Origin: a bacterium | Lineage (GTDB): Bacteria; Zhuqueibacterota; Zhuqueibacteria; Residuimicrobiales; Residuimicrobiaceae | DNA: 64,000 bases | Assembly (NCBI GenBank): GCA_035388125.1 | Contig: DAOOPF010000004.1 | Span: forward strand, 540 to 64,539 | Reading direction: 5' to 3' | Shown: positions 1-64,000 of the stretch, one piece after another | How positions within the stretch are numbered: position 1 is the stretch's first letter | Layout of the letters: each line of letters begins with the position of its first letter | Translations under genes and position numbers: made by a program | Notes under the pieces: model-generated | Databases searched by the model: none | What the model saw: the letters and a program-made list of their open reading frames with translations, nothing else | What the model was told of the DNA's origin: nothing

Positions 1-1
1 T

Positions 2-1294
2 AAACTGGAATCCTTCAATCCCTACCTTTATGCCGGTATCGGCTCACTGTGGTACAAGTTCAAGGAGACCCCCGGGGTGCTCGCTTTTGATGATACCGGC
101 GATCAGATGACCCAGGTGCTCCCCTTTGGCCTTGGCCTTCAGTTCAAGGTTGGCGAAAAGACCGCTCTCGAAGTCAGCGGCGGTTATAACATCACAATGA
201 AGGATCACATGGAATATATGGTCGCCGGCGAAGACACCAAGGACGGCTACTACAGCCTTCTGGTCGGCCTGACCTATGGCGGCGCCGATGACGGTGACGC
301 AGACAAAGACGGTCTGAGTGACAAGCTCGAAAAAGAACTTGGCACCAACAGGAAACTTGCCGACAGCGATGGCGACGGCATCAGCGACGGCGACGAGTAC
401 CTAAAGTTCAAGACCAATCCTCTTGTGGCTGACAGCGATGGTGACGGCCTCAGCGACTACGATGAGCTCTACAAGTATCGCACCTCCCCGGTCGAAGCCG
501 ACACTGATGGCGATGGCCTGACCGATGCCCAGGAAGTGCAAAAGTATTTGACCGATCCGTCCAAAGCGGACAGCGATGGCGATGGCCTGAGTGACAGCGC
601 TGAGATCAATACCTACAAGACTGATCCGATGAAAGCCGATAGCGATGGTGACGGCCTCTCCGATGGCGATGAGATCAACAAGTACAAATGCAATCCGCTT
701 CTTGCCGATTCCGACAAGGACGGCCTCAATGACGGCGATGAGGTTAAAAAGTACAACACATCCCCGATGAAACCGGACACGGATGGCGATGGTCTGGGCG
801 ATTTCCAGGAGGTGACGCAGTACAAAACCGACCCGGCCAAGATCGATACCGACGAAGGCCTGGTCGCTGATGGCATCGAGGTCAATCGCGGCACCAACCC
901 GCTCGACCCGAATGATGACCTCGAGAAAGAGGAGCAGATCAAACGCGCCGTTGGAACCGAAATTATCCTCGAAGGGATCGTCTTCGATACCGGCAGTTCC
1001 AAGATTCGTCCCTCTTCCAAGGTGACGTTGGACAAGGTTGCCAAGACAATGATCGAAAACCCCGAACTTGAGGTGGAGATCCAGGGCCACACCGATAGTG
1101 TTGGCAAGCACGCTTCGAACGTAAAGCTCTCCCAGGCTCGCGCCGAATCTGTGGCCAAGTATCTGGTGGACAAGGGCATCTCCGCTGCGCGCATGACGAC
1201 CAAGGGCATCGGCCCCGACCGTCCGGTTGCCAGCAATGATACGGCCGAAGGCCGCCAGCTCAACCGCCGCATCACCTTCACCAGAACCAAATAA
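2..1294 (+). CDS. OmpA-family outer-membrane protein with thrombospondin type-3 (TSP3) calcium-binding repeats; 5' end cut by window edge
   Basis: Frame 2 is open from nt 2, with no stop before the GTG at 77 used by the ORF track. About nine DxDxDGxxD repeats (DSDGDGLSD etc.). C-terminal OmpA/MotB peptidoglycan-binding domain (FDTGSSKIRP, GHTDSVG, LSQARAESV, NRRITF). Confidence 0.85.
   Translation, partial: KLESFNPYLYAGIGSLWYKFKETPGVLAFDDTGDQMTQVLPFGLGLQFKVGEKTALEVSGGYNITMKDHMEYMVAGEDTKDGYYSLLVGLTYGGADDGDADKDGLSDKLEKELGTNRKLADSDGDGISDGDEYLKFKTNPLVADSDGDGLSDYDELYKYRTSPVEADTDGDGLTDAQEVQKYLTDPSKADSDGDGLSDSAEINTYKTDPMKADSDGDGLSDGDEINKYKCNPLLADSDKDGLNDGDEVKKYNTSPMKPDTDGDGLGDFQEVTQYKTDPAKIDTDEGLVADGIEVNRGTNPLDPNDDLEKEEQIKRAVGTEIILEGIVFDTGSSKIRPSSKVTLDKVAKTMIENPELEVEIQGHTDSVGKHASNVKLSQARAESVAKYLVDKGISAARMTTKGIGPDRPVASNDTAEGRQLNRRITFTRTK
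287..915 (+). repeat. Coding tandem repeat region (TSP3-type Ca-binding repeats) inside the OmpA-family gene
   Basis: Recurrent gacagcgatggcgacggc-type units encoding D-S/T-D-G-D-G-L-S/T-D roughly every 23 codons. Confidence 0.8.
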
Positions 1295-1306
1295 ACCAGA
1301 TTTGAT

Positions 1307-1346
1307 AAAAAAAAGCGTCCATCTCTGAGAGATGGACGCTTTTTTT
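1307..1346. terminator. Bidirectional rho-independent terminator between convergent genes
   Basis: A8 run, stem GCGTCCATCTC / GAGATGGACGC (11 bp, small loop), then T7 run. Lies between the stop at 1294 (+) and the stop at 1372 (-). Confidence 0.85.
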
Positions 1347-1371
1347 ATTTACTCTTTATATTCCCGCATGA

Positions 1372-2349
1372 TCACGGCTTATATTTCGCCGCCTCCTTTT
1401 CGCATTCTGCCGCCAGCTCATTAAATCGAACAACCTCGGTCACATCTTCCTTCAAGGGCACCTGACGGTTGCTTGAGGTGACAATCTTGCGTCTGTTATC
1501 GAGCTGCAGAGTCAGAACTCCGGCATATTTGCCCATGGATGGGGTCGTGACGATGCGGACGGGATTTACTGCGCTGCTCTGGCTGGCGACGAGATAGTGC
1601 TCTCCGCCGAAAACGGTCAGATCAATACCAGGGACAGCCGCGAGGAGAGCGGTCAACTGCTGGTATTTGCCGTAATAAAGGAGAATAACCAGGTCTGCTT
1701 CCTTGCTGATTTGCGGCATTATTTCCCTGGCCGTTTCGACCGGATCCCGATAGAGCAGCTCCGGTTCGCCGGGCCGGTTGACAAACAGCTGGGCCAGGCT
1801 ATTATCCGTCAAACCCAGCATGGCGATGGAGAGCTTTTTAAAGGGCAGCTTGCCACGGCCGGATGCTGCTTCTAATTCTTTGATCACATACGGTTTGAAA
1901 ATTGCCGATCCCGAATTCTTGTCAACGACGTTCGCGCAGAGAAAATTCACCTTGAACTCTTGCTCGAGGCCTTGCAGAAAAGTTGTGGGGTTGCTCCACT
2001 CCCGGTAGCCGAGATTGAAGGCCGAGTAATCGAGCCAGCTCATCCCCTGGACGAGATAGCGGTTCTGGAGCTGGCTGCCGGGAGTATGGACACGCGAAAA
2101 GCCACCGGCATCAACAAGCAGGTTAAAATCAGCTGTGGAGAGATCCTTTTCGAGAAAACCGGCCCGCCGGGCCAGTCCGCCGTAGCGTGCGGACTTTCAG
2201 CCACATGGGGTAAGGTAGCCAATCAGGTCATTGGAATAATAGACATTCAGGCTCGCTCTTTCACCCTGCTGCGGAAGGGCGCGGGGTGCGATGGCGAACA
2301 AGATGAAAAGAGCGGCGTGCAGTGCAGATCCGTTCCGGAGGAGACGCAT
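1372..2349 (-). CDS. Secreted UshA/5'-nucleotidase-like (degenerate metallophosphoesterase) protein, 325 codons, with one in-frame TGA at codon 51 (2197-2199): candidate selenoprotein, alternatively a pseudogene
   Basis: Reading from ATG 2349 gives MRLLRNGSALHAALFILFAIAP (signal peptide) ...YYSNDLIGYLTPCG-TGA-KSARYGGLARRAGFLEKD..., continuous into the 1372-2043 ORF (same frame; 2349-2043=306, 2199-2043=156). The C-terminal part looks like a 5'-nucleotidase N-terminal domain (DLVILLYYG, GGEHY). Confidence 0.6.
2158..2199 (-). promoter_or_regulatory. In-frame UGA plus SECIS-like hairpins (candidate selenocysteine insertion element)
   Basis: Minus strand: UGA AAGUCCGCACGCUACGGCGGACUGGCCCGGCGGGCCGGU. 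Hairpin 1 is AGUCCGC/GCGGACU (nt +2 to +23). Hairpin 2 is ACUGGCCC-GGC-GGGCCGGU (nt +21 to +39, 8 bp including one G-U, G-rich apical loop about 29 nt after the UGA). Confidence 0.45.
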
Positions 2350-2429
2350 AGTATTGATTCCATTAGGTTAAGAGGTGACTGCCGCCGGGAGAGGAGGTTC
2401 GTTTTCCGCCTCCTCTTCCCCGGCGATCT

Positions 2430-4331
2430 TTATTTCACAGTTATTGTAATGTAGTTATCCTGTGCGGTGACATCAACATCAATCGCGTATTTCAGATCAA
2501 AGACCACGCGCGAAAAACCTTCACCGTGATAGCCCAATCGGGCGCGCAGGAAAGGTCCACGGTTTAGCTCATAGCTGGCGATATCGTTGAGCAGATAGCC
2601 CTTGGGAAAATCGATCACCAGACGGTCGGGCGTATCGAGCATATCGGTGGTGAAGCCCATCTTGCCGTTGCAGACGATGCGTAGAGTGCGGTCATCGATC
2701 ACTTCAACCGACTTGATGGCAGTACCATCAGGCATTTCCGGAACGGCATCCATGGTGTAAAGCAGGAATTCAACACGACGGTTGCGGAAGCGGCCCTCAG
2801 GGGTCTCATTGGTGGCGATCGGCCGGCTTTCGCCATAGCCCACGGGCATGAAGAAGCGTTCGCGGCCGAGCCTCTCCTTGTTGATCAGAAAAACCATGAC
2901 GCTGTCGATGCGGCGCTGTGAGAGGCGGATGTTGTACTCGTCAGTGCCGATGTAATCGGTGTGGCCGGAGAGCTGGACGCGGGCCTCGGGATAGGTATTG
3001 AGGATGTCGGCCACCTGATGAAGTGTGCTGAAGGCGTCCGGACGGATGCGCGCCTGGTCGAAATCAAAGTTGATGCGCATGCTGACGAGGATTTTTTCGC
3101 GCGATTTGGGCTCGACTTCGATCTTGCCTTCGGATTCTGCGGCAATCTGCTTCACCCTGGCCAGCCGCTCGGCGAGTTCCTCCTCCATTTTTCTGGCACG
3201 CTCTTCAATTTCACGGGCGTTTTTGGCGGCCTCTTCGGCCGCGCGGCGGGATCTCTCCGCGGCATCGAGTTCCTCCTGCAGGCGGTCATCCATGGCACTG
3301 CGGTCGAAGGCGCCCATGGCATTCATCCGTTCTCCGGTCTCATTGAAGCGGACCAGCACAGAGAAGCGGTGAGAGGCCTCATCGAACTCGTCGATGGGGG
3401 CGTAGGCGTAATCAAAGCGGACGCGCGATCTGCCGAGCCACTCTGCGGGCATGTTCAGACCAACACCGGCGGGCCAGCGGGAGGCTTCAAGATCGTGAAT
3501 TTTGTAGCCTCCTCGCATGGCGATCAGGTCGCTGATGATGAACTCGCCGCCGACGTAGTAGCGCATCTCTTCGTCAGCGGGCAGGGCAGCATCCGCAGCC
3601 AGATTAAGATCGAAATCCTCGGAGATGGGCAGAAAGAGAGCGGCGCCGCCGCGGTAAGTGAGCGGCAGGGAGACGGATTGCTCGTCGAAGGAGATCTTGG
3701 AGATCCCGATATTCTGGGCACCTGCTCCGATTCCCAGCCATTTGGTACGGAAGAGCAGGCCGGCATCGGCACCGTAGGCCGTGCTCCGCTCGCCGATAAG
3801 ATCCTGGTGCAGCATCTTGAAGGCAGCACCGAAAGCGAGGCGGCTTGTTCCGAGCCGGAGGGCATTCGCGTAACCGATGGTCAGCAGCATATCATTACTG
3901 CTGCTGCTCCCCCCCAACTGCTGGAAATTTTCGTCCAGTTCAATGACCTCCCCCTCATCGAAGTAGCTGAAATCAGCGGAAAATACGCCGATCCTGGTGG
4001 GCAGGGCTGCGGCGATGCCGCCCTGTTTGGTGTCATCGATCCAGTTGTGAACATTGAAAGCGAGCTGGGGTTTCGCGATCAGTCCGGTGCCCGCCGGATT
4101 GTAGCGCAGACCAGTGATCTCACCGGCGCCGGGGACGGAGTAGGCCTCCCCCATGCCGACGGCGCGCGCGACCGAGCTGACGCGAAGGAAGGGCGCACCA
4201 TGAAATCCGATGCCCTTGTTATCCTGCGCCGCAGTGAGAGTGGCGCCTGCGAGCAGGAACATAGCGACCGCCGGCCAGATGCGGCCGAGTTGATGCGCCC
4301 ATTTGAGTGATAAGGCTGAATAGTATCTCAT
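2430..4331 (-). CDS. Outer-membrane fusion protein: PorV/PorQ-like beta-barrel + coiled coil + OmpA-like domain + C-terminal AMIN domain
   Basis: Start moved to ATG 4331 (GGAG 5-6 nt upstream; MRYYSALSLKW... signal-like). N-terminal ARAVGMGEAYSVPG...RYNPAG motif typical of PorV/PorQ/UPF0164 barrels. Glu/Arg/Ala-rich coiled coil. OmpA motifs (FDFDQARIRP, GHTDYIG, LSQRRIDSV, NRRVEF). AMIN-like tail (LRIVCNG...DRLVIDFP...RVVFDL...ITITVK). Confidence 0.65.
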   Translation of the reverse strand: MRYYSALSLKWAHQLGRIWPAVAMFLLAGATLTAAQDNKGIGFHGAPFLRVSSVARAVGMGEAYSVPGAGEITGLRYNPAGTGLIAKPQLAFNVHNWIDDTKQGGIAAALPTRIGVFSADFSYFDEGEVIELDENFQQLGGSSSSNDMLLTIGYANALRLGTSRLAFGAAFKMLHQDLIGERSTAYGADAGLLFRTKWLGIGAGAQNIGISKISFDEQSVSLPLTYRGGAALFLPISEDFDLNLAADAALPADEEMRYYVGGEFIISDLIAMRGGYKIHDLEASRWPAGVGLNMPAEWLGRSRVRFDYAYAPIDEFDEASHRFSVLVRFNETGERMNAMGAFDRSAMDDRLQEELDAAERSRRAAEEAAKNAREIEERARKMEEELAERLARVKQIAAESEGKIEVEPKSREKILVSMRINFDFDQARIRPDAFSTLHQVADILNTYPEARVQLSGHTDYIGTDEYNIRLSQRRIDSVMVFLINKERLGRERFFMPVGYGESRPIATNETPEGRFRNRRVEFLLYTMDAVPEMPDGTAIKSVEVIDDRTLRIVCNGKMGFTTDMLDTPDRLVIDFPKGYLLNDIASYELNRGPFLRARLGYHGEGFSRVVFDLKYAIDVDVTAQDNYITITVK

Positions 4332-4394
4332 TTTCGCTCCATTGCCAAGTCGATGATTAGAATTAACCGCCATAGTTAGGGCAACCTCGTTTGT

Positions 4395-7313
4395 CTAGCG
4401 TAAGATGACAAACTTGCGGATGAAGGTGACCTGCCGTGAGAGGGGCGTAGCGGCACGCAATTCCGCATTGACTTTGGCCCAGTAGGTTCCGCTTGCGACC
4501 TCCTGACCGCTCTCATTGCGCATGTTCCACCACATATCGCTGCTGTTCAGGCTGACATTGTTCTCGGTAATAAAATTGATATCTCTTCCAGCCAGCAGTG
4601 TACGCACTTTTTCGCCGGCAAGATTGAAAATCTCGATCGAGGTGACTGCAAGCGAGTCCGTGCTAAAGCCGACGCGCATCCTGAATTTGCGGTCCCGGCG
4701 CGGAGAGTAGGGATTGGGGCCGATCTCAACCCCGTCAGGTCTGCGGCCGTAAAAGATGTAGATGCTGTCGCGCGCACTGGTGTCGCTCTCGACCGGAATC
4801 AGGACATATTTGGTCAGGTTCAGATTGTCAATATACTCCGCTGCGACGGTGTGACCGGGTTGAGTCTCGATCTGACCATTGCCGCGGATGCCGTTGTTGT
4901 TGCGATTGACGATCAATCCGACCTGGTTCACGAATTCGCCGGTGTTATAACGGCCAGTGGCTGTCGATGCGACCTCGGTCAGGAGCACTTCCTCCTTATC
5001 CTGGGTCACATTATCGTAAATCGAGATCTGCAGGGTTTCCGCGAGATCGGGATCGAGGTTGTGGTCAGTTTCATTCTTGATACGGACGTAGAGGGTATCC
5101 CCGAACCAGGCCTTGATGAGTTCGATCTTGCGGGCGTTTTCGATGGTCATAACGCCGGCGGAGTTCTTGATCACCTGGATAGTATCGCTGGCGGCATCAA
5201 GCGTTGTCAGCGAATCCTGATAGTTGACCACGAGTAAATCACGATCCTGGGCTTCCATGATATTGTTGCCATGGATTGCTGATGAGTTGATCAGGATAGG
5301 GATGGCCTTGGCTGAGAAAAAGCCTCCAAGGGTCAGCAGTTTGAGGTCGACGTTGACAGAATCCCGGGTGCCAAGGGCGTGCACGGTGACCCGGTGGCTG
5401 GTCTTGAAAGGTTCGAGATCGGGATCGCGCAGCAGGATATAGAGGCTGTCGACCAGACTCTCGGTGGAGGGAATCGTGGTTGTGGCGCGATAGAAGGCCC
5501 TGGAGTTGGCGTTTTTATCGGTGAAGGCGATGGATGAGTTGGCGGTCGGGATGGCATCCCAGGTGACCTTCCAGTTGTCCATGATGGGCGTCATCGAAGA
5601 GTTTCCGGTGGAGAGGCTGGCGACGAGAAAGATGGATTGAATACCCTTGAGGGAGGGCAGCGAAGAGAGAGTGATCTCGTTCACCTCGTTGAGCTTGCTC
5701 GCTGTAAATCTTTCGAGTATTTCCGAATTTCTGGCATCGAGAATCTGCACTTCGATGTCGACGGCGGCCCGTTTTTCCACCTCTTTGGCCAGGATGGTCC
5801 TGAAGGTGAGCCTGTTCCACTGTGCAACCAGCTTTCCTGCCGTTTCCATGATGTCTGGAGTATAAAAGAAAGCGCCGGTTTGGTTCACTTTATAATAGTG
5901 ATGCTTCACCACGACCTGCTTAAGGATCGGAGTCTGGAGCGGGTCGCTGGTCCTGAGCAGGACGCGGAACTGGTACCAGCGTCCGCCGGTATGCACCTGG
6001 TTGAGGGCGCTGCCCGAAGAGGTGTAGTAGCTTTCTTTGCCAGTCGGGCCATACCAGGTCGCACCGTCGAGTGCGAAATCGGATTCGGCTGTGCGCAGCT
6101 GAAACCAGGCCGAAGTGACGCCGGTGACAGTATCCGCCATCCAGAAGAGGGAGTCGAAGACGGAAGCGTGCAGTTCGCCGAGGTCGTACTTGCCAGAAAC
6201 GACGAAAGACTCCGTGTAGGCGAGGCGGACCGGATAGTTCTCATAGACGGCGAGCGTGCGTCCTTCATCGATGCGATCAGAATCGCGTAGCCCTTTTACA
6301 CGGCGGTGATACTGCCAGACAATCTCCCCGGCCGGGCTGACCTCGATGATGCGCTCGTTGCCGGCATCGGAGATGATCACATTCTGCGAAGAGGCGATCA
6401 GGTCGGCATCGGTCGGAAGCTTCAGGCCGACGGCTCCACTGTCAGCGCTGCCGGTGCTTCCGAACTGCCAGAGGATTGATTTGGAGCCGCGGTCGACCAG
6501 GATGACGCGATGGTTGCCGCCATCCGTGATGAGTATATGATCATTCGCATCGATATACTGGATGTCCATCGGCGATTTGAGCACATCAGCGCCCAGTTCC
6601 CAGATAATGTTGTTGGTATTGCCATCGACGATGATGACGCGGTTGTTGCCCTTGTCGGCGATGATATACTCGTTGGTATTGGGGATCTTTTCGGCATCCT
6701 CCGGCTGGCGCAGCTGATTAAAGCCGTTCCCCTCACGGTAGAGGGCGTCGCCGTATTTCCAGTCGATTTTGCTGGTCTCCTTGTCCACTGTGATCACCCG
6801 GTTGCGATCCTGGTCGGTGATCACCACCTTGAAATAGCCGGTAGCGTTGTCTCGGTAGATGAAGGCATCAACCGGCTTGTTGAGATACTTTTCGTCGGTT
6901 GGATTGGTGGCGCTTTGCGGGGGCGGGAAAGACCAGGTTTCCACGGAGGTATTGGCGTTATATTCAAAGACGCGCCTGCCCAGGCCATCCGTGATCAGGT
7001 AGAGGTTCTGCCCGTTCAGGGTACGGCTGTCGATATCCTCGGCAGCGGTGATCGATTCGCGGTAGGGATACATCCACTCGAGACCGGAGAGACGGTAATC
7101 GAGTGTTGAATCCTCGCCGGAGGAACCGAAAACGGGCTCCAGCGTGCCGATATCGCTCAGCATGGTGCCCGGTCCTTTGATGGTTTTTGAGAAGAGAGGA
7201 TCGCCATCCTCAAAAAAACCGGGTGTCGTCTGCGCCATGATCGTGAGCGGCAGCAGCAAGAGAAGGGCGATAGCGAGTGCGATCCGGTGTTGAAAGAGTG
7301 ACCCATTTTTCAT
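4395..7313 (-). CDS. Large secreted beta-propeller (NHL/ASST-like repeat) protein with C-terminal FlgD-Ig/T9SS-type sorting domain
   Basis: Signal peptide MKNGSLFQHRIALAIALLLLLPLTIMAQT. Repeated GNNRVIIVD..NIIWELG / GNHRVILVD..ILWQFG / GNERIIEV..IVWQY blades. C-terminus IEIFNLAGEKVRTLL...SGTYWAKV...FVILR. Confidence 0.6.
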   Translation of the reverse strand: MKNGSLFQHRIALAIALLLLLPLTIMAQTTPGFFEDGDPLFSKTIKGPGTMLSDIGTLEPVFGSSGEDSTLDYRLSGLEWMYPYRESITAAEDIDSRTLNGQNLYLITDGLGRRVFEYNANTSVETWSFPPPQSATNPTDEKYLNKPVDAFIYRDNATGYFKVVITDQDRNRVITVDKETSKIDWKYGDALYREGNGFNQLRQPEDAEKIPNTNEYIIADKGNNRVIIVDGNTNNIIWELGADVLKSPMDIQYIDANDHILITDGGNHRVILVDRGSKSILWQFGSTGSADSGAVGLKLPTDADLIASSQNVIISDAGNERIIEVSPAGEIVWQYHRRVKGLRDSDRIDEGRTLAVYENYPVRLAYTESFVVSGKYDLGELHASVFDSLFWMADTVTGVTSAWFQLRTAESDFALDGATWYGPTGKESYYTSSGSALNQVHTGGRWYQFRVLLRTSDPLQTPILKQVVVKHHYYKVNQTGAFFYTPDIMETAGKLVAQWNRLTFRTILAKEVEKRAAVDIEVQILDARNSEILERFTASKLNEVNEITLSSLPSLKGIQSIFLVASLSTGNSSMTPIMDNWKVTWDAIPTANSSIAFTDKNANSRAFYRATTTIPSTESLVDSLYILLRDPDLEPFKTSHRVTVHALGTRDSVNVDLKLLTLGGFFSAKAIPILINSSAIHGNNIMEAQDRDLLVVNYQDSLTTLDAASDTIQVIKNSAGVMTIENARKIELIKAWFGDTLYVRIKNETDHNLDPDLAETLQISIYDNVTQDKEEVLLTEVASTATGRYNTGEFVNQVGLIVNRNNNGIRGNGQIETQPGHTVAAEYIDNLNLTKYVLIPVESDTSARDSIYIFYGRRPDGVEIGPNPYSPRRDRKFRMRVGFSTDSLAVTSIEIFNLAGEKVRTLLAGRDINFITENNVSLNSSDMWWNMRNESGQEVASGTYWAKVNAELRAATPLSRQVTFIRKFVILR

Positions 7314-7476
7314 GATTCATTCCGTCCTTTTAATCCGAAATGATGCGATTAATAATTAATTATTTAATACTGCGTTCAAAAAAAACTTTTGTCCAGCTAA
7401 ATTGAGCTCCCTGTGCCGCAGCGGCATGGGGCTGTTTGAAGCGGCGGCACAGGATGATTACGCCGCCGGCGGCTGA

Positions 7477-8382
7477 TCATCTTGCGCTCGTGGCCATGGC
7501 CAGAGCGATGGAGTAAAATTTGGTCTCTTCGCTGTCCGCCCGGCTGGTCAGAATCACCGGGCACTGTGCGCCAACAATTATGCCGGCCGTCCTGGATCCG
7601 CCCAGATAGGTCATGGTTTTGTAGAAAACGTTAGCAGCCTCGATGTCGGGCATGATCAGGATATCGGCATCTCCACCGACCTCGCTGGCGATTCCCTTCA
7701 CTTCGCAGGCATTCCGGCTGACGGCATTATCGACGGCCAGAGGACCATCAATAATGGCCTCTTTGATCTGGCCGCGAGCGGCCATTTGCGCAATCGCAGC
7801 GGCATCAATCGTGCAGGGCATGGAGTCATAGTTCACCTTCTCCACCGCAGCGATCATCGCCACTTTGGGCTTTATAATGCCGAGCTGATGGGCCGCATGG
7901 ACGGCGTTCTCGGTTATGGCGATCTTGCCTGTGAGGTCAGGAGCGATATTCATGGCGGCATCCGACATCAGCAGCAGTTTGTGGTAGGCAGGGACAGTGA
8001 ATGCGGCGAGATGGCTGAGGAGTTTGCCGGAACGCAGCCCTGCTTCCTTGTCGAGGACCCCCTTCAACAAAGTTGCGGTCGTGCACTTGCCTTTCATGAG
8101 GGCGTTGGCCATCTGCTGGCGCACCAGCTGGATCGCCACTGAGACCGATTGCTGCTCACTCTCGGCGTGAATGATATCAAAACTGGAGAGGTCCAGCCCA
8201 CCCTTGCCGGCAATTTCAAGAATAGACGTTTTGTTGCCGACCAGGACGGCATCAGCGATGTCACGGCTGTGGGCGAGGCAGAGGGCTTCAAGGATATCTT
8301 CATCCTCGGCCATCGCGACGGCGATCGTCCTCTTGACGTGTCCGGTGACCTGGCGAAGCATCTCCTCAAACGATGCGATCAT
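7477..8382 (-). CDS. ptb: Phosphate butyryltransferase (phosphotransacylase), copy 1
   Basis: 301 aa, typical Ptb length and sequence (AVAMAEDEDILEAL, LMSDAAMNI, GDADILIMPDIEAANVFYK, PVILTSRADS). Its ATG overlaps the vapC stop (ATGA at 8379-8382). Confidence 0.85.
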   Translation of the reverse strand: MIASFEEMLRQVTGHVKRTIAVAMAEDEDILEALCLAHSRDIADAVLVGNKTSILEIAGKGGLDLSSFDIIHAESEQQSVSVAIQLVRQQMANALMKGKCTTATLLKGVLDKEAGLRSGKLLSHLAAFTVPAYHKLLLMSDAAMNIAPDLTGKIAITENAVHAAHQLGIIKPKVAMIAAVEKVNYDSMPCTIDAAAIAQMAARGQIKEAIIDGPLAVDNAVSRNACEVKGIASEVGGDADILIMPDIEAANVFYKTMTYLGGSRTAGIIVGAQCPVILTSRADSEETKFYSIALAMATSAR

Positions 8383-8819
8383 AGTTTCTCCGGGTTGACC
8401 TGTTCCTGATCGATCGGCATTGCTATAAAAGTTTCAGCGTTCATTGCAACTGACGGAAACTTGCGGAGATACATTTTATCAACAGTGACCAGAGGCACCC
8501 CTTGTTCCTGGGCGAGTGCGACGTATTCGGCAGCATATGCAGAGCAGTCGAATTTTTCGGTCACGGTGAGAATCGCCAGAGAGGGAATCTCAAATTGGCC
8601 GCCTTGCATGAGGCTTTCGGCCTCCTGCATGATCAGGCTGGCCTGCCGGAGTGTCAGCACATTTTTGCGCAAATAATAGGCGAGCAGCTGGCGAAACTCG
8701 CTGCGCCAGAGCAGCGGGGCGATCCACTCGTCGTCCCTGCGCAGGACCTCCCGGGCCAGATCGGTTTTTTCATTATTGAGCAGCAAAGCGGCGATCATTT
8801 GTGAATCGACCACGATCAT
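8379..8819 (-). CDS. vapC: PIN-domain toxin, VapC family
   Basis: 146 aa. Acidic PIN residues in expected positions (MIVVDS, RSEF, DCSAYAAEYVALA, VTVDK). ATGA overlap with the upstream antitoxin gene. Confidence 0.8.
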   Translation of the reverse strand: MIVVDSQMIAALLLNNEKTDLAREVLRRDDEWIAPLLWRSEFRQLLAYYLRKNVLTLRQASLIMQEAESLMQGGQFEIPSLAILTVTEKFDCSAYAAEYVALAQEQGVPLVTVDKMYLRKFPSVAMNAETFIAMPIDQEQVNPEKL

Positions 8820-9058
8820 GAGCGTCCCTCATCCAGTGCTTTTTCCAGCCCTGACTGGGCGATGGAGGGCAAATCCAGCCCTTTTTGCAGCTGTTCGATC
8901 CGCTTCAGAAAGGCATCAGAATTGATGCGCTGGCTGCAAATGGCGCGCTCGATACAAACGATGATTTCACTGTTGATGCTGCGACGATTTTCCTTGGCGA
9001 GCTGCTTGAGCTTTTTGTAGAGATCGGGGGGAATCTTTTTTACGGTGATGGTCTGCAT
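8816..9058 (-). CDS. vapB: Ribbon-helix-helix antitoxin (VapB/FitA-like)
   Basis: Start moved to ATG 9058 (MQTITVKKIPPDLYKKLKQLAKENRRSINSEIIVCIERAI), which fits the RHH pattern. The longer track ORF would begin upstream of the predicted promoter -10 box. Confidence 0.7.
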   Translation of the reverse strand: MQTITVKKIPPDLYKKLKQLAKENRRSINSEIIVCIERAICSQRINSDAFLKRIEQLQKGLDLPSIAQSGLEKALDEGRS

Positions 9059-9099
9059 GAAAACCGCTCCAGAAAGGTTCTTATTTGGAACCATAATGG

Positions 9100-9128
9100 A
9101 ATATACTATATTTTTAAATAATTGTCAA
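9100..9128 (-). promoter_or_regulatory. Sigma-70-type promoter for vapB-vapC-ptb
   Basis: Minus strand TTGACA-attatttaaaaatatag(17)-TATATT, 42 nt upstream of the vapB ATG. Confidence 0.65.
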
Positions 9129-9157
9129 GATAAAATTGAAGTTAGGCCGTTTTCCAT

Positions 9158-9191
9158 AAAAAAGCGGCTGGAATCAACCTCTTCCAACCGC
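9158..9191 (-). terminator. Rho-independent terminator after buk (copy 1)
   Basis: Minus strand GCGGTTGGAA-gaggttga-TTCCAGCCGC (10 bp, one mismatch) followed by TTTTTTAT, 39 nt after the buk stop. Confidence 0.65.
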
Positions 9192-9229
9192 TCCCTGGCC
9201 ATTTTAAAAGTGCTGCAGTTGTCTTTTAC

Positions 9230-10297
9230 CTACTCATACGCTTTGGCCTGCTCTTCGCCGCGCAGAACGCGCAATGCTCCCAGGGCCAGAGCTTCCATCT
9301 CCTCCTCACCCGGGAAGAGCAGCACGGGGGCGATAAAACTGACGCGTTCGCGGATGAGTCCGGTGAAGCGGTCATCATGGGCGATGCCGCCTGTCAGCGC
9401 AACGGCATCTACCTGCCCGCTGAGTACTGCAGCCATGCTGCCGATCTCCCTGGCGATCTGTCCGGCCATCGCCTGATAAACCAGCAGCGCCTGGGCGTCC
9501 CCCCTGTCGATCATCGCCAGGACCTGGCGCATATCATTGACGCCGAGATAAGCGACAACTCCGCCTTTTCCGGTGATCATTTTACTGATCTCGCGCTCGG
9601 TATAGCTTCCCGAGAAGCAGAGCTTGACCAGCCCGTAGGCGGGCAAGGTCCCGCTGCGTTCAGGCGAAAAGGGGCCATCGCCATTAAGCGCGTTGTTGAC
9701 GTCGATGACCCGGCCCTGCCGGTGCGCAGCCACGGAGATGCCCCCACCGAGGTGGACGATTATCAGGTTGAGTTGCTCATAGGGCTTGCCAAGCTGCAGC
9801 GCCGCCTTGCGTCCCACTGCTTTATGGTTGAGAGCATGGAAAATGCACTGTTTAGGGAGAAGCGGGTGCCCGGTGAGGCGAGCTTCGGGTTCGAGCTCAT
9901 CGACGACCACTGGATCGACGATGTAGGCGGGACGATCGTGCAGGGACGCCAATTCGTAGGCGAGGATGGCGCCCAGATTGGAGGCATGTTCGCCAAACTC
10001 CGCTTTTTCGAGCTGCGTCAGCATGGTCTCGCCTACCTGGAAGGTTCCACTGGTAACCGGATGGAGCAGGCCGCCCCGGCCGACAAAAGCGTCGATCTCT
10101 CCAATCTGCACTCCTCGTTCTTCCAGTATCCTTAAAATGGCCTGCCGGCGGAAGGCATACTGGCTGTAGACCGAAGGATAGGGTGTGAGCTCTTGCGAAG
10201 AGTGCGCCATGCTCGCTGTGAAAACCGGGGTTTCATCGTGAAAAAGGGCGATCTTGGTCGAGGTAGAACCGGGATTGATGACCAGGATAGTGAACAC
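9230..10297 (-). CDS. buk: Butyrate kinase, copy 1
   Basis: Start moved to GTG 10297, preceded by GGAGG, giving (M)FTILVINPGSTSTKIALF, the canonical Buk N-terminus. This removes the overlap with apt. Has GRGG, HLGGGISV and ALTGGIAH motifs. Confidence 0.9.
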   Translation of the reverse strand: MFTILVINPGSTSTKIALFHDETPVFTASMAHSSQELTPYPSVYSQYAFRRQAILRILEERGVQIGEIDAFVGRGGLLHPVTSGTFQVGETMLTQLEKAEFGEHASNLGAILAYELASLHDRPAYIVDPVVVDELEPEARLTGHPLLPKQCIFHALNHKAVGRKAALQLGKPYEQLNLIIVHLGGGISVAAHRQGRVIDVNNALNGDGPFSPERSGTLPAYGLVKLCFSGSYTEREISKMITGKGGVVAYLGVNDMRQVLAMIDRGDAQALLVYQAMAGQIAREIGSMAAVLSGQVDAVALTGGIAHDDRFTGLIRERVSFIAPVLLFPGEEEMEALALGALRVLRGEEQAKAYE

Positions 10298-10307
10298 ACC
10301 ACCTCCG

Positions 10308-10829
10308 TTATTCGGATTCAACGTGGACAAGGGATTCAAGACGCATCGGGGTGAGGCGCTGTCGAGCCCCGAGAAAGTCCAGTTCAATGACAAAAGCGCA
10401 GCCGATCACTTCCGCTCCGAGCGCGCGGGCGAGCCGGATCGCTGCCTCCACTGTACCGCCTGTGGCGAGCAGATCATCGACGATCAGCACGCGCTGGCCC
10501 GGTTGAAGGGCATCGGTGTGCATCTCGAGACTGTCGCTGCCGTACTCTAGGGCATAGCTCTCCCGAATAGTGGCGGAGGGCAGTTTGCCGGGCTTGCGTA
10601 CCGGAACCATGCCAACGCCGAACTCATGTGCCAGGATACCGGCAAAGATGAAGCCGCGGGACTCGATGCCGATGACTGCGTCAATCCTCTCCCCTTCAAA
10701 GCGACGGCGCAGCTGTGCGATGGTTTCGCGCAGAGCGGGTCCATCGCCAATAAGAGTGGTGATATCCTTGAAGACAATCCCCGGCTTGGGAAAATCCGGG
10801 ATGCTGCGAATCTTGTCGGCGAGGTCCAT
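10308..10829 (-). CDS. apt: Adenine phosphoribosyltransferase
   Basis: 173 aa. FPKPGIVFKDIT, PRPP-binding loop VLIVDDLLATGGT. Confidence 0.9.
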   Translation of the reverse strand: MDLADKIRSIPDFPKPGIVFKDITTLIGDGPALRETIAQLRRRFEGERIDAVIGIESRGFIFAGILAHEFGVGMVPVRKPGKLPSATIRESYALEYGSDSLEMHTDALQPGQRVLIVDDLLATGGTVEAAIRLARALGAEVIGCAFVIELDFLGARQRLTPMRLESLVHVESE

Positions 10830-10933
10830 ACGGCTTCCTTTCAGGATTGAGCGCTCCAGTTCACGATGCGGAAACCTCCGTGGTGCCAGGAAGTGATCAT
10901 AACTTAATGTGGAAGGTTAAAAGATCAAGCTAT

Positions 10934-12229
10934 CTATGGATAGATTCGCGAGATCGTTCTCGGGAACGGGATCGTTTCACGGATATGCTGCAAGCCGCAG
11001 ATCCAGGTGACGGTGCGTTCGAGCCCAAGCCCGAAGCCGGCGTGGGGCACCGAGCCGTATTTGCGCAGATCGAGATACCAGTCATAATTCTCGACCGGGA
11101 GCTGATGTTCCCGGATGCGGCCGAGCAGAGTGTCGAGGTCGTCTTCACGCTGCCCGCCGCCGATAATTTCGCCGTAGCCTTCCGGGGCGAGGAGATCTAC
11201 GCAGAGTGCGCGGTCGGGCCGTTGAGGATCGCGTTTCATATAAAAGGCCTTCACACCGGCGGGATAGTGGGTCACCATGACCGGCCGGTCATATTTCTGC
11301 GAAATGATGGTCTCGTCTGGTGCACCGAGATCGTCGCCGTAGATAAACTGACTGTTCTCCGCTTTGATCATCCTGGCCGCTTCTTCATAGTCAAGCCGCG
11401 GGAAGGGCTTCTGGATGCATTCAAGTTTGCTGAGGTCGCGTTCTAGCCGCTTCAGTTCTTCTTTACGTTTGTCCAGCACACGCTCGACGATGGCGCAGAC
11501 CAGTCCTTCAGCCAGTTCCATATCTCCCTGCAGGTCGCAGAAGGCGACCTCAGGCTCGATCATCCAGAATTCGGTGAGATGGCGGCGGGTTTTGGATTTT
11601 TCCGCCCTGAATGTGGGGCCGAAACAGTAAACCTTGCCGAAGGCCATAGCGGCGGCTTCCATATAGAGCTGACCGCTCTGGGTGAGATAGGCCTTGTCTT
11701 CAAAATAGTTGGTTTCAAAGAGAGTGCTGGTTCCTTCAGCGGCTGCTGGCGTGAAAATGGGAGCATCAATAAGAGTGAAATTCAAATTATCGAAATAATC
11801 GCGACATGCACTAATAATCTCGTGTCTTACTTTAAGAACTGCATGCTGCAGTGCGGAACGAAGCCAGAGATGCCGGTGTTCCATAAGAAAGTCGATGCCA
11901 TGTTCTTTGGGGCTGATCGGGTATTCGCCGGCAATATGTACAATTTCGAGGGTGCCCACCTGCAGCTCAAAGCCGCCTTTGGCTCGTTTATCCTCGCAGA
12001 CCGTTCCGGTCACCCGTACAGAGCTCTCCTGGGTGAGCGTGAGTGAGGACTCGAAAAGTTCGTCACCGATGGTATCCCGGAACATCACCGCCTGAATCAA
12101 CCCGGTGCCGTCGCGCAGCATAAGAAAAATCAGTTTGCCTTTAGCAGTTTTGTTATAAACCCATCCCTGCAGGGTTACCTCCTGTCCGAGGTATTTTGCG
12201 ATCTCTTCGATATACACTTTTGCAGCCAT
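10934..12229 (-). CDS. asnS: Asparagine--tRNA ligase
   Basis: 431 aa class IIb aaRS. OB-fold N-terminus, [35 protein letters not shown]. Confidence 0.85.
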
Positions 12230-12274
12230 TCTCTTGCGTTCCTTTCCGAAGGAGAGTGATGAGAATACTTTGGT

Positions 12275-13111
12275 TTATTTTGCCAACAGCAGAGGAGTCT
12301 CGGCCTGCCTCAGGATCCGGTCCGTGGTACTGCCGAGCAGGGTTTCGCGAATTCGGGAGTGGCCGTAGGCTCCGATGGCGATCAGGCTGTATTGCTTTTG
12401 GGCGGCGTGTTTGACCAGGGCTTCGTCAGGCCGTCCGGTGACTATGAACGTTTCGGCCGTAACTTTATAGTTGCCCAGATAGGTAGAGGCGATGCCAAGA
12501 TAGTGGTTGGCGAGTTCGTTGTCTTCACTGACGCATAGCACTCCGACCTTTCCACCGGCGGCTTCAGCCAGATGAGCGGCATACTGCAGGGCCCGGTTGG
12601 CATGGTCGGAGCCGTCGTAGCCCACCAGGATATCCCGGATGGGAGCAAATTCCTGCCTAACCGCCAGCACGGGTTTACGCACCATCCTGCTCACCTCCTC
12701 CACTGTGGCACCAAGAGTTTTGGCATCCCAGTGTGCGAACTCGCCTCGCTGGCCCAGGATCAGCATATCCGCCGTCTGTGAGTGCTCAAGGATGACGTCC
12801 ACGGGCGCCCCAATGCTCTTGTGCGCGGAAAACGGGATCCCGCTCTGCTTGAGAAGTGCTGACGATTTGGCAAGGATCTTGTCGCATTTCTCCTCGAGCA
12901 GACTGCGCGAGGCCTCCTGATACGAAGAGGAGGGCACGATGGAGATGAAACCGTCGCTGCCGACGGCGGAAGCCCATTCAAAGATGCGCACATCCGCGAC
13001 TGTGAGCAGGCTCAGGTGGCTGCTGAAGCGCCCGGCGAGTTCAATGCCGTGAGAAAGGACGGAGTCGGTATAGGTGGAGCCATCAACGGCCAGTAAAATA
13101 TTTTTAAACAT
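12275..13111 (-). CDS. Universal stress protein, tandem UspA domains
   Basis: 278 aa with two Usp halves (ILLAVDGS..., GSTTDRILRQAETPLLL). Confidence 0.8.
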   Translation of the reverse strand: MFKNILLAVDGSTYTDSVLSHGIELAGRFSSHLSLLTVADVRIFEWASAVGSDGFISIVPSSSYQEASRSLLEEKCDKILAKSSALLKQSGIPFSAHKSIGAPVDVILEHSQTADMLILGQRGEFAHWDAKTLGATVEEVSRMVRKPVLAVRQEFAPIRDILVGYDGSDHANRALQYAAHLAEAAGGKVGVLCVSEDNELANHYLGIASTYLGNYKVTAETFIVTGRPDEALVKHAAQKQYSLIAIGAYGHSRIRETLLGSTTDRILRQAETPLLLAK

Positions 13112-13224
13112 ATTCTCCTCCCTCCTCTCGATTGTGACGGCCCAGGCAGGGCATTCGGCAGCCCGACAATATCTTCCCGGCTGGAGTCGGGAACGGGGTC
13201 CTGCCGCTTCCGTTCACCACGCAC

Positions 13225-14238
13225 TCAGTGCCAGAGTTCGGGTTTGGCCTCCCGATTCATCAACTCCTCCAGGGCGGCGTGTGGTTCCTTGTGCTCGAAA
13301 AGGGCCTGATAGACCTGCTCACAGATCGGCATCTCGACCTCGCATTGGCGGGCGAGAGCGACGGCTGATTTGCTGGTCCTGACCCCCTCGGCCACCATAA
13401 CCATGGAGGCGAGGATCTCCTCCAGAGTTTTTCCCCTGCCGATCTGTTCACCAACGAACCGGTTACGGCTGTGCCGGCTCATGCAGGTGACGATCAGATC
13501 GCCCATGCCCGAGAGTCCGGCGAAGGTGAGAAGATTGGCACCCAGTTTTCTTCCCAGCCGGGCCATTTCGGCCAGTCCGCGCGGCTGCAGGGCGGCCTTG
13601 GTGTTATCCCCAAATCCGGCGCCATCGCAAATGCCGGCGGCGATCGCGATCACATTTTTCAGTGCGCCGCCCAGTTCCACGCCGACGACATCATGGCTGC
13701 GGTAGAAGCGCAGGGTGCGGCTGTTCAACTCCTCCTGCAATGAAATGGCGACCTCTTCTGAGCTGGAGGCGATGACGACCGCCGAGGGAATGCCCCGGCT
13801 GACCTCTTCGGCATGGCTGGGTCCGGAGAGCACGGCGTAATTCTCATCGGGAAAGTCGGGCAGCTCCTGCCGGACGATTTCGGAGATGCGCAGCTGGGTA
13901 TCGTTTTCGATCCCCTTGGCGCAATTGACCAGCAGTACTCCCGAGGGGAGGTGGATTGGCGCGATCTGGCGGAGCACCCCGCGCACGAAATGCGAGGGCA
14001 CAACCTGCAGGATCACCTCAACCCGGTGGAGAGCGCGTTCCAGCTCGGCCGTGATCGTGATATCACGTTCAATCTCGCTCCCCGGCAGCACGGCGGATCG
14101 GGTCCGTTCGCGATCCAACCTTTCCGCTTCAGCCGGATCAAATTCCCACAGTGTGACCGGATGACCGAGGCACCGGCAGTAGTTGGCCAGGGTAATTCCC
14201 CATCCTCCCGCGCCAAGGACACACACTTTTTTGATCAT
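13225..14238 (-). CDS. gpsA: NAD(P)H-dependent glycerol-3-phosphate dehydrogenase
   Basis: VLGAGGWGITLA Rossmann motif, ALKNVIAIAAG, 337 aa. Confidence 0.9.
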   Translation of the reverse strand: MIKKVCVLGAGGWGITLANYCRCLGHPVTLWEFDPAEAERLDRERTRSAVLPGSEIERDITITAELERALHRVEVILQVVPSHFVRGVLRQIAPIHLPSGVLLVNCAKGIENDTQLRISEIVRQELPDFPDENYAVLSGPSHAEEVSRGIPSAVVIASSSEEVAISLQEELNSRTLRFYRSHDVVGVELGGALKNVIAIAAGICDGAGFGDNTKAALQPRGLAEMARLGRKLGANLLTFAGLSGMGDLIVTCMSRHSRNRFVGEQIGRGKTLEEILASMVMVAEGVRTSKSAVALARQCEVEMPICEQVYQALFEHKEPHAALEELMNREAKPELWH

Positions 14239-14256
14239 AAACCTCTCTCTCCGCTC

Positions 14257-15261
14257 CTAATATACTTTGCCCATCACCATGGCAGTCTCGCCTCCCTCTT
14301 TTTCCAGCAGGTGGAGGATTTCGTCAGCTCCATCCGGGCGTACGACAAGAACCAGGCCGATGCCGAGATTGAAGACGCGGCGCATCTCATCGTCGGCGAT
14401 CCCGCCGTACTCCTGAATGAGCCGGAAGAGAGGCGGTACGTTCCAGTTCTCCCACTCCACCTTGAGGTTGAGGCCGCCCCGCAGCAATCTGCGCGTGTTC
14501 CCCTCGATGCCGCCTCCGGTGATATGGCTGATCCCCTTCAGTGCCGAATGGCCGCGCACCAGGCGGATGGGATTTTGATAGCTGCGATGAACCTGGAGCA
14601 AGGCATCCGCCCAGGTCGTGCCGAGCTTGGAGACGTGCTCATCCAGATCGATCTTTTTCATCTCGAGCAGAACCTTGCGCGCCAGAGAAAAGCCGTTGGT
14701 GTGCAGGCCGGTCGAAGGCAGACCGATGAGCAGATCGCCTTCCCTGATCTGCCCGCCGTCGATGATGCGGTCACGGTTTACCGCCCCGATGATAGTGCCG
14801 GCCAGGTCGTACTCTCCGGCTGCATAAAACCCCGGCATCTCTGCAGTTTCGCCGCCGATCAGGGCGCAGCCGTTTTCGCGGCAGGCTTTGGCCATCCCGC
14901 CCACCAGCGCCGCAGCGGTGGCGGGATCGAGCACCCCGACGCCAAGGTAGTCGAGAAAAAAGAGCGGATCGGCCCCGCAGGTCATGATATCGTTGACACA
15001 ATGATTGACCAGATCCTGGCCGACTGAATCATGGCGTCCGGATGCAAAGGCGATCTTGAGTTTGGTGCCGACCCCGTCGATGCTGGAGACGATAACCGGA
15101 TCGGTGTATTTCTTCAGATCGAGTGCGAAAAAGCCGGCGAAAAGCCCGATTTCCTTGAGCACATGACTGTTGAAGGTCGATTTGGCCAGCGCTGCGATGT
15201 TGTGGGTCGCCTCTTCCGCCGCTTCGAGGCTGACGCCAGCTTCCTGATAGGTGATAGGCAC
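14257..15261 (-). CDS. purM: Phosphoribosylformylglycinamidine cyclo-ligase (AIR synthetase)
   Basis: 334 aa. DGVGTKL, DLVNHCVNDI, ALIGGETAEMPG, HITGGG. Confidence 0.9.
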   Translation of the reverse strand: MPITYQEAGVSLEAAEEATHNIAALAKSTFNSHVLKEIGLFAGFFALDLKKYTDPVIVSSIDGVGTKLKIAFASGRHDSVGQDLVNHCVNDIMTCGADPLFFLDYLGVGVLDPATAAALVGGMAKACRENGCALIGGETAEMPGFYAAGEYDLAGTIIGAVNRDRIIDGGQIREGDLLIGLPSTGLHTNGFSLARKVLLEMKKIDLDEHVSKLGTTWADALLQVHRSYQNPIRLVRGHSALKGISHITGGGIEGNTRRLLRGGLNLKVEWENWNVPPLFRLIQEYGGIADDEMRRVFNLGIGLVLVVRPDGADEILHLLEKEGGETAMVMGKVY

Positions 15262-15785
15262 TAGGGTTTTCCTTCCTTGAGATAGTCCTGACGCACTGAA
15301 CTGAAGAACTCGAGCGCTGAAGCTTCCAGATAATCGGGATAGGTCCAGGGATTGCTCTGAAACCGGCCTCCGCGCCAGAAGAGCTGAACATCACCATAGA
15401 TACCCTGACCGAGATAGATGCGGTGACCGTAATTTTTGGTCGTTGCCAGCACCAGTTTCGCCGCCTCGATGTAGCCGGGATCGAGGTTGACGCTCCGGCG
15501 GCCAGCCAGGGCCATCTCCGCCTCGATGCGATTGGTGGCGAGTTTGATCCCGACGATCTGCATCGGCTCGATCAGACGCCCGAAAGCGCAGAAAAATTTC
15601 TGCAGGTTTGGCCCCATCTCCTCCTGATAATAGCGGGTGTGTGTAAAAGCGAATGAGACGGTGCGCTCCGCGACAGGGCCATAGAGCCGTTCGAGCTCCG
15701 CACAGGCGCGCAGGCCGCTCTCCTCATCCCGGCAGCAGACTGCGCAAATCAGGCGCACAGGAGGTGCATTTTTCAGCTGGCCCAT
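15261..15785 (-). CDS. DUF4416-like conserved hypothetical protein
   Basis: 174 aa. Pattern F..T.YY..EMG..L.K.F..F, then NLDPGY and HRIYL, recalled as DUF4416. Not verified by search. Confidence 0.5.
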   Translation of the reverse strand: MGQLKNAPPVRLICAVCCRDEESGLRACAELERLYGPVAERTVSFAFTHTRYYQEEMGPNLQKFFCAFGRLIEPMQIVGIKLATNRIEAEMALAGRRSVNLDPGYIEAAKLVLATTKNYGHRIYLGQGIYGDVQLFWRGGRFQSNPWTYPDYLEASALEFFSSVRQDYLKEGKP

Positions 15786-15823
15786 CAGGATACTCCGGAG
15801 AAAGAGTGTTCACGCGTGCTGGA

Positions 15824-16474
15824 TTACATCCCCTTTTTCTTGGTCACTTTTTTCAGCGAGGCACCGCACAGTGGACAGTATTTCCACTTCATGTTCGGAA
15901 AGAGGTGATTGATGTCACCGGAGCATTGCATAATGAAAAGTGGCTCGAACTCCAGGCGTACCAGCTTGCCATTCTCCTGATCCAGCTGAAGACGAAAATC
16001 CCCCCGATCAGTGCGGCCAGTCAAGAAAACATCTGAAATATCAGGAGTGAGCAGCCGCGATTTGACCTGATTCCCGTTCCAGTCCTTGATCAGCACATCC
16101 ACCTCGACGTCGCTCCAGTGGCGATATCCCTGCGCATCGACCGGCACGTTCCGGGCGCGCTGTTCGGGTTCGAGATATTTTTTCCATTCAACCCGCACGG
16201 GGAAGCACTGCATCTCCGCGATATTTTCCATCGCGATGCGTTCCCCGGTTTCAAGCGGAAAATAGGTCACCGTTGGATAGTCAGAAGGCAGATAGACGCC
16301 ATAGCCGGCGAAAACGAATTCGAGATGAAGATTTTTGACCGTAACCGCCGGTTTTGAAGAATCCGGATAAACCTTGGCCTCGACAATCGAAGCGGAATTG
16401 ATTTGAGCGGTGGCGTTGAGGCTGGAGATAAGAAGGATCATCACGATCCATGTTGGCCATGCCGAGGGTCTCAT
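15824..16474 (-). CDS. Secreted hypothetical protein
   Basis: Signal-like N-terminus (WIVMILLISSLNATAQ). No recognisable domain. C-terminal Cys pair (CSGD...YCPLCG). Confidence 0.5.
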   Translation of the reverse strand: MRPSAWPTWIVMILLISSLNATAQINSASIVEAKVYPDSSKPAVTVKNLHLEFVFAGYGVYLPSDYPTVTYFPLETGERIAMENIAEMQCFPVRVEWKKYLEPEQRARNVPVDAQGYRHWSDVEVDVLIKDWNGNQVKSRLLTPDISDVFLTGRTDRGDFRLQLDQENGKLVRLEFEPLFIMQCSGDINHLFPNMKWKYCPLCGASLKKVTKKKGM

Positions 16475-16593
16475 GGCGACCTCCTTTTTGCCCCGATGCA
16501 GAAGTTATTGTTAAAATTATACATCCACCCGATGTATCGGGTCAATCAGAATATATCCTATTAAATTTATTACATTTGTTATAAAATATCAAG

Positions 16594-16620
16594 AAAAAAA
16601 AGCCCCCTTGCGGGGGCTTT
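16594..16620 (-). terminator. Rho-independent terminator after gdhA
   Basis: Minus strand AAAGCCCCC-gcaa-GGGGGCTTTTTTTT, 19 nt after the stop. Confidence 0.85.
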
Positions 16621-16638
16621 TACACAGCCACGCTGATA

Positions 16639-17898
16639 TCACGGCCAGATGCCGCGGGCCTGGACCGCTTTGGCCACCCGGTCCACTGCGATCATCATTG
16701 CCCCGTTGCGGAGATCCTGTTTCTCACGCTTGGCGAGATCCCAGACCGCCGCGAAAGCGTTTTCGATAACGCGTTCCAGATTCTTGTTCACCTCTTCTTC
16801 CGTCCAGAAGAAGGACTGGATCGACTGCACCCACTCGAAGTAGGAGACGACCACGCCGCCGCTGTTGGCGAGAATGTCGGGAACCACATACTTGCCCTTT
16901 TTGACGAGAATCCGCTCAGCTTCGGGGGTAGTGGGTCCGTTGGCCCCTTCCACGATGGCGTAGGCCTTGATTCTGTCTGCGTTTTCGGCAGTAATCTGTT
17001 TTTCCAGCGCCGCCGGCACCAGAATTTCGGTATCCAGTTCGAGCAGTTCGGCATTGCTGATTTTGGTGATGCCGGGCGCGTCGAAGCCCTCGAGAAGCCG
17101 GTTCTTGGAGGTGGTGCAATATTTGATCATATCGCTGATGGGCAGACCGGCCGGATTGTAATAGGCACCGCTGACATCGCTGACGGCGATGATCTTGCAG
17201 CCCTGCTTCGAGAGCAGATCGGCGCTGACGCTGCCGACATTGCCGAAGCCCTGCACGACGACGCGGGTCTTGGCGGGGTCCTTGTCCAGGCGTTTAAGCA
17301 GCTCGATGGTATTGAACATGACGCCGCGGCCGGTCGCCTCACGCCGTCCAAGCGAGCCGCCGAGTTCGATCGCTTTACCGGTGACGATATCGAGCACTGT
17401 GCTGCCGCGGAACATGCTTACCGTATCCATGATCCAGCCCATGGTCTCGGCGCTGGTGTTGACATCGGGAGCGGGAATATCACTGTGCGGACCGATGATG
17501 GGCATGATCGCGACGGTATAACGCCGGGTGAGGTGGCGGATTTCATCCTTGCTGAGCTTGGTCGGATCGACCTTGACGCCACCTTTACCACCACCGTAGG
17601 GAATATTGACCGTGGCGCATTTCCAGGTCATCCACATCGAGAGTGCGGTCACTTCATCGAGAGTCACGTTCTGATGAAAACGGATCCCGCCCTTGCAGGG
17701 ACCGCGGGCGCTCGAATGCTGCACGCGGTGACCTTCAAAAACCTCGATGTGACCATCATCCATTACCACCGGAAGCGCGACTGTCAAAGCCCTCTCCGCG
17801 TGGGCGAGAACGCGATGCGTGTTGGCATCGAGTTTCAGCAGCCGCGCGGCGGAATCGAGCTGTTCCAGCGCCATGGCGAATACATCAGCTTTTTCCAT
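16639..17898 (-). CDS. gdhA: Glutamate dehydrogenase (Glu/Leu/Phe/Val dehydrogenase family)
   Basis: 419 aa. KGGIRFH, PYGGGKGG, VVVQGFGNVGS. Confidence 0.9.
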   Translation of the reverse strand: MEKADVFAMALEQLDSAARLLKLDANTHRVLAHAERALTVALPVVMDDGHIEVFEGHRVQHSSARGPCKGGIRFHQNVTLDEVTALSMWMTWKCATVNIPYGGGKGGVKVDPTKLSKDEIRHLTRRYTVAIMPIIGPHSDIPAPDVNTSAETMGWIMDTVSMFRGSTVLDIVTGKAIELGGSLGRREATGRGVMFNTIELLKRLDKDPAKTRVVVQGFGNVGSVSADLLSKQGCKIIAVSDVSGAYYNPAGLPISDMIKYCTTSKNRLLEGFDAPGITKISNAELLELDTEILVPAALEKQITAENADRIKAYAIVEGANGPTTPEAERILVKKGKYVVPDILANSGGVVVSYFEWVQSIQSFFWTEEEVNKNLERVIENAFAAVWDLAKREKQDLRNGAMMIAVDRVAKAVQARGIWP

Positions 17899-17962
17899 AA
17901 TACACTCCCATTATTTAAGACAGCTGTCCCGCTTGTTGGTTTATTGTGAAGCTTGATATCGA

Positions 17963-18003
17963 TAAAAAACAAAGCCCTGTTCCAGGTAATGGAAAAGGGC
18001 TTT
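17963..18003 (-). terminator. Strong intrinsic terminator 65 nt upstream of the gdhA start (ends the leader/sRNA below)
   Basis: Minus strand AAAGCCCT-t-TTCCA-ttacc-TGGAA-c-AGGGCTTT followed by GTTTTTTAT. Confidence 0.7.
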
Positions 18004-18182
18004 AGATTACAGCAATCGGACTGATCAGAAACCAGATACAGAAATTCGGGCATCCCGGTATGATGCCGGCTCTCGGGATGCCTGTGGAAAACGCTATGGG
18101 GTACTTTAAAGGCATAGGGAAAATTGCTGGCTGCAATAGGCCGTTTTAACGACTGTTTGGATGCAGGGCATCCTCTGAAATG
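18004..18182 (-). ncRNA. Candidate structured leader or small RNA between the S4-domain gene and gdhA
   Basis: Bounded by a consensus-like promoter (18189-18217) and the terminator (17963-18003). Contains hairpins GGATGC-cct-GCATCC and GGCATCCCG-N16-CGGGATGCC, plus the direct repeat AGCCAGCA x2. No class recognised. Confidence 0.3.
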
Positions 18183-18188
18183 CTGGCT

Positions 18189-18217
18189 AATGTAGGCAAT
18201 ATAAAAATGATTGTCAA
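18189..18217 (-). promoter_or_regulatory. Sigma-70-type promoter just downstream of the S4-domain gene stop
   Basis: Minus strand TTGACA-atcatttttatattgcc(17)-TACATT. Confidence 0.5.
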
Positions 18218-18235
18218 GGGATAAATCGGGCCCTG

Positions 18236-18682
18236 TTATCGCCAGGGATTGCCATCGCGCCGGTGCTGCTCAAGTTTACGGCGTTCTCTTTTAGTGGGCC
18301 TGCCCTTGTAGGCGGGCTTGACCCTTTTAACCGCTTCGCTGAAAAGCTTCATCAACTCCTGTTCTTCCGGAGAAGTTTCACGGGTGTGCAGTGTGTAGAG
18401 CAGGCGGGCCTGGGCGGCGGCGATGCTTTTAATGCAGAGCTGCACAACCTCCAGGTCGATGTAGGTGCCGCCGTGATGACGGATAGTCAGGAGGTCGCCG
18501 GGGCGGATCTCCTTGGCCGGTTTGGCGACCTGACCGTTGACCTTGACCCGGCGTTCTTCACAGGCCTCGGTCGCCTGGGAGCGAGTCTTGAAGATACGCG
18601 CAATTTTCAGCCATTTGTCGAGGCGCTGTGTGGCTATGACCGGTGCGGGGCTATTCTCCATCCGCTTCGCCTCCATCACCAC
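18236..18682 (-). CDS. RNA-binding S4-domain protein (Hsp15/HslR-like)
   Basis: [45 protein letters not shown] fits the S4 fold. Basic C-terminal tail. Start uncertain (overlaps the ftsH 3' end). Confidence 0.7.
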
Positions 18683-20639
18683 TGAGGATGGCGAGGAGTT
18701 CCTCTTTCTCGACCATCTCTTTTTCCAGCAGCCTCTGGGCGAGGGTTTCGAGCTGCTTCTGCCTGGCGTGGAGAATGGTGCGGACCTTCTTTTCTGCCTC
18801 CTCGAGGAGAAGTTTGATCTCGGCGTCGATTTTGGCGGCCAGACTCTCGCTGTAGACCCTGCTTTCGGGCATTTCAGCGCCCAGAAAGAGGGTACGGCCG
18901 CCGCGTCCGTAGGAGACCGGGCCGATTTTCTCGCTCATCCCGTATTCCACCACCATGCTGCGGGCAATATCTGTTGCCCTTTCAAGGTCATTCTGTCCGC
19001 CGGTTGAGACCTGTCCGTACTGCAGCTCTTCAGCGACCCGGCCGCCCAGCAGGACGGTGATCCTGCCGATCAGCTCTGAGCGCGTCATCAGATAGCGGTC
19101 TTCGGTCGGGAGCTGCAGCGTATAGCCCAGGGCGGCGACTCCGCGCGGTATTATCGAGACCCGATGGACCGGGTCGCTGCCCGGGACGGCGGTGGCAACG
19201 ATGGCATGGCCGGCTTCGTGATAGGCGACGGTCTCTTTTTCCCGTTTATTCATCACCCGGCTCTTCTTCTCGAGGCCGGCGACGACCCGGTCGATGGCCT
19301 CCTCCAGATCCTGCATCTCCACCTTTTTCTTGTTGTGGCGGGCGGCGATGAGAGCGGCCTCGTTGAGGAGGTTGGCAAGATCGGCTCCCACAAAGCCAGG
19401 GGTTCGCGCGGCAATCACCTTGAGGTCGACCTCGCGGGCGAGCTTGACCTGCCGGGCATGGACCGTGAGGATCGCCTCCCGGCCGTTGATATCGGGGCGG
19501 TCGACGACAATCTGGCGATCGAAGCGTCCGGGCCGGAGCAGGGCGATGTCGAGGATCTCGGGGCGGTTGGTGGCGGCCATGATGATGACGCCGGTGTTGG
19601 CTTCAAAGCCGTCCATTTCGGAAAGGAGCTGATTGAGGGTTTGCTCGCGTTCGTCATGACCTCCGTAAACATTGACACCGCGGGCTTTGCCGAGGGCGTC
19701 CAGCTCGTCGATGAAGATAATGCAAGGGGCCTTTTGCGAGGCCTGTTGAAAGAGGTCGCGCACGCGAGCGGCGCCGACGCCGACGAACATTTCGACAAAA
19801 TCAGAGCCGGAGATGCTGAAAAAGGGGACCTGGGCCTCACCTGCAACCGCCTTGGCCAGCAGGGTTTTGCCGGTGCCGGGAGGGCCGACCAGGAGAACCC
19901 CTTTCGGGATCCGGCCGCCGAGGCGTTGAAATTTCTCCGGATTTCTGAGAAACTCCACGATCTCGCTCACCTCCCCGAGGGCTTCATCGATGCCGGCGAC
20001 ATCCTTGAACGTGACTTTGGTCTGTCCCTCGACATAGATTTTGGCCTTGCTCTTGCCGATGGACATCATGCCGCCGCTGGGGTTCATGCGCTTGAAAATA
20101 AATCCCCAGATCGCGAAAAGGATGGCAAAAGGCAGAATCCAGCCCAGAATCAGGGAGCGCAGCCACTCCTCTCCCTCCACCCCGCGATAGGCCACCTTGA
20201 AGGCCTCCAGTTCCTTGACCAGCTCGGCGTCCTCGATGCGCCTGGTGAAAAAGGATTGGAGATTCTTTTCTGCAAAAAGCTCCCTGTCCTTGGCCGCGGC
20301 AAAGATCTCCCGGATATTAAAGCCGCTGCGCCCGGCTGTGGTCGCTTTCAGGGAATCGAAACGGGCGCGCCGGGCGGAGAGAGCGGTGGAATCGCCGATG
20401 AAGTAGTGCCCCTCGATCCTGTCGGTGGAGACGCCCGCTTCAAAGATGCGGTTCTGGCGCAAGAGTTCCTTGAAGGTGCTGTAGGGCACCTCCTTGACAT
20501 GGGAGGAGAAGAAAAGGTCGTTGAAGAGGAAGAGAGTCATGACCGCAAAGAGCACATACCAGATGGAAAAATGGAGTTTTCTCTCCATTTTGGGCTTGTT
20601 ACGGTTGGGTGTTTTGTTGTCGCGTTGGAATAAAGCCAT
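18651..20639 (-). CDS. ftsH: ATP-dependent zinc metalloprotease FtsH
   Basis: 662 aa. Walker A GPPGTGKT, Walker [17 protein letters not shown] zinc site. Confidence 0.95.
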
Positions 20640-20683
20640 TCATTGCTCCTGGTCGTGCGGTCCAGACCTCCGCCGGGCTGCCT

Positions 20684-21592
20684 CTATCTGGTGCAGATCA
20701 GTTTGCCGATGGCGATCGACAGCAATTTGCTGTCGGTGCTGTCGGCGCGCGAGGGGATCAGCACCGGTGCGGTTGAACCCATGATAACATGGCCCAGACG
20801 CAGGCGGGCGAAATAGGTTGTCGATTTGGCCAGCATGTTGGCCGATTCGATCTCCGGGCAGAGAAGGATATCGGCCTTGCCGGCCACGGGCGATTCGATC
20901 CCCTTGAGCGCTGCGGCTTCTGACGACACCGCATTGTCGAGTGCAAGCGGTCCGTCGATTATGCAGCCCTTGATCTGTCCGCGCTGATTCATCTTGGTCA
21001 GAACGGCGGCGTCGATGGTGGCCGGGAGGGCGGGATTGACTGTTTCCACCGCCGACAGCACTGCCACCAGCGGCTTCTCATTACCAAGAGCGCGAGCCAC
21101 CGCCACGGCGTTCTCGATGATCTCGATTTTTTGTTTCAGATCCGGCTTGAGGGTGACGCCGCCGTCGGTGATCATCACCAGCTTGTTGCCGGGACGGGAA
21201 GGCTCCTCAAAAACGAAGAGGTCGCTGAGCAGATGGCTGGAGCGCAGCCCATGTTCGCTGTCGAGCACCGCTTTGAGCAATGCGGCGGTCTTGATCTTGC
21301 CCTTGAGCAGGATGTGAGCCTCGCCGCTGCGTACAGCGGCTACGGCACTCCGGGCTGCAGCCTCTTCCGCAGCATCGCGGATTTGAAAAGGCATCTCTCC
21401 GGAGCCGAACAGCGTTTCGTACATGGTCCGGATCTTGTCCCTGTCGCCAAAGAGGAGCGCATCGGCCATGCCCAGTTCATGGGCGGCCGCCACCGCTCCC
21501 AGCGCGGCTTCGTCGTCGGCGGCGGCGACGGCTACGGTCACTTTGGGGCCAAGACGCGCCTTGTCGAGCAATTCCTCGAAGGAGGTAATCAT
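20684..21592 (-). CDS. ptb: Phosphate butyryltransferase, copy 2
   Basis: 302 aa paralog of 7477-8382 (VAVAAADDEAALGAV, MITDGGV, ADILLCPEIESANMLAK, PVLIPSRADS). Confidence 0.85.
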   Translation of the reverse strand: MITSFEELLDKARLGPKVTVAVAAADDEAALGAVAAAHELGMADALLFGDRDKIRTMYETLFGSGEMPFQIRDAAEEAAARSAVAAVRSGEAHILLKGKIKTAALLKAVLDSEHGLRSSHLLSDLFVFEEPSRPGNKLVMITDGGVTLKPDLKQKIEIIENAVAVARALGNEKPLVAVLSAVETVNPALPATIDAAVLTKMNQRGQIKGCIIDGPLALDNAVSSEAAALKGIESPVAGKADILLCPEIESANMLAKSTTYFARLRLGHVIMGSTAPVLIPSRADSTDSKLLSIAIGKLICTR

Positions 21593-21626
21593 GAATATCT
21601 CCTGGTTGGGCCATTCTGCGCTGGAT

Positions 21627-22703
21627 TTAATAACGCCGGGCTCTCTCCTGGCCGGTGAGAACGCGCCAAGCCCCCGCGGCCAGGGCCTCCATCTCCAGTT
21701 CGCCGGCGATGATCTTGATCGGGGCGATGAATTTGATGCGAGAGCTGATCATCTCTACCAGCAGTTTGGACCTGGCGAGTCCGCCGGTGAGGACAATTGC
21801 AGAGATATCCCCGCTGAGCACACAAGCCATGGCGCCGATCTCCTTGGCGATCTGGTAGGCCATGGCCGCAAAGACCTCTCCGGCTCTGGTATCTCCGGCG
21901 TTGATGCGCCGCTCGATCTCGCGCGCGTCAGTCGTTTCAAGGTAAGCCGCCAGTCCGCCCTTGCCCATCACCATCTGTTGAATCTCCTTTTTGGTGAACT
22001 CACCGGAGAAACAGAGGTCGATGAAAGGCTGCAGCGGCAGACTGCCTGTCCTTTCAGGCGAAAACGGGCCATCACTGGAGGCGTCATTGACATCAATGAT
22101 GCGGCCGCCCTTGACAGGTGCGACGGAGATGCCGCCGCCGAGGTGGGCGACGATAAAATTGTGCTCGTTCGGATCCAGTTTCATGGACTCCGCAGCCCAG
22201 ATGGCTGCCGCGCGCAGGCTGAGCGCGTGCGATAAAGCCCTCCGGGAGATCCGGGGATGCCCCGAATAGCGTGCAAGGCGGTCGAACTCATCGACCGAGA
22301 CCGGATCGACGATAAAGGCGGCACAGCCGTAAAGTTGGGCGATTTTATAGGCGATGGCGCAGCCCATATTGGAGCTGTGCTGTCCTTGCACCCCTTTTCT
22401 GGCATCCTCGATCATCGATTCATCGACGACATAGGTGCCTCGGTTCAGGGGTTTGAGCATCCCTCCCCTGCCGACAACCGCATCGAGAGAGAAGGCTTTA
22501 AGGTTCTGGCGGTTGAGGAATGCGATAACAAGGTCGGTGCGGTAATCAAACTGATCCCATAAACCCTGGTAGCGCGCAAGCTCTTCCCGGGTGTGAACGA
22601 GATTCTCTTCCGAGACCTTGTTTTTACCGGCGAAAAGCCCCACTTTGGTTGAGGTGGAGCCCGGATTAATCACCAAAATGAGGGGCGAAAGGCTATCTGT
22701 CAT
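21627..22703 (-). CDS. buk: Butyrate kinase, copy 2
   Basis: 358 aa. LILVINPGSTSTKVGLF, GRGG, HLGGGISV, VLTGGLA. Confidence 0.9.
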   Translation of the reverse strand: MTDSLSPLILVINPGSTSTKVGLFAGKNKVSEENLVHTREELARYQGLWDQFDYRTDLVIAFLNRQNLKAFSLDAVVGRGGMLKPLNRGTYVVDESMIEDARKGVQGQHSSNMGCAIAYKIAQLYGCAAFIVDPVSVDEFDRLARYSGHPRISRRALSHALSLRAAAIWAAESMKLDPNEHNFIVAHLGGGISVAPVKGGRIIDVNDASSDGPFSPERTGSLPLQPFIDLCFSGEFTKKEIQQMVMGKGGLAAYLETTDAREIERRINAGDTRAGEVFAAMAYQIAKEIGAMACVLSGDISAIVLTGGLARSKLLVEMISSRIKFIAPIKIIAGELEMEALAAGAWRVLTGQERARRY

Positions 22704-22721
22704 GATGCCACCCTCCGGTTG

Positions 22722-22754
22722 ACTCCGCCCGGAGTCTGGAACTCCGGGCGGAGT
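22722..22754 (-). other. 13-bp perfect GC-rich intercistronic hairpin between hydA (set 1) and buk (copy 2)
   Basis: ACTCCGCCCGGAG-tctggaa-CTCCGGGCGGAGT. No U-tract. The buk SD (GGAGGG) follows immediately. Confidence 0.6.
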
Positions 22755-22763
22755 GCGCTGGTG

Positions 22764-24494
22764 CTATTCCTGGTATACCGTCTTTTTGGTGTAGTGGGTA
22801 TGGAGAAGCTCATGGGCCTTGTGGCTGTTGGGCTCCCCGAGGAACTCCTTGTAGAGCTGCTGCACGGCCGGATTCTCATGCGATTTCCGGATGGTTTTGG
22901 CCTGATCAGCCTGGTAGATCGCTTCGGCGCGTTTTTTCCTGATCTCCAGGGAGGTGGGAACAGGTTGTCCGCCGCCGCCGATGCAGCCGCCGGGGCAGGC
23001 CATGATTTCGATAAAATGGTAATGGGCCTCACCGGAGACGATTTTTTTCATAAGCTGGCGGGCGTTGGCAAGACCGTTGGCGACGGCCGCTCGAACAGTG
23101 AGATCACCGACCTGGACCTCCGCCTCGCGTACGCCTTCCATACCGCGGACGGCCTTGATCTCGACCTGAGCCAGGGGTTTTCCGGTGACCACCTCATAGA
23201 CGGTGCGCAAGGCGGCTTCCATGACACCGCCGGTGTTGCCAAAGATGACTGCGGCACCGGTAGAGATCCCCAGCGGTTCATCGTACGACTCTTCCGGCAG
23301 ATCGGGCAGATGAATGCCGATCTGCTTCATCATCGTCGCTGCTTCACGGGTGGTCAGGACCGCGTCGACATCCTTAAAGCCGCTGCTGCTCATTTCGGCG
23401 CGGTCGCTTTCATATTTCTTCGCGGTGCAGGGCATGACCGAGACCGAAAAGATGTTTTTCGGATCAGCGCCGATCTTTTCCGCATAGTAGGTTTTGGCGA
23501 GGGCGCCGAACATCTGCTGCGGCGATTTGCAGGAGGAGACGTGCGGCAGGAGTTCAGGATAGAAATGCTCGATGAAATTGATCCATCCGGGGCTGCAGGA
23601 TGTCAACAGGGGCAATGTGCCGCCCGTTTTGAGCCGGTGAAGCAGTTCATAGCCCTCCTCCATGATGGTCAGATCGGCCGTGAAGTCGGTGTCGAAAACC
23701 TTGTCGAAACCGAGGCGGCGCAGTCCGGCCACCAGTTTGTCAGTGACCAGCGATCCGGCAGGCATGCCGAACTCTTCGCCGATGGCGACGCGGACGGCCG
23801 GTGCGGTCTGGACAACCACATGCAGGTCAGGATTATCGAGAGCATCCCAGACCCGCTGGATGTGGCTGTTCTCATAGAGGGCTCCAACCGGGCAGCGATC
23901 GATACACTGGCCGCAGGCGACGCAGGCGACCTCGCTTAGTCCCTTGTTGAATGGGGTATCGACCCAGACATCATAGCCCCGGCTCTCCATGCCGAGGGCG
24001 CTGACGCTCTGGACCATGGTGCAGGTCTGGACGCAGCGGCGGCAGAGGATACATTTCGAGGGATCACGAACGACTGCGGGACTGGAGGTATCCAGGTCAC
24101 CCTTGCGTTCGCGGTATTCGAAGCTGATCTCACGGATGCCGAGCTGGTCGGCGACTGCGCGCAGCTCGCAGGAGCCGTTGCGGACGCATTCAGTACAGCG
24201 CATGGGATGGCGCGAAAGCAGCAGCTCCATAGCGATCTTGCGCGACTCGCGCACCACCTTGGAATTGGTGGTCACTTCCATCCCCTCTGCGACCTTCCAG
24301 GAGCAGGCCGTGCGCAGGAGACGGTCGCCCTTGATCTCGACGACGCAGAGGCGGCAGGCCGAGACCGGGGGCAGATCGGGATGATAGCAGAGACGAGGGA
24401 TATTGATGAGTGCCTGTTCGGCGGCTTCGAGGACGGTGGCATTGGCCGGCACGGTAACCTGGCGTCCATCTATGGTCAAATTGACAGTATCCAA
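22764..24494 (-). CDS. hydA: [FeFe]-hydrogenase catalytic subunit, HydABC set 1 (group A3-like architecture)
   Basis: 576 aa. N-terminal 2Fe-2S fold, CILCRRCVQTC and CVACGQCIDRCP clusters. H-cluster motifs TSCSPGW, MPCTAKKYE, EIMACPGGCIGGGGQP. Confidence 0.9.
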   Translation of the reverse strand: MDTVNLTIDGRQVTVPANATVLEAAEQALINIPRLCYHPDLPPVSACRLCVVEIKGDRLLRTACSWKVAEGMEVTTNSKVVRESRKIAMELLLSRHPMRCTECVRNGSCELRAVADQLGIREISFEYRERKGDLDTSSPAVVRDPSKCILCRRCVQTCTMVQSVSALGMESRGYDVWVDTPFNKGLSEVACVACGQCIDRCPVGALYENSHIQRVWDALDNPDLHVVVQTAPAVRVAIGEEFGMPAGSLVTDKLVAGLRRLGFDKVFDTDFTADLTIMEEGYELLHRLKTGGTLPLLTSCSPGWINFIEHFYPELLPHVSSCKSPQQMFGALAKTYYAEKIGADPKNIFSVSVMPCTAKKYESDRAEMSSSGFKDVDAVLTTREAATMMKQIGIHLPDLPEESYDEPLGISTGAAVIFGNTGGVMEAALRTVYEVVTGKPLAQVEIKAVRGMEGVREAEVQVGDLTVRAAVANGLANARQLMKKIVSGEAHYHFIEIMACPGGCIGGGGQPVPTSLEIRKKRAEAIYQADQAKTIRKSHENPAVQQLYKEFLGEPNSHKAHELLHTHYTKKTVYQE

Positions 24495-24545
24495 AGCAAT
24501 CCTCCTAAATGATAAAATAGTGCATCAATTTTCCGAGACAGAAAA

Positions 24546-26174
24546 TCAGGCGGCGGCTTGATCGGCTGCTTCGAAAGAGCATTTCCCGGTCTTGCATTTC
24601 TTGTCGAGATGCTGTTCGAATTCTTCTCTGAAGTAGCGCAGGCAGCCGATGATGGGGATCGGGGCCGCCTGGCCCAGTCCGCAGAAGGCGCCTCTGGTCA
24701 TGGTCTGGGCGAGCTCCTCCATCAGCTGGAGGTCTTTGGCGGTGCCGAGGCCGGAGGTCATGCGCTCGAGGATCTCCAGGAGACGGCCGTTGCCCTCGCG
24801 GCATAGGGTACAAATGCCGCACGATTCGTGCACGAAGAACTCGACAAAGTTCTTGACCAGACCGACGACGCACTGGCTGTCATCTACAACCAACAGCGCG
24901 CCGGAGCCCATGCCCGCTCCGATTTCGCGCAGGGACTCGACACTCAGGGGCAAATCGAGGTGCTCGCTGGTCAGGATGCCGCCGGTTGTGCCGCCGAGCT
25001 GGGCCAGTTTGAAGCCTTTGCCATTGGGGATGCCGTGACCGATATCATAGATGATCTCCCGGAGGGTGATGCCCATCGGCACCTCGATGAGTCCGGGATT
25101 GTTGATATTGCCCACCATCGTAAAAACCTTGGTGCCGGGACTCTTGGCCGTGCCGATCCCCTTGTACCACTCTGCACCCCTGCGAATGATCTGGGGCACA
25201 TTGGCGAGGGTTTCGACATTGTTGACGATGGTCGGTTTGCCCCAGAGGCCGACGGAAGGCGGAAAGGGCGGCTTGTTGCGGGGTTCGCCGCGCTTGCCTT
25301 CGATCGATTCGATGAGGGCGGTCTCCTCACCGCAGATGTAGGCTCCGGCCCCTTCGCGGATCTCGATATCGAAAGCGAACGGGCTGCCGAAGACATTCTT
25401 GCCCAGCAGGCCGTGGGCGCGGGCCTGTTCGATGGCGCGCTTGACCCGGGCGATGGACATGTGGTACTCGCCGCGAATGTAGACATAGCCCTGATGAGCG
25501 CCGACAGCGTAACCGGCCAGGGCCATGCCTTCGATGACCGCGTGCGGGTCGCCTTCGAGAATGAGACGGTCCTTGAAAGTGCCAGGCTCGCCCTCGTCAG
25601 CATTGCAAATGATATACTTTTCATCGGATTTTTCTTTGGCAGCGAAGCCCCACTTCAGGCCGGTCGGGAAGAAAGCGCCGCCGCGGCCCTGCATCCCCGA
25701 CTTTTTGACCTCCTCCATGACCGCTTCGGGGGTCATTTCGGTGAGGGCTTTGCCGAGAGCTTCATAGCCATCCTGGGCAATATACTCCTCGATACTTTCG
25801 GGATCGATCACACCGGCGTTCTTGAGCACAATACGCTCCTGCTTGCAGATACGCGCCGACTTTTCACCCATCTCTCCTTCAACCGAAGGGACATCCAGAT
25901 AGTGCAGGCGCTCGACAACGCGGCCTTTGAGAAGATGTTCGGCGATGATCTCCGAGACATCTTCCATCTTGACGCCGACATAATAAACGGCATCGGGGAA
26001 TATAACCAGCACAACACCCTTGTCATAGATGCCGAGGCTACCGGTTTCGACCACGCGCACATCATCGGCGAGTCCGGCCAGGGCGACTTCCTTGACCAGG
26101 GCGTCTTTGACCGAGCGAGCGCCCTGCGATATGGTGTGGGCATCCATCGCCACCAGAATATGGATTCTATGCAT
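24546..26174 (-). CDS. hydB: NuoF-like flavoprotein subunit, HydABC set 1. Its N-terminal thioredoxin-like domain lacks cluster cysteines and there is no C-terminal 2x[4Fe-4S] domain
   Basis: 542 aa. GRGGAFFPTGLKW, ESCGICTLCREG. N-terminus VAMDAHTISQGA / ETGSLGIYDKG occupies the place of the CG..G / C..C motifs. Ends shortly after the LRYFREEF helix. Confidence 0.85.
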   Translation of the reverse strand: MHRIHILVAMDAHTISQGARSVKDALVKEVALAGLADDVRVVETGSLGIYDKGVVLVIFPDAVYYVGVKMEDVSEIIAEHLLKGRVVERLHYLDVPSVEGEMGEKSARICKQERIVLKNAGVIDPESIEEYIAQDGYEALGKALTEMTPEAVMEEVKKSGMQGRGGAFFPTGLKWGFAAKEKSDEKYIICNADEGEPGTFKDRLILEGDPHAVIEGMALAGYAVGAHQGYVYIRGEYHMSIARVKRAIEQARAHGLLGKNVFGSPFAFDIEIREGAGAYICGEETALIESIEGKRGEPRNKPPFPPSVGLWGKPTIVNNVETLANVPQIIRRGAEWYKGIGTAKSPGTKVFTMVGNINNPGLIEVPMGITLREIIYDIGHGIPNGKGFKLAQLGGTTGGILTSEHLDLPLSVESLREIGAGMGSGALLVVDDSQCVVGLVKNFVEFFVHESCGICTLCREGNGRLLEILERMTSGLGTAKDLQLMEELAQTMTRGAFCGLGQAAPIPIIGCLRYFREEFEQHLDKKCKTGKCSFEAADQAAA

Positions 26175-26643
26175 TGGAGGATCCTTTCACTTTGTAATCT
26201 TTCAATATCGCGACCGCTTTCTCCGGAGTGAGGTTGCCATAGACCTCATTGTCAATCATCATGACCGGTGCGACGGCGCAGAGCCCAAGGCAGCTGGTAA
26301 ACTCGAGAGTAAAGAGCCCATCCGGGGTGGTCTCGCCGGTCTCGATGCCGAGATAGCTCTTGATCTGGGTGAGAACCTCCTTGGAATCCTTGACATAACA
26401 TGGGGCATTGTTGCAGCAGCGCACGATATGTTTGCCCTTGGGCTTGGTGGTGAAAAGAGAGTAAAAAGTGGCGACGCCATAGATTTCGCTGAGGGGGATA
26501 TCGATCTTTTTGGCGATGCGGGTGAGAAGTTCCTCGGAGAGGTGACCATACTCCTTCTGCACATCCTTGAGGACGTAGATGAGCGGCGTTTTGGTCGCCG
26601 CATAGGAAGTGATGATTTTATCTACTGCAGTGTAATCCGTCAT
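26167..26643 (-). CDS. hydC: NuoE-like 2Fe-2S subunit, HydABC set 1
   Basis: Start moved to ATG 26643 (GGAGGA upstream; MTDYTAV...). VRCCNNAPCYV and TSCLGLCAVAP cysteine motifs. Confidence 0.85.
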   Translation of the reverse strand: MTDYTAVDKIITSYAATKTPLIYVLKDVQKEYGHLSEELLTRIAKKIDIPLSEIYGVATFYSLFTTKPKGKHIVRCCNNAPCYVKDSKEVLTQIKSYLGIETGETTPDGLFTLEFTSCLGLCAVAPVMMIDNEVYGNLTPEKAVAILKDYKVKGSSNA

Positions 26644-26707
26644 AGGTTCCTCCATAAAACTCGGCAAGTTACGTACATTAGCTCAACCCGGAATGGAGCT
26701 GCCGGCA

Positions 26708-27073
26708 TTATTCATGCGAAAAGACATGGCTGGAGACGATACGATCGGCCAGGACATGCTCATCGATTATTTTGCGGGCAATTTCCGGATTGATCTTGCC
26801 GTAAGTGGTGGTCACCCCCTTGTCGGTCTGCACCACCTGAACGAGGGGTTCCTGATCGCAGAAACCAAGGCAGCCGGTCTGGGTGACGACGACGTCGGTG
26901 ACACTTCTCTTGTTTATCTCATCAAGTATAGCGGACATGACCGCGCGTGCGCCGGCGGCAATCCCGCAGGTCCCCATGGCGATGACGATGCGGTATTTGG
27001 CCGATTGTTCACGGGCCGCCATCTCTTTTTTGGCCTTTTCCTTGATGGCGCGAAGATCTGACAGACTTTTCAC
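26708..27073 (-). CDS. Small thioredoxin-like [2Fe-2S] ferredoxin
   Basis: Start moved to GTG 27073 (GGAGGA 7 nt upstream), which avoids the overlap with 27198-27746. AMGTCGIAAGA and TGCLGFCDQEP motifs. Confidence 0.75.
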   Translation of the reverse strand: MKSLSDLRAIKEKAKKEMAAREQSAKYRIVIAMGTCGIAAGARAVMSAILDEINKRSVTDVVVTQTGCLGFCDQEPLVQVVQTDKGVTTTYGKINPEIARKIIDEHVLADRIVSSHVFSHE

Positions 27074-27197
27074 TCGGTATTCCTCCTGCAGTTGTGTTTC
27101 ACCGGCGGAGCGTGGAGATGATTCCGCCGATGTGGAGCTGTTGATTAAGTAAAATATACCGCAAAAATTCAATATCGGGCCGGCGCGGGGGGCAGGA

Positions 27198-27746
27198 TCA
27201 GGCGGTCGAGCCAATCGACAGCAGCTTCTCCTCAATCCATTTTTGCGCCGGTTCGACCAGCATGTACTGAGAACAATCCAGCTCGGCCATACGGGCATAG
27301 ATCCAGTAGGAATCAAAAGCAAAACAGCCCGTGTCTGTCCGGTGGCCGTAGACAAAATGGACATCCGGTGCGCCGATGATCAGATTGACCACGGTCTCGG
27401 CAATTCCGCCAAGTGGAGAGCGGTTCAGGCTGTTGTGGTGAAAAGAGGCGGTCAGCGTGGTGCCTTTGCCGAGTCTGGATTTGATCCTGAGCGTCCCGCC
27501 GCAGCTGGTCGCCGCCTGCCTGAGAAGAGGGAGCCCCATGCCGACAGGACGGGTGGTCCGCGTTGTCACAAAGGGATCAATGACCGCATCGATCATCTCC
27601 TGGCTCATGCCGCGTCCGTTATCACGGATGGTAATCGAAAACTGATTTTTCTCTACTGACTCTTCTATCCAGAGGATAACACGGCTGGCCTTCGCCTCGA
27701 TCGAGTTGGTGACGATATCCAGAATATGCAGGGAGAGTTCGCGCAC
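27198..27746 (-). CDS. Stand-alone GHKL (histidine-kinase-like) ATPase domain protein
   Basis: 182 aa. N-box HILDIVTNSIEA, G1 DNGRGM, G2 GMGLPL, GKGTT. No HisKA/DHp domain. Confidence 0.75.
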   Translation of the reverse strand: MRELSLHILDIVTNSIEAKASRVILWIEESVEKNQFSITIRDNGRGMSQEMIDAVIDPFVTTRTTRPVGMGLPLLRQAATSCGGTLRIKSRLGKGTTLTASFHHNSLNRSPLGGIAETVVNLIIGAPDVHFVYGHRTDTGCFAFDSYWIYARMAELDCSQYMLVEPAQKWIEEKLLSIGSTA

Positions 27747-27767
27747 AAGCTGTCCTTATTCTCTGTT

Positions 27768-28559
27768 TCAGTGCACAGCTGCCGCACATGAGGCGCCGCT
27801 GCGGCCGGCCTCTTCCGGTTCAAGGACAGCGATCTGACGGCCGTTCTCCCCCCGGCAAGCCAGCAGAAGCTCGGGGAAAGAGGGTTCTGACATCCTGAAC
27901 CAGCTTCGTGCAGTGCCGATCTGTTCGACGTCATGGGCATCAGAAGCAGTGATCAGCTGCATCCCGCTGCCGCTGTAACGTTCCACCGCGTCGGCCAGGT
28001 TGGCACGGCGGGAGAGTTCAACGATCCTGAAGGGCAAGTCGGCGGGCAGGAAGCCCAGAGTGCGGACCATACTGTTGGCGCGCCGGTCGATGTGGGCGGG
28101 ATAGATGATACCCTCCCTGGCGACGGTCTCACGCACAACCTGATCATAGGGCGCATGTATGGGCAGACCTAGCAAGCGCATATTTTCGGCGACGATATTT
28201 TCCCGCTCATCGACGACAAGCTGCGGTCCCCACAAGGATGGGTCGTTTTCCCCCTCCTGCAGCTGACTGTAGAGCCACTCCTGAAAATCAAAGAGCTGTT
28301 CCAGTGCGGGGAAGAGTGTGATCATGTGGATCTCCTCCCGTGTGGATACCTCGATGCCCGGAAAGACCTGGAGCCGGGTTCCCTGAGCGGCGCGCTGGAC
28401 GGCGGGGACATTCTCCGCCGAATTGTGATCAGTAATCGCAATAAAATCCAGCCCCTGGTGGATGGCGGTCCGGACAATATCCTGCGGCCCCATGGTCAAT
28501 TCAGAGCAGGGTGACAGCACGGTATGAATATGGAGGTCACCAACATACCAGCGCAGCAT
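27768..28559 (-). CDS. PHP-domain phosphoesterase
   Basis: 263 aa. GDLHIHTVLSPC, FIAITDHNS, ASDAH motifs. Confidence 0.75.
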   Translation of the reverse strand: MLRWYVGDLHIHTVLSPCSELTMGPQDIVRTAIHQGLDFIAITDHNSAENVPAVQRAAQGTRLQVFPGIEVSTREEIHMITLFPALEQLFDFQEWLYSQLQEGENDPSLWGPQLVVDERENIVAENMRLLGLPIHAPYDQVVRETVAREGIIYPAHIDRRANSMVRTLGFLPADLPFRIVELSRRANLADAVERYSGSGMQLITASDAHDVEQIGTARSWFRMSEPSFPELLLACRGENGRQIAVLEPEEAGRSGASCAAAVH

Positions 28560-28904
28560 TCAATTGCTCCCGCGTAGACCCAGGGCATAGAGCCGGCCCG
28601 CAATATCAAAGGCATTCTGGTCGCAGCTATAGAGGGCGATCTTTTTGATGTTGGCTTTGTCGATCGCGTCCATGGCGGGCACGGCGCCGTTGGTGAAGAT
28701 GACCGCGGTCAGCTCCTTGAAAAAAGCGATCGCGATGACATTCTCATGGGCCTGATTGGTGATCCAGATGGCATCGCGCGGCACTCTGGCCATCACATCG
28801 CTGAGGATGTCGGAAATGCATGCAGAAGATACATCCCGTTCTTTGGAATTAGCCATTGTAAGGCAATTTAGAGGGATTTCTTCAAGTATTTTTATAAATT
28901 CCAT
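28560..28904 (-). CDS. DRTGG-domain protein
   Basis: 114 aa. Single small domain ending ...IFTNG..P......A....I.L......F..AGRLY, recalled as DRTGG. Abuts the PHP gene with no gap. Confidence 0.6.
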   Translation of the reverse strand: MEFIKILEEIPLNCLTMANSKERDVSSACISDILSDVMARVPRDAIWITNQAHENVIAIAFFKELTAVIFTNGAVPAMDAIDKANIKKIALYSCDQNAFDIAGRLYALGLRGSN

Positions 28905-28913
28905 GGCCTGTCT

Positions 28914-30110
28914 TTACTCTCTTGGCGTGTGGGGTAATGAGTTCACGGCAGTGAAACTTCCGCCGGTATCCTTGCCAAACTGCACCAGGTCGATCACGAT
29001 GGCGCCCATATCGATGGTCTCCCCTCCTTCCACGAGGACGACATCGCCGGTTCTGAGGTTTTTTTTAAGCCAGTTGCCGGCCTCCTCGACGGTGGAACAG
29101 GTTATGACCCGTTTGCGGCGGCTGGTGGCGGTGGTGATGGCCGATGCAGCGGCGCCGGCGTAATCTCCGACCAGGACGGCGATATCGATTGGCATGCCGG
29201 CGATATAATGGCCCATCATGGTATGCATCACCCGGGTTTGTCCCCCGATCTCAGTCAAATTCCCCATGACGAAGATAAGCCGTCTGGCATGGCGGCGAAA
29301 GTTGATCAATGATTTTGTTGATTTGTAGAATGACTGGGGAGTAGCGTCATGGGTGTCGTCGAGGATGTAAAAGCCAGGGAAGGCGTGCAATCTGCCGCGT
29401 CCGTCGGGAAGGGTGAAACCGTTTTCAAGGGCATTTTTAATGGTTTCGCGTGGCACACCGAGTTCCGAAGCGGCGGCGTAGGCGGCGAGGGCATTGTAGA
29501 CATCGCCGAGGGAATAGAGAGCCATCCTGAGGTGCACTTCTTCAGTACCGTGCCTGTGGATGGTGAAGCTGGTGCCTTCCGGCCCGAGATGTCGAATGGA
29601 ATCGGCGTAATAGTCCGATACCGAACTCAGACCGTAATAGAGCACTCTGCCGGCCAGATTCAGCCCCATCATACGCGTGAATTCATTGTCGCGATTGAGG
29701 ATGGCGATGCCGTCCGGGTCAAGGGCGGTGAGCAGTTCAAGCTTGGCAGCGGCGATATCATCGATCTTGTCATAGTGAGAGAGGTGAGCTTCACCGACAT
29801 TGGTGATGATCGCCATATGGGGTTTGATCAGGTGGGCGGCGGTGCGGCTTTCCCCCGGGATGGCGGCGCCGATTTTCAGGACCGCCCAGTCCAGCGGCGG
29901 GTGGATGGTGGTGAGTTCCCGGCCGATCTCTGCCGCGGTATCGGAGTTGCAGGAAAACTCGTAAACGCGGCCGGCCTGGCGCAGGATATGGGCGAGCATG
30001 GACCTGGTCGTCGTCTTGCCATTGCTGCCTGAAATAGCGATGAATGGAAAAGTCAGATGGACACGATATGCTTCAGCACCAGCGATGGCCTGATCAAGCA
30101 TCATGGTCAT
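28914..30110 (-). CDS. Mur-ligase-family protein (MurF-like central and C-terminal domains, no N-terminal domain)
   Basis: 398 aa. P-loop ISGSNGKTTT, ITNVGEAHL, DDTHDATP. Confidence 0.7.
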   Translation of the reverse strand: MTMMLDQAIAGAEAYRVHLTFPFIAISGSNGKTTTRSMLAHILRQAGRVYEFSCNSDTAAEIGRELTTIHPPLDWAVLKIGAAIPGESRTAAHLIKPHMAIITNVGEAHLSHYDKIDDIAAAKLELLTALDPDGIAILNRDNEFTRMMGLNLAGRVLYYGLSSVSDYYADSIRHLGPEGTSFTIHRHGTEEVHLRMALYSLGDVYNALAAYAAASELGVPRETIKNALENGFTLPDGRGRLHAFPGFYILDDTHDATPQSFYKSTKSLINFRRHARRLIFVMGNLTEIGGQTRVMHTMMGHYIAGMPIDIAVLVGDYAGAAASAITTATSRRKRVITCSTVEEAGNWLKKNLRTGDVVLVEGGETIDMGAIVIDLVQFGKDTGGSFTAVNSLPHTPRE

Positions 30111-30236
30111 ACTTTGAATTCACCGTTAGGGTTAACCCGTATGGAGCAGGCGGAACCGGCTCCGATCGAACCGTTCAGAAAGGAAAATACATAAATTTTT
30201 GAAAAGAAGAAAGAAAATAAATCGGCAGGTCTCCTT

Positions 30237-31715
30237 TTATCGTTCAGCGAGCGGAAGGAAAAGGGTAAATGTAGTTCCAACCTCGTATTCCGATTCAGCT
30301 TCAATGCGGCCGGCATAGCTGTCGACGATCTTTTTGACCAAGGTAAGCCCCAGTCCGGTGCCGGTGATGCTGCGGGTGTGGGCATTTTTGGCGCGGAAAA
30401 ACTCCTCGAAAAGCCGTTCTTTCTCTTCAGGCTTCATGCCGATGCCGGTATCGCGTACGACCAGCTTGGCATAGCCCTTTTCCCGGCTGGTATGCAGGGT
30501 TATTGAGCCCTGAGGCCGGTTATACTTGACGGCATTGGAGATCAGGTTGGTGAGGAGCCGCTGGATCTCTTCCTTGTCGGCGTCGATCAGCAAGGCCTCG
30601 GTGAGCTCAGTCTCAAGGGTCAGTCCATTCTTTTCGATCTCATTGGTGAAGAAATCGGCCACAGATTGGGTCATGAGAGAGAGATCCAGCCGTTCGATCT
30701 CGCGGCGGACCTTGCCGGCCTGGATACGGGAGATATTGAGCAGGTCATTGATGAGGGTAATCAGGCTTTTACTGCGCTCAAGGGAGCGGCGAAGATAGCT
30801 GTCGTAGGTCTCGGGTTCATCACCCAGCGTTTTATCGACAACCATTTCGAGGTAGCCCTGGATGGCGGACAATGGCGCCTTGAGTTCATGGGCAGCCATG
30901 TTGACGAACTGGGACTTGAGCAGTTCCAGCTGCTTGAGCTCGGATATATCACGGAGAACAGAGACGTAGCCGATCAGGCGGTTTTGATCATCACGGATGG
31001 TCGTGGTATTGGCCATCACGACCAGTTTTGCCGGCGGATGGATCACGAACTCCTGCTGCAGAGCCTGGAGGCTGTCTTTCTGCCTGAAAATGTCAGCGAT
31101 CAGCTCCTGAAATTGTTCCGGCAGCACCTCGCGGATGGAGCGGCCGATGACCAGCTCCTTTTCAAGTTCGAGCAGGCGGGGAAACTGGGGGTTAAAGAGG
31201 ACCACCTCCTCATCCTGATTGAGCACAACGATGCCGTCGGCGATCGAATTGATGATGGTGCGGATGCGGGACTTTTCCTGCACGATCTCGAGCAGGCGTC
31301 TCTCCTGTTCGATTCTAAGCTGGCGCGCTTCAAGGATATACCAGCGCCTTTCAACAGCGCGGTCAAAAACCAGCTGGATCTCCTCAGGCGCGAAGGGCTT
31401 GGCGATATAGTGGTAGGCGCCCAGCCTGGTGGTCTCGACGGCTGTTTCGATGGAGGCATAGGCCGTGCAGATGACGCATATCGCCTCCGGGAACCTGGCC
31501 TTGATGGCGCCGAGCACCTCCACCCCATCGATATCGCCGATTTTGAGGTCGAGAAAGTAGATATCGAACTCTTCAGCAGTGCCTTTGTCGATACCAAGCC
31601 GTCCGGTTTCGGCGGTTTCGACCCGATGGCCTTGCGCCTCAAAGAGGCGCCGAATGCCCTCCCGCATGCCGAATTCGTCATCGACGACGAGGATATTTGC
31701 CCGTTCGATCTTCAT
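30237..31715 (-). CDS. Hybrid sensor: receiver + PAS + HisKA + HATPase histidine kinase
   Basis: 492 aa. ILVVDDE...YFLDLKIGDIDG...YIAKPF receiver, PAS-like middle, H-box AAHELKAPL, then NAVKYN, DTGIGM, GTGLGL. Confidence 0.85.
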   Translation of the reverse strand: MKIERANILVVDDEFGMREGIRRLFEAQGHRVETAETGRLGIDKGTAEEFDIYFLDLKIGDIDGVEVLGAIKARFPEAICVICTAYASIETAVETTRLGAYHYIAKPFAPEEIQLVFDRAVERRWYILEARQLRIEQERRLLEIVQEKSRIRTIINSIADGIVVLNQDEEVVLFNPQFPRLLELEKELVIGRSIREVLPEQFQELIADIFRQKDSLQALQQEFVIHPPAKLVVMANTTTIRDDQNRLIGYVSVLRDISELKQLELLKSQFVNMAAHELKAPLSAIQGYLEMVVDKTLGDEPETYDSYLRRSLERSKSLITLINDLLNISRIQAGKVRREIERLDLSLMTQSVADFFTNEIEKNGLTLETELTEALLIDADKEEIQRLLTNLISNAVKYNRPQGSITLHTSREKGYAKLVVRDTGIGMKPEEKERLFEEFFRAKNAHTRSITGTGLGLTLVKKIVDSYAGRIEAESEYEVGTTFTLFLPLAER

Positions 31716-31763
31716 AGCTGCCCGATTTGAGTGGTGTAAATGTGCTGCGGAAGAGACAGCGCT

Positions 31764-31787
31764 CTCACCGGTCGTGCGACCGGTGAG
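31764..31787 (-). other. Perfect palindromic hairpin in the 90-nt gap between a receiver gene and the hybrid kinase gene
   Basis: CTCACCGGTCG-tg-CGACCGGTGAG. Confidence 0.5.
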
Positions 31788-31805
31788 CCTGCAGTATACG
31801 TACGC

Positions 31806-32219
31806 TCAGTGCCGGGGAGCTTCAGGAGTATCAAAAAAACGTTCCTTGATAAACGCGAGCAGTTCACGCGGTGGAATCGGTTTATCCAGGTATTCGTCGG
31901 CCTGGATCCATTTACGCTCCTCCTCTGTCTGGGTGGAGAAGCGGATGCCGGTCTCGTGGCTCGCAGCGGTCATGATCACCACCGGAACACTGACGCCCTC
32001 GGGCAGGCTCTTGATGCGGTGACAGAGGACAAAGCCCGAGTCAAAGTGCTCCATGGCCAGATCGACCATCACCAGATCGGGGAGATAGGTTTTAAACAGT
32101 TCAAGTCCTTCGGCGGCTGTGTTGGCTGTGGCCACTTCAAAACCGGCCTTTTCGAGGACCGGCACGTAGATCTGAAGCAGATCATAGTCGTCATCGACCA
32201 TCATGATTTTTTTCTTCAT
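31806..32219 (-). CDS. Single-domain response regulator (receiver only)
   Basis: 137 aa. IMMVDDD, LVMVDLAM, VIMTAA, YLDKP. Confidence 0.85.
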   Translation of the reverse strand: MKKKIMMVDDDYDLLQIYVPVLEKAGFEVATANTAAEGLELFKTYLPDLVMVDLAMEHFDSGFVLCHRIKSLPEGVSVPVVIMTAASHETGIRFSTQTEEERKWIQADEYLDKPIPPRELLAFIKERFFDTPEAPRH

Positions 32220-32246
32220 GGCGCTGGTATCTTCCTTTGTCAGGTT

Positions 32247-32636
32247 TTATTTATCCTGCAGCATGGCGTGTACCTTGGCGAGAAGAAGTTCCTTCTGGAC
32301 AGGTTTTTCGATAAAACTGTCCACAGGATTCCACTCGACATCGGGGCCAATGCGCAGATTGAAGGGATGTTCCCGGTTTACACCGGTCAGCATCAGGATG
32401 GGGGTGTGGCGGATCGCCTCATGCTTGCGAATCTGCCGTGCCACCTCGAATCCTTCACCGACCGTGCTCATCATTACGTCCAGAATGACCAGATCCGGCC
32501 GTTCCGCGATCACCTTTTCCAGTCCTTCGGCTCCGCTGAAAGCGGCCACAACCTCATAGCCGGCCATGGTGAGAAGGGCGCGGTTCAGTTCGACGATATC
32601 GATGTCATCGTCGATCAGTAAAATCTTTTTACTCAT
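32247..32636 (-). CDS. Single-domain response regulator (receiver only)
   Basis: 129 aa. ILLIDDD, LVILDVMM, ILMLTG, FIEKP. Its ATG overlaps the stop of the upstream kinase gene (ATGA at 32633-32636). Confidence 0.85.
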   Translation of the reverse strand: MSKKILLIDDDIDIVELNRALLTMAGYEVVAAFSGAEGLEKVIAERPDLVILDVMMSTVGEGFEVARQIRKHEAIRHTPILMLTGVNREHPFNLRIGPDVEWNPVDSFIEKPVQKELLLAKVHAMLQDK

Positions 32637-34684
32637 TGCATGCTCTCCTGCACAGCTTTGAAATCGAAAGCAGCGGCATGGACTGCATTCTGAACCGGCA
32701 ATTCCACCGTGAATGTCGATCCATGATCGACTTCACTCTTGACGGTGATGCTGCCGCGATGCATTTTAATGATGCCATAGGCGATGGCCAGCCCGAGGCC
32801 GGTCCCCTTGCCGATCTGCTTGGTGGTGAAGAAAGGTGTGAAGAGTTTGTTCATATTTTCAACCGGGATGCCCCCGCCGGTATCGATAAAGGCGATGCGC
32901 ATTTGCTGCCCGTCGGCTGTGACTGTGGCCTGGATGGTCAGTGTGCCTCCCTCAGGCATGGCTTCAGCGGCGTTGACCGCCAGGTTGAGAAAAACCTGAT
33001 AAATCTGATCAAAATCGACCTCGATGAGAGGAAGATCAGGGTCAAGCCTGGCGACAACATGGGTCATCTGAAAAAGCGGCTGATTGAAGGCGACAGAGAT
33101 GAGCTTGTCGAGGATCTCCTGCAGAGTCACCTTGCGCAAATTGAGTTTGCCCTGACGGGCGAAGTTGAGCAGCCCGGCGACGATCTTTTGACACCGCTTG
33201 GCTTCATCCATGATGAAGTGCAAATCCTTGCTCTTCTGGTCGTCCTCCTTCAACTGTTGCAGGAGGAGATGAGCGTAAAGCATGATCGAACCGAGGGGAT
33301 TATTGACCTCATGGGCAACCCCGGCTGCCAGCTGTCCGATCGAGGCCAGTTTCTCATGCTGAATGAGCTGCTCCTGGGCGTCTGCCAGATCGCCCAGAGA
33401 TTCCTGCAGCTCTTTCTGGGTGTGCTGCAGTTCCTCGATAACGTAAGGAAGACACATCTCTTCCTCAGCAAAGCCCTGAAAGACCGCTTTGGCGTATTCG
33501 CGGCAGGTTTCATAGCCGCAGGCTCCGCAGTTCAGTTCGTCGGAGGAGATGGCTTTCTTGATCTCCTTGAGGATCAGCCTGATCTCGTCCTCCGTGGGTT
33601 CAGGTTTTTCCTTGACCGCGGGTTTGAAGGAGCGGTGGATCACGACATCCTGATACTGGAGGATGGCCTTTTTCCATTCCGCATAGTTGGTCTGCATGCG
33701 CAGCGAATCGGTATAGGCGACGATCTTTTGTTTGCGGGTGAAAAAATTCAGCGAGGTGTCCGTGAAAGGCCCGCTGATACACCCCTCGCAGAAGAGGATA
33801 TCAACCAGACTCGCCTTGACCTGATGGTTTTTCAGGCTTTCCAGCAATTTGAGCACGCGCTGTTTGCCTTCGGTGACGACCACTTCGTTGTTCATCAAAT
33901 CGAAAGGCAGGCCGGCACTGCGCAACAGCCCTCCAGAGACCGGATAGAGGCGTCCGAGATAGGCATGAGGCGGATCAAAGGCGACCGGCTCAGCCTGGGC
34001 GGGGTCGATCCCGCGGCGTTTCCAGAGTTCCTTCAGTTCTGCGTAGGTGAGCACCTCGTCCACGGCGTCCGAGACCTCGGGGTCGAGCATCTCGACTTTT
34101 TTAGCCGTGCAGGGACCGATGAAGACCGTCCTGACCTCTTCGCCATAGCAGCGGCGGACAACCCTTCCCATAGCGACCATGGGGCTGACTATCGGGGCCA
34201 GATTGGGCACCAGTTCGGGAGCCGTGCGTTCGACCAGTTCATAGATAACCGGACAGGAGCTGGTAATCAGCGGCAGGGCGATCTCCTGGCCGTCCAGAGT
34301 CTGTTTGGAGTTGACCAGACGGTAGTATTCACGATTGATCAGATCCGCACCGTAGGCGACCTCGACCACGTGCTGAAAACCCGCCTTGTGCAGGGCCCCG
34401 GCAATCTGTTCCCCCTCCAGATCCGGCAGGCCGGCCGGAAAAGAGGGAGCGATCATGGCGACGACAGGATGGCCGCTCTTGAGAAAGCGCTCGACCGCCT
34501 CCACCCCGCTCTTCACCGCTTTGGCCCCCTGGGTGCAGACGGTGACGCAATGTCCGCAGCCCAGACAAAGCTCCTCCACTACCTTCGCCTGGCCTTTGAC
34601 GACCATGATGGCTTTGGCGGGGCACTCGCGGATGCAGGAATAGCAGCTTTTACAACGTTCCTCTATGGTCCATATGACGGACAT
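32633..34684 (-). CDS. Sensory [FeFe]-hydrogenase-like protein fused to a histidine kinase (HydS-type H-domain + extra Cys4 motif + HisKA/HATPase)
   Basis: 683 aa. CKSCYSCIRECP and CLGCGHCVTVC ferredoxin motifs. H-domain motifs ITSSCPV (P1), GPCTAKKVE (P2), DILFCEGCISG (P3). CGACGYETC motif. Coiled coil, H-box VAHEVNNPL, then NAAEAM, DTGGGI, GTGLGL. Confidence 0.8.
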   Translation of the reverse strand: MSVIWTIEERCKSCYSCIRECPAKAIMVVKGQAKVVEELCLGCGHCVTVCTQGAKAVKSGVEAVERFLKSGHPVVAMIAPSFPAGLPDLEGEQIAGALHKAGFQHVVEVAYGADLINREYYRLVNSKQTLDGQEIALPLITSSCPVIYELVERTAPELVPNLAPIVSPMVAMGRVVRRCYGEEVRTVFIGPCTAKKVEMLDPEVSDAVDEVLTYAELKELWKRRGIDPAQAEPVAFDPPHAYLGRLYPVSGGLLRSAGLPFDLMNNEVVVTEGKQRVLKLLESLKNHQVKASLVDILFCEGCISGPFTDTSLNFFTRKQKIVAYTDSLRMQTNYAEWKKAILQYQDVVIHRSFKPAVKEKPEPTEDEIRLILKEIKKAISSDELNCGACGYETCREYAKAVFQGFAEEEMCLPYVIEELQHTQKELQESLGDLADAQEQLIQHEKLASIGQLAAGVAHEVNNPLGSIMLYAHLLLQQLKEDDQKSKDLHFIMDEAKRCQKIVAGLLNFARQGKLNLRKVTLQEILDKLISVAFNQPLFQMTHVVARLDPDLPLIEVDFDQIYQVFLNLAVNAAEAMPEGGTLTIQATVTADGQQMRIAFIDTGGGIPVENMNKLFTPFFTTKQIGKGTGLGLAIAYGIIKMHRGSITVKSEVDHGSTFTVELPVQNAVHAAAFDFKAVQESMQ

Positions 34685-34708
34685 ACAGCCATCCTTTCCG
34701 GCGGCTCT

Positions 34709-36415
34709 TTAGGCGCGTTCCACATAGTGGGTGTGGAGCAGTTCATGGGCCTTGTGGCCGTTGGGCTCGCCGAGGAATTCCTTATAAAGGCGCATCACCG
34801 CTTCATTCTGGTGTGAAGCGCGTTTGGGCAAGGTGCGATCGATGGCATAGATAGCCTCCATGCGCTTGCGCACCCGGTCCGGGTCGCTGTTGATGGGCTG
34901 GCCGCCGCCATTGATGCAGCCGTTCGGGCAGGCCATGACCTCGATGAAGTGATAGGTGTTCTCGCCGGAGCGGATCTTGTCAAGGATGGTGCCGATATTC
35001 TTCAGTCCGCTGACGGCGGCTACCTTGATGGTCAGGTTGGCGATGGTGACCTCGCCCTCCTTTACTCCCTGCAGACCACGCACCGGCGTGAACTCGACAT
35101 TATCCATCTCCTTGCCGGTGAGGAAAAAGTGGGCGGTGCGCAGAGCAGCTTCCATGACCCCGCCGGCGGCGCCGAAAATGACCGCGGCACCAGTCGACTC
35201 GCCCATCGGATCATCGAAATGTTCGTCAGCGAGCTTGGTGAAATCGATGCCGGCGTTCTTGATCATGCGCGCCAGCTCGCGTGTAGTGAGCACCGCATCG
35301 ACATCGCTGAATTCCTCTTTCAGTTCCGGGCGCTGGGCCTCGAACTTTTTGGCGATACAGGGCATGATCGAGATGACATAGATGTCCCTGGCAGGAATGC
35401 CGGTCTTTTCGGCGTAGTAGGATTTGATCAGCGCCCCCTCCATCTCGTGCGGCGACTTGCAGGAGGAGACATGCGGGAGCAGATCAGGATAAAAATGTTC
35501 AATATACTTGACCCAGCCCGGACTGCAGGAGGTCAGCAGCGGCAGCTTGCCGCCGTTATTGACCCGATGCAGCAGTTCGGAGGCCTCTTCGATGATGGTC
35601 AGGTCGGCGCCAAAGTTGGTATCGAATACCCGGTCCACCCCGAGCCGGCGCAGGGCGGCGACAATCTTGCCAGTGACCACGCTGCCCGGTTCCATGCCGA
35701 ACTCCTCGCCGAGGGCGACGCGTACGGCCGGTGCGATCTGGGCGACGACATGCTTTTTGGGATTATTGATCGCCTCCCAGGCGATTTTTTCGTTGCTCTT
35801 TTCGCGCAGTGCGCCAACCGGGCAGACCGTGATGCACTGGCCGCAGAAGACGCAGGCGATGGCATTGAGGCTGCCGTCCATGGCCGGAGCGACTGCGGTC
35901 TTGAAGCCGCGGCGGACAAAATCGATGGCGCCCACATTCTGGACCTCATGGCAGACGCGTACGCAGCGGCCGCAGAGGATGCATTTTTCAGGGTCGCGCT
36001 CGATCGAGGGGCTGGCCACGTCGATCTTGCCGCCGCGAATCTCACCGGCATAGCGGACATCGCGAACGCCGTACTGCGCCGCCAGATCCTGCAGCTCGCA
36101 GTTGCCGTTGCGCACGCAGGTGAGGCAGTCCTGGGGATGGTTGGCGATAAGCAGCTCGACGATGGTCTTGCGGGAACGGCGCACACGGGGTGAATTGGTC
36201 AGAACCACCATACCCTCGGTTACCGGGTAGGCGCAAGCGGGAATCAGATTGCGCTGTCCCTCGACCTCGACCACGCAAACCCGGCATGAGCCGGTGGGGC
36301 TAAAACCCTTGAGATAGCAGAGGGTGGGAATCTGGATGCCCTCGCGCTGTGCGACAGTGAGGATGGTTTCGCCCGGATTAGCCCAGCACTCTTTATTATT
36401 AATCGTTACCTTCAT
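34709..36415 (-). CDS. hydA: [FeFe]-hydrogenase catalytic subunit, HydABC set 2
   Basis: 568 aa. CILCGRCVRVC, CVFCGQCITVCP. TSCSPGW, MPCIAKKFE, EVMACPNGCINGGGQP. Confidence 0.9.
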   Translation of the reverse strand: MKVTINNKECWANPGETILTVAQREGIQIPTLCYLKGFSPTGSCRVCVVEVEGQRNLIPACAYPVTEGMVVLTNSPRVRRSRKTIVELLIANHPQDCLTCVRNGNCELQDLAAQYGVRDVRYAGEIRGGKIDVASPSIERDPEKCILCGRCVRVCHEVQNVGAIDFVRRGFKTAVAPAMDGSLNAIACVFCGQCITVCPVGALREKSNEKIAWEAINNPKKHVVAQIAPAVRVALGEEFGMEPGSVVTGKIVAALRRLGVDRVFDTNFGADLTIIEEASELLHRVNNGGKLPLLTSCSPGWVKYIEHFYPDLLPHVSSCKSPHEMEGALIKSYYAEKTGIPARDIYVISIMPCIAKKFEAQRPELKEEFSDVDAVLTTRELARMIKNAGIDFTKLADEHFDDPMGESTGAAVIFGAAGGVMEAALRTAHFFLTGKEMDNVEFTPVRGLQGVKEGEVTIANLTIKVAAVSGLKNIGTILDKIRSGENTYHFIEVMACPNGCINGGGQPINSDPDRVRKRMEAIYAIDRTLPKRASHQNEAVMRLYKEFLGEPNGHKAHELLHTHYVERA

Positions 36416-36431
36416 GATCGTCCTCTTGGTT

Positions 36432-38447
36432 TTACTCTACAAAGATCGCATCGAATTTGCAGTTGGCGCGGCACTGATCACAGCGGATGCACTTTTCGTC
36501 GATGATATAATGGGCTTTACCCTTCTCGCCCAGGATGGCGTTCTGGGGACATTTGCGCGCACAGACCGTGCAGCCGGTGCATTTGTCGGTGTCGATATGG
36601 TAGGTGAGCAGCTCGCGGCAGCTGCCGGCCGGGCACTTGCGATCGTAGAGATGAGCTTCGTATTCATCGCGGAAATAGCGCAAGGTACTCATGACCGGGT
36701 TGGCCGCAGTCTGTCCCAGCCCGCAGAGGGAGGTATCCCGGATCACCTCTGAGAGGCGCTCCAGGTAGACCATGCCCTGAAAGCGCAGCAAAGCCTCGTC
36801 CGGAGACTTTTCGCTGCGGTAGCTCTGGGTCAGCCGTTCGAGGATCTCCAGCAGCCGCTTGGTGCCTTCACGGCAGGGGATGCACTTGCCGCAGGATTCG
36901 GACTGGATGAAGGTCATAAAATATTTGGCGACGTCAACCATACAGGTGGTTTCGTCCATGACCACCAGGCCGCCGGAGCCCATCATGGCGCCGACCTTTT
37001 TGAGGTTTTCATAATCTATCTGGGTATCGATGACCTGTTCCGGCAGAGCGCCGCCGGAGGGGCCGCCGATCTGAACGGCCTTGAATTTTTTACCATCCGG
37101 GCAGCCGGCGCCGATATCATAGACCACTTCACGGAGGGTCACGCCCATCGGCACTTCCACCAGCCCGGTGTTGGTGATCTTGCCGGAGAGGGCGAAGATC
37201 TTGGTCCCCTTGGAGCCCTCGGTGCCGATGGCGGCATACTTGTCGGCGCCATCGCGCATGATGTTGGGTACATTGGCGAAGGTTTCGACGTTGTTGATGA
37301 CCGTCGGTTTGCCGAAAAGGCCCGAGACCGCCGGGAAAGGCGGACGGGGCCGCGGCATACCGCGCTTGCCTTCGATGGAGTGCAGGAGAGCGGTTTCTTC
37401 GCCGCAGACAAATGCACCGGCGCCTTTTTTGATCTTGAGGTTCAGATTAAAGCCGCTGCCGAGGATGTTCTGTCCGAGCAGGCCATAGGCTTTCGCGTCG
37501 GCGATGGTCTTTTCCAGCCGCTTGATGGCGAGGGGATACTCTGCACGGCAGTAGATGTAGCCTTCGCTGGCTCCGATGGCATAGGCGCCGATGATCATGC
37601 CTTCGATGACACGGTGAGGATCGCTCTCCATCACGGCACGGTCCATGAAAGCGCCCGGATCGCCCTCGTCGGCGTTGCAGACGATATATTTCTGTTCAGC
37701 GGGCTGATTGAGGGCGAATTCCCATTTTTTCCCGGTCGGAAAACCGCCGCCGCCACGGCCGCGCAGACCCGATTTGAGGATCTCCTTGACCACCTCGGCG
37801 GGGGTCATTTTATTGATAGCTCGGGAAAGGCCCCTGTAGCCACCGCGGGCAAGATACTGGTCGATGCTCTCGGGATCAATGACACCGCAGTTCTCGAGCA
37901 CCAGCTTTTTCTGTTTGGCGAAAAAGGGCACTTGACTAAGGAAGGGCAGCTCTTTCCAGCCGGTCTTGTCGTTGGCCGATTCATAGATGCCGAGCAGTTT
38001 CTCCTCAACCACCTCGTTCTCAACCAGGGTTTTTTGCAGGAGCAGGGGGACATCTTCCGGTTTGACCTTGCAGTAACAGAGTCGGGCACGGCCCGGGATT
38101 TTAATGTCGACGATCACCTCTTTGGAGCAGTAGCCGACGCATCCGGTAGGCACGACCTTGATCTCGAGGTTCAGCCTCTCCAGTTCACTCAGGATCGCCG
38201 CATGCACCCGGTTGGCGCCGTTGGCGAGGCCGCAGGTCCCCATGCCGATGAGGATGACCGGTTCCTTGTGGTTCTGCAGCAGGATTTCGGATTTAAAGGC
38301 GTCAAGCTGTTTCTTGCTTTCTGCGGACTGGTGGCACTTTTGTCCTTCGTTGATGCAATCTATGTAATGGACGCAAGGCTTTTCAGTGGTGTGCCAGCAG
38401 TTGGCAAATATCTGCGCATATGAATTCATACCAGCCTCATTCTTCAT
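36432..38447 (-). CDS. hydB: NuoF-like flavoprotein subunit, HydABC set 2, full architecture (N-terminal 2Fe-2S thioredoxin-like domain, C-terminal 2x[4Fe-4S])
   Basis: 671 aa. GMGTCGLANGA / TGCVGYCSKE, GRGGGGFPTGKKW, ESCGKCIPCREG, CTGCTVCARKCP, CIRCDQCRANC. Start could be ATG 38429 instead. Confidence 0.85.
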   Translation of the reverse strand: MKNEAGMNSYAQIFANCWHTTEKPCVHYIDCINEGQKCHQSAESKKQLDAFKSEILLQNHKEPVILIGMGTCGLANGANRVHAAILSELERLNLEIKVVPTGCVGYCSKEVIVDIKIPGRARLCYCKVKPEDVPLLLQKTLVENEVVEEKLLGIYESANDKTGWKELPFLSQVPFFAKQKKLVLENCGVIDPESIDQYLARGGYRGLSRAINKMTPAEVVKEILKSGLRGRGGGGFPTGKKWEFALNQPAEQKYIVCNADEGDPGAFMDRAVMESDPHRVIEGMIIGAYAIGASEGYIYCRAEYPLAIKRLEKTIADAKAYGLLGQNILGSGFNLNLKIKKGAGAFVCGEETALLHSIEGKRGMPRPRPPFPAVSGLFGKPTVINNVETFANVPNIMRDGADKYAAIGTEGSKGTKIFALSGKITNTGLVEVPMGVTLREVVYDIGAGCPDGKKFKAVQIGGPSGGALPEQVIDTQIDYENLKKVGAMMGSGGLVVMDETTCMVDVAKYFMTFIQSESCGKCIPCREGTKRLLEILERLTQSYRSEKSPDEALLRFQGMVYLERLSEVIRDTSLCGLGQTAANPVMSTLRYFRDEYEAHLYDRKCPAGSCRELLTYHIDTDKCTGCTVCARKCPQNAILGEKGKAHYIIDEKCIRCDQCRANCKFDAIFVE

Positions 38448-38901
38448 TAGTAGTCTTTTTCATTGAAGCAATCAACTTTTGCACAGCCTTGACCGTCAGT
38501 CCGCCGTGAAATTCGTCATCGATGGTGATCACCGGGGCAATGCTGCAGGCGCCGATGCAGGCAACAGTTTCGATTGAAAACTGGAGGTCTTTGCTGGTCT
38601 GACCGGCCTTGATACCCAGTTCATTTTCGAGTGTGGTCAGAATATCAAATGATCCCTTGACATGGCAGGCCGTGCCGCGGCAGACGCGAATGACGTGCTT
38701 GCCCAGCGGCCGCAGACGGAACTGGTTGTAAAAGGTCGCCACCCCATAAACACGGCTGACTGGCAGCCTGGTGTGTTCGGCGACGTGCTCCAGATCGTCC
38801 TCGGAGAGATAGCCGCTTACCTCCTGAATATCCTGGAGGATCGGAATGAGGATCGAGGGATCATTTTGGGGATACTTTGCGTAGACCTCTTGAATTTCCA
38901 T
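38437..38901 (-). CDS. hydC: NuoE-like 2Fe-2S subunit, HydABC set 2
   Basis: Start moved to ATG 38901 (GAGGA upstream; MEIQEVYAKYP...). IRVCRGTACHV and VACIGACSIAP. Confidence 0.85.
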   Translation of the reverse strand: MEIQEVYAKYPQNDPSILIPILQDIQEVSGYLSEDDLEHVAEHTRLPVSRVYGVATFYNQFRLRPLGKHVIRVCRGTACHVKGSFDILTTLENELGIKAGQTSKDLQFSIETVACIGACSIAPVITIDDEFHGGLTVKAVQKLIASMKKTTNEE

Positions 38902-38932
38902 GCTGTCCTCTTGCGATATGACTTTTGTTGAT

Positions 38933-39307
38933 TTAGTGTTTGAGAGTATCGATGCCCAGCGCCGCAGTGACGGCCAGTTGCAGATCTTGCATGCCGAGTG
39001 AATCCACATGGTAATAAAAAACTTGTTCCCGGCGGACCTTGCCCTCGAGGCTGCGCGTATTCTCCTCTGTCCGCACGATAATGCGCATCGAGGGATCACA
39101 TCCCTTGAGGAGCCGGATGGCCTGGTCGATTTTCAGACCATGGGTCCGGGCGTCAAGGACGATGAGGTCGAAATGCTGGCGCTGCACCTGTTCGAGGGCC
39201 TTGACGGCGTCCTCGACCATAAATGTGGCGATTGCATTGGTGCGGAGAAAGTGGTCCAGCTCCTGCGTAATGCTCTTGTGTGGATTTGCGACGATGAGAC
39301 AATTCAT
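38933..39307 (-). CDS. Degenerate receiver (pseudo-receiver) domain protein, first gene of the hydrogenase array
   Basis: 124 aa with a CheY-like layout. The acidic pair is replaced (LIVANPH) and no conserved Lys-Pro is seen, though an Asp is retained in LIVLDARTHG. Confidence 0.6.
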   Translation of the reverse strand: MNCLIVANPHKSITQELDHFLRTNAIATFMVEDAVKALEQVQRQHFDLIVLDARTHGLKIDQAIRLLKGCDPSMRIIVRTEENTRSLEGKVRREQVFYYHVDSLGMQDLQLAVTAALGIDTLKH

Positions 39308-39346
39308 GACATCAAGCCGAATGATAGTTCCTTTGCGCTCAACAGG

Positions 39347-39361
39347 TCAAATAGCATGCCA
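39347..39361 (-). promoter_or_regulatory. Sigma-54-like promoter candidate upstream of the hydrogenase array
   Basis: Minus strand TGGCATG-ctat-TTGAC, versus the consensus TGGCACG-N4-TTGCW. The -24 GG is intact but -12 reads GA instead of GC. Located 40-54 nt upstream of ATG 39307. Confidence 0.4.
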
Positions 39362-39450
39362 CAAACCGGGATTCGGAGCGATAGAATATTACATTGATTA
39401 TTATTGAATTACAGTACCGAAGTAAATTCAGCTGTACGAAATAGCACAAG

Positions 39451-39470
39451 TTCTATCATAATTGATAGAA
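39451..39470. promoter_or_regulatory. Perfect palindrome, candidate enhancer-binding-protein site (UAS)
   Basis: TTCTATCA-taat-TGATAGAA, about 90-110 nt upstream of the sigma-54-like element, with an AT-rich tract in between. Confidence 0.4.
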
Positions 39471-39648
39471 TCATATGTGGCGAAACTCCACACTAAGCAC
39501 AGTTAAAAAAGCCGGCCGAGGCGTTACAGGCCCTGGACGATAGGCTGCGAGTGGGGCTTGTGAAAGAAATTCCGTCAGGGTAGTCGGCTGCGGAGCCTTT
39601 TCCTCCAGAGAAGCACCAGGCATTAGGAGAGACGGTATGAGTGTGAGA

Positions 39649-41013
39649 TCAGGGCAGGGAGAGTCCGTAGCGGCGGATCTTGTCATAGAGGGTCTTGCGG
39701 TCGATGCCGAGGCATCGGGCGGCCCGGCTGATATTGTACTCCTCTTCCTGAAGGATTTTATGGATATGTTCTTTTTCAACCTCCGCCAGGGAGAGGGGAG
39801 CGCCGGAGTTTTTTTCGCCTGCCCGCTCGTTGAAGAACTGGATATGCGGGGGAAGACTCTGCAGGGTGAGTTCGGAGCTCTCCTCGATGACGGCGGCCCG
39901 TTCGATCATGTTTTCCAGCTCCCTGATATTGCCGGGCCAGGAGTAGCGTTGAAACAGTTCGCGGACGGGTTCAGCGACCTTGCCGATGGGATTGTGGCGG
40001 CGCCGTTTGTTATGCTTTTGGATGAAGTGATCCATCAAAAGCTCGATATCTTCAAGCCTTTCGCGTAGAGGAGGTAGCACAATTGGAATGACGCTGATGC
40101 GGTAGTAGAGATCTTCGCGAAACTGTCCCCCGCTCACTGCGTCTTTGAGGTCGAGGTTGGTCGCAGCGATAACGCGGACATCCACAGGAATGGTCTGAGA
40201 GGAGCCGACTCTGCGGATCTCCCGTTCCTGGATGGCGCGCAAGATCTTGGCCTGGACGTTGAGAGAGATATTGCCGATCTCATCAAAAAAAAAGGTGCCG
40301 CCCTGGGCGAGCTCAAAAGCGCCATGTTTGGTGGCGGTGGCGCCGGTGAAGGAGCCTCTAACATGCCCGAAGAGTTCACTTTCAAAAAGTGATTCGACCA
40401 GTGATCCGCAATCCATCGCGAAAAAGGGTTTGTGCTTGCGTGGACTGAAGGCATGGACGGCTTTGGCGACAAGTTCCTTGCCGGTGCCGCTCTCCCCCTG
40501 GACAAGAACGGTGCTGTCGGTGGGAGCGACTTTACGGATGAGGGCGTAAAGTTCCTGCATGCGGCTGCCCGCGCCGATGATCTGCATCGGCCGGTCGTTA
40601 AATGTAAAGGCGAATCCTGCGGAGTCGGCAACTTTGGGAGCCTGGCGATGCTGCAGGAGCTTGCGGACGATCTCGAGGATCTGTTCCGCTTCAAAAGGCT
40701 TGGCGACATAGTCACGCGCACCGTTCTTCATCGCCTCCACCGCCATTTCAATGCTCGCATAGCCGGTCATCATCACCACATCGGTTGACGGGCTGATCTC
40801 CTGCATCCTGCGGATAAAATCGATCCCGCTCATCCCCGGCATGCGGAAGTCGACAAAGGCGATCTCAAAGACCTCAGCGGCAGCCAGTCGCAGGCCCGAT
40901 TCGGCCTCTCCAGCAGTCTTGACGTCATAACCGGACATATCCAGCAGCCGCCGGCAGCCCTCGCGTAAAAGCTCTTCGTCGTCAACGATGAGGATTTTCA
41001 CGGCGTTTTCCAT
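39649..41013 (-). CDS. Sigma-54-dependent response regulator (NtrC family: receiver + AAA+ + Fis-type HTH)
   Basis: 454 aa. ILIVDDE, FVDFRMPGMSG, GESGTGKE, GSFTGA, C-terminal HTH (NISRAARCLGIDRKTLYDKI). Confidence 0.9.
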   Translation of the reverse strand: MENAVKILIVDDEELLREGCRRLLDMSGYDVKTAGEAESGLRLAAAEVFEIAFVDFRMPGMSGIDFIRRMQEISPSTDVVMMTGYASIEMAVEAMKNGARDYVAKPFEAEQILEIVRKLLQHRQAPKVADSAGFAFTFNDRPMQIIGAGSRMQELYALIRKVAPTDSTVLVQGESGTGKELVAKAVHAFSPRKHKPFFAMDCGSLVESLFESELFGHVRGSFTGATATKHGAFELAQGGTFFFDEIGNISLNVQAKILRAIQEREIRRVGSSQTIPVDVRVIAATNLDLKDAVSGGQFREDLYYRISVIPIVLPPLRERLEDIELLMDHFIQKHNKRRRHNPIGKVAEPVRELFQRYSWPGNIRELENMIERAAVIEESSELTLQSLPPHIQFFNERAGEKNSGAPLSLAEVEKEHIHKILQEEEYNISRAARCLGIDRKTLYDKIRRYGLSLP

Positions 41014-41022
41014 GTGGTCAGC

Positions 41023-42072
41023 CTACTCGCTCTTTGCAGCAGCGGGAAAGGTGATCAGGATGGTTTCACCCTCTTCGCGGCGGGGAGTGAAGGCGAGTGT
41101 AGCGTCCAGAAGCCGGAGTAAAAGTACAGCGAGCCGGAGCCGGGCTGCATCGGGATCACTCCCCTCCTGCCGGGCGAGCAGGAGAGCGCGATCGCGCTCG
41201 GACAAGGGTTTGCGGAGGCCGATGCTCAGTCGAGTCCGCGCGGGTGTTCCCGGCACAACCTCAAGGGAGAGCAGGGGATCGGTATGGCCATTCCGGATAA
41301 GGTGATCGAAGAGCAGCTGCAGAGCGAGAATGGCCGGCACGCTGGGCAAGCCGGCCGGCCTCTCCCCTGCTGCGGAGGCAGCGAGGCTCGGCCGTGACCG
41401 GCCATCCGGCTGCATATCGGCCAGCAGCAGGGCGGTCTCCACCAGGGTGCGGAGATCGCGTGAAGAGGCCTGCTGCGCGGTGAGGCCGATGGCCAGTGCC
41501 CGGTCAACCAACTCCCGGAGAAGCGCAAGCTCCTGTTCGCTCTCCTGTCCGGTGCCTGCTCCGGCCCAGGACGGCCCGGAGAGAGCGGCTGTGGCCGTGC
41601 CCAGGGCGAGAAACGGTGTGCAGGCGTCGAAAAAGCGGTTGAGCATCCCCTGCTGGCTGATCAGGTCGCGCTGCGCAGCGTGGAGTTTCCGGGCCTCAAG
41701 GAGATGGTGGATTGACTTGCTGAGTTTTTCCGGCGGAAAGGGCTTGATGATATAGTCATGGGCGCCCTCACTCATGCAGCGGACCGCATCCTCGATGCTG
41801 GCGAAAGCGGTCATCATGATTACATCCATTTCCGGGCGGCAGATGCGGGTCCGGCTGAGCAGGGTGATGCCGTCCATACCGGGCATACGAATATCGAAAA
41901 TACCGACGTCCAGCTCTTCGAATTTGCACAGCTGCAGCGCCCTGTCGCCGTTTTCGGCCGTGAAGACGCGGAATCCCTCCATTTCAAGCCATTGGCGAAG
42001 GGAATCGCGAATGATGGCCTCATCATCGACGATAAGAAGGGTGCCTGGTGCCCGCTGAGACATCTCATTCAC
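41023..42072 (-). CDS. Response regulator with canonical receiver and an uncharacterised Ala/Leu/Arg-rich C-terminal domain
   Basis: 349 aa. LLIVDDE, IFDIRMPGMDG, YIIKPF. The roughly 200-aa C-terminus has no motif I recognise. Confidence 0.6.
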   Translation of the reverse strand: MNEMSQRAPGTLLIVDDEAIIRDSLRQWLEMEGFRVFTAENGDRALQLCKFEELDVGIFDIRMPGMDGITLLSRTRICRPEMDVIMMTAFASIEDAVRCMSEGAHDYIIKPFPPEKLSKSIHHLLEARKLHAAQRDLISQQGMLNRFFDACTPFLALGTATAALSGPSWAGAGTGQESEQELALLRELVDRALAIGLTAQQASSRDLRTLVETALLLADMQPDGRSRPSLAASAAGERPAGLPSVPAILALQLLFDHLIRNGHTDPLLSLEVVPGTPARTRLSIGLRKPLSERDRALLLARQEGSDPDAARLRLAVLLLRLLDATLAFTPRREEGETILITFPAAAKSE

Positions 42073-42108
42073 TCCCGGAAAATGATGTTGCTGCCAAGAG
42101 GTGCATGG

Positions 42109-43719
42109 TTACGGTTTCATCGCGCGGCTGGTGATCGCCCATCCTTTTTCGCCGTTCATGCGGGCGTACCATTTCTTGTTCTGTTTGTAGAGCTTTTTAA
42201 ACTCCCTGAAGAGGTGGTCGTAGAGCTGGCGGTTCTGCGGATCCGGTGTATAGCGTTGGCGGATGACAATATGATCGCTGATGGCTTCAAAGTTCTTGAT
42301 ATAGCCGAGTGACAGGCTCGCCAGCATCGCCGCGCCGCGTGCGTTGGCCTGCTGGGGATTGTCGGCCTGGCAGATGGTGCGGTTGGTGATGTCGGCGATG
42401 ATCTGGCACCAGATGTCACTTTTGGCCCCGCCGCCGATGATGTGAAGCTTTTCGACGGGGTGATAGAGTTTCTCAAGGACTTCCAGTCCCCAGCGCAGAT
42501 TGAAGGCGATGCCCTCGAGGACAGCGCGGATGAGGTGTTCGCGTCCGTGTTCGAGGCGGAGGTTGAAAAGACCTGCGCGGACGTTATGATCGTCGATCGG
42601 GCAGCGTTCCCCGAACATCCACGGCGTGAAGATCAGGCCGGCGGAGCCGGGAGGGGCCTGGGCGGCGAGATGGTCGAGGAGTTGATAGACATCCTCGAAG
42701 AGGGTTTCTTCCGAAAGGCGCTGTTTGTGATAGAGGATGCGGTTGGCCAGCCATTCGAGGCAGATGCCGATGGTCTCCTGGTGGGCAAGTGCCAGGTAAT
42801 ATTTTTCCGGATAGGTACTGCCGATGCAGCCGGCGTAGTGGGCGAGATCGATTTTGCGTCGGGTGAAATGGCCGGCAATGCCGCCGCTGGTGCCGAGGCG
42901 GATGCTGAGTTCACCTTCGTGAAGAGCGCCGGAACCGACCGCGGCGGCGGGGATATCGCCTGAGCCGTTGATCACCGGGATGCCCGGCTTCAGTCCCATC
43001 AGACGGGCGGGCTCATCCTGGAGAGTGCCGACGACTGCGGCGCTGGGCAGCGCTGGCGGCAGCTTGTTCGGGTCGATGCCAGCCAGGCGGCAGAGCTTTT
43101 CGTCCCAGCGGTTGCGGTTTTTACGGGTATCGAGAAGCCACCAGACTGCGGCCAGATCGACCGACTTGCACCAGTTGCCGGTGAGATGGTAAATGACGAA
43201 ATCCTTGACATCGAGAAATTTGGCCGTTTTGGCGAAAAGCTCGGGCTTTTTTTCTTTCAGCCAGATGATCTTGGCGATAGGATCCTTGCCGGTGTGGCCC
43301 GGCGCGCCCCCGGTGACGCGGAGGAAGCGGAGCAGACGGAGAGGCTGGTAGCCGATAATGCGCGGCCAGGTCCAGAGCTTGTCATAGAGGATCTCCTGGC
43401 CTCTGGTATCGAGCCACGAAATCGCAGGCATGACAGGGACGCCCTTTTCATCGACCGCGACCACGGTCTGCATCTGGCAGCTGAAAGTGATGCCGGCGAT
43501 CTGGTCGGGGGAAATACCCGCCATTTGCATCGCCTTATGGGTGGAAGTGTAGACGGCGTGGAGCCAATCGTAGGGGTCCTGTTCCGCGTAGTTGGCTTGC
43601 GGATAATGAACCGTATAGTCGTGTCTGGCTTCGGCGATCAAGCGCCCGTAAAGGTTGAAGAGAACGGCTTTGTTGGAACTCGTTCCAAGATCGTGAGTGA
43701 GGATGTACTTTTCAGTCAT
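42109..43719 (-). CDS. FGGY-family carbohydrate kinase (xylulokinase/glycerol-kinase-like)
   Basis: 536 aa. HDLGTSSNKAVLF N-terminus, GSGDIPAAAVGSG, IIGGGAKS. Confidence 0.8.
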   Translation of the reverse strand: MTEKYILTHDLGTSSNKAVLFNLYGRLIAEARHDYTVHYPQANYAEQDPYDWLHAVYTSTHKAMQMAGISPDQIAGITFSCQMQTVVAVDEKGVPVMPAISWLDTRGQEILYDKLWTWPRIIGYQPLRLLRFLRVTGGAPGHTGKDPIAKIIWLKEKKPELFAKTAKFLDVKDFVIYHLTGNWCKSVDLAAVWWLLDTRKNRNRWDEKLCRLAGIDPNKLPPALPSAAVVGTLQDEPARLMGLKPGIPVINGSGDIPAAAVGSGALHEGELSIRLGTSGGIAGHFTRRKIDLAHYAGCIGSTYPEKYYLALAHQETIGICLEWLANRILYHKQRLSEETLFEDVYQLLDHLAAQAPPGSAGLIFTPWMFGERCPIDDHNVRAGLFNLRLEHGREHLIRAVLEGIAFNLRWGLEVLEKLYHPVEKLHIIGGGAKSDIWCQIIADITNRTICQADNPQQANARGAAMLASLSLGYIKNFEAISDHIVIRQRYTPDPQNRQLYDHLFREFKKLYKQNKKWYARMNGEKGWAITSRAMKP

Positions 43720-43770
43720 TCATCGTCCCGGCTGCCTTTAACATGGATAGAGTGAGGAACATCAGCGGTT

Positions 43771-45480
43771 CTACTCCCCTGTCAGACCGGTGATGCGGTA
43801 ATTGAATTCGTAGGCGAGACTTCGACTCCAGGTTTCGTCGAAGAGGGTTTTATAGCGGGTGCCGTCTTCCGGCCCCACGGGTTTGCCGTACGAGAAAAAC
43901 CAGTTGATGATCGGGCTGCCGGTGAAGCCGAGGGCCATCCAGTAGCGGCCGGGGGGCAGCAGCAGTTCGTCCGCGCTGCAGTCAAAATCGACCCAGTCAT
44001 ATCCGGGCGAATATTTGATCTCCTCGAGGGCGAGATACTTGCTGGTGGCGATATACTCACCGGGTTTGCCCGAGCCGTCATCGCGGAGAATTTCGAGCCA
44101 GAGCTGTCCCGAACCGCCGAATTTGTGCAGGGCGAGGCCTATTTGTGTGAGCTTGAGGGGTTTTTCGAGGATGAAGGTCTGGGCGTACTGATTGCCCTGG
44201 GTGGTGACATATTCGGCGGTTTCGACCATAAAATTCTTGCGCATCTCCATTTCACCGCTCTCTGCCAGGCGTGCGGGGCCGCGCGCGGAGAGGAAATCGG
44301 TATTCTGGGGGAATTCCGTGTTGCCCTGGCTGAAGGGCTGGCTGTAGGCGATACGGCGCATGATCTTTTGTTCGGTGAGCTTGGGCTTGGGTGCCGGCGG
44401 CAGTGCTGACCTTACCGCCACCGGGGTGAAGCCGGCCTCGACGGGCGGAAAGAAGAGCAGTTTTTGCGGACCATGATTCTGTTTTTCCGCACGCAGGTTG
44501 ACACGATCCGAAGCGAGAACGTACTGGATAGTCTCTTCGAACTGGGGGCTGCCCTCGGCGCCCTGGGACTGGGACCAGCGGATAAGACCGTCGTTGCAAG
44601 TCTCCTCGTTATCGAGGCCGATCTCGACGCGGATGAAGCGGTTGCTGACGTAGAGGGCGGTCTGCTGGGGATCGAAGGGGACCCAGCCCAGGTCGGAGAA
44701 CCAGACCTCGATCCAGGAGTGGCGTCCCTGGGCCATGCGCAGGGTGAGGGTGCCATTGGTCAATTCGACGTCGTAGGGTTCCTTGAGGGTGACGCCGTTG
44801 ACAATGCGGCAGGGGATGCCGACGGCGCGCATCAGGGCGGCGCTCAGATGGGAATAGTTCTGGCAGTTGCCCTTGCCGGTGCGCAGTGAGTAGAGGGCGT
44901 CATAGCTGGGCGGGGCCAGGACGTAGCGCAGATTGTCGACGACATAGGTGAGGATGCGTTTGACGGCGTCATATTCGGTCTTGCTGCCGGCGGTCAGCCG
45001 GGAGGCCAGACTGGCGATCTCTTCATTGGCGGCCGGCGCCTGCTCGGTTGATTTCAGGTAGACCTCCTCACCGCGGCCGATCTGGCTGAGGGGAAAGGGG
45101 GCATTGGTGCGCAGTGGTTTCAGCTCCGTGCTGTTGCCCGCTTTGAAGCGCAAGGTCGACTGAACCATGGACTGGGGCTTGTTCCAGATGGCGCGCACGA
45201 TCCGGTTGCCGCGTTCGTCCACTTTTTCATCCTGGCTGGAGGGCGGAACCGAGAAATCGAGGCGGAAGGCACTGATGGACTGCCGGTAGGTGGGCGAAGA
45301 GAAACTTTCCGGCAGAACGTAGCTTAAAACCAGCTTCTGGGTGCCCGGGGCGGGTGCGACTCGCTGTACCATTTCGTAGGTGATCTCGGAATACTGTCCG
45401 CCATTGATCAAATAATCCTCCGCCAGACCGGTGGCGATCCAGCCGAAAAGCAGGCCGATTGCAGCGACGTATCTTCTCAT
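43771..45480 (-). CDS. Secreted transglutaminase-like domain protein
   Basis: 569 aa. Signal peptide. Transglutaminase core GKGNCQNYSHLSAALMRAVGIPCRIVNG...HSWIEVW. Confidence 0.75.
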   Translation of the reverse strand: MRRYVAAIGLLFGWIATGLAEDYLINGGQYSEITYEMVQRVAPAPGTQKLVLSYVLPESFSSPTYRQSISAFRLDFSVPPSSQDEKVDERGNRIVRAIWNKPQSMVQSTLRFKAGNSTELKPLRTNAPFPLSQIGRGEEVYLKSTEQAPAANEEIASLASRLTAGSKTEYDAVKRILTYVVDNLRYVLAPPSYDALYSLRTGKGNCQNYSHLSAALMRAVGIPCRIVNGVTLKEPYDVELTNGTLTLRMAQGRHSWIEVWFSDLGWVPFDPQQTALYVSNRFIRVEIGLDNEETCNDGLIRWSQSQGAEGSPQFEETIQYVLASDRVNLRAEKQNHGPQKLLFFPPVEAGFTPVAVRSALPPAPKPKLTEQKIMRRIAYSQPFSQGNTEFPQNTDFLSARGPARLAESGEMEMRKNFMVETAEYVTTQGNQYAQTFILEKPLKLTQIGLALHKFGGSGQLWLEILRDDGSGKPGEYIATSKYLALEEIKYSPGYDWVDFDCSADELLLPPGRYWMALGFTGSPIINWFFSYGKPVGPEDGTRYKTLFDETWSRSLAYEFNYRITGLTGE

Positions 45481-45582
45481 ACTTTTACCTCACGCAGTGG
45501 AGCTGGTTGTCACAGGCATGGCGCCCATGCAGCAGAGGAAAAATCAGCCGGCGACGAGACCCAGGAACCTTTAGTTTGATTA

Positions 45583-45611
45583 AATATAGGAATAAGCACT
45601 TATTTTGTCAA
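45583..45611 (-). promoter_or_regulatory. Sigma-70-type promoter for the minus-strand array starting with the transglutaminase-like gene
   Basis: Minus strand TTGACA-aaataagtgcttattcc(17)-TATATT. Confidence 0.6.
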
Positions 45612-45887
45612 CAGTAATTAACGGAAGAAAGGGGTTGAATTGCACGCCGCAACCTGTTCAGGAAATCTACAATCCAAAGGGAGTCAAACTATCGATCTTG
45701 TTGCTATATTAAGCAGTTATTTATAGCTAACTATACTATATTTAGCGCAATTTAGTATAATTGCTTTGCATTATGTTGAATATTTAATCAACTGCTATGC
45801 CACACTGTTCATTATGTCTTCATAATTATCTAGCTTTCGTTATTGATATTCAGTGACTTAACCCTCCATCTACTATCCGGTGCATTT

Positions 45888-45903
45888 TGGCACACAAGTT
45901 GCA
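45888..45903 (+). promoter_or_regulatory. Sigma-54 promoter (perfect consensus)
   Basis: TGGCAC-acaag-TTGCA. Preceded by an AT-rich region with inverted repeats (GCAATT-N6-AATTGC at 45747-45764; GCTATA-N13-TATAGC at 45703-45727). Confidence 0.75.
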
Positions 45904-46072
45904 AAGACCGAGCGTCCCGCAGCCATGGGCACTGCCCTGTGCTTGTGGCACCGCCGCGAGGGATAGCCCTCGTCGCCGGCGGAAAAGATGCGGGCTGGAG
46001 TGCTCCCCTTATATTCACAGGATCAGCCCGAGCGCTCCTGAAATCATAACTCATTCAACCGAGGAACCCGTT

Positions 46073-46162
46073 ATGGCCGTACTGCTTCTGCTCTCGCTGG
46101 CGCTGGCTTTCATTCTGACGGATTATGTGGTCCAGCTGCGCCAGGCCAAAAAGAAATCTTAG
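46073..46162 (+). CDS. Candidate 29-aa single-pass membrane peptide
   Basis: GAGGA 7 nt upstream of the ATG. MAVLLLLSLALAFILTDYVVQLRQAKKKS, a hydrophobic helix with a basic tail. Ends 34 nt before the next gene. Confidence 0.4.
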   Translation: MAVLLLLSLALAFILTDYVVQLRQAKKKS

Positions 46163-46196
46163 AACGCTCTGCAGATAACCCAACAGGAGGATGCGG

Positions 46197-46937
46197 ATGA
46201 AGGCCGCAATTCTAACGGATTTAACCAAATGTGTGGGGTGCGAAGCCTGTGCCCTGGCGTGCAAAGAGATCAACGACCTGCCCCGGGATTCAGCCAACCA
46301 CATGCTGACCGCCTACACCTGGAGTTCGATGGAGCACCGCAACGGTGTGAACATCCGGCGGCAATGCATGCACTGCGAAGAGCCCGCCTGCGCCTCTGCG
46401 TGCCCGGTGGGAGCGCTCACCAAGACGCCCGAGGGCGCCGTGATCTATGATGGCCACAAATGTATTGGCTGCCGCTACTGCATGATCGCCTGCCCCTTCG
46501 GCATTCCCAAATACCAGTGGGACAAGCCGATCCCGGTCATTCAAAAGTGCATTTTCTGCTATGAAAAAGCTCTCAAGATCGGTGAGCAGCCCGCCTGTAC
46601 GGCGGCATGCCCGACCGGTGCGACAATTTTCGGCGATCGTGAGGAGTTGATCGCCGAGGCCCGGCGGCGCATCGCCGAGAGTCCGGCAAAATATCAGCCC
46701 CACATCTATGGTTTGAAAGAGGCGGGCGGCACCTCGGTGCTCTATCTCTCCGCCCTCCCCTTTGCTGAACTGGGATTCCCCGCCAATATCATCGAGGAGT
46801 CCTATCCCAATCTGACCTGGAAAGTGCTCAACAAGATCCCCGGCATCGTGACGACCGGTACGGCATTTCTGGCCGGCTTGTGGTGGATTGTGAACAGGAG
46901 AATCAAGCTGCAGGAAAAGCCTGACGAAACGGTCTAG
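46197..46937 (+). CDS. HybA/NrfC/DsrO-like 4x[4Fe-4S] ferredoxin-type subunit with C-terminal membrane anchor
   Basis: Start at the second ATG (AGGAGG 6 nt upstream). CVGCEACALAC, CMHCEEPACASACP, CIGCRYCMIACP, CIFC...CTAACP. C-terminal helix IVTTGTAFLAGLWWIV. No obvious Tat (RR) signal. Confidence 0.8.
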   Translation: MKAAILTDLTKCVGCEACALACKEINDLPRDSANHMLTAYTWSSMEHRNGVNIRRQCMHCEEPACASACPVGALTKTPEGAVIYDGHKCIGCRYCMIACPFGIPKYQWDKPIPVIQKCIFCYEKALKIGEQPACTAACPTGATIFGDREELIAEARRRIAESPAKYQPHIYGLKEAGGTSVLYLSALPFAELGFPANIIEESYPNLTWKVLNKIPGIVTTGTAFLAGLWWIVNRRIKLQEKPDETV

Positions 46938-46994
46938 AACGGCCTCCTGAAGGCCCGGTCTCTTACAAAAAATGCTCACCCTGTTGAGGAACCT

Positions 46995-48551
46995 ATGAAA
47001 TTTAAACTTCCCAAACCGAGTTTCTGGCTCGTCACCCTGGCCGTGATCTGGGCTGCGGGCCTCTTTTCTGTCATCTATCGATTTTATAACGGATTGGGTG
47101 CCGCCACCAATCTCTCGGATGCCTACCCCTGGGGAATCTGGATCGGTTTTGACATTCTGATCGGGGTCGCGCTTGCTGCGGGCGGATTTGCCGTCTGCGC
47201 GACCATCTACATTTTCAATCTCAAGGAGTACCGGCCGATCGGCCGTCCCACTGTCCTGACCGCCTTTTTGGGCTATGTTCTGGTGATCGTGGCTCTGCTC
47301 ATCGATCTCGGCAAGCCCTATAACGTCTGGCATGTCATCACGATGTGGAATCACCATTCCGTCATGTTCGAGGTGGGCTGGTGCGTCATGCTTTACACCA
47401 CCGTCCTCTTTCTCGAATTTCTGCCGGCCTTCTTTGAGAGGTTCCGCATGGTGTTCTGGCAGGATCTCTTCCATCGCATCCTGATCCCGCTGGTCATAGC
47501 CGGCGTCGTCCTCTCGACCCTGCACCAGTCCTCTCTGGGCTCGCTCTATCTGATCGTCCCGAGCAAGCTGCATCCCATCTGGTATTCTGGGATGCTGCCG
47601 GTCTTTTTCTTCATCAGTGCGCTTGCGGGCGGCCTGGCGATGGTCATCTTTGAATCCTATCTGAGTGCGCGCGCTTTTGGCAAGGGGATCGAACAGCGTT
47701 TATTAGCGAATATCAGCCGTGTGATTGGCGTCGTTCTCATGATCTACCTGGTGCTGCGGCTGCAGAATATGATCGAGCGCGGATCGATCAAATATGCTTT
47801 CGATGGCTCCAGAGAGAGCTTCTTTTTCCTGATCGAGATCATCCTCGGCTACATCACGCCCATGATTCTCTTCTTCAATGCGAAGGTCCGTGCCAGCAAG
47901 GCCGGGCTCTTTTTCGCCGCGGTATTAACGCTTTTCGGCCTGGTCATGAATCGCCTGAATGTTGCAATCACGGGCATGGCGCGTTCCGCTGGCGTTGACT
48001 ATCTGCCCAGCTGGATGGAAGTTGCGATAACCCTCTCCATCATTGCCGCCGGACTGGTCCTGTTCCGGCTGGCAGCCAAATATCTGCCCGTCTTTCCGCG
48101 CGAGGAAAAGCTCGGTGACCACCAGCCGCCTCTGGTTGAGGCCGGCCGCAAAGGCAAGCTGGTCATGGGCCTGCTTGCCGGACTGCTGGTATTTCTCCTT
48201 GCCGGCTTCGGTTACTCCCTGGCCACGCAAAAGCCCAATCAGCCGGCTGCAGTGCCGGAAGCCGCCCGGGCCATCGCCGCCGAAACCCTCAACTTTCCCG
48301 CCCCGATCACTTTTACGCCGTCGGAAGACAGTCCAGGCCAGGTCACTTTCAACCACGAATCGCATGTGGATACCAGCGAGCCGAACTGCTCGAGCTGTCA
48401 CGCCGGACTTTTTTCGATTCGCGCCAGCAAAGCGGGAGCCGTCAGCAAGAGCCCTGCGATCGGTCACGATCAGTGCGGCACCTGTCACAATGGTGAAAAA
48501 GCATTCAACTATGAAGAGAGCTGCGATGGCTGTCACATGAGTTCGGAATAA
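46995..48551 (+). CDS. NrfD/PsrC-family integral membrane (quinone-interacting) subunit fused to a C-terminal triheme cytochrome c7-type domain
   Basis: 518 aa, with about 10-11 hydrophobic helices. C-terminal about 80 aa (nt 48312-48551) carries VTFNHESH and three CxxCH motifs (CSSCH, CGTCH, CDGCH). Confidence 0.75.
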   Translation: MKFKLPKPSFWLVTLAVIWAAGLFSVIYRFYNGLGAATNLSDAYPWGIWIGFDILIGVALAAGGFAVCATIYIFNLKEYRPIGRPTVLTAFLGYVLVIVALLIDLGKPYNVWHVITMWNHHSVMFEVGWCVMLYTTVLFLEFLPAFFERFRMVFWQDLFHRILIPLVIAGVVLSTLHQSSLGSLYLIVPSKLHPIWYSGMLPVFFFISALAGGLAMVIFESYLSARAFGKGIEQRLLANISRVIGVVLMIYLVLRLQNMIERGSIKYAFDGSRESFFFLIEIILGYITPMILFFNAKVRASKAGLFFAAVLTLFGLVMNRLNVAITGMARSAGVDYLPSWMEVAITLSIIAAGLVLFRLAAKYLPVFPREEKLGDHQPPLVEAGRKGKLVMGLLAGLLVFLLAGFGYSLATQKPNQPAAVPEAARAIAAETLNFPAPITFTPSEDSPGQVTFNHESHVDTSEPNCSSCHAGLFSIRASKAGAVSKSPAIGHDQCGTCHNGEKAFNYEESCDGCHMSSE

Positions 48552-48609
48552 GGGGCGAGGCAGAGCAGTTCCTGCCTGGACCCTTCGATGCTCTCGTGAC
48601 GCGGTCAAA

Positions 48610-49416
48610 ATGATGGAAAAAATCATCCCCAAATATTCCGGCCAGGCCAACCAGGCCTGGCCGGAGGGCGAAGCCGCCTGTGTCTGGATGCAGGCGGGTC
48701 TGGTTGCTTTCAAGCTGTGCGATCGCGCCTTTGCATGCGCCGGCTGCCCTTTCGATCAACTGATGCGCAGCGGCAGAGCTCATCCTGCCGGGGAAGGGCG
48801 GATTCTGGAAGGCTCCAACCAGCAACATTCTCTTCCGACCGATGCGGAAATCAAGGATCCCCTCCTTCCTTCTCCTCATTTTGATGCCGCCACCTGGTAT
48901 GGAGCCGGCTTTTGGTATATGCGCCCGCGGGGCGGAAAAAAATTTGAAATCGGCCTGAACGAGAACGGGACCGTTTTTCTGCCGCCCATACGGGAAGTCG
49001 TCCTGCCCCGCCGGGGAGCCATCCTCACGACCTCGGAACCGACCATGTGGCTCATTGCCAGTGAAGGTACGCTGGGTTTGACTGCGCCCTGCGACGGTGT
49101 GGTGCGCGCCGTCAATCCCGGAGTGCTGGAGGAACTGGCGCAGAAAATGGAGATGCCGGTTCAGTCCTTTTTCATGGAGATCAGCGTCACCTCCAGCCGC
49201 AGTGCAGCCAGCGGAAAACTGAGGGCCGAGAAAGCGTCGGCCTTTCTGCGCTCGCAATACCTCGAACTTCAGCAAGCCCTCACCGAGACGCTTGATGCTG
49301 AACAACCGGATCAGGAAACAATACGCGGGAAAGATCCTCTTCTTCCCGGCACGCTCGCCGGACTGCTGGGCAGCAAGCGCTACTTCAGCACCGTGGCACC
49401 CTTCTATGCGCGGTGA
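48610..49416 (+). CDS. Hypothetical protein with N-terminal Cys cluster and a GcvH-like (lipoyl-fold) domain lacking the lipoyl-lysine
   Basis: 268 aa. CVWMQAGLVAFKLCDRAFACAGCP. The segment FWYMRP..KFEIGL...VVLP..GAIL...PTMWLIASEGTLGLTAPCDGVVRAVN parallels GcvH by eye, with SEG in place of SVK. Confidence 0.4.
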   Translation: MMEKIIPKYSGQANQAWPEGEAACVWMQAGLVAFKLCDRAFACAGCPFDQLMRSGRAHPAGEGRILEGSNQQHSLPTDAEIKDPLLPSPHFDAATWYGAGFWYMRPRGGKKFEIGLNENGTVFLPPIREVVLPRRGAILTTSEPTMWLIASEGTLGLTAPCDGVVRAVNPGVLEELAQKMEMPVQSFFMEISVTSSRSAASGKLRAEKASAFLRSQYLELQQALTETLDAEQPDQETIRGKDPLLPGTLAGLLGSKRYFSTVAPFYAR

Positions 49417-49614
49417 CTGTGCTCTTTTGAGCACCTGACCCGGACCGCCCACCCCACCCGACCATCCCACCTCTTTGTGAATTAATTCAACATCATTTGT
49501 TGTATTTTGCTTTATATTGGCGAGATTATTTACGATTCCGGTTGTGGTATTCGGAATAATTCTCTATTTTTATCTGCAAATATCATCTGATCAGCTCACC
49601 CTTTCCCTGCCCAT

Positions 49615-51285
49615 ATGTTGAAAAAAGCATTCCAGTCCCTCAGTGTCAGAATTTTCATCCTGATGATGGCCATCGCGACCTGCGGTTTCGGGCTTTATGC
49701 GCACCGCTCTGTGCAGACCCACAGCCGGCAGCTGCTTGAAAGCACATCTGTCAACGCCGGCCGGGTGAGTGACATTATCAAGGGGTCGATGCGGTACGGC
49801 ATGCTGATCAACCGCAAGGAAGATATTCATCAGATCATCAGCACGCTCGCGGCCGATTCCGGCATCGCCGCCATTCGTGTTTACGACAAGCAAGGCAGAA
49901 TCGTCTCCTCTTCCCGGCGTGAGGAGATCGGCCGCAGCGTCGATCCGGCTGCAGAAGCGTGCTCCGCTTGCCATGCTGCGGGGAAGGAGCCAGCCGTCAT
50001 CCCGGCCGCAGACGGTCAGCGTCTTTTGCGTGACGACGCCGGCCGCCGCATTCTGGGGATGGTCAATCCCATTGCCAACGAACCCGACTGCTCCAACGCG
50101 GACTGCCACGCCCACAGTGCCGGGGAGAAAATACTGGGGGTTCTGGATGTGCAGTGGTCTCTGGCAGGGGTCGATGCGCAGCTGCGCGCGGACCGCCGGC
50201 AGCTGATTTTCTTCGGCATCCTGCTGATTCTGGCGAGCGGCCTCTCCGCCGGCTGGTTCATCGACCGGTTTGTCCGCCGCCGCGTCGGCGCTCTGATCAA
50301 GGGGACGCACGAGATCGCCTCCGGCAACCTCTCCTATCGTATTGAGGCCGCCAGGAATGATGAACTGGGCCAGCTCGCCGCGGCTTTCAACCAGATGAAC
50401 GCTGATCTGGATGCAGCCCGGCGTGAACTCACTGACTGGTCTCTCCATCTGGAAGATAAGGTCGAGAAGAAAAGCCGTGAACTGTCCGAGGCTGAATCGC
50501 ACCTGGTGCAAATGGAACGGCTGGCCTCTCTTGGTCATCTCTCCGCCACCGTCGCCCATGAAATCAACAATCCGCTCGCCGGCGCACTGAACTACTCCTT
50601 CCTCGCCCTGCGTTTGCTGCAGGATGAGTCGCTGCCTCCTGCCGCCAGGCAGCGGTTGCAGGAATATCTGACGATCATCAAAAACGAGATCGGCCGTTCG
50701 GGAGATATTATCAACAACATGCTCCTCTTCGCGCGCCAATCCGGGGGCCATTTCGCAGAAGACCATCTGCACGAGCTGATCACATCGAGTCTGAAGCTGG
50801 TCCATCATCACATGGAGCTGAAGGGAATCGCTCACTGCGATGAACTGCAGCTCGCGGATGATCGTTTGATCTGTGATGCAGGGCAGATCCGCCAGGCTCT
50901 GGTGGCCCTTTTCGTCAATGCCATCGAGGCGATGGAGAGCGGCGGCACCTTGACTGTCCGCACCAGCGCAAAAAGCAATCCGGAGTCCATCATGATCGAG
51001 GTTGCGGATACCGGCGGAGGCATTCCAGACGATGTCCTGCCTCATATCTTTGATCCCTTTTTCTCGACCAAAAAGGAGGGCAAAGGGGTTGGTCTGGGGC
51101 TGGCTGTGACCTACGGCATCATCCAGCGCCATCAGGGTATCATCGCGGTTGACGCCGGATCATCGGGGGGCACAGTTTTTAGCATCACTCTGCCTCGTCA
51201 CCCTTTGCCGGATAAAGGGGCACAGGGAGGAAAAGAGATCGACCCGAAGGCGCCAGCGGCGGATCCGAGCCAGGTTATTCAGTAA
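49615..51285 (+). CDS. Sensor histidine kinase (2 TM, periplasmic domain with heme-c-type motifs, HAMP, HisKA, HATPase)
   Basis: 556 aa. CSACH at nt 49960-49974 and CSNADCH at nt 50086-50106 between the two TM segments. HAMP, H-box VAHEINNPL, then NAIEAM, DTGGGI, GVGLGL. Confidence 0.85.
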   Translation: MLKKAFQSLSVRIFILMMAIATCGFGLYAHRSVQTHSRQLLESTSVNAGRVSDIIKGSMRYGMLINRKEDIHQIISTLAADSGIAAIRVYDKQGRIVSSSRREEIGRSVDPAAEACSACHAAGKEPAVIPAADGQRLLRDDAGRRILGMVNPIANEPDCSNADCHAHSAGEKILGVLDVQWSLAGVDAQLRADRRQLIFFGILLILASGLSAGWFIDRFVRRRVGALIKGTHEIASGNLSYRIEAARNDELGQLAAAFNQMNADLDAARRELTDWSLHLEDKVEKKSRELSEAESHLVQMERLASLGHLSATVAHEINNPLAGALNYSFLALRLLQDESLPPAARQRLQEYLTIIKNEIGRSGDIINNMLLFARQSGGHFAEDHLHELITSSLKLVHHHMELKGIAHCDELQLADDRLICDAGQIRQALVALFVNAIEAMESGGTLTVRTSAKSNPESIMIEVADTGGGIPDDVLPHIFDPFFSTKKEGKGVGLGLAVTYGIIQRHQGIIAVDAGSSGGTVFSITLPRHPLPDKGAQGGKEIDPKAPAADPSQVIQ

Positions 51286-51319
51286 GAGCTGACACTATTT
51301 TACAGTAAACCGAGGAATT

Positions 51320-52675
51320 ATGAATTCAGTATCCATTCTGATCGTCGACGATGAAGAGTCCGTACGGCTCTCACTTTTCAACTGGTTCCGGGAGGAGGGC
51401 TACGAGGTCGGTATCGCCAAAGATGCCTTTGAGGCTCTGGCAGCGCTTGACAAGTCGCCATGGGATATCATGCTGCTCGATGTCCGCATGCCGGGGATGA
51501 GCGGGATAGAACTGCAGCGCCGGGTGCGTGAGCTTCACAAGGAGATGATCATCATCATCATGACCGCCTTCGCTTCGGTGGATACAGCAGTACAGAGCCT
51601 CAAGGAGGGCGCTTATGACTATGTCGTCAAGCCCTTCAATCCGGAGGAACTCAGTCATATGGTGCGAAACGCCGCCGAACGGATCTCACTGCGGGAGGAA
51701 AACAGTGAGCTGCGGCAGAGCATGCAGCAGCTGTCCGGACCTGAAGAGATCATCGGCGATAGTCCGCAGATCAGGCGGGTAATGGAACTGGTGCAGACCG
51801 TCGCCCAATCGGATGCGACGGTGGTCATCCGTGGTGAAAGTGGAACCGGCAAGGAGCTGATCGCGCGCGCTATTCATGATCATTCCGAGCGCCGTTACCA
51901 CCCCATCATCGCGGTCAACTGCGGCGCCCTGTCTGAGAGCCTTCTGGAGAGCGAGCTTTTCGGCCATGAAAAAGGGGCTTTCACAGGAGCGCAGAGCCGG
52001 CGGAAGGGCAAATTTGAGCTCGCTGACAAGGGCACGCTTTTTCTCGACGAGATCGGCAATATCAGCCAGAAGATGCAGATGGAACTGCTGCGGGTGCTCG
52101 AAAGCCGGCAGTTCACCCGGGTGGGCGGCAGCCAGAACATCCACGTGGATATCCGTTTGATCTGCGCAACCAATAAAAATCTTGAGCAGGCTGTTGCCGA
52201 TGGTTCGTTCCGCGAGGATTTGTATTACCGCATCAATGTCTTCACGATCGTCCTCCCTCCTCTGCGCGAGCGCAAATCAGATATCCCGGGGCTGGTGGAC
52301 CATTTTATTCGCAAGTACAGCCGGAGCATGAACAAGGATATCCGCGAGATTTCACCGCAGGCGCTTGACCTGCTCATCCGGCACCAATGGCCGGGCAATA
52401 TCCGGGAGCTTGAGAACGCCATCGAGAGGGCGATGGTTGTAGGCAAAGCGCCCGCCATCATGCCCCACGATCTGCCCTTCCAGCTTGCCGAGGAGAGCGC
52501 CGAACGGCATGAAGGATCGGATTCCCTTGCCGAGATGGAGAGGCATCATATTGCGCTCATGCTTGGCAAGGCAAACTGGAACATCAGCAAGGCCGCCAGA
52601 ATGCTGGGGATCGACAGGGTGACACTTTACAACAAGATCAGGCGATACCAGCTCAAGCGCAAGAAACGCAGCTAG
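51320..52675 (+). CDS. Sigma-54-dependent response regulator (NtrC/ZraR/AtoC family)
   Basis: 451 aa. ILIVDDE, LLDVRMPGMSG, GESGTGKE, GAFTGA, C-terminal HTH (NISKAARMLGIDRVTLYNKI). Confidence 0.9.
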   Translation: MNSVSILIVDDEESVRLSLFNWFREEGYEVGIAKDAFEALAALDKSPWDIMLLDVRMPGMSGIELQRRVRELHKEMIIIIMTAFASVDTAVQSLKEGAYDYVVKPFNPEELSHMVRNAAERISLREENSELRQSMQQLSGPEEIIGDSPQIRRVMELVQTVAQSDATVVIRGESGTGKELIARAIHDHSERRYHPIIAVNCGALSESLLESELFGHEKGAFTGAQSRRKGKFELADKGTLFLDEIGNISQKMQMELLRVLESRQFTRVGGSQNIHVDIRLICATNKNLEQAVADGSFREDLYYRINVFTIVLPPLRERKSDIPGLVDHFIRKYSRSMNKDIREISPQALDLLIRHQWPGNIRELENAIERAMVVGKAPAIMPHDLPFQLAEESAERHEGSDSLAEMERHHIALMLGKANWNISKAARMLGIDRVTLYNKIRRYQLKRKKRS

Positions 52676-52695
52676 GCAGGATCGGGCGGCAGAGG

Positions 52696-52739
52696 TAAAA
52701 AAAATAGAGCCGGACAAGTTTGTCCGGCTCTATTTTTTT
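52696..52739. terminator. Bidirectional rho-independent terminator between convergent genes
   Basis: A8 run, 14-bp stem ATAGAGCCGGACAA / TTGTCCGGCTCTAT, then T7 run. Confidence 0.85.
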
Positions 52740-52782
52740 ATGGTGGTGGAGGGCGGCCTCCATCCCTGACTTGAGCGGCTGC

Positions 52783-55143
52783 CTACTCCGCGCTCTCCAT
52801 GCGCTTGCGCAGCTCGATGGACTGGGAGTAGAACTCTTGCAGCGACATCTTTTTAAGATAAACCATGCCATGAGCGCCGCGCAGCCGGGGATGCGTGCTC
52901 TCGTTGAAATAGCTCCTGCCGAGGCAGAGTTTCATCCACTGATACTGTTCAACCAGCACCTTACGCGAGAGCTGGGAGAAGGGGCCGTCGAACTCGTAGC
53001 TGGGGAACGACGCGGTGCGCTGGGAGCCAAAGCAGGCATCGAACACCGATTCAAGCACGGAGAGGGAATTAAGCGAAACCGGCACCATGGTGGTCGCCTC
53101 AGAGGGATGAAAACGGAACCAGACGTTCCGGTATCCCCATACCTGGATGTCGTGTTTGCCGCTTTCCTTCTCATAGATCTGCAAGGCCTGGGCCAGGGTC
53201 TGCAGCACCTTGTAATGGGTATCGGGTCCGCTCCCCTCCGGATCGAAGGCGAGGGTGACCACGGAGGGCTGGACCTGCTTGAGCAGATTCAGCACCGGCA
53301 CCACATCGCGGTCTTCCTGCGGATTCTCGGTAAAGATCTCACCCTTGTAAAAGCCGAGGCGGAGGTGGTGGACGTGGCTCGAATTAAAGCCGAGGTGGCC
53401 CCATTTGAGGTCCGATTCCCACTCGCGGATCATTCCCTTGAGCTGCTGGATATAGGGCAGGTCTTTTTTGCCGGGATATTGGGTCTTGAAGTAGAGTATG
53501 AGCTCGGCGACGCGATTTTTAAGCTGGCCGGTGCTGCTCTCTTCGAAGATATGGATCATATTGCGTAAAAGCCGGCGGGCCTCGCCCTCATCCCGCATGT
53601 ACTCGCTGTGGGCGGCCACCCCGTCCAGATACTGGTACATGTCCCGGTTGCGTCCCAGTTCATTGGCAGGGTCGAAATAGCCTTCACTGAGCAGGCGCTG
53701 GAATTCCTGGGTGTCAATGAAGCGCTGCAGGTTTTCCAGCAGATCGCGGGCATAGGTATTGGTGACGGCGTTGAAGCCGCTGGTCAGGTAAGTGAAGTGA
53801 TGCGAATTTTTGGCGCTGCGCACCAGGTGGATGATATAAGGCCAGTAGCCCAGGATGATGTCATCGTGGTGGGGTGCGGTATGGAGAAAAGTATGGCCCT
53901 CAAGCGGCGCCAGCCCCTCCTCAATCTTGCTTTTAAGTCTGGCGGAGACATAGTCACCAAGCTGGACGGGCGTCATACCGCTGTTTTTCAGGACCAGGGC
54001 CGATGAGCGGATCGAGGCGTAATCTTGCTCGTCGAGTTCCCAGAGGTGCTTTCTCCGCTCCCTGGCCAGGTCAACAACGATATGTTCGACCTCGTGTTCG
54101 GGGATGGGGTCCATCCTGGTGACATTTTCATAGCGCCTTTCCGTGAGCAGGATGGCGGCGCCATGCGTGAGGTAAAAGCGGGCGTTTGGAAGTTTATGGA
54201 GAGCGGAAGCGGGGTATTGATTGTCCGCTTTCTGCTCGACCGCGTCCTTGATGACACGTGCTTTGGCCTCGCCGGCGGCGATGATGATCGCCACAGAGCG
54301 GGGATTATAGGTGATGGTATCCAGACCGATCGTGATCACCAGCCGGTTGCGGGCGACCTCGATGCCGCCGAGGTCCGATGCGGCAGCGGCCTGGGTTTCG
54401 TAGTTGGTAGCGGTCAGACGGGTGGTCGAAAAGTGGTCTGAACCCCGGACGTTGAAGCCGATGTGGCCGTCCGGTCCGATGCCGCCAAGAAAAAAGCCGA
54501 TGCCGCCCATGGCGCGGATTTGGGCTTCGTATTCGGTGCAGTACTGATCCACGCGGGTGATAATTTTCTGCTGCATCTTTTCGAGGCGGGTCTTGGGCTG
54601 ACGGGTGCGAAGAGAGAGATCGACGATTTCGTCCGGAAAGGCCTCCGCTGGTGTCTTGCTTTCGGGCACACCGAGACCCCAGGCGTTGATGAGCAGGGCT
54701 TTTTTCGGATCGAGTCCGAAGCCGCGGATATAGAAGGTATTGATATAGTGGTAAAAGCTGTTGACCTGGGTGGGATTGATCGGGTAGAATTCATCGATCT
54801 GCACGAAGCGCAAGCCGGACATCTGCGGTTTTTTGCCGGCATCGACGCCGTTGGCTTCCAGATCCTTGCGGATGTCGGGGGTTTCCCAGTCGCGCAGGTA
54901 GCGGGTCACCCATTTGATAAAGTGCTCGGGGGTTTTTCCGGTGGGCAGGGAGATGATGCCCTCGGGGTTTTCCTGCACCCATTCGAGGAAACGAAGCGCA
55001 GTCAGCTTGCCGAGCATGGGAAAGTTCTCCACCTCGACGATGGCGATTTTCTCCTGCGGCGCATAGATGAACTTGCGGCCGCTCCGCTCCACGGCCAGCA
55101 TTTCGACCTTAGAAGATCCGGTTTTTGTCTGTTTCTTGTCCAT
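52783..55143 (-). CDS. Long-form glucosamine-6-phosphate deaminase/isomerase-like protein (NagB-like N-terminal domain + LmbE/PIG-L-like C-terminal region)
   Basis: 786 aa. SLPTGKTP and GIGPDGHIGFN (NagB family). Later HTAPHHDDIILGY resembles the PIG-L AHPDD motif. Confidence 0.6.
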   Translation of the reverse strand: MDKKQTKTGSSKVEMLAVERSGRKFIYAPQEKIAIVEVENFPMLGKLTALRFLEWVQENPEGIISLPTGKTPEHFIKWVTRYLRDWETPDIRKDLEANGVDAGKKPQMSGLRFVQIDEFYPINPTQVNSFYHYINTFYIRGFGLDPKKALLINAWGLGVPESKTPAEAFPDEIVDLSLRTRQPKTRLEKMQQKIITRVDQYCTEYEAQIRAMGGIGFFLGGIGPDGHIGFNVRGSDHFSTTRLTATNYETQAAAASDLGGIEVARNRLVITIGLDTITYNPRSVAIIIAAGEAKARVIKDAVEQKADNQYPASALHKLPNARFYLTHGAAILLTERRYENVTRMDPIPEHEVEHIVVDLARERRKHLWELDEQDYASIRSSALVLKNSGMTPVQLGDYVSARLKSKIEEGLAPLEGHTFLHTAPHHDDIILGYWPYIIHLVRSAKNSHHFTYLTSGFNAVTNTYARDLLENLQRFIDTQEFQRLLSEGYFDPANELGRNRDMYQYLDGVAAHSEYMRDEGEARRLLRNMIHIFEESSTGQLKNRVAELILYFKTQYPGKKDLPYIQQLKGMIREWESDLKWGHLGFNSSHVHHLRLGFYKGEIFTENPQEDRDVVPVLNLLKQVQPSVVTLAFDPEGSGPDTHYKVLQTLAQALQIYEKESGKHDIQVWGYRNVWFRFHPSEATTMVPVSLNSLSVLESVFDACFGSQRTASFPSYEFDGPFSQLSRKVLVEQYQWMKLCLGRSYFNESTHPRLRGAHGMVYLKKMSLQEFYSQSIELRKRMESAE

Positions 55144-55358
55144 GTTTCACATCCGCCAGAATGAGTTTCAAGTGAAATTGACAATTTCAGAGTAATATAT
55201 CAAAAATAAGAATAATTCAAAAGCATTTCTTGTCCCACCGGGCGCTGCCATCTGAGCTGGCTGCTGGCCTCCCTCCTGCTTCGCACGGCATCAAGAAGCT
55301 TGCTGCCAAGCGTAAAATTACGTATATTGCTGCATCATAATGCCAAGGAGCCGTCTCT

Positions 55359-57233
55359 ATGAAACCTGTCGAGGTACTGTGTATGATCCTGCTTTTAACC
55401 ACCGCCGGTGTCGTGCAGAGCCAGACCCGCCCGCGCACAGAAGTTGCGCCCGAGTATACCTGGAATACAGCCGATCTTTTTCCGGACGCAGCAGCCTGGC
55501 GGAACGCCATGAATCAGCTCAACGATCTTGTGCCCGAGATCGCCGCTTTCCAGGGGAAACTAGCCAGTTCCGCCCGCGATCTTTACGCCTGTCTCGAGCT
55601 GCGCACCGAGCTATCTCGCCGGTTCGGCCGGCTCTCCACCTATGCCGGTCTGCTCTCCGACCAGGATACCCGGGACAGCGAAGCCCTGGCGATGAAGCAG
55701 GAAACCAGCCAGCTCGGCGTCGACCTATCCAGCCGTCTGGCTTTTATCGAACCCGAGATCGCCGCCCTCACTTCTGCCCGGATCGACCAGTTCATCGCGC
55801 AGGAGGAAGGGCTGGAAACCTATGCTTTTTATCTGCGGGATGTGCTGCGCCGGAAAGCCCACAAGCTCTCCGCCGCCGAGGAAAAGATCGTCGCCGAGGC
55901 TGGCCTGATGTCCGATGCCGCCTATTCCACCTATTCCATCTTCAGCAATGCCGAACTGCCTTATCCCGAGGTTAAGCTGAGCGATGGCACCACTGTGCTG
56001 GTAGATCAGGCGGGTTACAGCCGCTATCGCACCCTGCCCGTCCGCGAAGACCGGGAGAAGGTCTTCCAGGCCTTTTTTACAACGTTGGGGCAGTTCCGCC
56101 GCACTTTCGGCACGCAGCTCTATGCCAACGTCAAACGTGACATGTTTTATGCGCGAGCGCGGCGCTACGAGAATTGTCTCTCCACCGCCCTGGATGACAA
56201 TGCGATTCCGGTCGAGGTCTATCACGCCCTGATCAGAAACATCAACACGAATCTGCCCACCTTCCACCGATATCTCAAGCTGCGCCAGCGCATGCTCGGG
56301 GTCCCACAGCTGGAGTACCACGACCTCTACGCACCGGTCGTCAAGGGGGTAGAACTGAACTATGCCTATGACGAGGCCCGGCAGCTGATTCTCACTGCAC
56401 TCGCCCCCCTCGGCAGTGACTACCAGAAAGTGGTTGAGGAGGCCTTTCGTTCCCGCTGGATCGATCTCTATCCCACAACCGGCAAGCGCTCAGGCGCCTA
56501 TTCCAACGGCTCGGCCTATGACGTGCACCCCTACATCCTGATGAACTACAGCGGCCAGTACAACGATGTCAGCACACTGGCGCACGAGTTGGGCCATGCC
56601 CTGCACAGCCACTTTTCCAACAGCAGCCAGCCCTACCCGCTCGCCGACTATCCCATCTTCGTCGCTGAAGTGGCCAGCACCCTGAATGAAGCCCTTCTCA
56701 TCGATCACATTCTCAAAACGATCAAGGATGACGATATCCGGCTCTCCCTGCTGATGAGCCATCTGGACGGCATCAAGGGAACCCTTTTCCGCCAGACCCA
56801 GTTCGCCGAATTCGAGCTGGCCATCCACGAGGCGGCGGAGCGCGGTGAGACCCTGACCGGGGACAAGCTGACCGAGCTCTACCGGGCGATTTTCAGGAAA
56901 TATTACGGAGCCGATCAAGGGATCTGCGATGTGGATGACCTTTACGCACTGGAATGGGCTTTCATCCCCCATTTTTATTACAACTTTTATGTATATCAAT
57001 ACTCCACAGCCTTTACCGCTTCGACGGCCCTTTCCCGGAAGATTCTCAATCATGAAAAAGGCGCCGTAGAGTCCTACCTGGAATTCATTTCAGCAGGCGG
57101 TTCGGATTACCCGATCGAGCTGCTGAAAAAGGCGGGCGTGGATATGACCACCACCGAACCCTTCACCCAGGCGATGGCGGCGATGAACCGCACCATGGAC
57201 GAAATCGAAAAGATTCTCGACAAGCGCAAATAG
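55359..57233 (+). CDS. pepF: Oligoendopeptidase F (M3B family), secreted
   Basis: 624 aa. Signal peptide, HELGHALH zinc site, typical PepF length. Confidence 0.85.
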   Translation: MKPVEVLCMILLLTTAGVVQSQTRPRTEVAPEYTWNTADLFPDAAAWRNAMNQLNDLVPEIAAFQGKLASSARDLYACLELRTELSRRFGRLSTYAGLLSDQDTRDSEALAMKQETSQLGVDLSSRLAFIEPEIAALTSARIDQFIAQEEGLETYAFYLRDVLRRKAHKLSAAEEKIVAEAGLMSDAAYSTYSIFSNAELPYPEVKLSDGTTVLVDQAGYSRYRTLPVREDREKVFQAFFTTLGQFRRTFGTQLYANVKRDMFYARARRYENCLSTALDDNAIPVEVYHALIRNINTNLPTFHRYLKLRQRMLGVPQLEYHDLYAPVVKGVELNYAYDEARQLILTALAPLGSDYQKVVEEAFRSRWIDLYPTTGKRSGAYSNGSAYDVHPYILMNYSGQYNDVSTLAHELGHALHSHFSNSSQPYPLADYPIFVAEVASTLNEALLIDHILKTIKDDDIRLSLLMSHLDGIKGTLFRQTQFAEFELAIHEAAERGETLTGDKLTELYRAIFRKYYGADQGICDVDDLYALEWAFIPHFYYNFYVYQYSTAFTASTALSRKILNHEKGAVESYLEFISAGGSDYPIELLKKAGVDMTTTEPFTQAMAAMNRTMDEIEKILDKRK

Positions 57234-57354
57234 AAGAGCGTGCAGCACCCGTTTTCCGGCACACGAGCATCTTCAGGCTGTTCACCATCTCCCGATTATG
57301 GAATGCGGATGAAAGCCGGCGCGCCGAAAGCAGAGCAGTTACAGGTCAAGGCAA

Positions 57355-57386
57355 TAAAAAAGGCCCCTTTTCAGGGGCCTTTTTTA
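57355..57386. terminator. Bidirectional rho-independent terminator
   Basis: A6 run, AGGCCCCT-tttc-AGGGGCCT, then T6 run. Lies between pepF (+) and the lipoprotein gene (-). Confidence 0.85.
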
Positions 57387-57920
57387 TTAGATCAGCTTCT
57401 TCTCATACTTGACCTTGCAGGTCACCTTGAATTTTATTTTAAAGTTGAGCGGCGCCTGGTTTGCAGTGCCGGCAAATTTCATCTGGAGTGAGTGGTCAGC
57501 CCCGAGCAATTCATCCTCCACCACCTCCTCACCCGCTTCATCGACTTCCACTTCCTGCTCCTTTGCAGCAACGCTCGCCAGATTGACATTGGCAAAGGAG
57601 GTCAGGGTCGTGAAAGAGCTTCCATCCGCAGGAGCGACCGAAAGCAGTGCGCTGTTGATCTGCTGGCTGGCGGGACCGTTAAAATAGGTCACTATGTAGG
57701 TAACTTTGGTCACATTGACCGATTTAAGATCGTCCTCGAACTTGTCCAGATCGTCGCTGAACGAGGTGGCATTGATGAGTTCGGCCTTGGAGTAGGAAGT
57801 GCCATTATAATTGACGGTGTACTCTTTTTCCAGTGTGACGATAAAATCCTTGGAGAGTGTGCAGCCGGTCATTAGCGCCATCCCCATCAGCAACAGGGCC
57901 AAAACGCAGATCTTTTTCAT
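57387..57920 (-). CDS. Lipoprotein, function unknown
   Basis: 177 aa. Lipobox LMTGC after the signal peptide MKKICVLALLLMGMA. Confidence 0.65.
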   Translation of the reverse strand: MKKICVLALLLMGMALMTGCTLSKDFIVTLEKEYTVNYNGTSYSKAELINATSFSDDLDKFEDDLKSVNVTKVTYIVTYFNGPASQQINSALLSVAPADGSSFTTLTSFANVNLASVAAKEQEVEVDEAGEEVVEDELLGADHSLQMKFAGTANQAPLNFKIKFKVTCKVKYEKKLI

Positions 57921-58015
57921 AGCGATTCCTCACTGAAGTGAATGAAGGTACTATTTGGTAATAAATGTAATGGCAATACACCGCCGCTGCGGAAATTGAG
58001 CGAGAAAAAGGATGC

Positions 58016-58051
58016 ATAAAAAACGCCGGGAAGGCCTTGCGGCTTTCCCGG
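58016..58051 (-). terminator. Rho-independent terminator after the giant T9SS cargo gene
   Basis: Minus strand GCCGGGAAAGCC-gcaa-GGCCTTCCCGGC followed by GTTTTTTAT. Confidence 0.8.
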
Positions 58052-58092
58052 CATTTTATTCAGAGATAGAAGATCAGCTTTGCGTTTCTCTT

Positions 58093-61000
58093 CTACTTGA
58101 GGTAGAGCATGCGCTGGATTTTGGTATAGCTGCCAGCGACCAGACGGTAGAAGTAAATACCGCTCGCCATCTCCTGCGGACGCCAGGCGGTCTCGTAAAT
58201 GCCTGGTGCCTGTTCCTGATCGACCAGAATCGCCACCTCCCTGCCGAGGACATCGTAGATCCGGAGGGAGACCCGGGCCTGCGCAGGCAGCTGGTAGCGG
58301 AACTTGGTAGTGCCGTTGAAGGGATTGGGATAATTGTTTTCGAGCTTGAAGGTCTGCGGAATCTCCGCGATCTCTTCGGCTTCGTTCGCCGGCACGGCGC
58401 CGAGGCGGCTCTTGGTCTGGACCTGGAACTCCACTACCTGACGGTAGAGGCTGTAGACCGGTTCCAGAAGGACCAGCTTGACGTAGCGGGCCTTGACGTT
58501 GGTGCCGAGCGCATACCAGGTCTCATCGCCGCTCTTGATCCGGGAGGTATAGACCTCCTTGAAATCAGCCTCTTCGGTGCTTGCAGTGGAGACCAGCACC
58601 TTGAAACGGGCAGCCTGACGGCCTGATTCGCTGTCATCATCGCTGCCATTGTCGGTCTGCAGGACGAGGTAGTTGAACTTGTAGAGGCCTCCGTCCGCAA
58701 AGCCGTAGATGGCCCACGGCGATTTCTGGGCGTTACCGTACTCAGGCGAGAGGGCTGTTGCCGTGCCGCCCCATCCTTCCGTAACGCCGTCAACTGCCTT
58801 CTCCCAGCCCTCCTTGCTGTGGGTGGGCGAGCCGGAGATGAAGACAAGCTGGTTGGGTTTCAGCTCTTTCCCATCAGCAGCAGCAGTGACTGAGCTGGTC
58901 ACGTCGGCTCCGGTGAGGTTGTTCTGGAACCAGGCCCCGTTGGCGTAGGGATTGATCGCGTCATTGACCGGCACGACGGCCAGGAAGAGCTTGTCGCGGT
59001 CCTGACGCATCAGGGTGTACTCGGTGACGTTGCCAAGGAAGAGCGAATCGGGCCGGATAAAGGAGCAGGGCTCGAAATGGCTGCGATCCTTGGCAGTGTA
59101 GAGCACATAGCCGGAGGCGTGGACTGCGGGCTCCCAGCTGATCTTGATGCCGGTGAGCGGGGTTTCGATGACGGTGACCTTGTTCGGTGCGATGCCGGCG
59201 GCATCGTCTGCCAGGGAGATGGCATCGAGGTGGCGGCGGGCGAAGAAGAGGTCCATGGCCCTTTCCGCTTTGGCTTCGATGGCCGCGGCCTGGTCCGGAC
59301 GCAGCCGGGCGGCGATGCGGGCCTGGTGGATATGCTGTGGCACCAGGAGACCGAGGTTTTCAAAGTCATATTCGCGGCAGTCGTTCTTGTGCTTGCGCAC
59401 ATAGTCGCGGGTCTTGACGATGAAATTGTAATGCCATTCAAGAGAAGGCTGGATGGCGCTGCCGCGGTTGTGATCATTCCAGGTTTCGATCAGGATCCAC
59501 GGCATATCCAGAGCGCCCTTGTAAGCAAAGGCCTCTTCCCAGGTCCAACGGTAGGTGAGGGTATCGCGACGGGACATCCAGTGTTTGTCGCCGATTGTCC
59601 AGCTGCGATCATCATAGCCGGGCCAGACACTGCGTACGCCGAAGAGGAGATTACCCTGTGCGGCGGGCGAGTTGGCCCGTGCATAGAACTGGTCAAGATA
59701 GGGCTTGCCCCAATCCTTGCCGGTGAGGTCGTCCCACTTTTCGGGCAGGGTCTGCACCCAGGGATAAACCACATCCATGGGGACAAAGATCTCATCCTCG
59801 ACGCCGTTCCAGGCCAGGAAGGCATCCTTGGGCAGCGTGGTATCCGCCACGACACGGTAGGTCTCGGGCAGGATGTTCACCTCCGGCTGATTGTAGATCC
59901 AGAGCGGCCGGCGGCGTCCCTCGCGGGTGCCCCAGTAGGCGGGATGGGTCATGAGCGAATCGGCGACGTAGACCATATTGGAGTCGATGGCGCCGATAGC
60001 GCGTTCATTGTAGGAGCAGATGATCTGGAAGTTAAAGCCCTGACCATTGTAGCGCTCCCACAGGCGGTCCGCCGTATCCAGAAGACCGTTGATACCGATG
60101 TTTTCATACGACTTGTGTCCGAACCAATCGACGACAAAGCCATCGATGCCGGATGCCCAGGCGAGGAGAATGTCGTACTCCCACACCAGGGGATCGCGGG
60201 ACGAGAAGAATTCGAAGAGGCTGGTGTCGGCCTGTCCGCCCAGATACTCCGGTTTCCAGTGGCGCAGGGAGGAATCGGCGTTGGCACGGTCGTACCAGGG
60301 TTCATACCAGGCCAGAACGAGTTTGTCGCAGCCGGCATCCTCGCGCCAGTAGCCGAAATCGGCCTCCCGGTAGTGCTGCTGATCGGCGAGAGTGACGATG
60401 TACTCGCTGAAAGCCGAGGTCAGGAAATACCCTTCAGGCAGGGTCGAGACATCGACATAGACGCGATACTCGCCGGGCAGGAGCGTTCTGAAGAGGTACT
60501 TGCCTTCGGCATTGGTGAGCTGCTTGGCGGTCTCGCCGGTGTTGATCTCCTCGAGGCGCAGGAGAACATTGGGGATTCCCGGTTCGCCCGGATCCTGCAG
60601 GCCGTCGCGGTTGATGTCGAACCAGACGAAATCGCCGATGCTGCCATAATTGGAGCGGTAGCCGAAATCGGCATCGCGGCGGTGCTCATCCGGAGCCAGG
60701 CAGAGCGTCATGGGATTGTTGTAGGTGCTGGTGACGTAGCTGCGCGGCAGGGTCGTTTCATCGACGCTGACGATGTAGCAGCCCGGCACGACATCATCGA
60801 AGAGATAGTTGCCGTTTTCGTCCGTGACTGTCTCCGCGACCGGATTGCCGAGGGTATCGGTGAGGACGACGCGGATGCCGGGCAGGCCCATTTCATCAGC
60901 ATCCTGCACCCCGTCGTTACTGTTGTCTTCCCAGACATAGTCGCCGACGGAGGCCAGTTTGATGAGGCCGGCATCCCAGGTGGAATCATGGACCGCCAGG

Positions 61001-64000
61001 CCCAGACTGATTTCCGTGGTCAGGCCGGAGGTCCGGTCGGCGTCGCTGTCGAGAGCGTTATTGTTGCCTGCATCCGGCTGAGTGAAGATATAGTGCGCAG
61101 GCAGGACGAATTTGACCGTATAGGCATCGGGGACAAGATCCGGAAAGTAGTAGAATCCATCGGCTCCGGTCCGGGTCGAATCGACGACGATACCGTCTGC
61201 ATCGAGCAGCATGACAGAGACATTTTCCACCGGGGATTCATCCGCATCCTGGATACCGTTCATGTTGAAATCATACCAGACATAGTCGCCGAGCGAGGAG
61301 AGCTCATAGAAACCGGCGCCCCAGGTGAGATCGTTCTCTCCCTGGCCCAGCACCGTCAGGGCGGTGCGGCTGTTGCCCTCGCCGGCGTCGCTGTTGAGCA
61401 TGCTGGTGGTATCCGCCGTGAACAGGGTCAGTGCGTATCCGGCCGGCGGCACGAAGCTGAGGAAGTAGGGAGCCGGTGCCAGACGGCTGAAGAGGAAAGC
61501 GCCATCCGCAGCCGTAACCTGCTGCGACAGAATATTTCCGGCGGCATCGTGCAGACGGACAGTTACGCCGGTCATCGGCAGTTCACCGTCGTCATAGAGG
61601 CCATCGCGGTCACTGTCAAACCAGGTATAGCTGCCGAGGGAAGCCAACTGGAGGTAGATACCGGCATCCCATGAGGGGTCGTTCTCGCCAGGCAGCAGGG
61701 TGGTCGAATCCGTATACGCTGTGGTCTCGTTGGATTTCCTGGCATCGCTGTCCATGGTATCATCAGCACCCTGATCGAGCGGGCTGAAGATAACTGGTGG
61801 CGGTGCAGTGAAGCGGAGGTAGTAATTGCCGGGCAGCAGATCGGTGAAATGGTAATGACCGGTCCCGTCAGTTGTCGTCTGGGCGACCTGGGTGCCATTG
61901 GTCCTGAACAGGGTGACCTGGATGCCACCGATTCCCTGCTCCTCGGAATCCTGGATGCCGTCGTTGTCCTCATCCTGCCAGACATAGTCGCCGATGGAGG
62001 CGAGCTGGATGAGGCCGGCGTCGAGGGTCAGGTCGTTTTCCCCGGGAGAAAGGGTGAATGCCGGGGTACGGCTGGTGACGGGATCCGGATCGCTGTCGGC
62101 CGCATCATCACTGCCGGTGTTGGCGGTAGTGAAGATGGTGCCGTCGGGCAGGGCGAAGCCGATGCTGTAGCTGCCTGCGATCAGTTCAGTGAAGAGATAG
62201 TTGCCGGACGCGTCCGTTGTATCCAGAGCCACCTCGGCTCCAGCGGCATCGTAGAGGGTGACTATGATGCCGGGCACGCCGGGCTCGCCAGCGTCCTGGA
62301 GACCGTCCTGATCGAGGTCATACCAGACCAGGTTGCCGGCGCTGGCGGGCTGGAAGATGCCCGCATCCATGGTGCGGATGTGGTCTCCACCGGCGAGGGT
62401 GAAGGTGCCGGTGCTGCCGGTGATACGGTCAGCATCGCTGTCGGCGGCGTCATCGCCGCTGTTGGCGGGGCTGAAGATATAGCCCGAGGGCAGCTGGAAG
62501 CGGATCTCGTAGGTGCCGGGCAGCAGGTCGTCGAAGAGATAAATACCGTCGGCTGTAGTGCTTGTGCTGCCTTTGAGCGTGTTATCCGCATCGTAGAGCA
62601 GCACCGTCACGCCGGCAACGCCGGTTTCCCCTGCATCCTGCAGGCCATTGCCGTTGCTATCGAGCCAGACGCGGTCGCCGACCGAGGCGGGCTTGAAGAT
62701 GCCGGCATCAAGATCGAGGCGTTCTTCTCCGACTGTGAGGGTCACCTGACCGGTTCTGCCTGTGGCAAGATCGGCATCGCTGTCAAGGGCGTCATCGCTC
62801 CCCTGATTGACCAGAGTGAACTTGTAATCGGTCGGGGCTACGAACTCGACCTGATAGGTACCCGGATCGAGATTGCGGAAGATATAAAAGCCGTCGTTAT
62901 CAGTCGTGGTTTCGGCGATCTGGATGCCGTTACCGTTGAGCAAACGCACGGTGACGCCCATGACGCCGGTCTCGGTGCTGTCCTGGATGCCGTCATGGTC
63001 GCTGTCATTCCAGACAAAATCGCCCAGCGCGGCGAGTTCATAGAGACCGCCATCAGCGCTGAGATCGGTTTCATCGGGCGAGAGCGTATAGACCGCGCTC
63101 TGACCGGTGGCCGGATCCAGATCGCTGTCGGCGTCGTCATTTCCGCCCTGGTTGATGGGCGAAATGGCAAAGCCATCCGGTTTGGTGATACGGATGCTAT
63201 AGTCACCGGGCGTGAGGTCGTCGAAGAGGTAATTGCCGTTGCTGTCAGTGGTATCGACAGCGACGACTGCACCGTTGGCATCGAGCAGGGAGACGACGAT
63301 GCCGGGCATTCCGGGCTCGCCCGCATCCTGAAGACCATTGCGGTTGTTATCAATCCAGACGCGATCGCCGATGGTGGCCGGTTTCAGATAGATGCCGGCA
63401 TCCCAGGTCGGGTCCTTCTCGCTGGCCACGAGGGTGGTCGAATCGGTCCGGCCGATGGCGGGGTTGGCATCGCTGTCGAGGCTGTCATCAGCGGCGCTGT
63501 TGGCCGGGCTGAAGAGATAGCCATCGGGCAGGCGGAACTGGGCGTAATAGCTGCCAGGATGGAGATTGCTGAACTGATAGAGTCCATCGGCATCGGTCAG
63601 GGTGGAGTCGATGACCGTCTTGCCGCTGAAGAGGAGGACGCGCACATCAGCGACGCCATTCTCACCTGCATCCTGGACGCCGTCGCGGTCGCTGTCAAGC
63701 CAGACCCGGTTGCCATAGGAGGCATCGGCACGGTAGATACCGGCGTCCCAGGTGGTGTCCTTTTCGGCGAGGACGATCTGGGTGGCCGGGGTTCTGCCGG
63801 TCGCCGTATTGACATCCGAGTTGGTGGCCGGATCGCTGCCGATACCGGGGGTGAAATAATAGCCGGCGGGCAGTGTGAACTGGGTGAAATAGTTGCCGGG
63901 AATGAGCTCCGGGAAGAGATAGTAGCCGGGCGCTCCCTCCATATTATCACCCGTGACGTTGGTGGCGATGAGATAGTCGTCGGGGGTGCCGGGCTGGCCG
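58093..64000 (-). CDS. Giant secreted multidomain protein (5' end beyond window): at least 10 SdrD/Cna-B-like repeats + glycoside-hydrolase-like (GH99-like?) domain + FN3 + discoidin/F5-8-C-like domain + T9SS C-terminal sorting domain
   Basis: The frame stays open upstream of the track's ATG 63942 to nt 64000. Repeats have the form G(D/N)xVWxDxxxDGxQDxxExGxxGxxVxL...DxxGxYxFxxLxPGxY...DSD....T....L..GE.D...DAG. The middle has WYEPWYD...VVDWFG...LIETWNDHNRG. The tail is NYPNPFN...LRIYDVLGREV...SGIYFYRL...MLYLK. Confidence 0.8.
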   Translation of the reverse strand, partial: GQPGTPDDYLIATNVTGDNMEGAPGYYLFPELIPGNYFTQFTLPAGYYFTPGIGSDPATNSDVNTATGRTPATQIVLAEKDTTWDAGIYRADASYGNRVWLDSDRDGVQDAGENGVADVRVLLFSGKTVIDSTLTDADGLYQFSNLHPGSYYAQFRLPDGYLFSPANSAADDSLDSDANPAIGRTDSTTLVASEKDPTWDAGIYLKPATIGDRVWIDNNRNGLQDAGEPGMPGIVVSLLDANGAVVAVDTTDSNGNYLFDDLTPGDYSIRITKPDGFAISPINQGGNDDADSDLDPATGQSAVYTLSPDETDLSADGGLYELAALGDFVWNDSDHDGIQDSTETGVMGVTVRLLNGNGIQIAETTTDNDGFYIFRNLDPGTYQVEFVAPTDYKFTLVNQGSDDALDSDADLATGRTGQVTLTVGEERLDLDAGIFKPASVGDRVWLDSNGNGLQDAGETGVAGVTVLLYDADNTLKGSTSTTADGIYLFDDLLPGTYEIRFQLPSGYIFSPANSGDDAADSDADRITGSTGTFTLAGGDHIRTMDAGIFQPASAGNLVWYDLDQDGLQDAGEPGVPGIIVTLYDAAGAEVALDTTDASGNYLFTELIAGSYSIGFALPDGTIFTTANTGSDDAADSDPDPVTSRTPAFTLSPGENDLTLDAGLIQLASIGDYVWQDEDNDGIQDSEEQGIGGIQVTLFRTNGTQVAQTTTDGTGHYHFTDLLPGNYYLRFTAPPPVIFSPLDQGADDTMDSDARKSNETTAYTDSTTLLPGENDPSWDAGIYLQLASLGSYTWFDSDRDGLYDDGELPMTGVTVRLHDAAGNILSQQVTAADGAFLFSRLAPAPYFLSFVPPAGYALTLFTADTTSMLNSDAGEGNSRTALTVLGQGENDLTWGAGFYELSSLGDYVWYDFNMNGIQDADESPVENVSVMLLDADGIVVDSTRTGADGFYYFPDLVPDAYTVKFVLPAHYIFTQPDAGNNNALDSDADRTSGLTTEISLGLAVHDSTWDAGLIKLASVGDYVWEDNSNDGVQDADEMGLPGIRVVLTDTLGNPVAETVTDENGNYLFDDVVPGCYIVSVDETTLPRSYVTSTYNNPMTLCLAPDEHRRDADFGYRSNYGSIGDFVWFDINRDGLQDPGEPGIPNVLLRLEEINTGETAKQLTNAEGKYLFRTLLPGEYRVYVDVSTLPEGYFLTSAFSEYIVTLADQQHYREADFGYWREDAGCDKLVLAWYEPWYDRANADSSLRHWKPEYLGGQADTSLFEFFSSRDPLVWEYDILLAWASGIDGFVVDWFGHKSYENIGINGLLDTADRLWERYNGQGFNFQIICSYNERAIGAIDSNMVYVADSLMTHPAYWGTREGRRRPLWIYNQPEVNILPETYRVVADTTLPKDAFLAWNGVEDEIFVPMDVVYPWVQTLPEKWDDLTGKDWGKPYLDQFYARANSPAAQGNLLFGVRSVWPGYDDRSWTIGDKHWMSRRDTLTYRWTWEEAFAYKGALDMPWILIETWNDHNRGSAIQPSLEWHYNFIVKTRDYVRKHKNDCREYDFENLGLLVPQHIHQARIAARLRPDQAAAIEAKAERAMDLFFARRHLDAISLADDAAGIAPNKVTVIETPLTGIKISWEPAVHASGYVLYTAKDRSHFEPCSFIRPDSLFLGNVTEYTLMRQDRDKLFLAVVPVNDAINPYANGAWFQNNLTGADVTSSVTAAADGKELKPNQLVFISGSPTHSKEGWEKAVDGVTEGWGGTATALSPEYGNAQKSPWAIYGFADGGLYKFNYLVLQTDNGSDDDSESGRQAARFKVLVSTASTEEADFKEVYTSRIKSGDETWYALGTNVKARYVKLVLLEPVYSLYRQVVEFQVQTKSRLGAVPANEAEEIAEIPQTFKLENNYPNPFNGTTKFRYQLPAQARVSLRIYDVLGREVAILVDQEQAPGIYETAWRPQEMASGIYFYRLVAGSYTKIQRMLYLK
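60340..64000 (-). repeat. Coding tandem array of ~100-aa SdrD-B/Cna-B-like domains
   Basis: Ten complete units start with GNRVWLD, GDRVWID, GDFVWND, GDRVWLD, GNLVWYD, GDYVWQD, GSYTWFD, GDYVWYD, GDYVWED and GDFVWFD. A partial unit sits at the window edge. Confidence 0.8.

What the first reader, a model, noticed from the sequence alone, without database searches (positions are those of the whole stretch)
45888..52675. Sigma-54-driven, self-contained membrane redox module: peptide, HybA-like FeS protein, NrfD::triheme-c7 fusion, GcvH-like protein, heme-motif kinase and activator
- Six co-directional genes follow a perfect sigma-54 promoter.
- The FeS subunit has four ferredoxin-type Cys motifs and a C-terminal anchor, but no visible Tat signal.
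- The NrfD-family membrane subunit carries an extra helix and a C-terminal domain with three CxxCH motifs plus the VTFNHESH signature of c7-type triheme cytochromes. In the related complexes I know (Cbc4, Qrc, Hmc, Dsr-type), the cytochrome is a separate polypeptide.
- Next is a cytoplasmic-looking protein with a Cys cluster and a GcvH-like fold lacking the lipoyl-lysine.
- The operon ends with its own sensor kinase, whose periplasmic domain bears CSACH and CSNADCH motifs, and a sigma-54 activator. The module therefore likely senses periplasmic redox state and autoregulates.
- No catalytic subunit (hydrogenase, formate dehydrogenase, molybdopterin enzyme) is present, so the physiological donor and acceptor are open.
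Basis: partly seen in the sequence, partly recalled or inferred. Interest (0 to 1): 0.65.

Follow-up and report, generated by a model that had tools for sequence, protein, structure and literature searches.

The report
Regulated quinone module with fused cytochrome
This is a real, sigma-54/two-component-controlled membrane electron-transfer operon whose quinone-binding subunit carries a fused three-haem cytochrome. It is one form of an uncharacterised gene cassette found in more than ten bacterial phyla, which always includes an iron-sulfur subunit with no export signal and usually non-lipoylated GcvH-like proteins.

Summary

- **Fusion:** the NrfD::c7 fusion is not a frameshift. All 120 best database relatives (about 520 aa) carry both Pfam domains. 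The three CxxCH motifs plus the FxHxxH histidines are invariant in 30 homologues down to 49% identity.
- **Cassette:** in 80 genome loci from Acidobacteriota, Ignavibacteriota, Bacteroidota, KSB1, Myxococcota and other phyla, the same core recurs. It is a four-cluster FeS protein, a HybB-type NrfD protein, a kinase with a haem-c sensor domain and a sigma-54 activator.
- **Accessories:** the c7 fusion occurs in about 20 of the 80 loci. GcvH-fold proteins without the lipoyl lysine occur in 69 of 80. An archaemetzincin gene follows the activator in 60 of 80 but is absent from this window.
- **Peptide:** the 29-aa peptide is the surviving membrane helix of a membrane-anchored GcvH-like paralogue and is under purifying selection.
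- **Mechanism:** most likely a Qrc/Cbc4-like menaquinol:periplasmic-cytochrome oxidoreductase (direction open), induced through the haem-c sensor kinase.
- **Unresolved:** the FeS subunit lacks a Tat signal throughout the family, yet its topology predicts a periplasmic location.

Verdict: a new variant of a known kind, moderately interesting.

The parts
45729..45762 (.). Imperfect inverted repeat (14-nt arms, 6-nt spacer) 126-159 bp upstream of the sigma-54 site. It is a candidate activator-binding site only.
   Evidence: pair I4, 86% complementary. It is not conserved in L005, and no shared palindrome was found across 32 loci.
45888..45903 (+). Sigma-54 (-24/-12) promoter TGGCACacaagTTGCA.
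   Evidence: It is the only perfect match in 64 kb. L005 has TGGCATgcaagTTGCA upstream of the same peptide gene, and similar sites are enriched upstream of homologous cassettes.
45915..46072 (+). GC-rich 5' leader between the promoter and the first ORF, predicted to be structured.
   Evidence: MFE -67.5 kcal/mol, z = -3.69 against 200 shuffles. No Rfam family matches.
46073..46162 (+). 29-aa single-helix membrane peptide (MAVLLLLSLALAFILTDYVVQLRQAKKKS). It is homologous to the N-terminal anchor of the membrane-anchored GcvH-like paralogue of related cassettes.
   Evidence: An HMM of 76 paralogue N-termini finds this segment alone among 1,612 window segments (E 3.3e-5; next best E 3.8). Against L005 there are 7 synonymous and 3 non-synonymous changes, while the flanking non-coding DNA is unalignable. 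A gene is called here on public contigs.
46197..46937 (+). HybA/HmcB-like iron-sulfur subunit: four [4Fe-4S] motifs, a C-terminal TM anchor and no signal peptide.
   Evidence: Pfam Fer4_11 E 1.4e-20. NCBIfam HmcB 241 bits and HybA 229 bits, both below their cut-offs. 38% identical to E. coli HybA starting at HybA residue 39. 16 Cys are invariant in 70/70. The anchor has more K+R on its C-terminal side in 66/69 orthologues.
46995..48143 (+). NrfD-family (HybB/HmcC-type) 10-helix quinone-interacting core, with its cytoplasmic loop leading to helix 11.
   Evidence: Pfam NrfD E 1.2e-22. HmcC 327 bits and HybB 317 bits. 34% identical to E. coli HybB. HybB D58/Y99/S129 correspond to D53/Y94/S122, which are invariant in A1. 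Hydropathy.
48144..48230 (+). Extra 11th transmembrane helix (residues 384-412) that carries the C-terminus to the periplasm.
   Evidence: The preceding loop is rich in K/R and the following segment is not.
48297..48551 (+). c7-type trihaem cytochrome domain (residues 435-518). CxxCH motifs lie at 48387-48401, 48474-48488 and 48522-48536; FNHESH covers residues 452-457.
   Evidence: Pfam Cytochrome_C7 E 5e-11. TIGR04257 57 bits, above its cut-off of 40. Best PDB matches are the c7-type domains of a multi-domain Geobacter cytochrome, 3OV0, E 4.9e-24. Motifs are invariant in 30 homologues.
48610..49416 (+). Soluble 268-aa protein with an N-terminal invariant 4-Cys motif (C24, C37, C43, C46), a GcvH-fold domain lacking the lipoyl lysine, and a C-terminal helical extension.
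   Evidence: 1,036 representative clusters; 114/123 hit PF01597.
49408..49614 (+). Weak terminator-like hairpin followed by a 198-bp AT-rich gap before the kinase gene. This may be an internal promoter or an attenuation point.
   Evidence: Not tested further.
49615..51285 (+). Sensor histidine kinase: TM1, periplasmic haem-c Cache-type sensor (residues 32-193, nt 49708-50193; CSACH at 49960-49974, CSNADCH at 50089-50109), TM2, HAMP, HisKA, HATPase.
   Evidence: Pfam. Motif conservation. M63 and H167 are invariant or nearly so. The profile of 20 sensors hits PDB 3B42 and 3B47 at E 3.7e-6 and 5.7e-4, with Cx4CH aligned to their CxxCH. The isolated sensor scores 28.4 bits on PF21563, above its cut-off of 27.
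51320..52675 (+). NtrC-family response regulator and sigma-54 activator (receiver, AAA+ domain with GAFTGA, Fis-type HTH).
   Evidence: Sigma54_activat E 3.5e-74, Response_reg, HTH_8. AtoC, NtrC and ZraR models score highly but below their cut-offs.

Best explanation
**What it is.** The operon encodes a membrane module of the NrfC/NrfD kind with no catalytic subunit. Its closest relatives are E. coli HybA/HybB and Desulfovibrio HmcB/HmcC.

**How it most likely works.**

1. The 10-helix NrfD-type subunit sits in the canonical orientation, with both termini in the cytoplasm. It binds menaquinone or menaquinol near the periplasmic face, and protons travel through a conserved cytoplasm-facing pathway (D53, Y94, S122).
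2. The four-cluster FeS protein docks on the periplasmic face and wires the quinone site to the trihaem c7 domain.
3. The c7 domain is held at the periplasmic surface by an 11th helix and a linker of about 35 residues. It exchanges electrons with soluble periplasmic carriers.
4. The complex therefore works as a menaquinol:cytochrome c oxidoreductase. Run in reverse, like Qrc, it would be a periplasmic-electron:menaquinone oxidoreductase.

**Regulation.** A kinase whose periplasmic Cache-type domain carries one or two covalently bound haems detects the periplasmic redox state or a haem ligand such as NO. It phosphorylates the NtrC-type activator, which drives the sigma-54 promoter in front of the operon.

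**Accessory proteins.** The cytoplasmic GcvH-fold protein (4-Cys type) and the 29-aa helix are conserved accessory subunits of unknown role. The helix is a remnant of the membrane-anchored GcvH-like paralogue.

**Shown versus inferred.** Shown: gene content, domain identities, conservation, predicted topology and conserved synteny. Inferred: cofactor loading, direction of electron flow, the signal sensed, transcription from the sigma-54 site and the side of the membrane on which the FeS protein sits.
For: - **Domain identities:**
- **Fusion:** real and conserved. A split form has a separate trihaem gene next to the FeS gene in L037, so the c7 is a genuine partner of the module.
- **Functional residues:** the HybB residues D58/Y99/S129 are invariant here. 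Their role in quinone reduction and proton uptake is taken from PMC13059093.
- **Topology:** 11 helices with positive-inside loops. In 10-helix NrfD proteins the termini are on the N-side, and the quinone site and FeS partner are on the P-side (PMC8076601).
- **FeS anchor:** homologous to the HybA anchor, with cytoplasmic positive charges in 66/69 orthologues.
- **Cassette conservation:** FeS, NrfD, haem kinase and sigma-54 activator co-occur in 80 loci across many phyla.
- **Sensor:** haem motifs are conserved, and the sensor is homologous to the GSU0935/GSU0582 haem-c sensors.
- **Promoter:** a perfect sigma-54 site, with such sites enriched in relatives.
- **Literature:** papers already read orphan NrfCD modules, with or without multihaem cytochromes, as quinol:cytochrome modules (PMC3534657, PMC9386147; Cbc4 in bioRxiv 10.1101/2025.04.14.648717).
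Against: - The FeS subunit has no Tat signal in any of 76 orthologues, and no signal-bearing partner is encoded in any cassette. How a folded four-cluster protein would reach the periplasm is therefore unexplained.
- About 60 of 80 cassettes have no cytochrome at all, so cytochrome reduction cannot be the universal function.
- The model gives no role to the strongly conserved cytoplasmic GcvH-fold proteins (69/80 loci) or to the archaemetzincin gene (60/80).
- No conserved activator-binding site was found.
- There are no expression or biochemical data.
Confidence: 0.6

Rival explanations
1. **Redox-sensing device rather than a respiratory enzyme.** The FeS/NrfD pair, with c7 where present, equilibrates with the menaquinone pool and passes electrons to the haems of the kinase's periplasmic domain. 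The kinase thereby reports quinone-pool redox state, and the sigma-54 activator controls this operon and other targets.
For: - The kinase and activator are linked to FeS/NrfD in essentially every one of 80 loci across more than ten phyla, and the sensor domain itself is homologous (30-49% identity). This is tighter than usual for respiratory operons.
- Most cassettes have no cytochrome or catalytic partner.
- The kinase haem motifs are conserved.
Against: - Regulator genes beside their target operon are common and need no physical coupling.
- The related cassette L087 uses an OmpR-type regulator and a different kinase.
- An energy-coupled 10-helix NrfD subunit with a conserved proton pathway is elaborate for a sensor.
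- No other target promoters are known.
Confidence: 0.15
2. **Cytoplasm-facing FeS subunit.** Because it lacks a Tat signal, the FeS protein stays in the cytoplasm, tail-anchored by its C-terminal helix. There it works with the cytoplasmic GcvH-fold and 4-Cys proteins, linking a cytoplasmic redox carrier to the quinone pool, as proposed for SoeABC.
For: - No signal peptide exists anywhere in the family.
- One to three cytoplasmic GcvH-fold proteins are conserved partners, one of them membrane-anchored with its domain predicted to be cytoplasmic.
- There is a precedent for N-side peripheral subunits in SoeABC (PMC8076601).
Against: - The c7 fusion fixes the NrfD core in the canonical orientation, with the FeS-docking and quinone face on the periplasmic side (PMC8076601).
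- The anchor's charge distribution predicts a cytoplasmic C-tail in 66/69 orthologues and aligns with the HybA anchor.
- NrfD proteins carry no cofactor to take electrons across the membrane, so a periplasmic c7 would have no partner.
Confidence: 0.15
3. **Membrane anchor of a hydrogenase or other Tat-exported enzyme encoded elsewhere.** The FeS and NrfD proteins are the HybA/HybB-type anchor that NCBI's name 'Ni/Fe-hydrogenase cytochrome b subunit' implies. The FeS subunit hitch-hikes to the periplasm on that enzyme's Tat signal.
For: - HybA and HybB are among the best-scoring models, at 38% and 34% identity to the E. coli proteins.
- Signal-less FeS subunits such as FdnH, PsrB and QrcC are normally exported with a partner (established knowledge).
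- This reading would explain the missing Tat signal.
Against: - Scores are below the HybA and HybB cut-offs (229 against 263; 317 against 450).
- No hydrogenase, formate dehydrogenase or molybdopterin gene occurs in any of 80 cassettes.
- The only hydrogenase genes in the window are cytoplasmic-type [FeFe] genes on the other strand, 7-13 kb away.
- E. coli HybA has its own Tat signal.
Confidence: 0.1

Closest known systems
E. coli hydrogenase-2 membrane module HybA/HybB
   Same: - Four-cluster FeS protein with a C-terminal TM anchor (38% identity) and a 10-helix NrfD-type subunit (34% identity).
- HybB residues D58, Y99 and S129 are conserved.
   Different: - The FeS protein has no Tat signal.
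- There are no hydrogenase genes.
- An extra helix plus a trihaem c7 domain is fused to the membrane subunit.
- The cassette has its own sigma-54 two-component system and GcvH-fold partners.
- Scores are below the NCBIfam cut-offs.
Desulfovibrio HmcABCDEF (HmcB/HmcC) and QrcABCD
   Same: - A periplasmic cytochrome c, an FeS protein and an NrfD-type subunit are coupled to the menaquinone pool.
- HmcB and HmcC are the top NCBIfam hits (241 and 327 bits).
- Qrc is the functional model for cytochrome c:menaquinone electron transfer with proton uptake from the cytoplasm (PMC6303296, PMC13059093).
   Different: - There is no 16-haem HmcA, no HmcE/F and no QrcB.
- The cytochrome is a trihaem c7 covalently fused to the membrane subunit.
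- Scores are far below the cut-offs (420 and 550).
Geobacter sulfurreducens Cbc4 (CbcS/CbcT/CbcU) and 'orphan NrfCD + multihaem cytochrome' clusters of Melioribacter and MBNT15
   Same: - The composition is a membrane-associated c-type cytochrome, a four-[4Fe-4S] protein and an NrfD-like subunit, without a molybdopterin subunit.
- These clusters are interpreted as quinol:periplasmic-cytochrome oxidoreductases (bioRxiv 10.1101/2025.04.14.648717; PMC3534657; PMC9386147).
   Different: - CbcS is a separate NapC/NirT-type tetrahaem protein, not a fused c7.
- Those papers describe no GcvH-fold partners or dedicated haem-kinase/sigma-54 pair.
Haem-c Cache (sCache_haem) periplasmic sensors: GSU0582, GSU0935, Tll0287 family
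   Same: - A periplasmic sensor between two TM helices has a covalent-haem motif at the same position.
- The profile hits 3B42 and 3B47.
- PF21563 matches 18/20 sensors.
   Different: - The homologous motif is Cx4CH instead of CxxCH.
- An additional upstream CxxCH is present in 65/73 orthologues.
- The output is a kinase paired with a sigma-54 activator.
- PF11845 (Tll0287-like) is matched only weakly, by 3/20 sensors.
Glycine-cleavage H protein and lipoate-binding relatives
   Same: - The fold matches (Foldseek TM about 0.8, E 6e-8).
- Family members match PF01597 (114/123).
   Different: - No lysine occupies the lipoylation position anywhere in the family.
- The proteins carry added modules: an N-terminal 4-Cys motif or an N-terminal TM helix, and a C-terminal helical extension.
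- They are encoded with a membrane redox module.

Membership tests
NrfD/PsrC family (PF03916) | Sequence match above the Pfam gathering score | tested here: met
   81.4 bits against a cut-off of 25.8, residues 39-329.
NrfD/PsrC family (PF03916) | 8 core helices (10 in the HybB/ActC/QrcD type), no redox cofactor, and a quinone site beside an FeS partner | tested here: met
   10 core helices plus 1 extra by hydropathy, and an adjacent four-cluster FeS gene. HybB D58/Y99/S129 equivalents are invariant. Absence of cofactors is not testable here.
HybB, hydrogenase-2 membrane subunit (NF008133) | Score above the equivalog cut-off and linkage to hybOC hydrogenase genes | tested here: not met
   317 bits against a cut-off of 450. 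No hydrogenase genes occur in 80 cassettes.
HmcC / HmcB (NF045714 / NF045715) | Score above the cut-off and the presence of HmcA, D, E and F | tested here: not met
   327 bits against 550 and 241 bits against 420. No HmcA-, HmcE- or HmcF-like genes are present.
HybA (NF008134) | Twin-arginine signal peptide, four [4Fe-4S] motifs and a C-terminal anchor | tested here: not met
   The four motifs and the anchor are present. There is no signal, because the alignment starts at HybA residue 39. The score is 229 bits against a cut-off of 263.
Cytochrome c7 / trihaem domain (PF14522, TIGR04257) | Three CxxCH motifs plus the FxHxxH distal histidines in about 70 residues, with a score above the cut-off | tested here: met
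   PF14522 scores 42.7 bits against 24.8. TIGR04257 scores 57.2 bits against 40. Motifs are invariant in 30 homologues. The histidine equivalent to PpcA His47 is not conserved in all homologues. Haem attachment itself is not testable here.
Glycine-cleavage H protein (PF01597 / TIGR00527) | Lipoyl-lysine in the conserved hairpin | tested here: not met
   The column holds E, G, D or N and never a conserved K in 123 sequences. The window protein itself has no Pfam hit. The fold and family-level homology are met.
NtrC-type sigma-54 enhancer-binding response regulators | Receiver domain, AAA+ sigma-54 interaction domain with GAFTGA, and a Fis-type HTH | tested here: met
   The three Pfam domains are present. 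GAFTGA and Walker A GESGTGKE are read directly in the translation.
Haem-c Cache sensor (GSU0582/GSU0935 type; PF21563, PF11845) | Periplasmic Cache fold with a strictly conserved CxxCH | tested here: inconclusive
   The isolated sensor scores 28.4 bits on PF21563 against a cut-off of 27. The profile hits 3B42 at E 3.7e-6. However, the aligned motif is Cx4CH, PF11845 is matched only weakly, and no structure model was made.
Geobacter Cbc4 | NapC/NirT-type tetrahaem CbcS, four-cluster CbcT and NrfD-like CbcU | tested here: not met
   The FeS and NrfD parts are analogous. The cytochrome here is a fused c7 trihaem, not a NapC/NirT tetrahaem (bioRxiv 10.1101/2025.04.14.648717). Direct sequence comparison with GSU0068-0070 was not done.

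The most novel reading that the evidence does not exclude
The cassette defines a new, phylogenetically very broad class of regulated membrane redox machines. Its components are a Tat-signal-less four-cluster FeS protein, a HybB-type NrfD subunit, one to three non-lipoylatable GcvH-fold proteins (4-Cys and membrane-anchored), a haem-c kinase, a sigma-54 activator and an archaemetzincin.

In this reading the cytoplasmic GcvH-fold proteins are functional partners. They could act as a thiol, persulfide or FeS carrier analogous to DsrC or LbpA, or as a gate on the cytoplasmic proton path. The FeS subunit would reach its site by a route not yet described for NrfC-type proteins. The c7 fusion would be one of several periplasmic output adaptors.
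Probability: 0.2. Interest if true: 0.75.

Novelty: new variant of a known kind. Interest (0 to 1): 0.55.

Why it matters
NrfC/NrfD modules are the common quinone-coupling unit of many anaerobic respiratory complexes.

- **A naturally simplified form.** Here the cytochrome, linker helix and quinone subunit are one polypeptide. That gives a built-in topology reporter and a minimal three-component system for studying how such modules couple quinone chemistry to periplasmic electron carriers.
- **An unstudied, widespread cassette.** The comparative result is broader than the original finding. The same FeS-NrfD-haem-kinase-sigma-54 cassette, usually with GcvH-fold proteins and an archaemetzincin, occurs in soil and sediment lineages from more than ten phyla, including Terriglobia, Bryobacteraceae, Ignavibacteriota, Bacteroidota, KSB1 and Myxococcota. 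I found no functional study of it.
- **Two testable open questions.** One is how a signal-less four-cluster FeS subunit is placed. The other is what a lipoate-free GcvH fold does at a membrane complex. These make it a tractable target in culturable carriers of the cassette.

Tried and rejected
- **Frameshift origin of the fusion:** rejected.
- **Mis-called start hiding a Tat signal on the FeS protein:** rejected. In-frame stop codons lie 0-12 codons upstream in many loci, and no RR motif is present.
- **Peptide as a chance ORF:** rejected.
- **First structure model of the 268-aa protein:** the 9-sequence alignment gave pLDDT 41 and was unusable. It was repeated with 123 sequences.
- **Word-based protein searches for the 268-aa protein:** these found only 9 relatives. 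The exhaustive HMM search was needed.
- **Direct PDB sequence search with the 268-aa protein:** no meaningful hit. With the NrfD::c7 protein only the c7 domain matched solved structures, not the NrfD core.
- **Shared palindromic activator site upstream of the sigma-54 sites of 32 loci:** nothing above the shuffled controls.
- **First sigma-54 scan of loci:** it had an indexing bug and returned nothing. It was corrected.
- **Rfam scan of the operon:** only sub-threshold hits in the convergent-gene gap at 52647-52798.
- **Literature searches** for an NrfD-c7 fusion, or for NrfD together with GcvH: no paper describing either.
- **Archaemetzincin or a full-length membrane-anchored GcvH paralogue in the window:** absent.

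Full report
**Observation**

- **Sigma-54 site.** A perfect -24/-12 element (TGGCACacaagTTGCA, 45888-45903) is the only perfect match to TGGCACN5TTGCW on either strand of the 64-kb window.
- **Genes.** Six co-directional ORFs follow it: a 29-aa peptide (46073-46162), an FeS protein (46197-46937), a 518-aa NrfD::c7 protein (46995-48551), a 268-aa protein (48610-49416), a histidine kinase (49615-51285) and a sigma-54 activator (51320-52675).
- **Independent support.** Four public contigs of the same organism carry identical genes, and an independent gene caller calls all six, including the peptide.
- **Spacing.** Intergenic distances are 34-58 bp, except for a 198-bp AT-rich gap before the kinase. 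That gap is preceded by a weak terminator-like hairpin.

**The fusion is real and conserved**

- **Database relatives.** All 120 best relatives of the 518-aa protein are about 520 aa long and carry both PF03916 (NrfD) and PF14522 (cytochrome c7). Named sources include Acidobacteriota, Thermoanaerobaculia, KSB1 and Armatimonadota.
- **Invariant motifs.** In 30 homologues spanning 49-87% identity, the three CxxCH motifs (C465/C468/H469, C494/C497/H498, C510/C513/H514) and F452/H454/H457 are invariant.
- **Closest solved structures.** The c7 part is closest to the c7-type domains of a multi-domain Geobacter cytochrome, PDB 3OV0, at E 4.9e-24. It passes the TIGR04257 domain cut-off.
- **Topology.** Hydropathy gives ten core helices plus an eleventh (residues 384-412). 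Positively charged loops lie on the side of the N-terminus and of the loop before helix 11. According to the family review PMC8076601, 10-helix NrfD proteins (HybB, ActC, QrcD) have both termini on the cytoplasmic side, with the quinone site and FeS partner on the periplasmic side. The extra helix is therefore exactly what is needed to put a c-type cytochrome in the periplasm, and the fusion acts as a built-in reporter of canonical orientation.
- **Functional residues.** The core is 34% identical to E. coli HybB. HybB D58, Y99 and S129 align with D53, Y94 and S122, all invariant in the family. PMC13059093, citing Lubek et al. 2019, reports that D58 and Y99 are needed for quinone reduction and proton uptake.
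- **Variants.** Longer forms have further cytochrome domains (611-832 aa). A split form has a separate 138-aa trihaem gene next to the FeS gene (L037).

**The FeS subunit**

- **Clusters.** It has four [4Fe-4S] motifs, and all 16 cysteines are invariant in 70 of 70 sequences.
- **Relation to HybA.** It is 38% identical to E. coli HybA, and the C-terminal anchors align. The alignment starts at HybA residue 39, which is after the stretch where HybA's twin-arginine signal lies (established knowledge).
- **No signal anywhere in the family.** In 76 orthologous loci the protein starts a few residues before the first Cys motif, often with an in-frame stop 0-12 codons upstream.
- **Anchor topology.** The anchor is followed by a conserved WWI-x-N/H-RR motif. 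It has more K+R on its C-terminal side in 66 of 69 orthologues. This predicts a cytoplasmic C-tail and a periplasmic FeS domain, as in HybA and FdnH.
- **The puzzle.** No protein with a Tat signal is encoded in any of the cassettes. How the subunit is placed is therefore unexplained. I rate a periplasmic location as the more likely. The arguments are the c7 orientation, the anchor charges, and the fact that a periplasmic c7 would otherwise have no redox partner. A cytoplasmic location, as proposed for SoeABC (PMC8076601), is not excluded.

**The 268-aa protein and the peptide**

- **Family membership.** The 268-aa protein has no direct Pfam, NCBIfam or PDB sequence match. An exhaustive profile search finds a family of 1,036 representative clusters.
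- **GcvH fold.** Of 123 members, 114 match PF01597 (GCV_H). An AlphaFold model built on that alignment (pLDDT 85) matches GcvH structures at E 6e-8 and TM about 0.8.
- **No lipoyl lysine.** The position equivalent to the lipoyl lysine is E, G, D or N and never a conserved K. An N-terminal C-x12-C-x5-C-x2-C motif (with W26) is invariant.
- **Two paralogue types.** Searching the related loci with the family profile shows GcvH-fold genes on the operon strand in 69 of 80 loci, often two or three per locus. There is a 4-Cys type like the window's. There is also a more common type of about 223 aa with an N-terminal TM helix (consensus MTVILxLxxFxxFLTIDYxxxRxK), encoded directly upstream of the FeS gene.
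- **Origin of the peptide.** The window's 29-aa peptide (MAVLLLLSLALAFILTDYVVQLRQAKKKS) is homologous to that helix. A profile of 76 such N-termini finds it alone among 1,612 six-frame segments of the window, at E 3.3e-5, with the next best at E 3.8.
- **Selection on the peptide.** Against the closest relative (L005) the peptide ORF shows 7 synonymous and 3 non-synonymous differences. The surrounding non-coding DNA cannot be aligned. A similar short form occurs in a Myxococcales locus (L011). The peptide is thus a retained helix of a GcvH-like gene that has lost its soluble domain, and it is probably still a subunit.

**The regulators**

- **Kinase architecture.** The kinase has two TM helices flanking a 160-residue periplasmic domain with CSACH and CSNADCH motifs.
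- **Motif conservation.** In 73 orthologues the Cx4CH motif is present in all and the CxxCH in 65, with a constant spacing of about 43 residues. M63 is invariant and H167 nearly so.
- **Sensor homology.** A profile of 20 sensor domains hits the haem-c sensor domains of Geobacter chemoreceptors (PDB 3B42 at E 3.7e-6; 3B47 at E 5.7e-4). The Cx4CH motif aligns with their CxxCH. The isolated window domain passes the PF21563 cut-off, as do most of 20 relatives. This family was recently reclassified as haem-containing Cache domains, and some members bind NO (PMC12889525).
- **Activator.** It has a receiver domain, an AAA+ domain with GAFTGA, and a Fis-type HTH.
- **Promoters in relatives.** Sigma-54-type sites (at most 2 mismatches, GG/GC kept) lie within 400 bp upstream of the FeS gene in 15 of 76 loci, against about 3.5 expected. 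They cluster at -735 to -870, in front of the upstream GcvH-like gene, in 17 more loci, against about 1.2 expected.
- **Activator-binding site.** It is not conserved in L005, and no common palindrome emerged across 32 loci.

**The wider picture**

- **Core cassette.** A scan of one genome per species returned 529 relatives. The best 80 loci come from Terriglobia, Bryobacteraceae, Blastocatellia, Holophagae, Thermoanaerobaculia, Ignavibacteriota, Bacteroidota, KSB1, Latescibacterota, Eisenbacteria, Myxococcota, Methylomirabilota, Eremiobacterota, Armatimonadota, Verrucomicrobiota and others. In essentially all of them FeS, NrfD, a homologous haem kinase and a sigma-54 activator are adjacent and co-directional.
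- **Cytochromes are optional.** The c7 domain is fused in about 20 loci. About 60 loci have a roughly 390-aa NrfD and, in most, no cytochrome gene.
- **Archaemetzincin.** A Peptidase_M54 gene follows the activator in 60 loci. It is absent from this window.
- **No catalytic subunit.** No hydrogenase, formate dehydrogenase or molybdopterin gene is part of the cassette.
- **This window's version.** It is reduced relative to the common cassette: a peptide replaces the membrane-anchored GcvH paralogue and there is no archaemetzincin. It is also augmented, by the c7 fusion.

**Mechanism**

- **Best-supported reading (confidence 0.6).** This is an NrfCD-type quinone module that exchanges electrons between the menaquinone pool and periplasmic carriers through the FeS wire and the tethered c7. 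It is functionally like Qrc, Cbc4 and the 'orphan NrfCD plus multihaem cytochrome' clusters noted in Melioribacter and MBNT15 genomes (PMC3534657, PMC9386147; bioRxiv 10.1101/2025.04.14.648717; PMC6303296). It is induced through a periplasmic haem-c sensor kinase and a sigma-54 activator. The direction of electron flow, the signal sensed and the physiological partners are open.
- **Rivals.** One is a quinone-pool redox sensor that feeds the kinase haems (0.15). Another is a cytoplasm-facing FeS subunit working with the GcvH-fold proteins (0.15). The third is an anchor for a Tat-exported enzyme encoded elsewhere, which would explain the missing signal (0.1).
- **What no model explains.** None of these gives a role to the conserved GcvH-fold proteins or the archaemetzincin.

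**Novelty and verdict**

The parts all belong to known families. The idea of a catalytic-subunit-less NrfCD module serving cytochromes is already in the literature.

These features appear undescribed; I found no paper on any of them:

- the covalent NrfD::c7 fusion;
- the family-wide absence of a Tat signal on the FeS subunit;
- the conserved association with lipoate-free GcvH-fold proteins in two forms;
- the fixed pairing with a haem-c Cache kinase and a sigma-54 activator.

I rate it a new variant of a known kind, with interest 0.55.

Noticed in passing
window 32633-39099 (- strand): A cytoplasmic-type [FeFe]-hydrogenase gene cluster. It comprises a 568-aa HydA-like catalytic subunit, a 671-aa NuoF-like subunit and a 220-aa NuoE-like subunit. 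It also includes a 683-aa protein that fuses an [FeFe]-hydrogenase H-domain to HisKA/HATPase, which is a putative sensory hydrogenase-kinase.
   Followed up: partly
window 39649-42072 (- strand): A second sigma-54 activator (454 aa) and a 349-aa receiver-domain protein lie between the hydrogenase cluster and the operon studied. They are not part of the conserved cassette.
   Followed up: no
window 45583-45611 (- strand): A strong sigma-70-like promoter (TTGACA-17-TATATT, 11/12) serves the divergent transglutaminase-like gene 43771-45480. This stretch is conserved in L005, whereas the rest of the intergenic region is not.
   Followed up: partly
window 45915-46075: The GC-rich 5' leader of the operon folds far better than shuffled controls (z = -3.7) and matches no Rfam family. 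Its sequence is not conserved in L005.
   Followed up: partly
L085 12648-13229; L086 12855-13394; 60 of 80 related loci: An archaemetzincin (Peptidase_M54) gene directly follows the sigma-54 activator in most related cassettes. One checked example (from L006) scores 148 bits on NF033823 against a cut-off of 145. The gene is absent from this window.
   Followed up: partly
L017 (-2454..-919 relative to its NrfD gene); L037 (-1277..-861): In L017 the 4-Cys and membrane-anchored GcvH-like units lie in one 511-aa ORF. In L037 (Methylomirabilota) the trihaem cytochrome is a separate 138-aa gene upstream of the FeS gene rather than a fusion.
   Followed up: partly
L087 8001-12899; proteins P0042, P0043, P0110: Variants of 824-832 aa carry additional cytochrome c3/c7 domains on the NrfD subunit. 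In L087 the cassette is followed by an OmpR-type regulator and a kinase instead of the sigma-54 pair.
   Followed up: no
window 52647-52798: Sub-threshold Rfam hits (AaHKsRNA41 at 30.5 bits against 97; McaS at 25.8 bits against 42) lie in the short gap between the convergent activator gene and the 786-aa gene. This is probably a terminator region and not an sRNA.
   Followed up: no
window 52783-55143 (- strand) and 58093-63942 (- strand): The first is a 786-aa protein with only weak Glucosamine_iso and PIG-L matches. The second is a very large SdrD_B / CarboxypepD_reg repeat protein that on public contigs shows a weak Por_Secre_tail match. The latter hints at a type IX secretion organism of the FCB group or a neighbouring lineage.
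   Followed up: no
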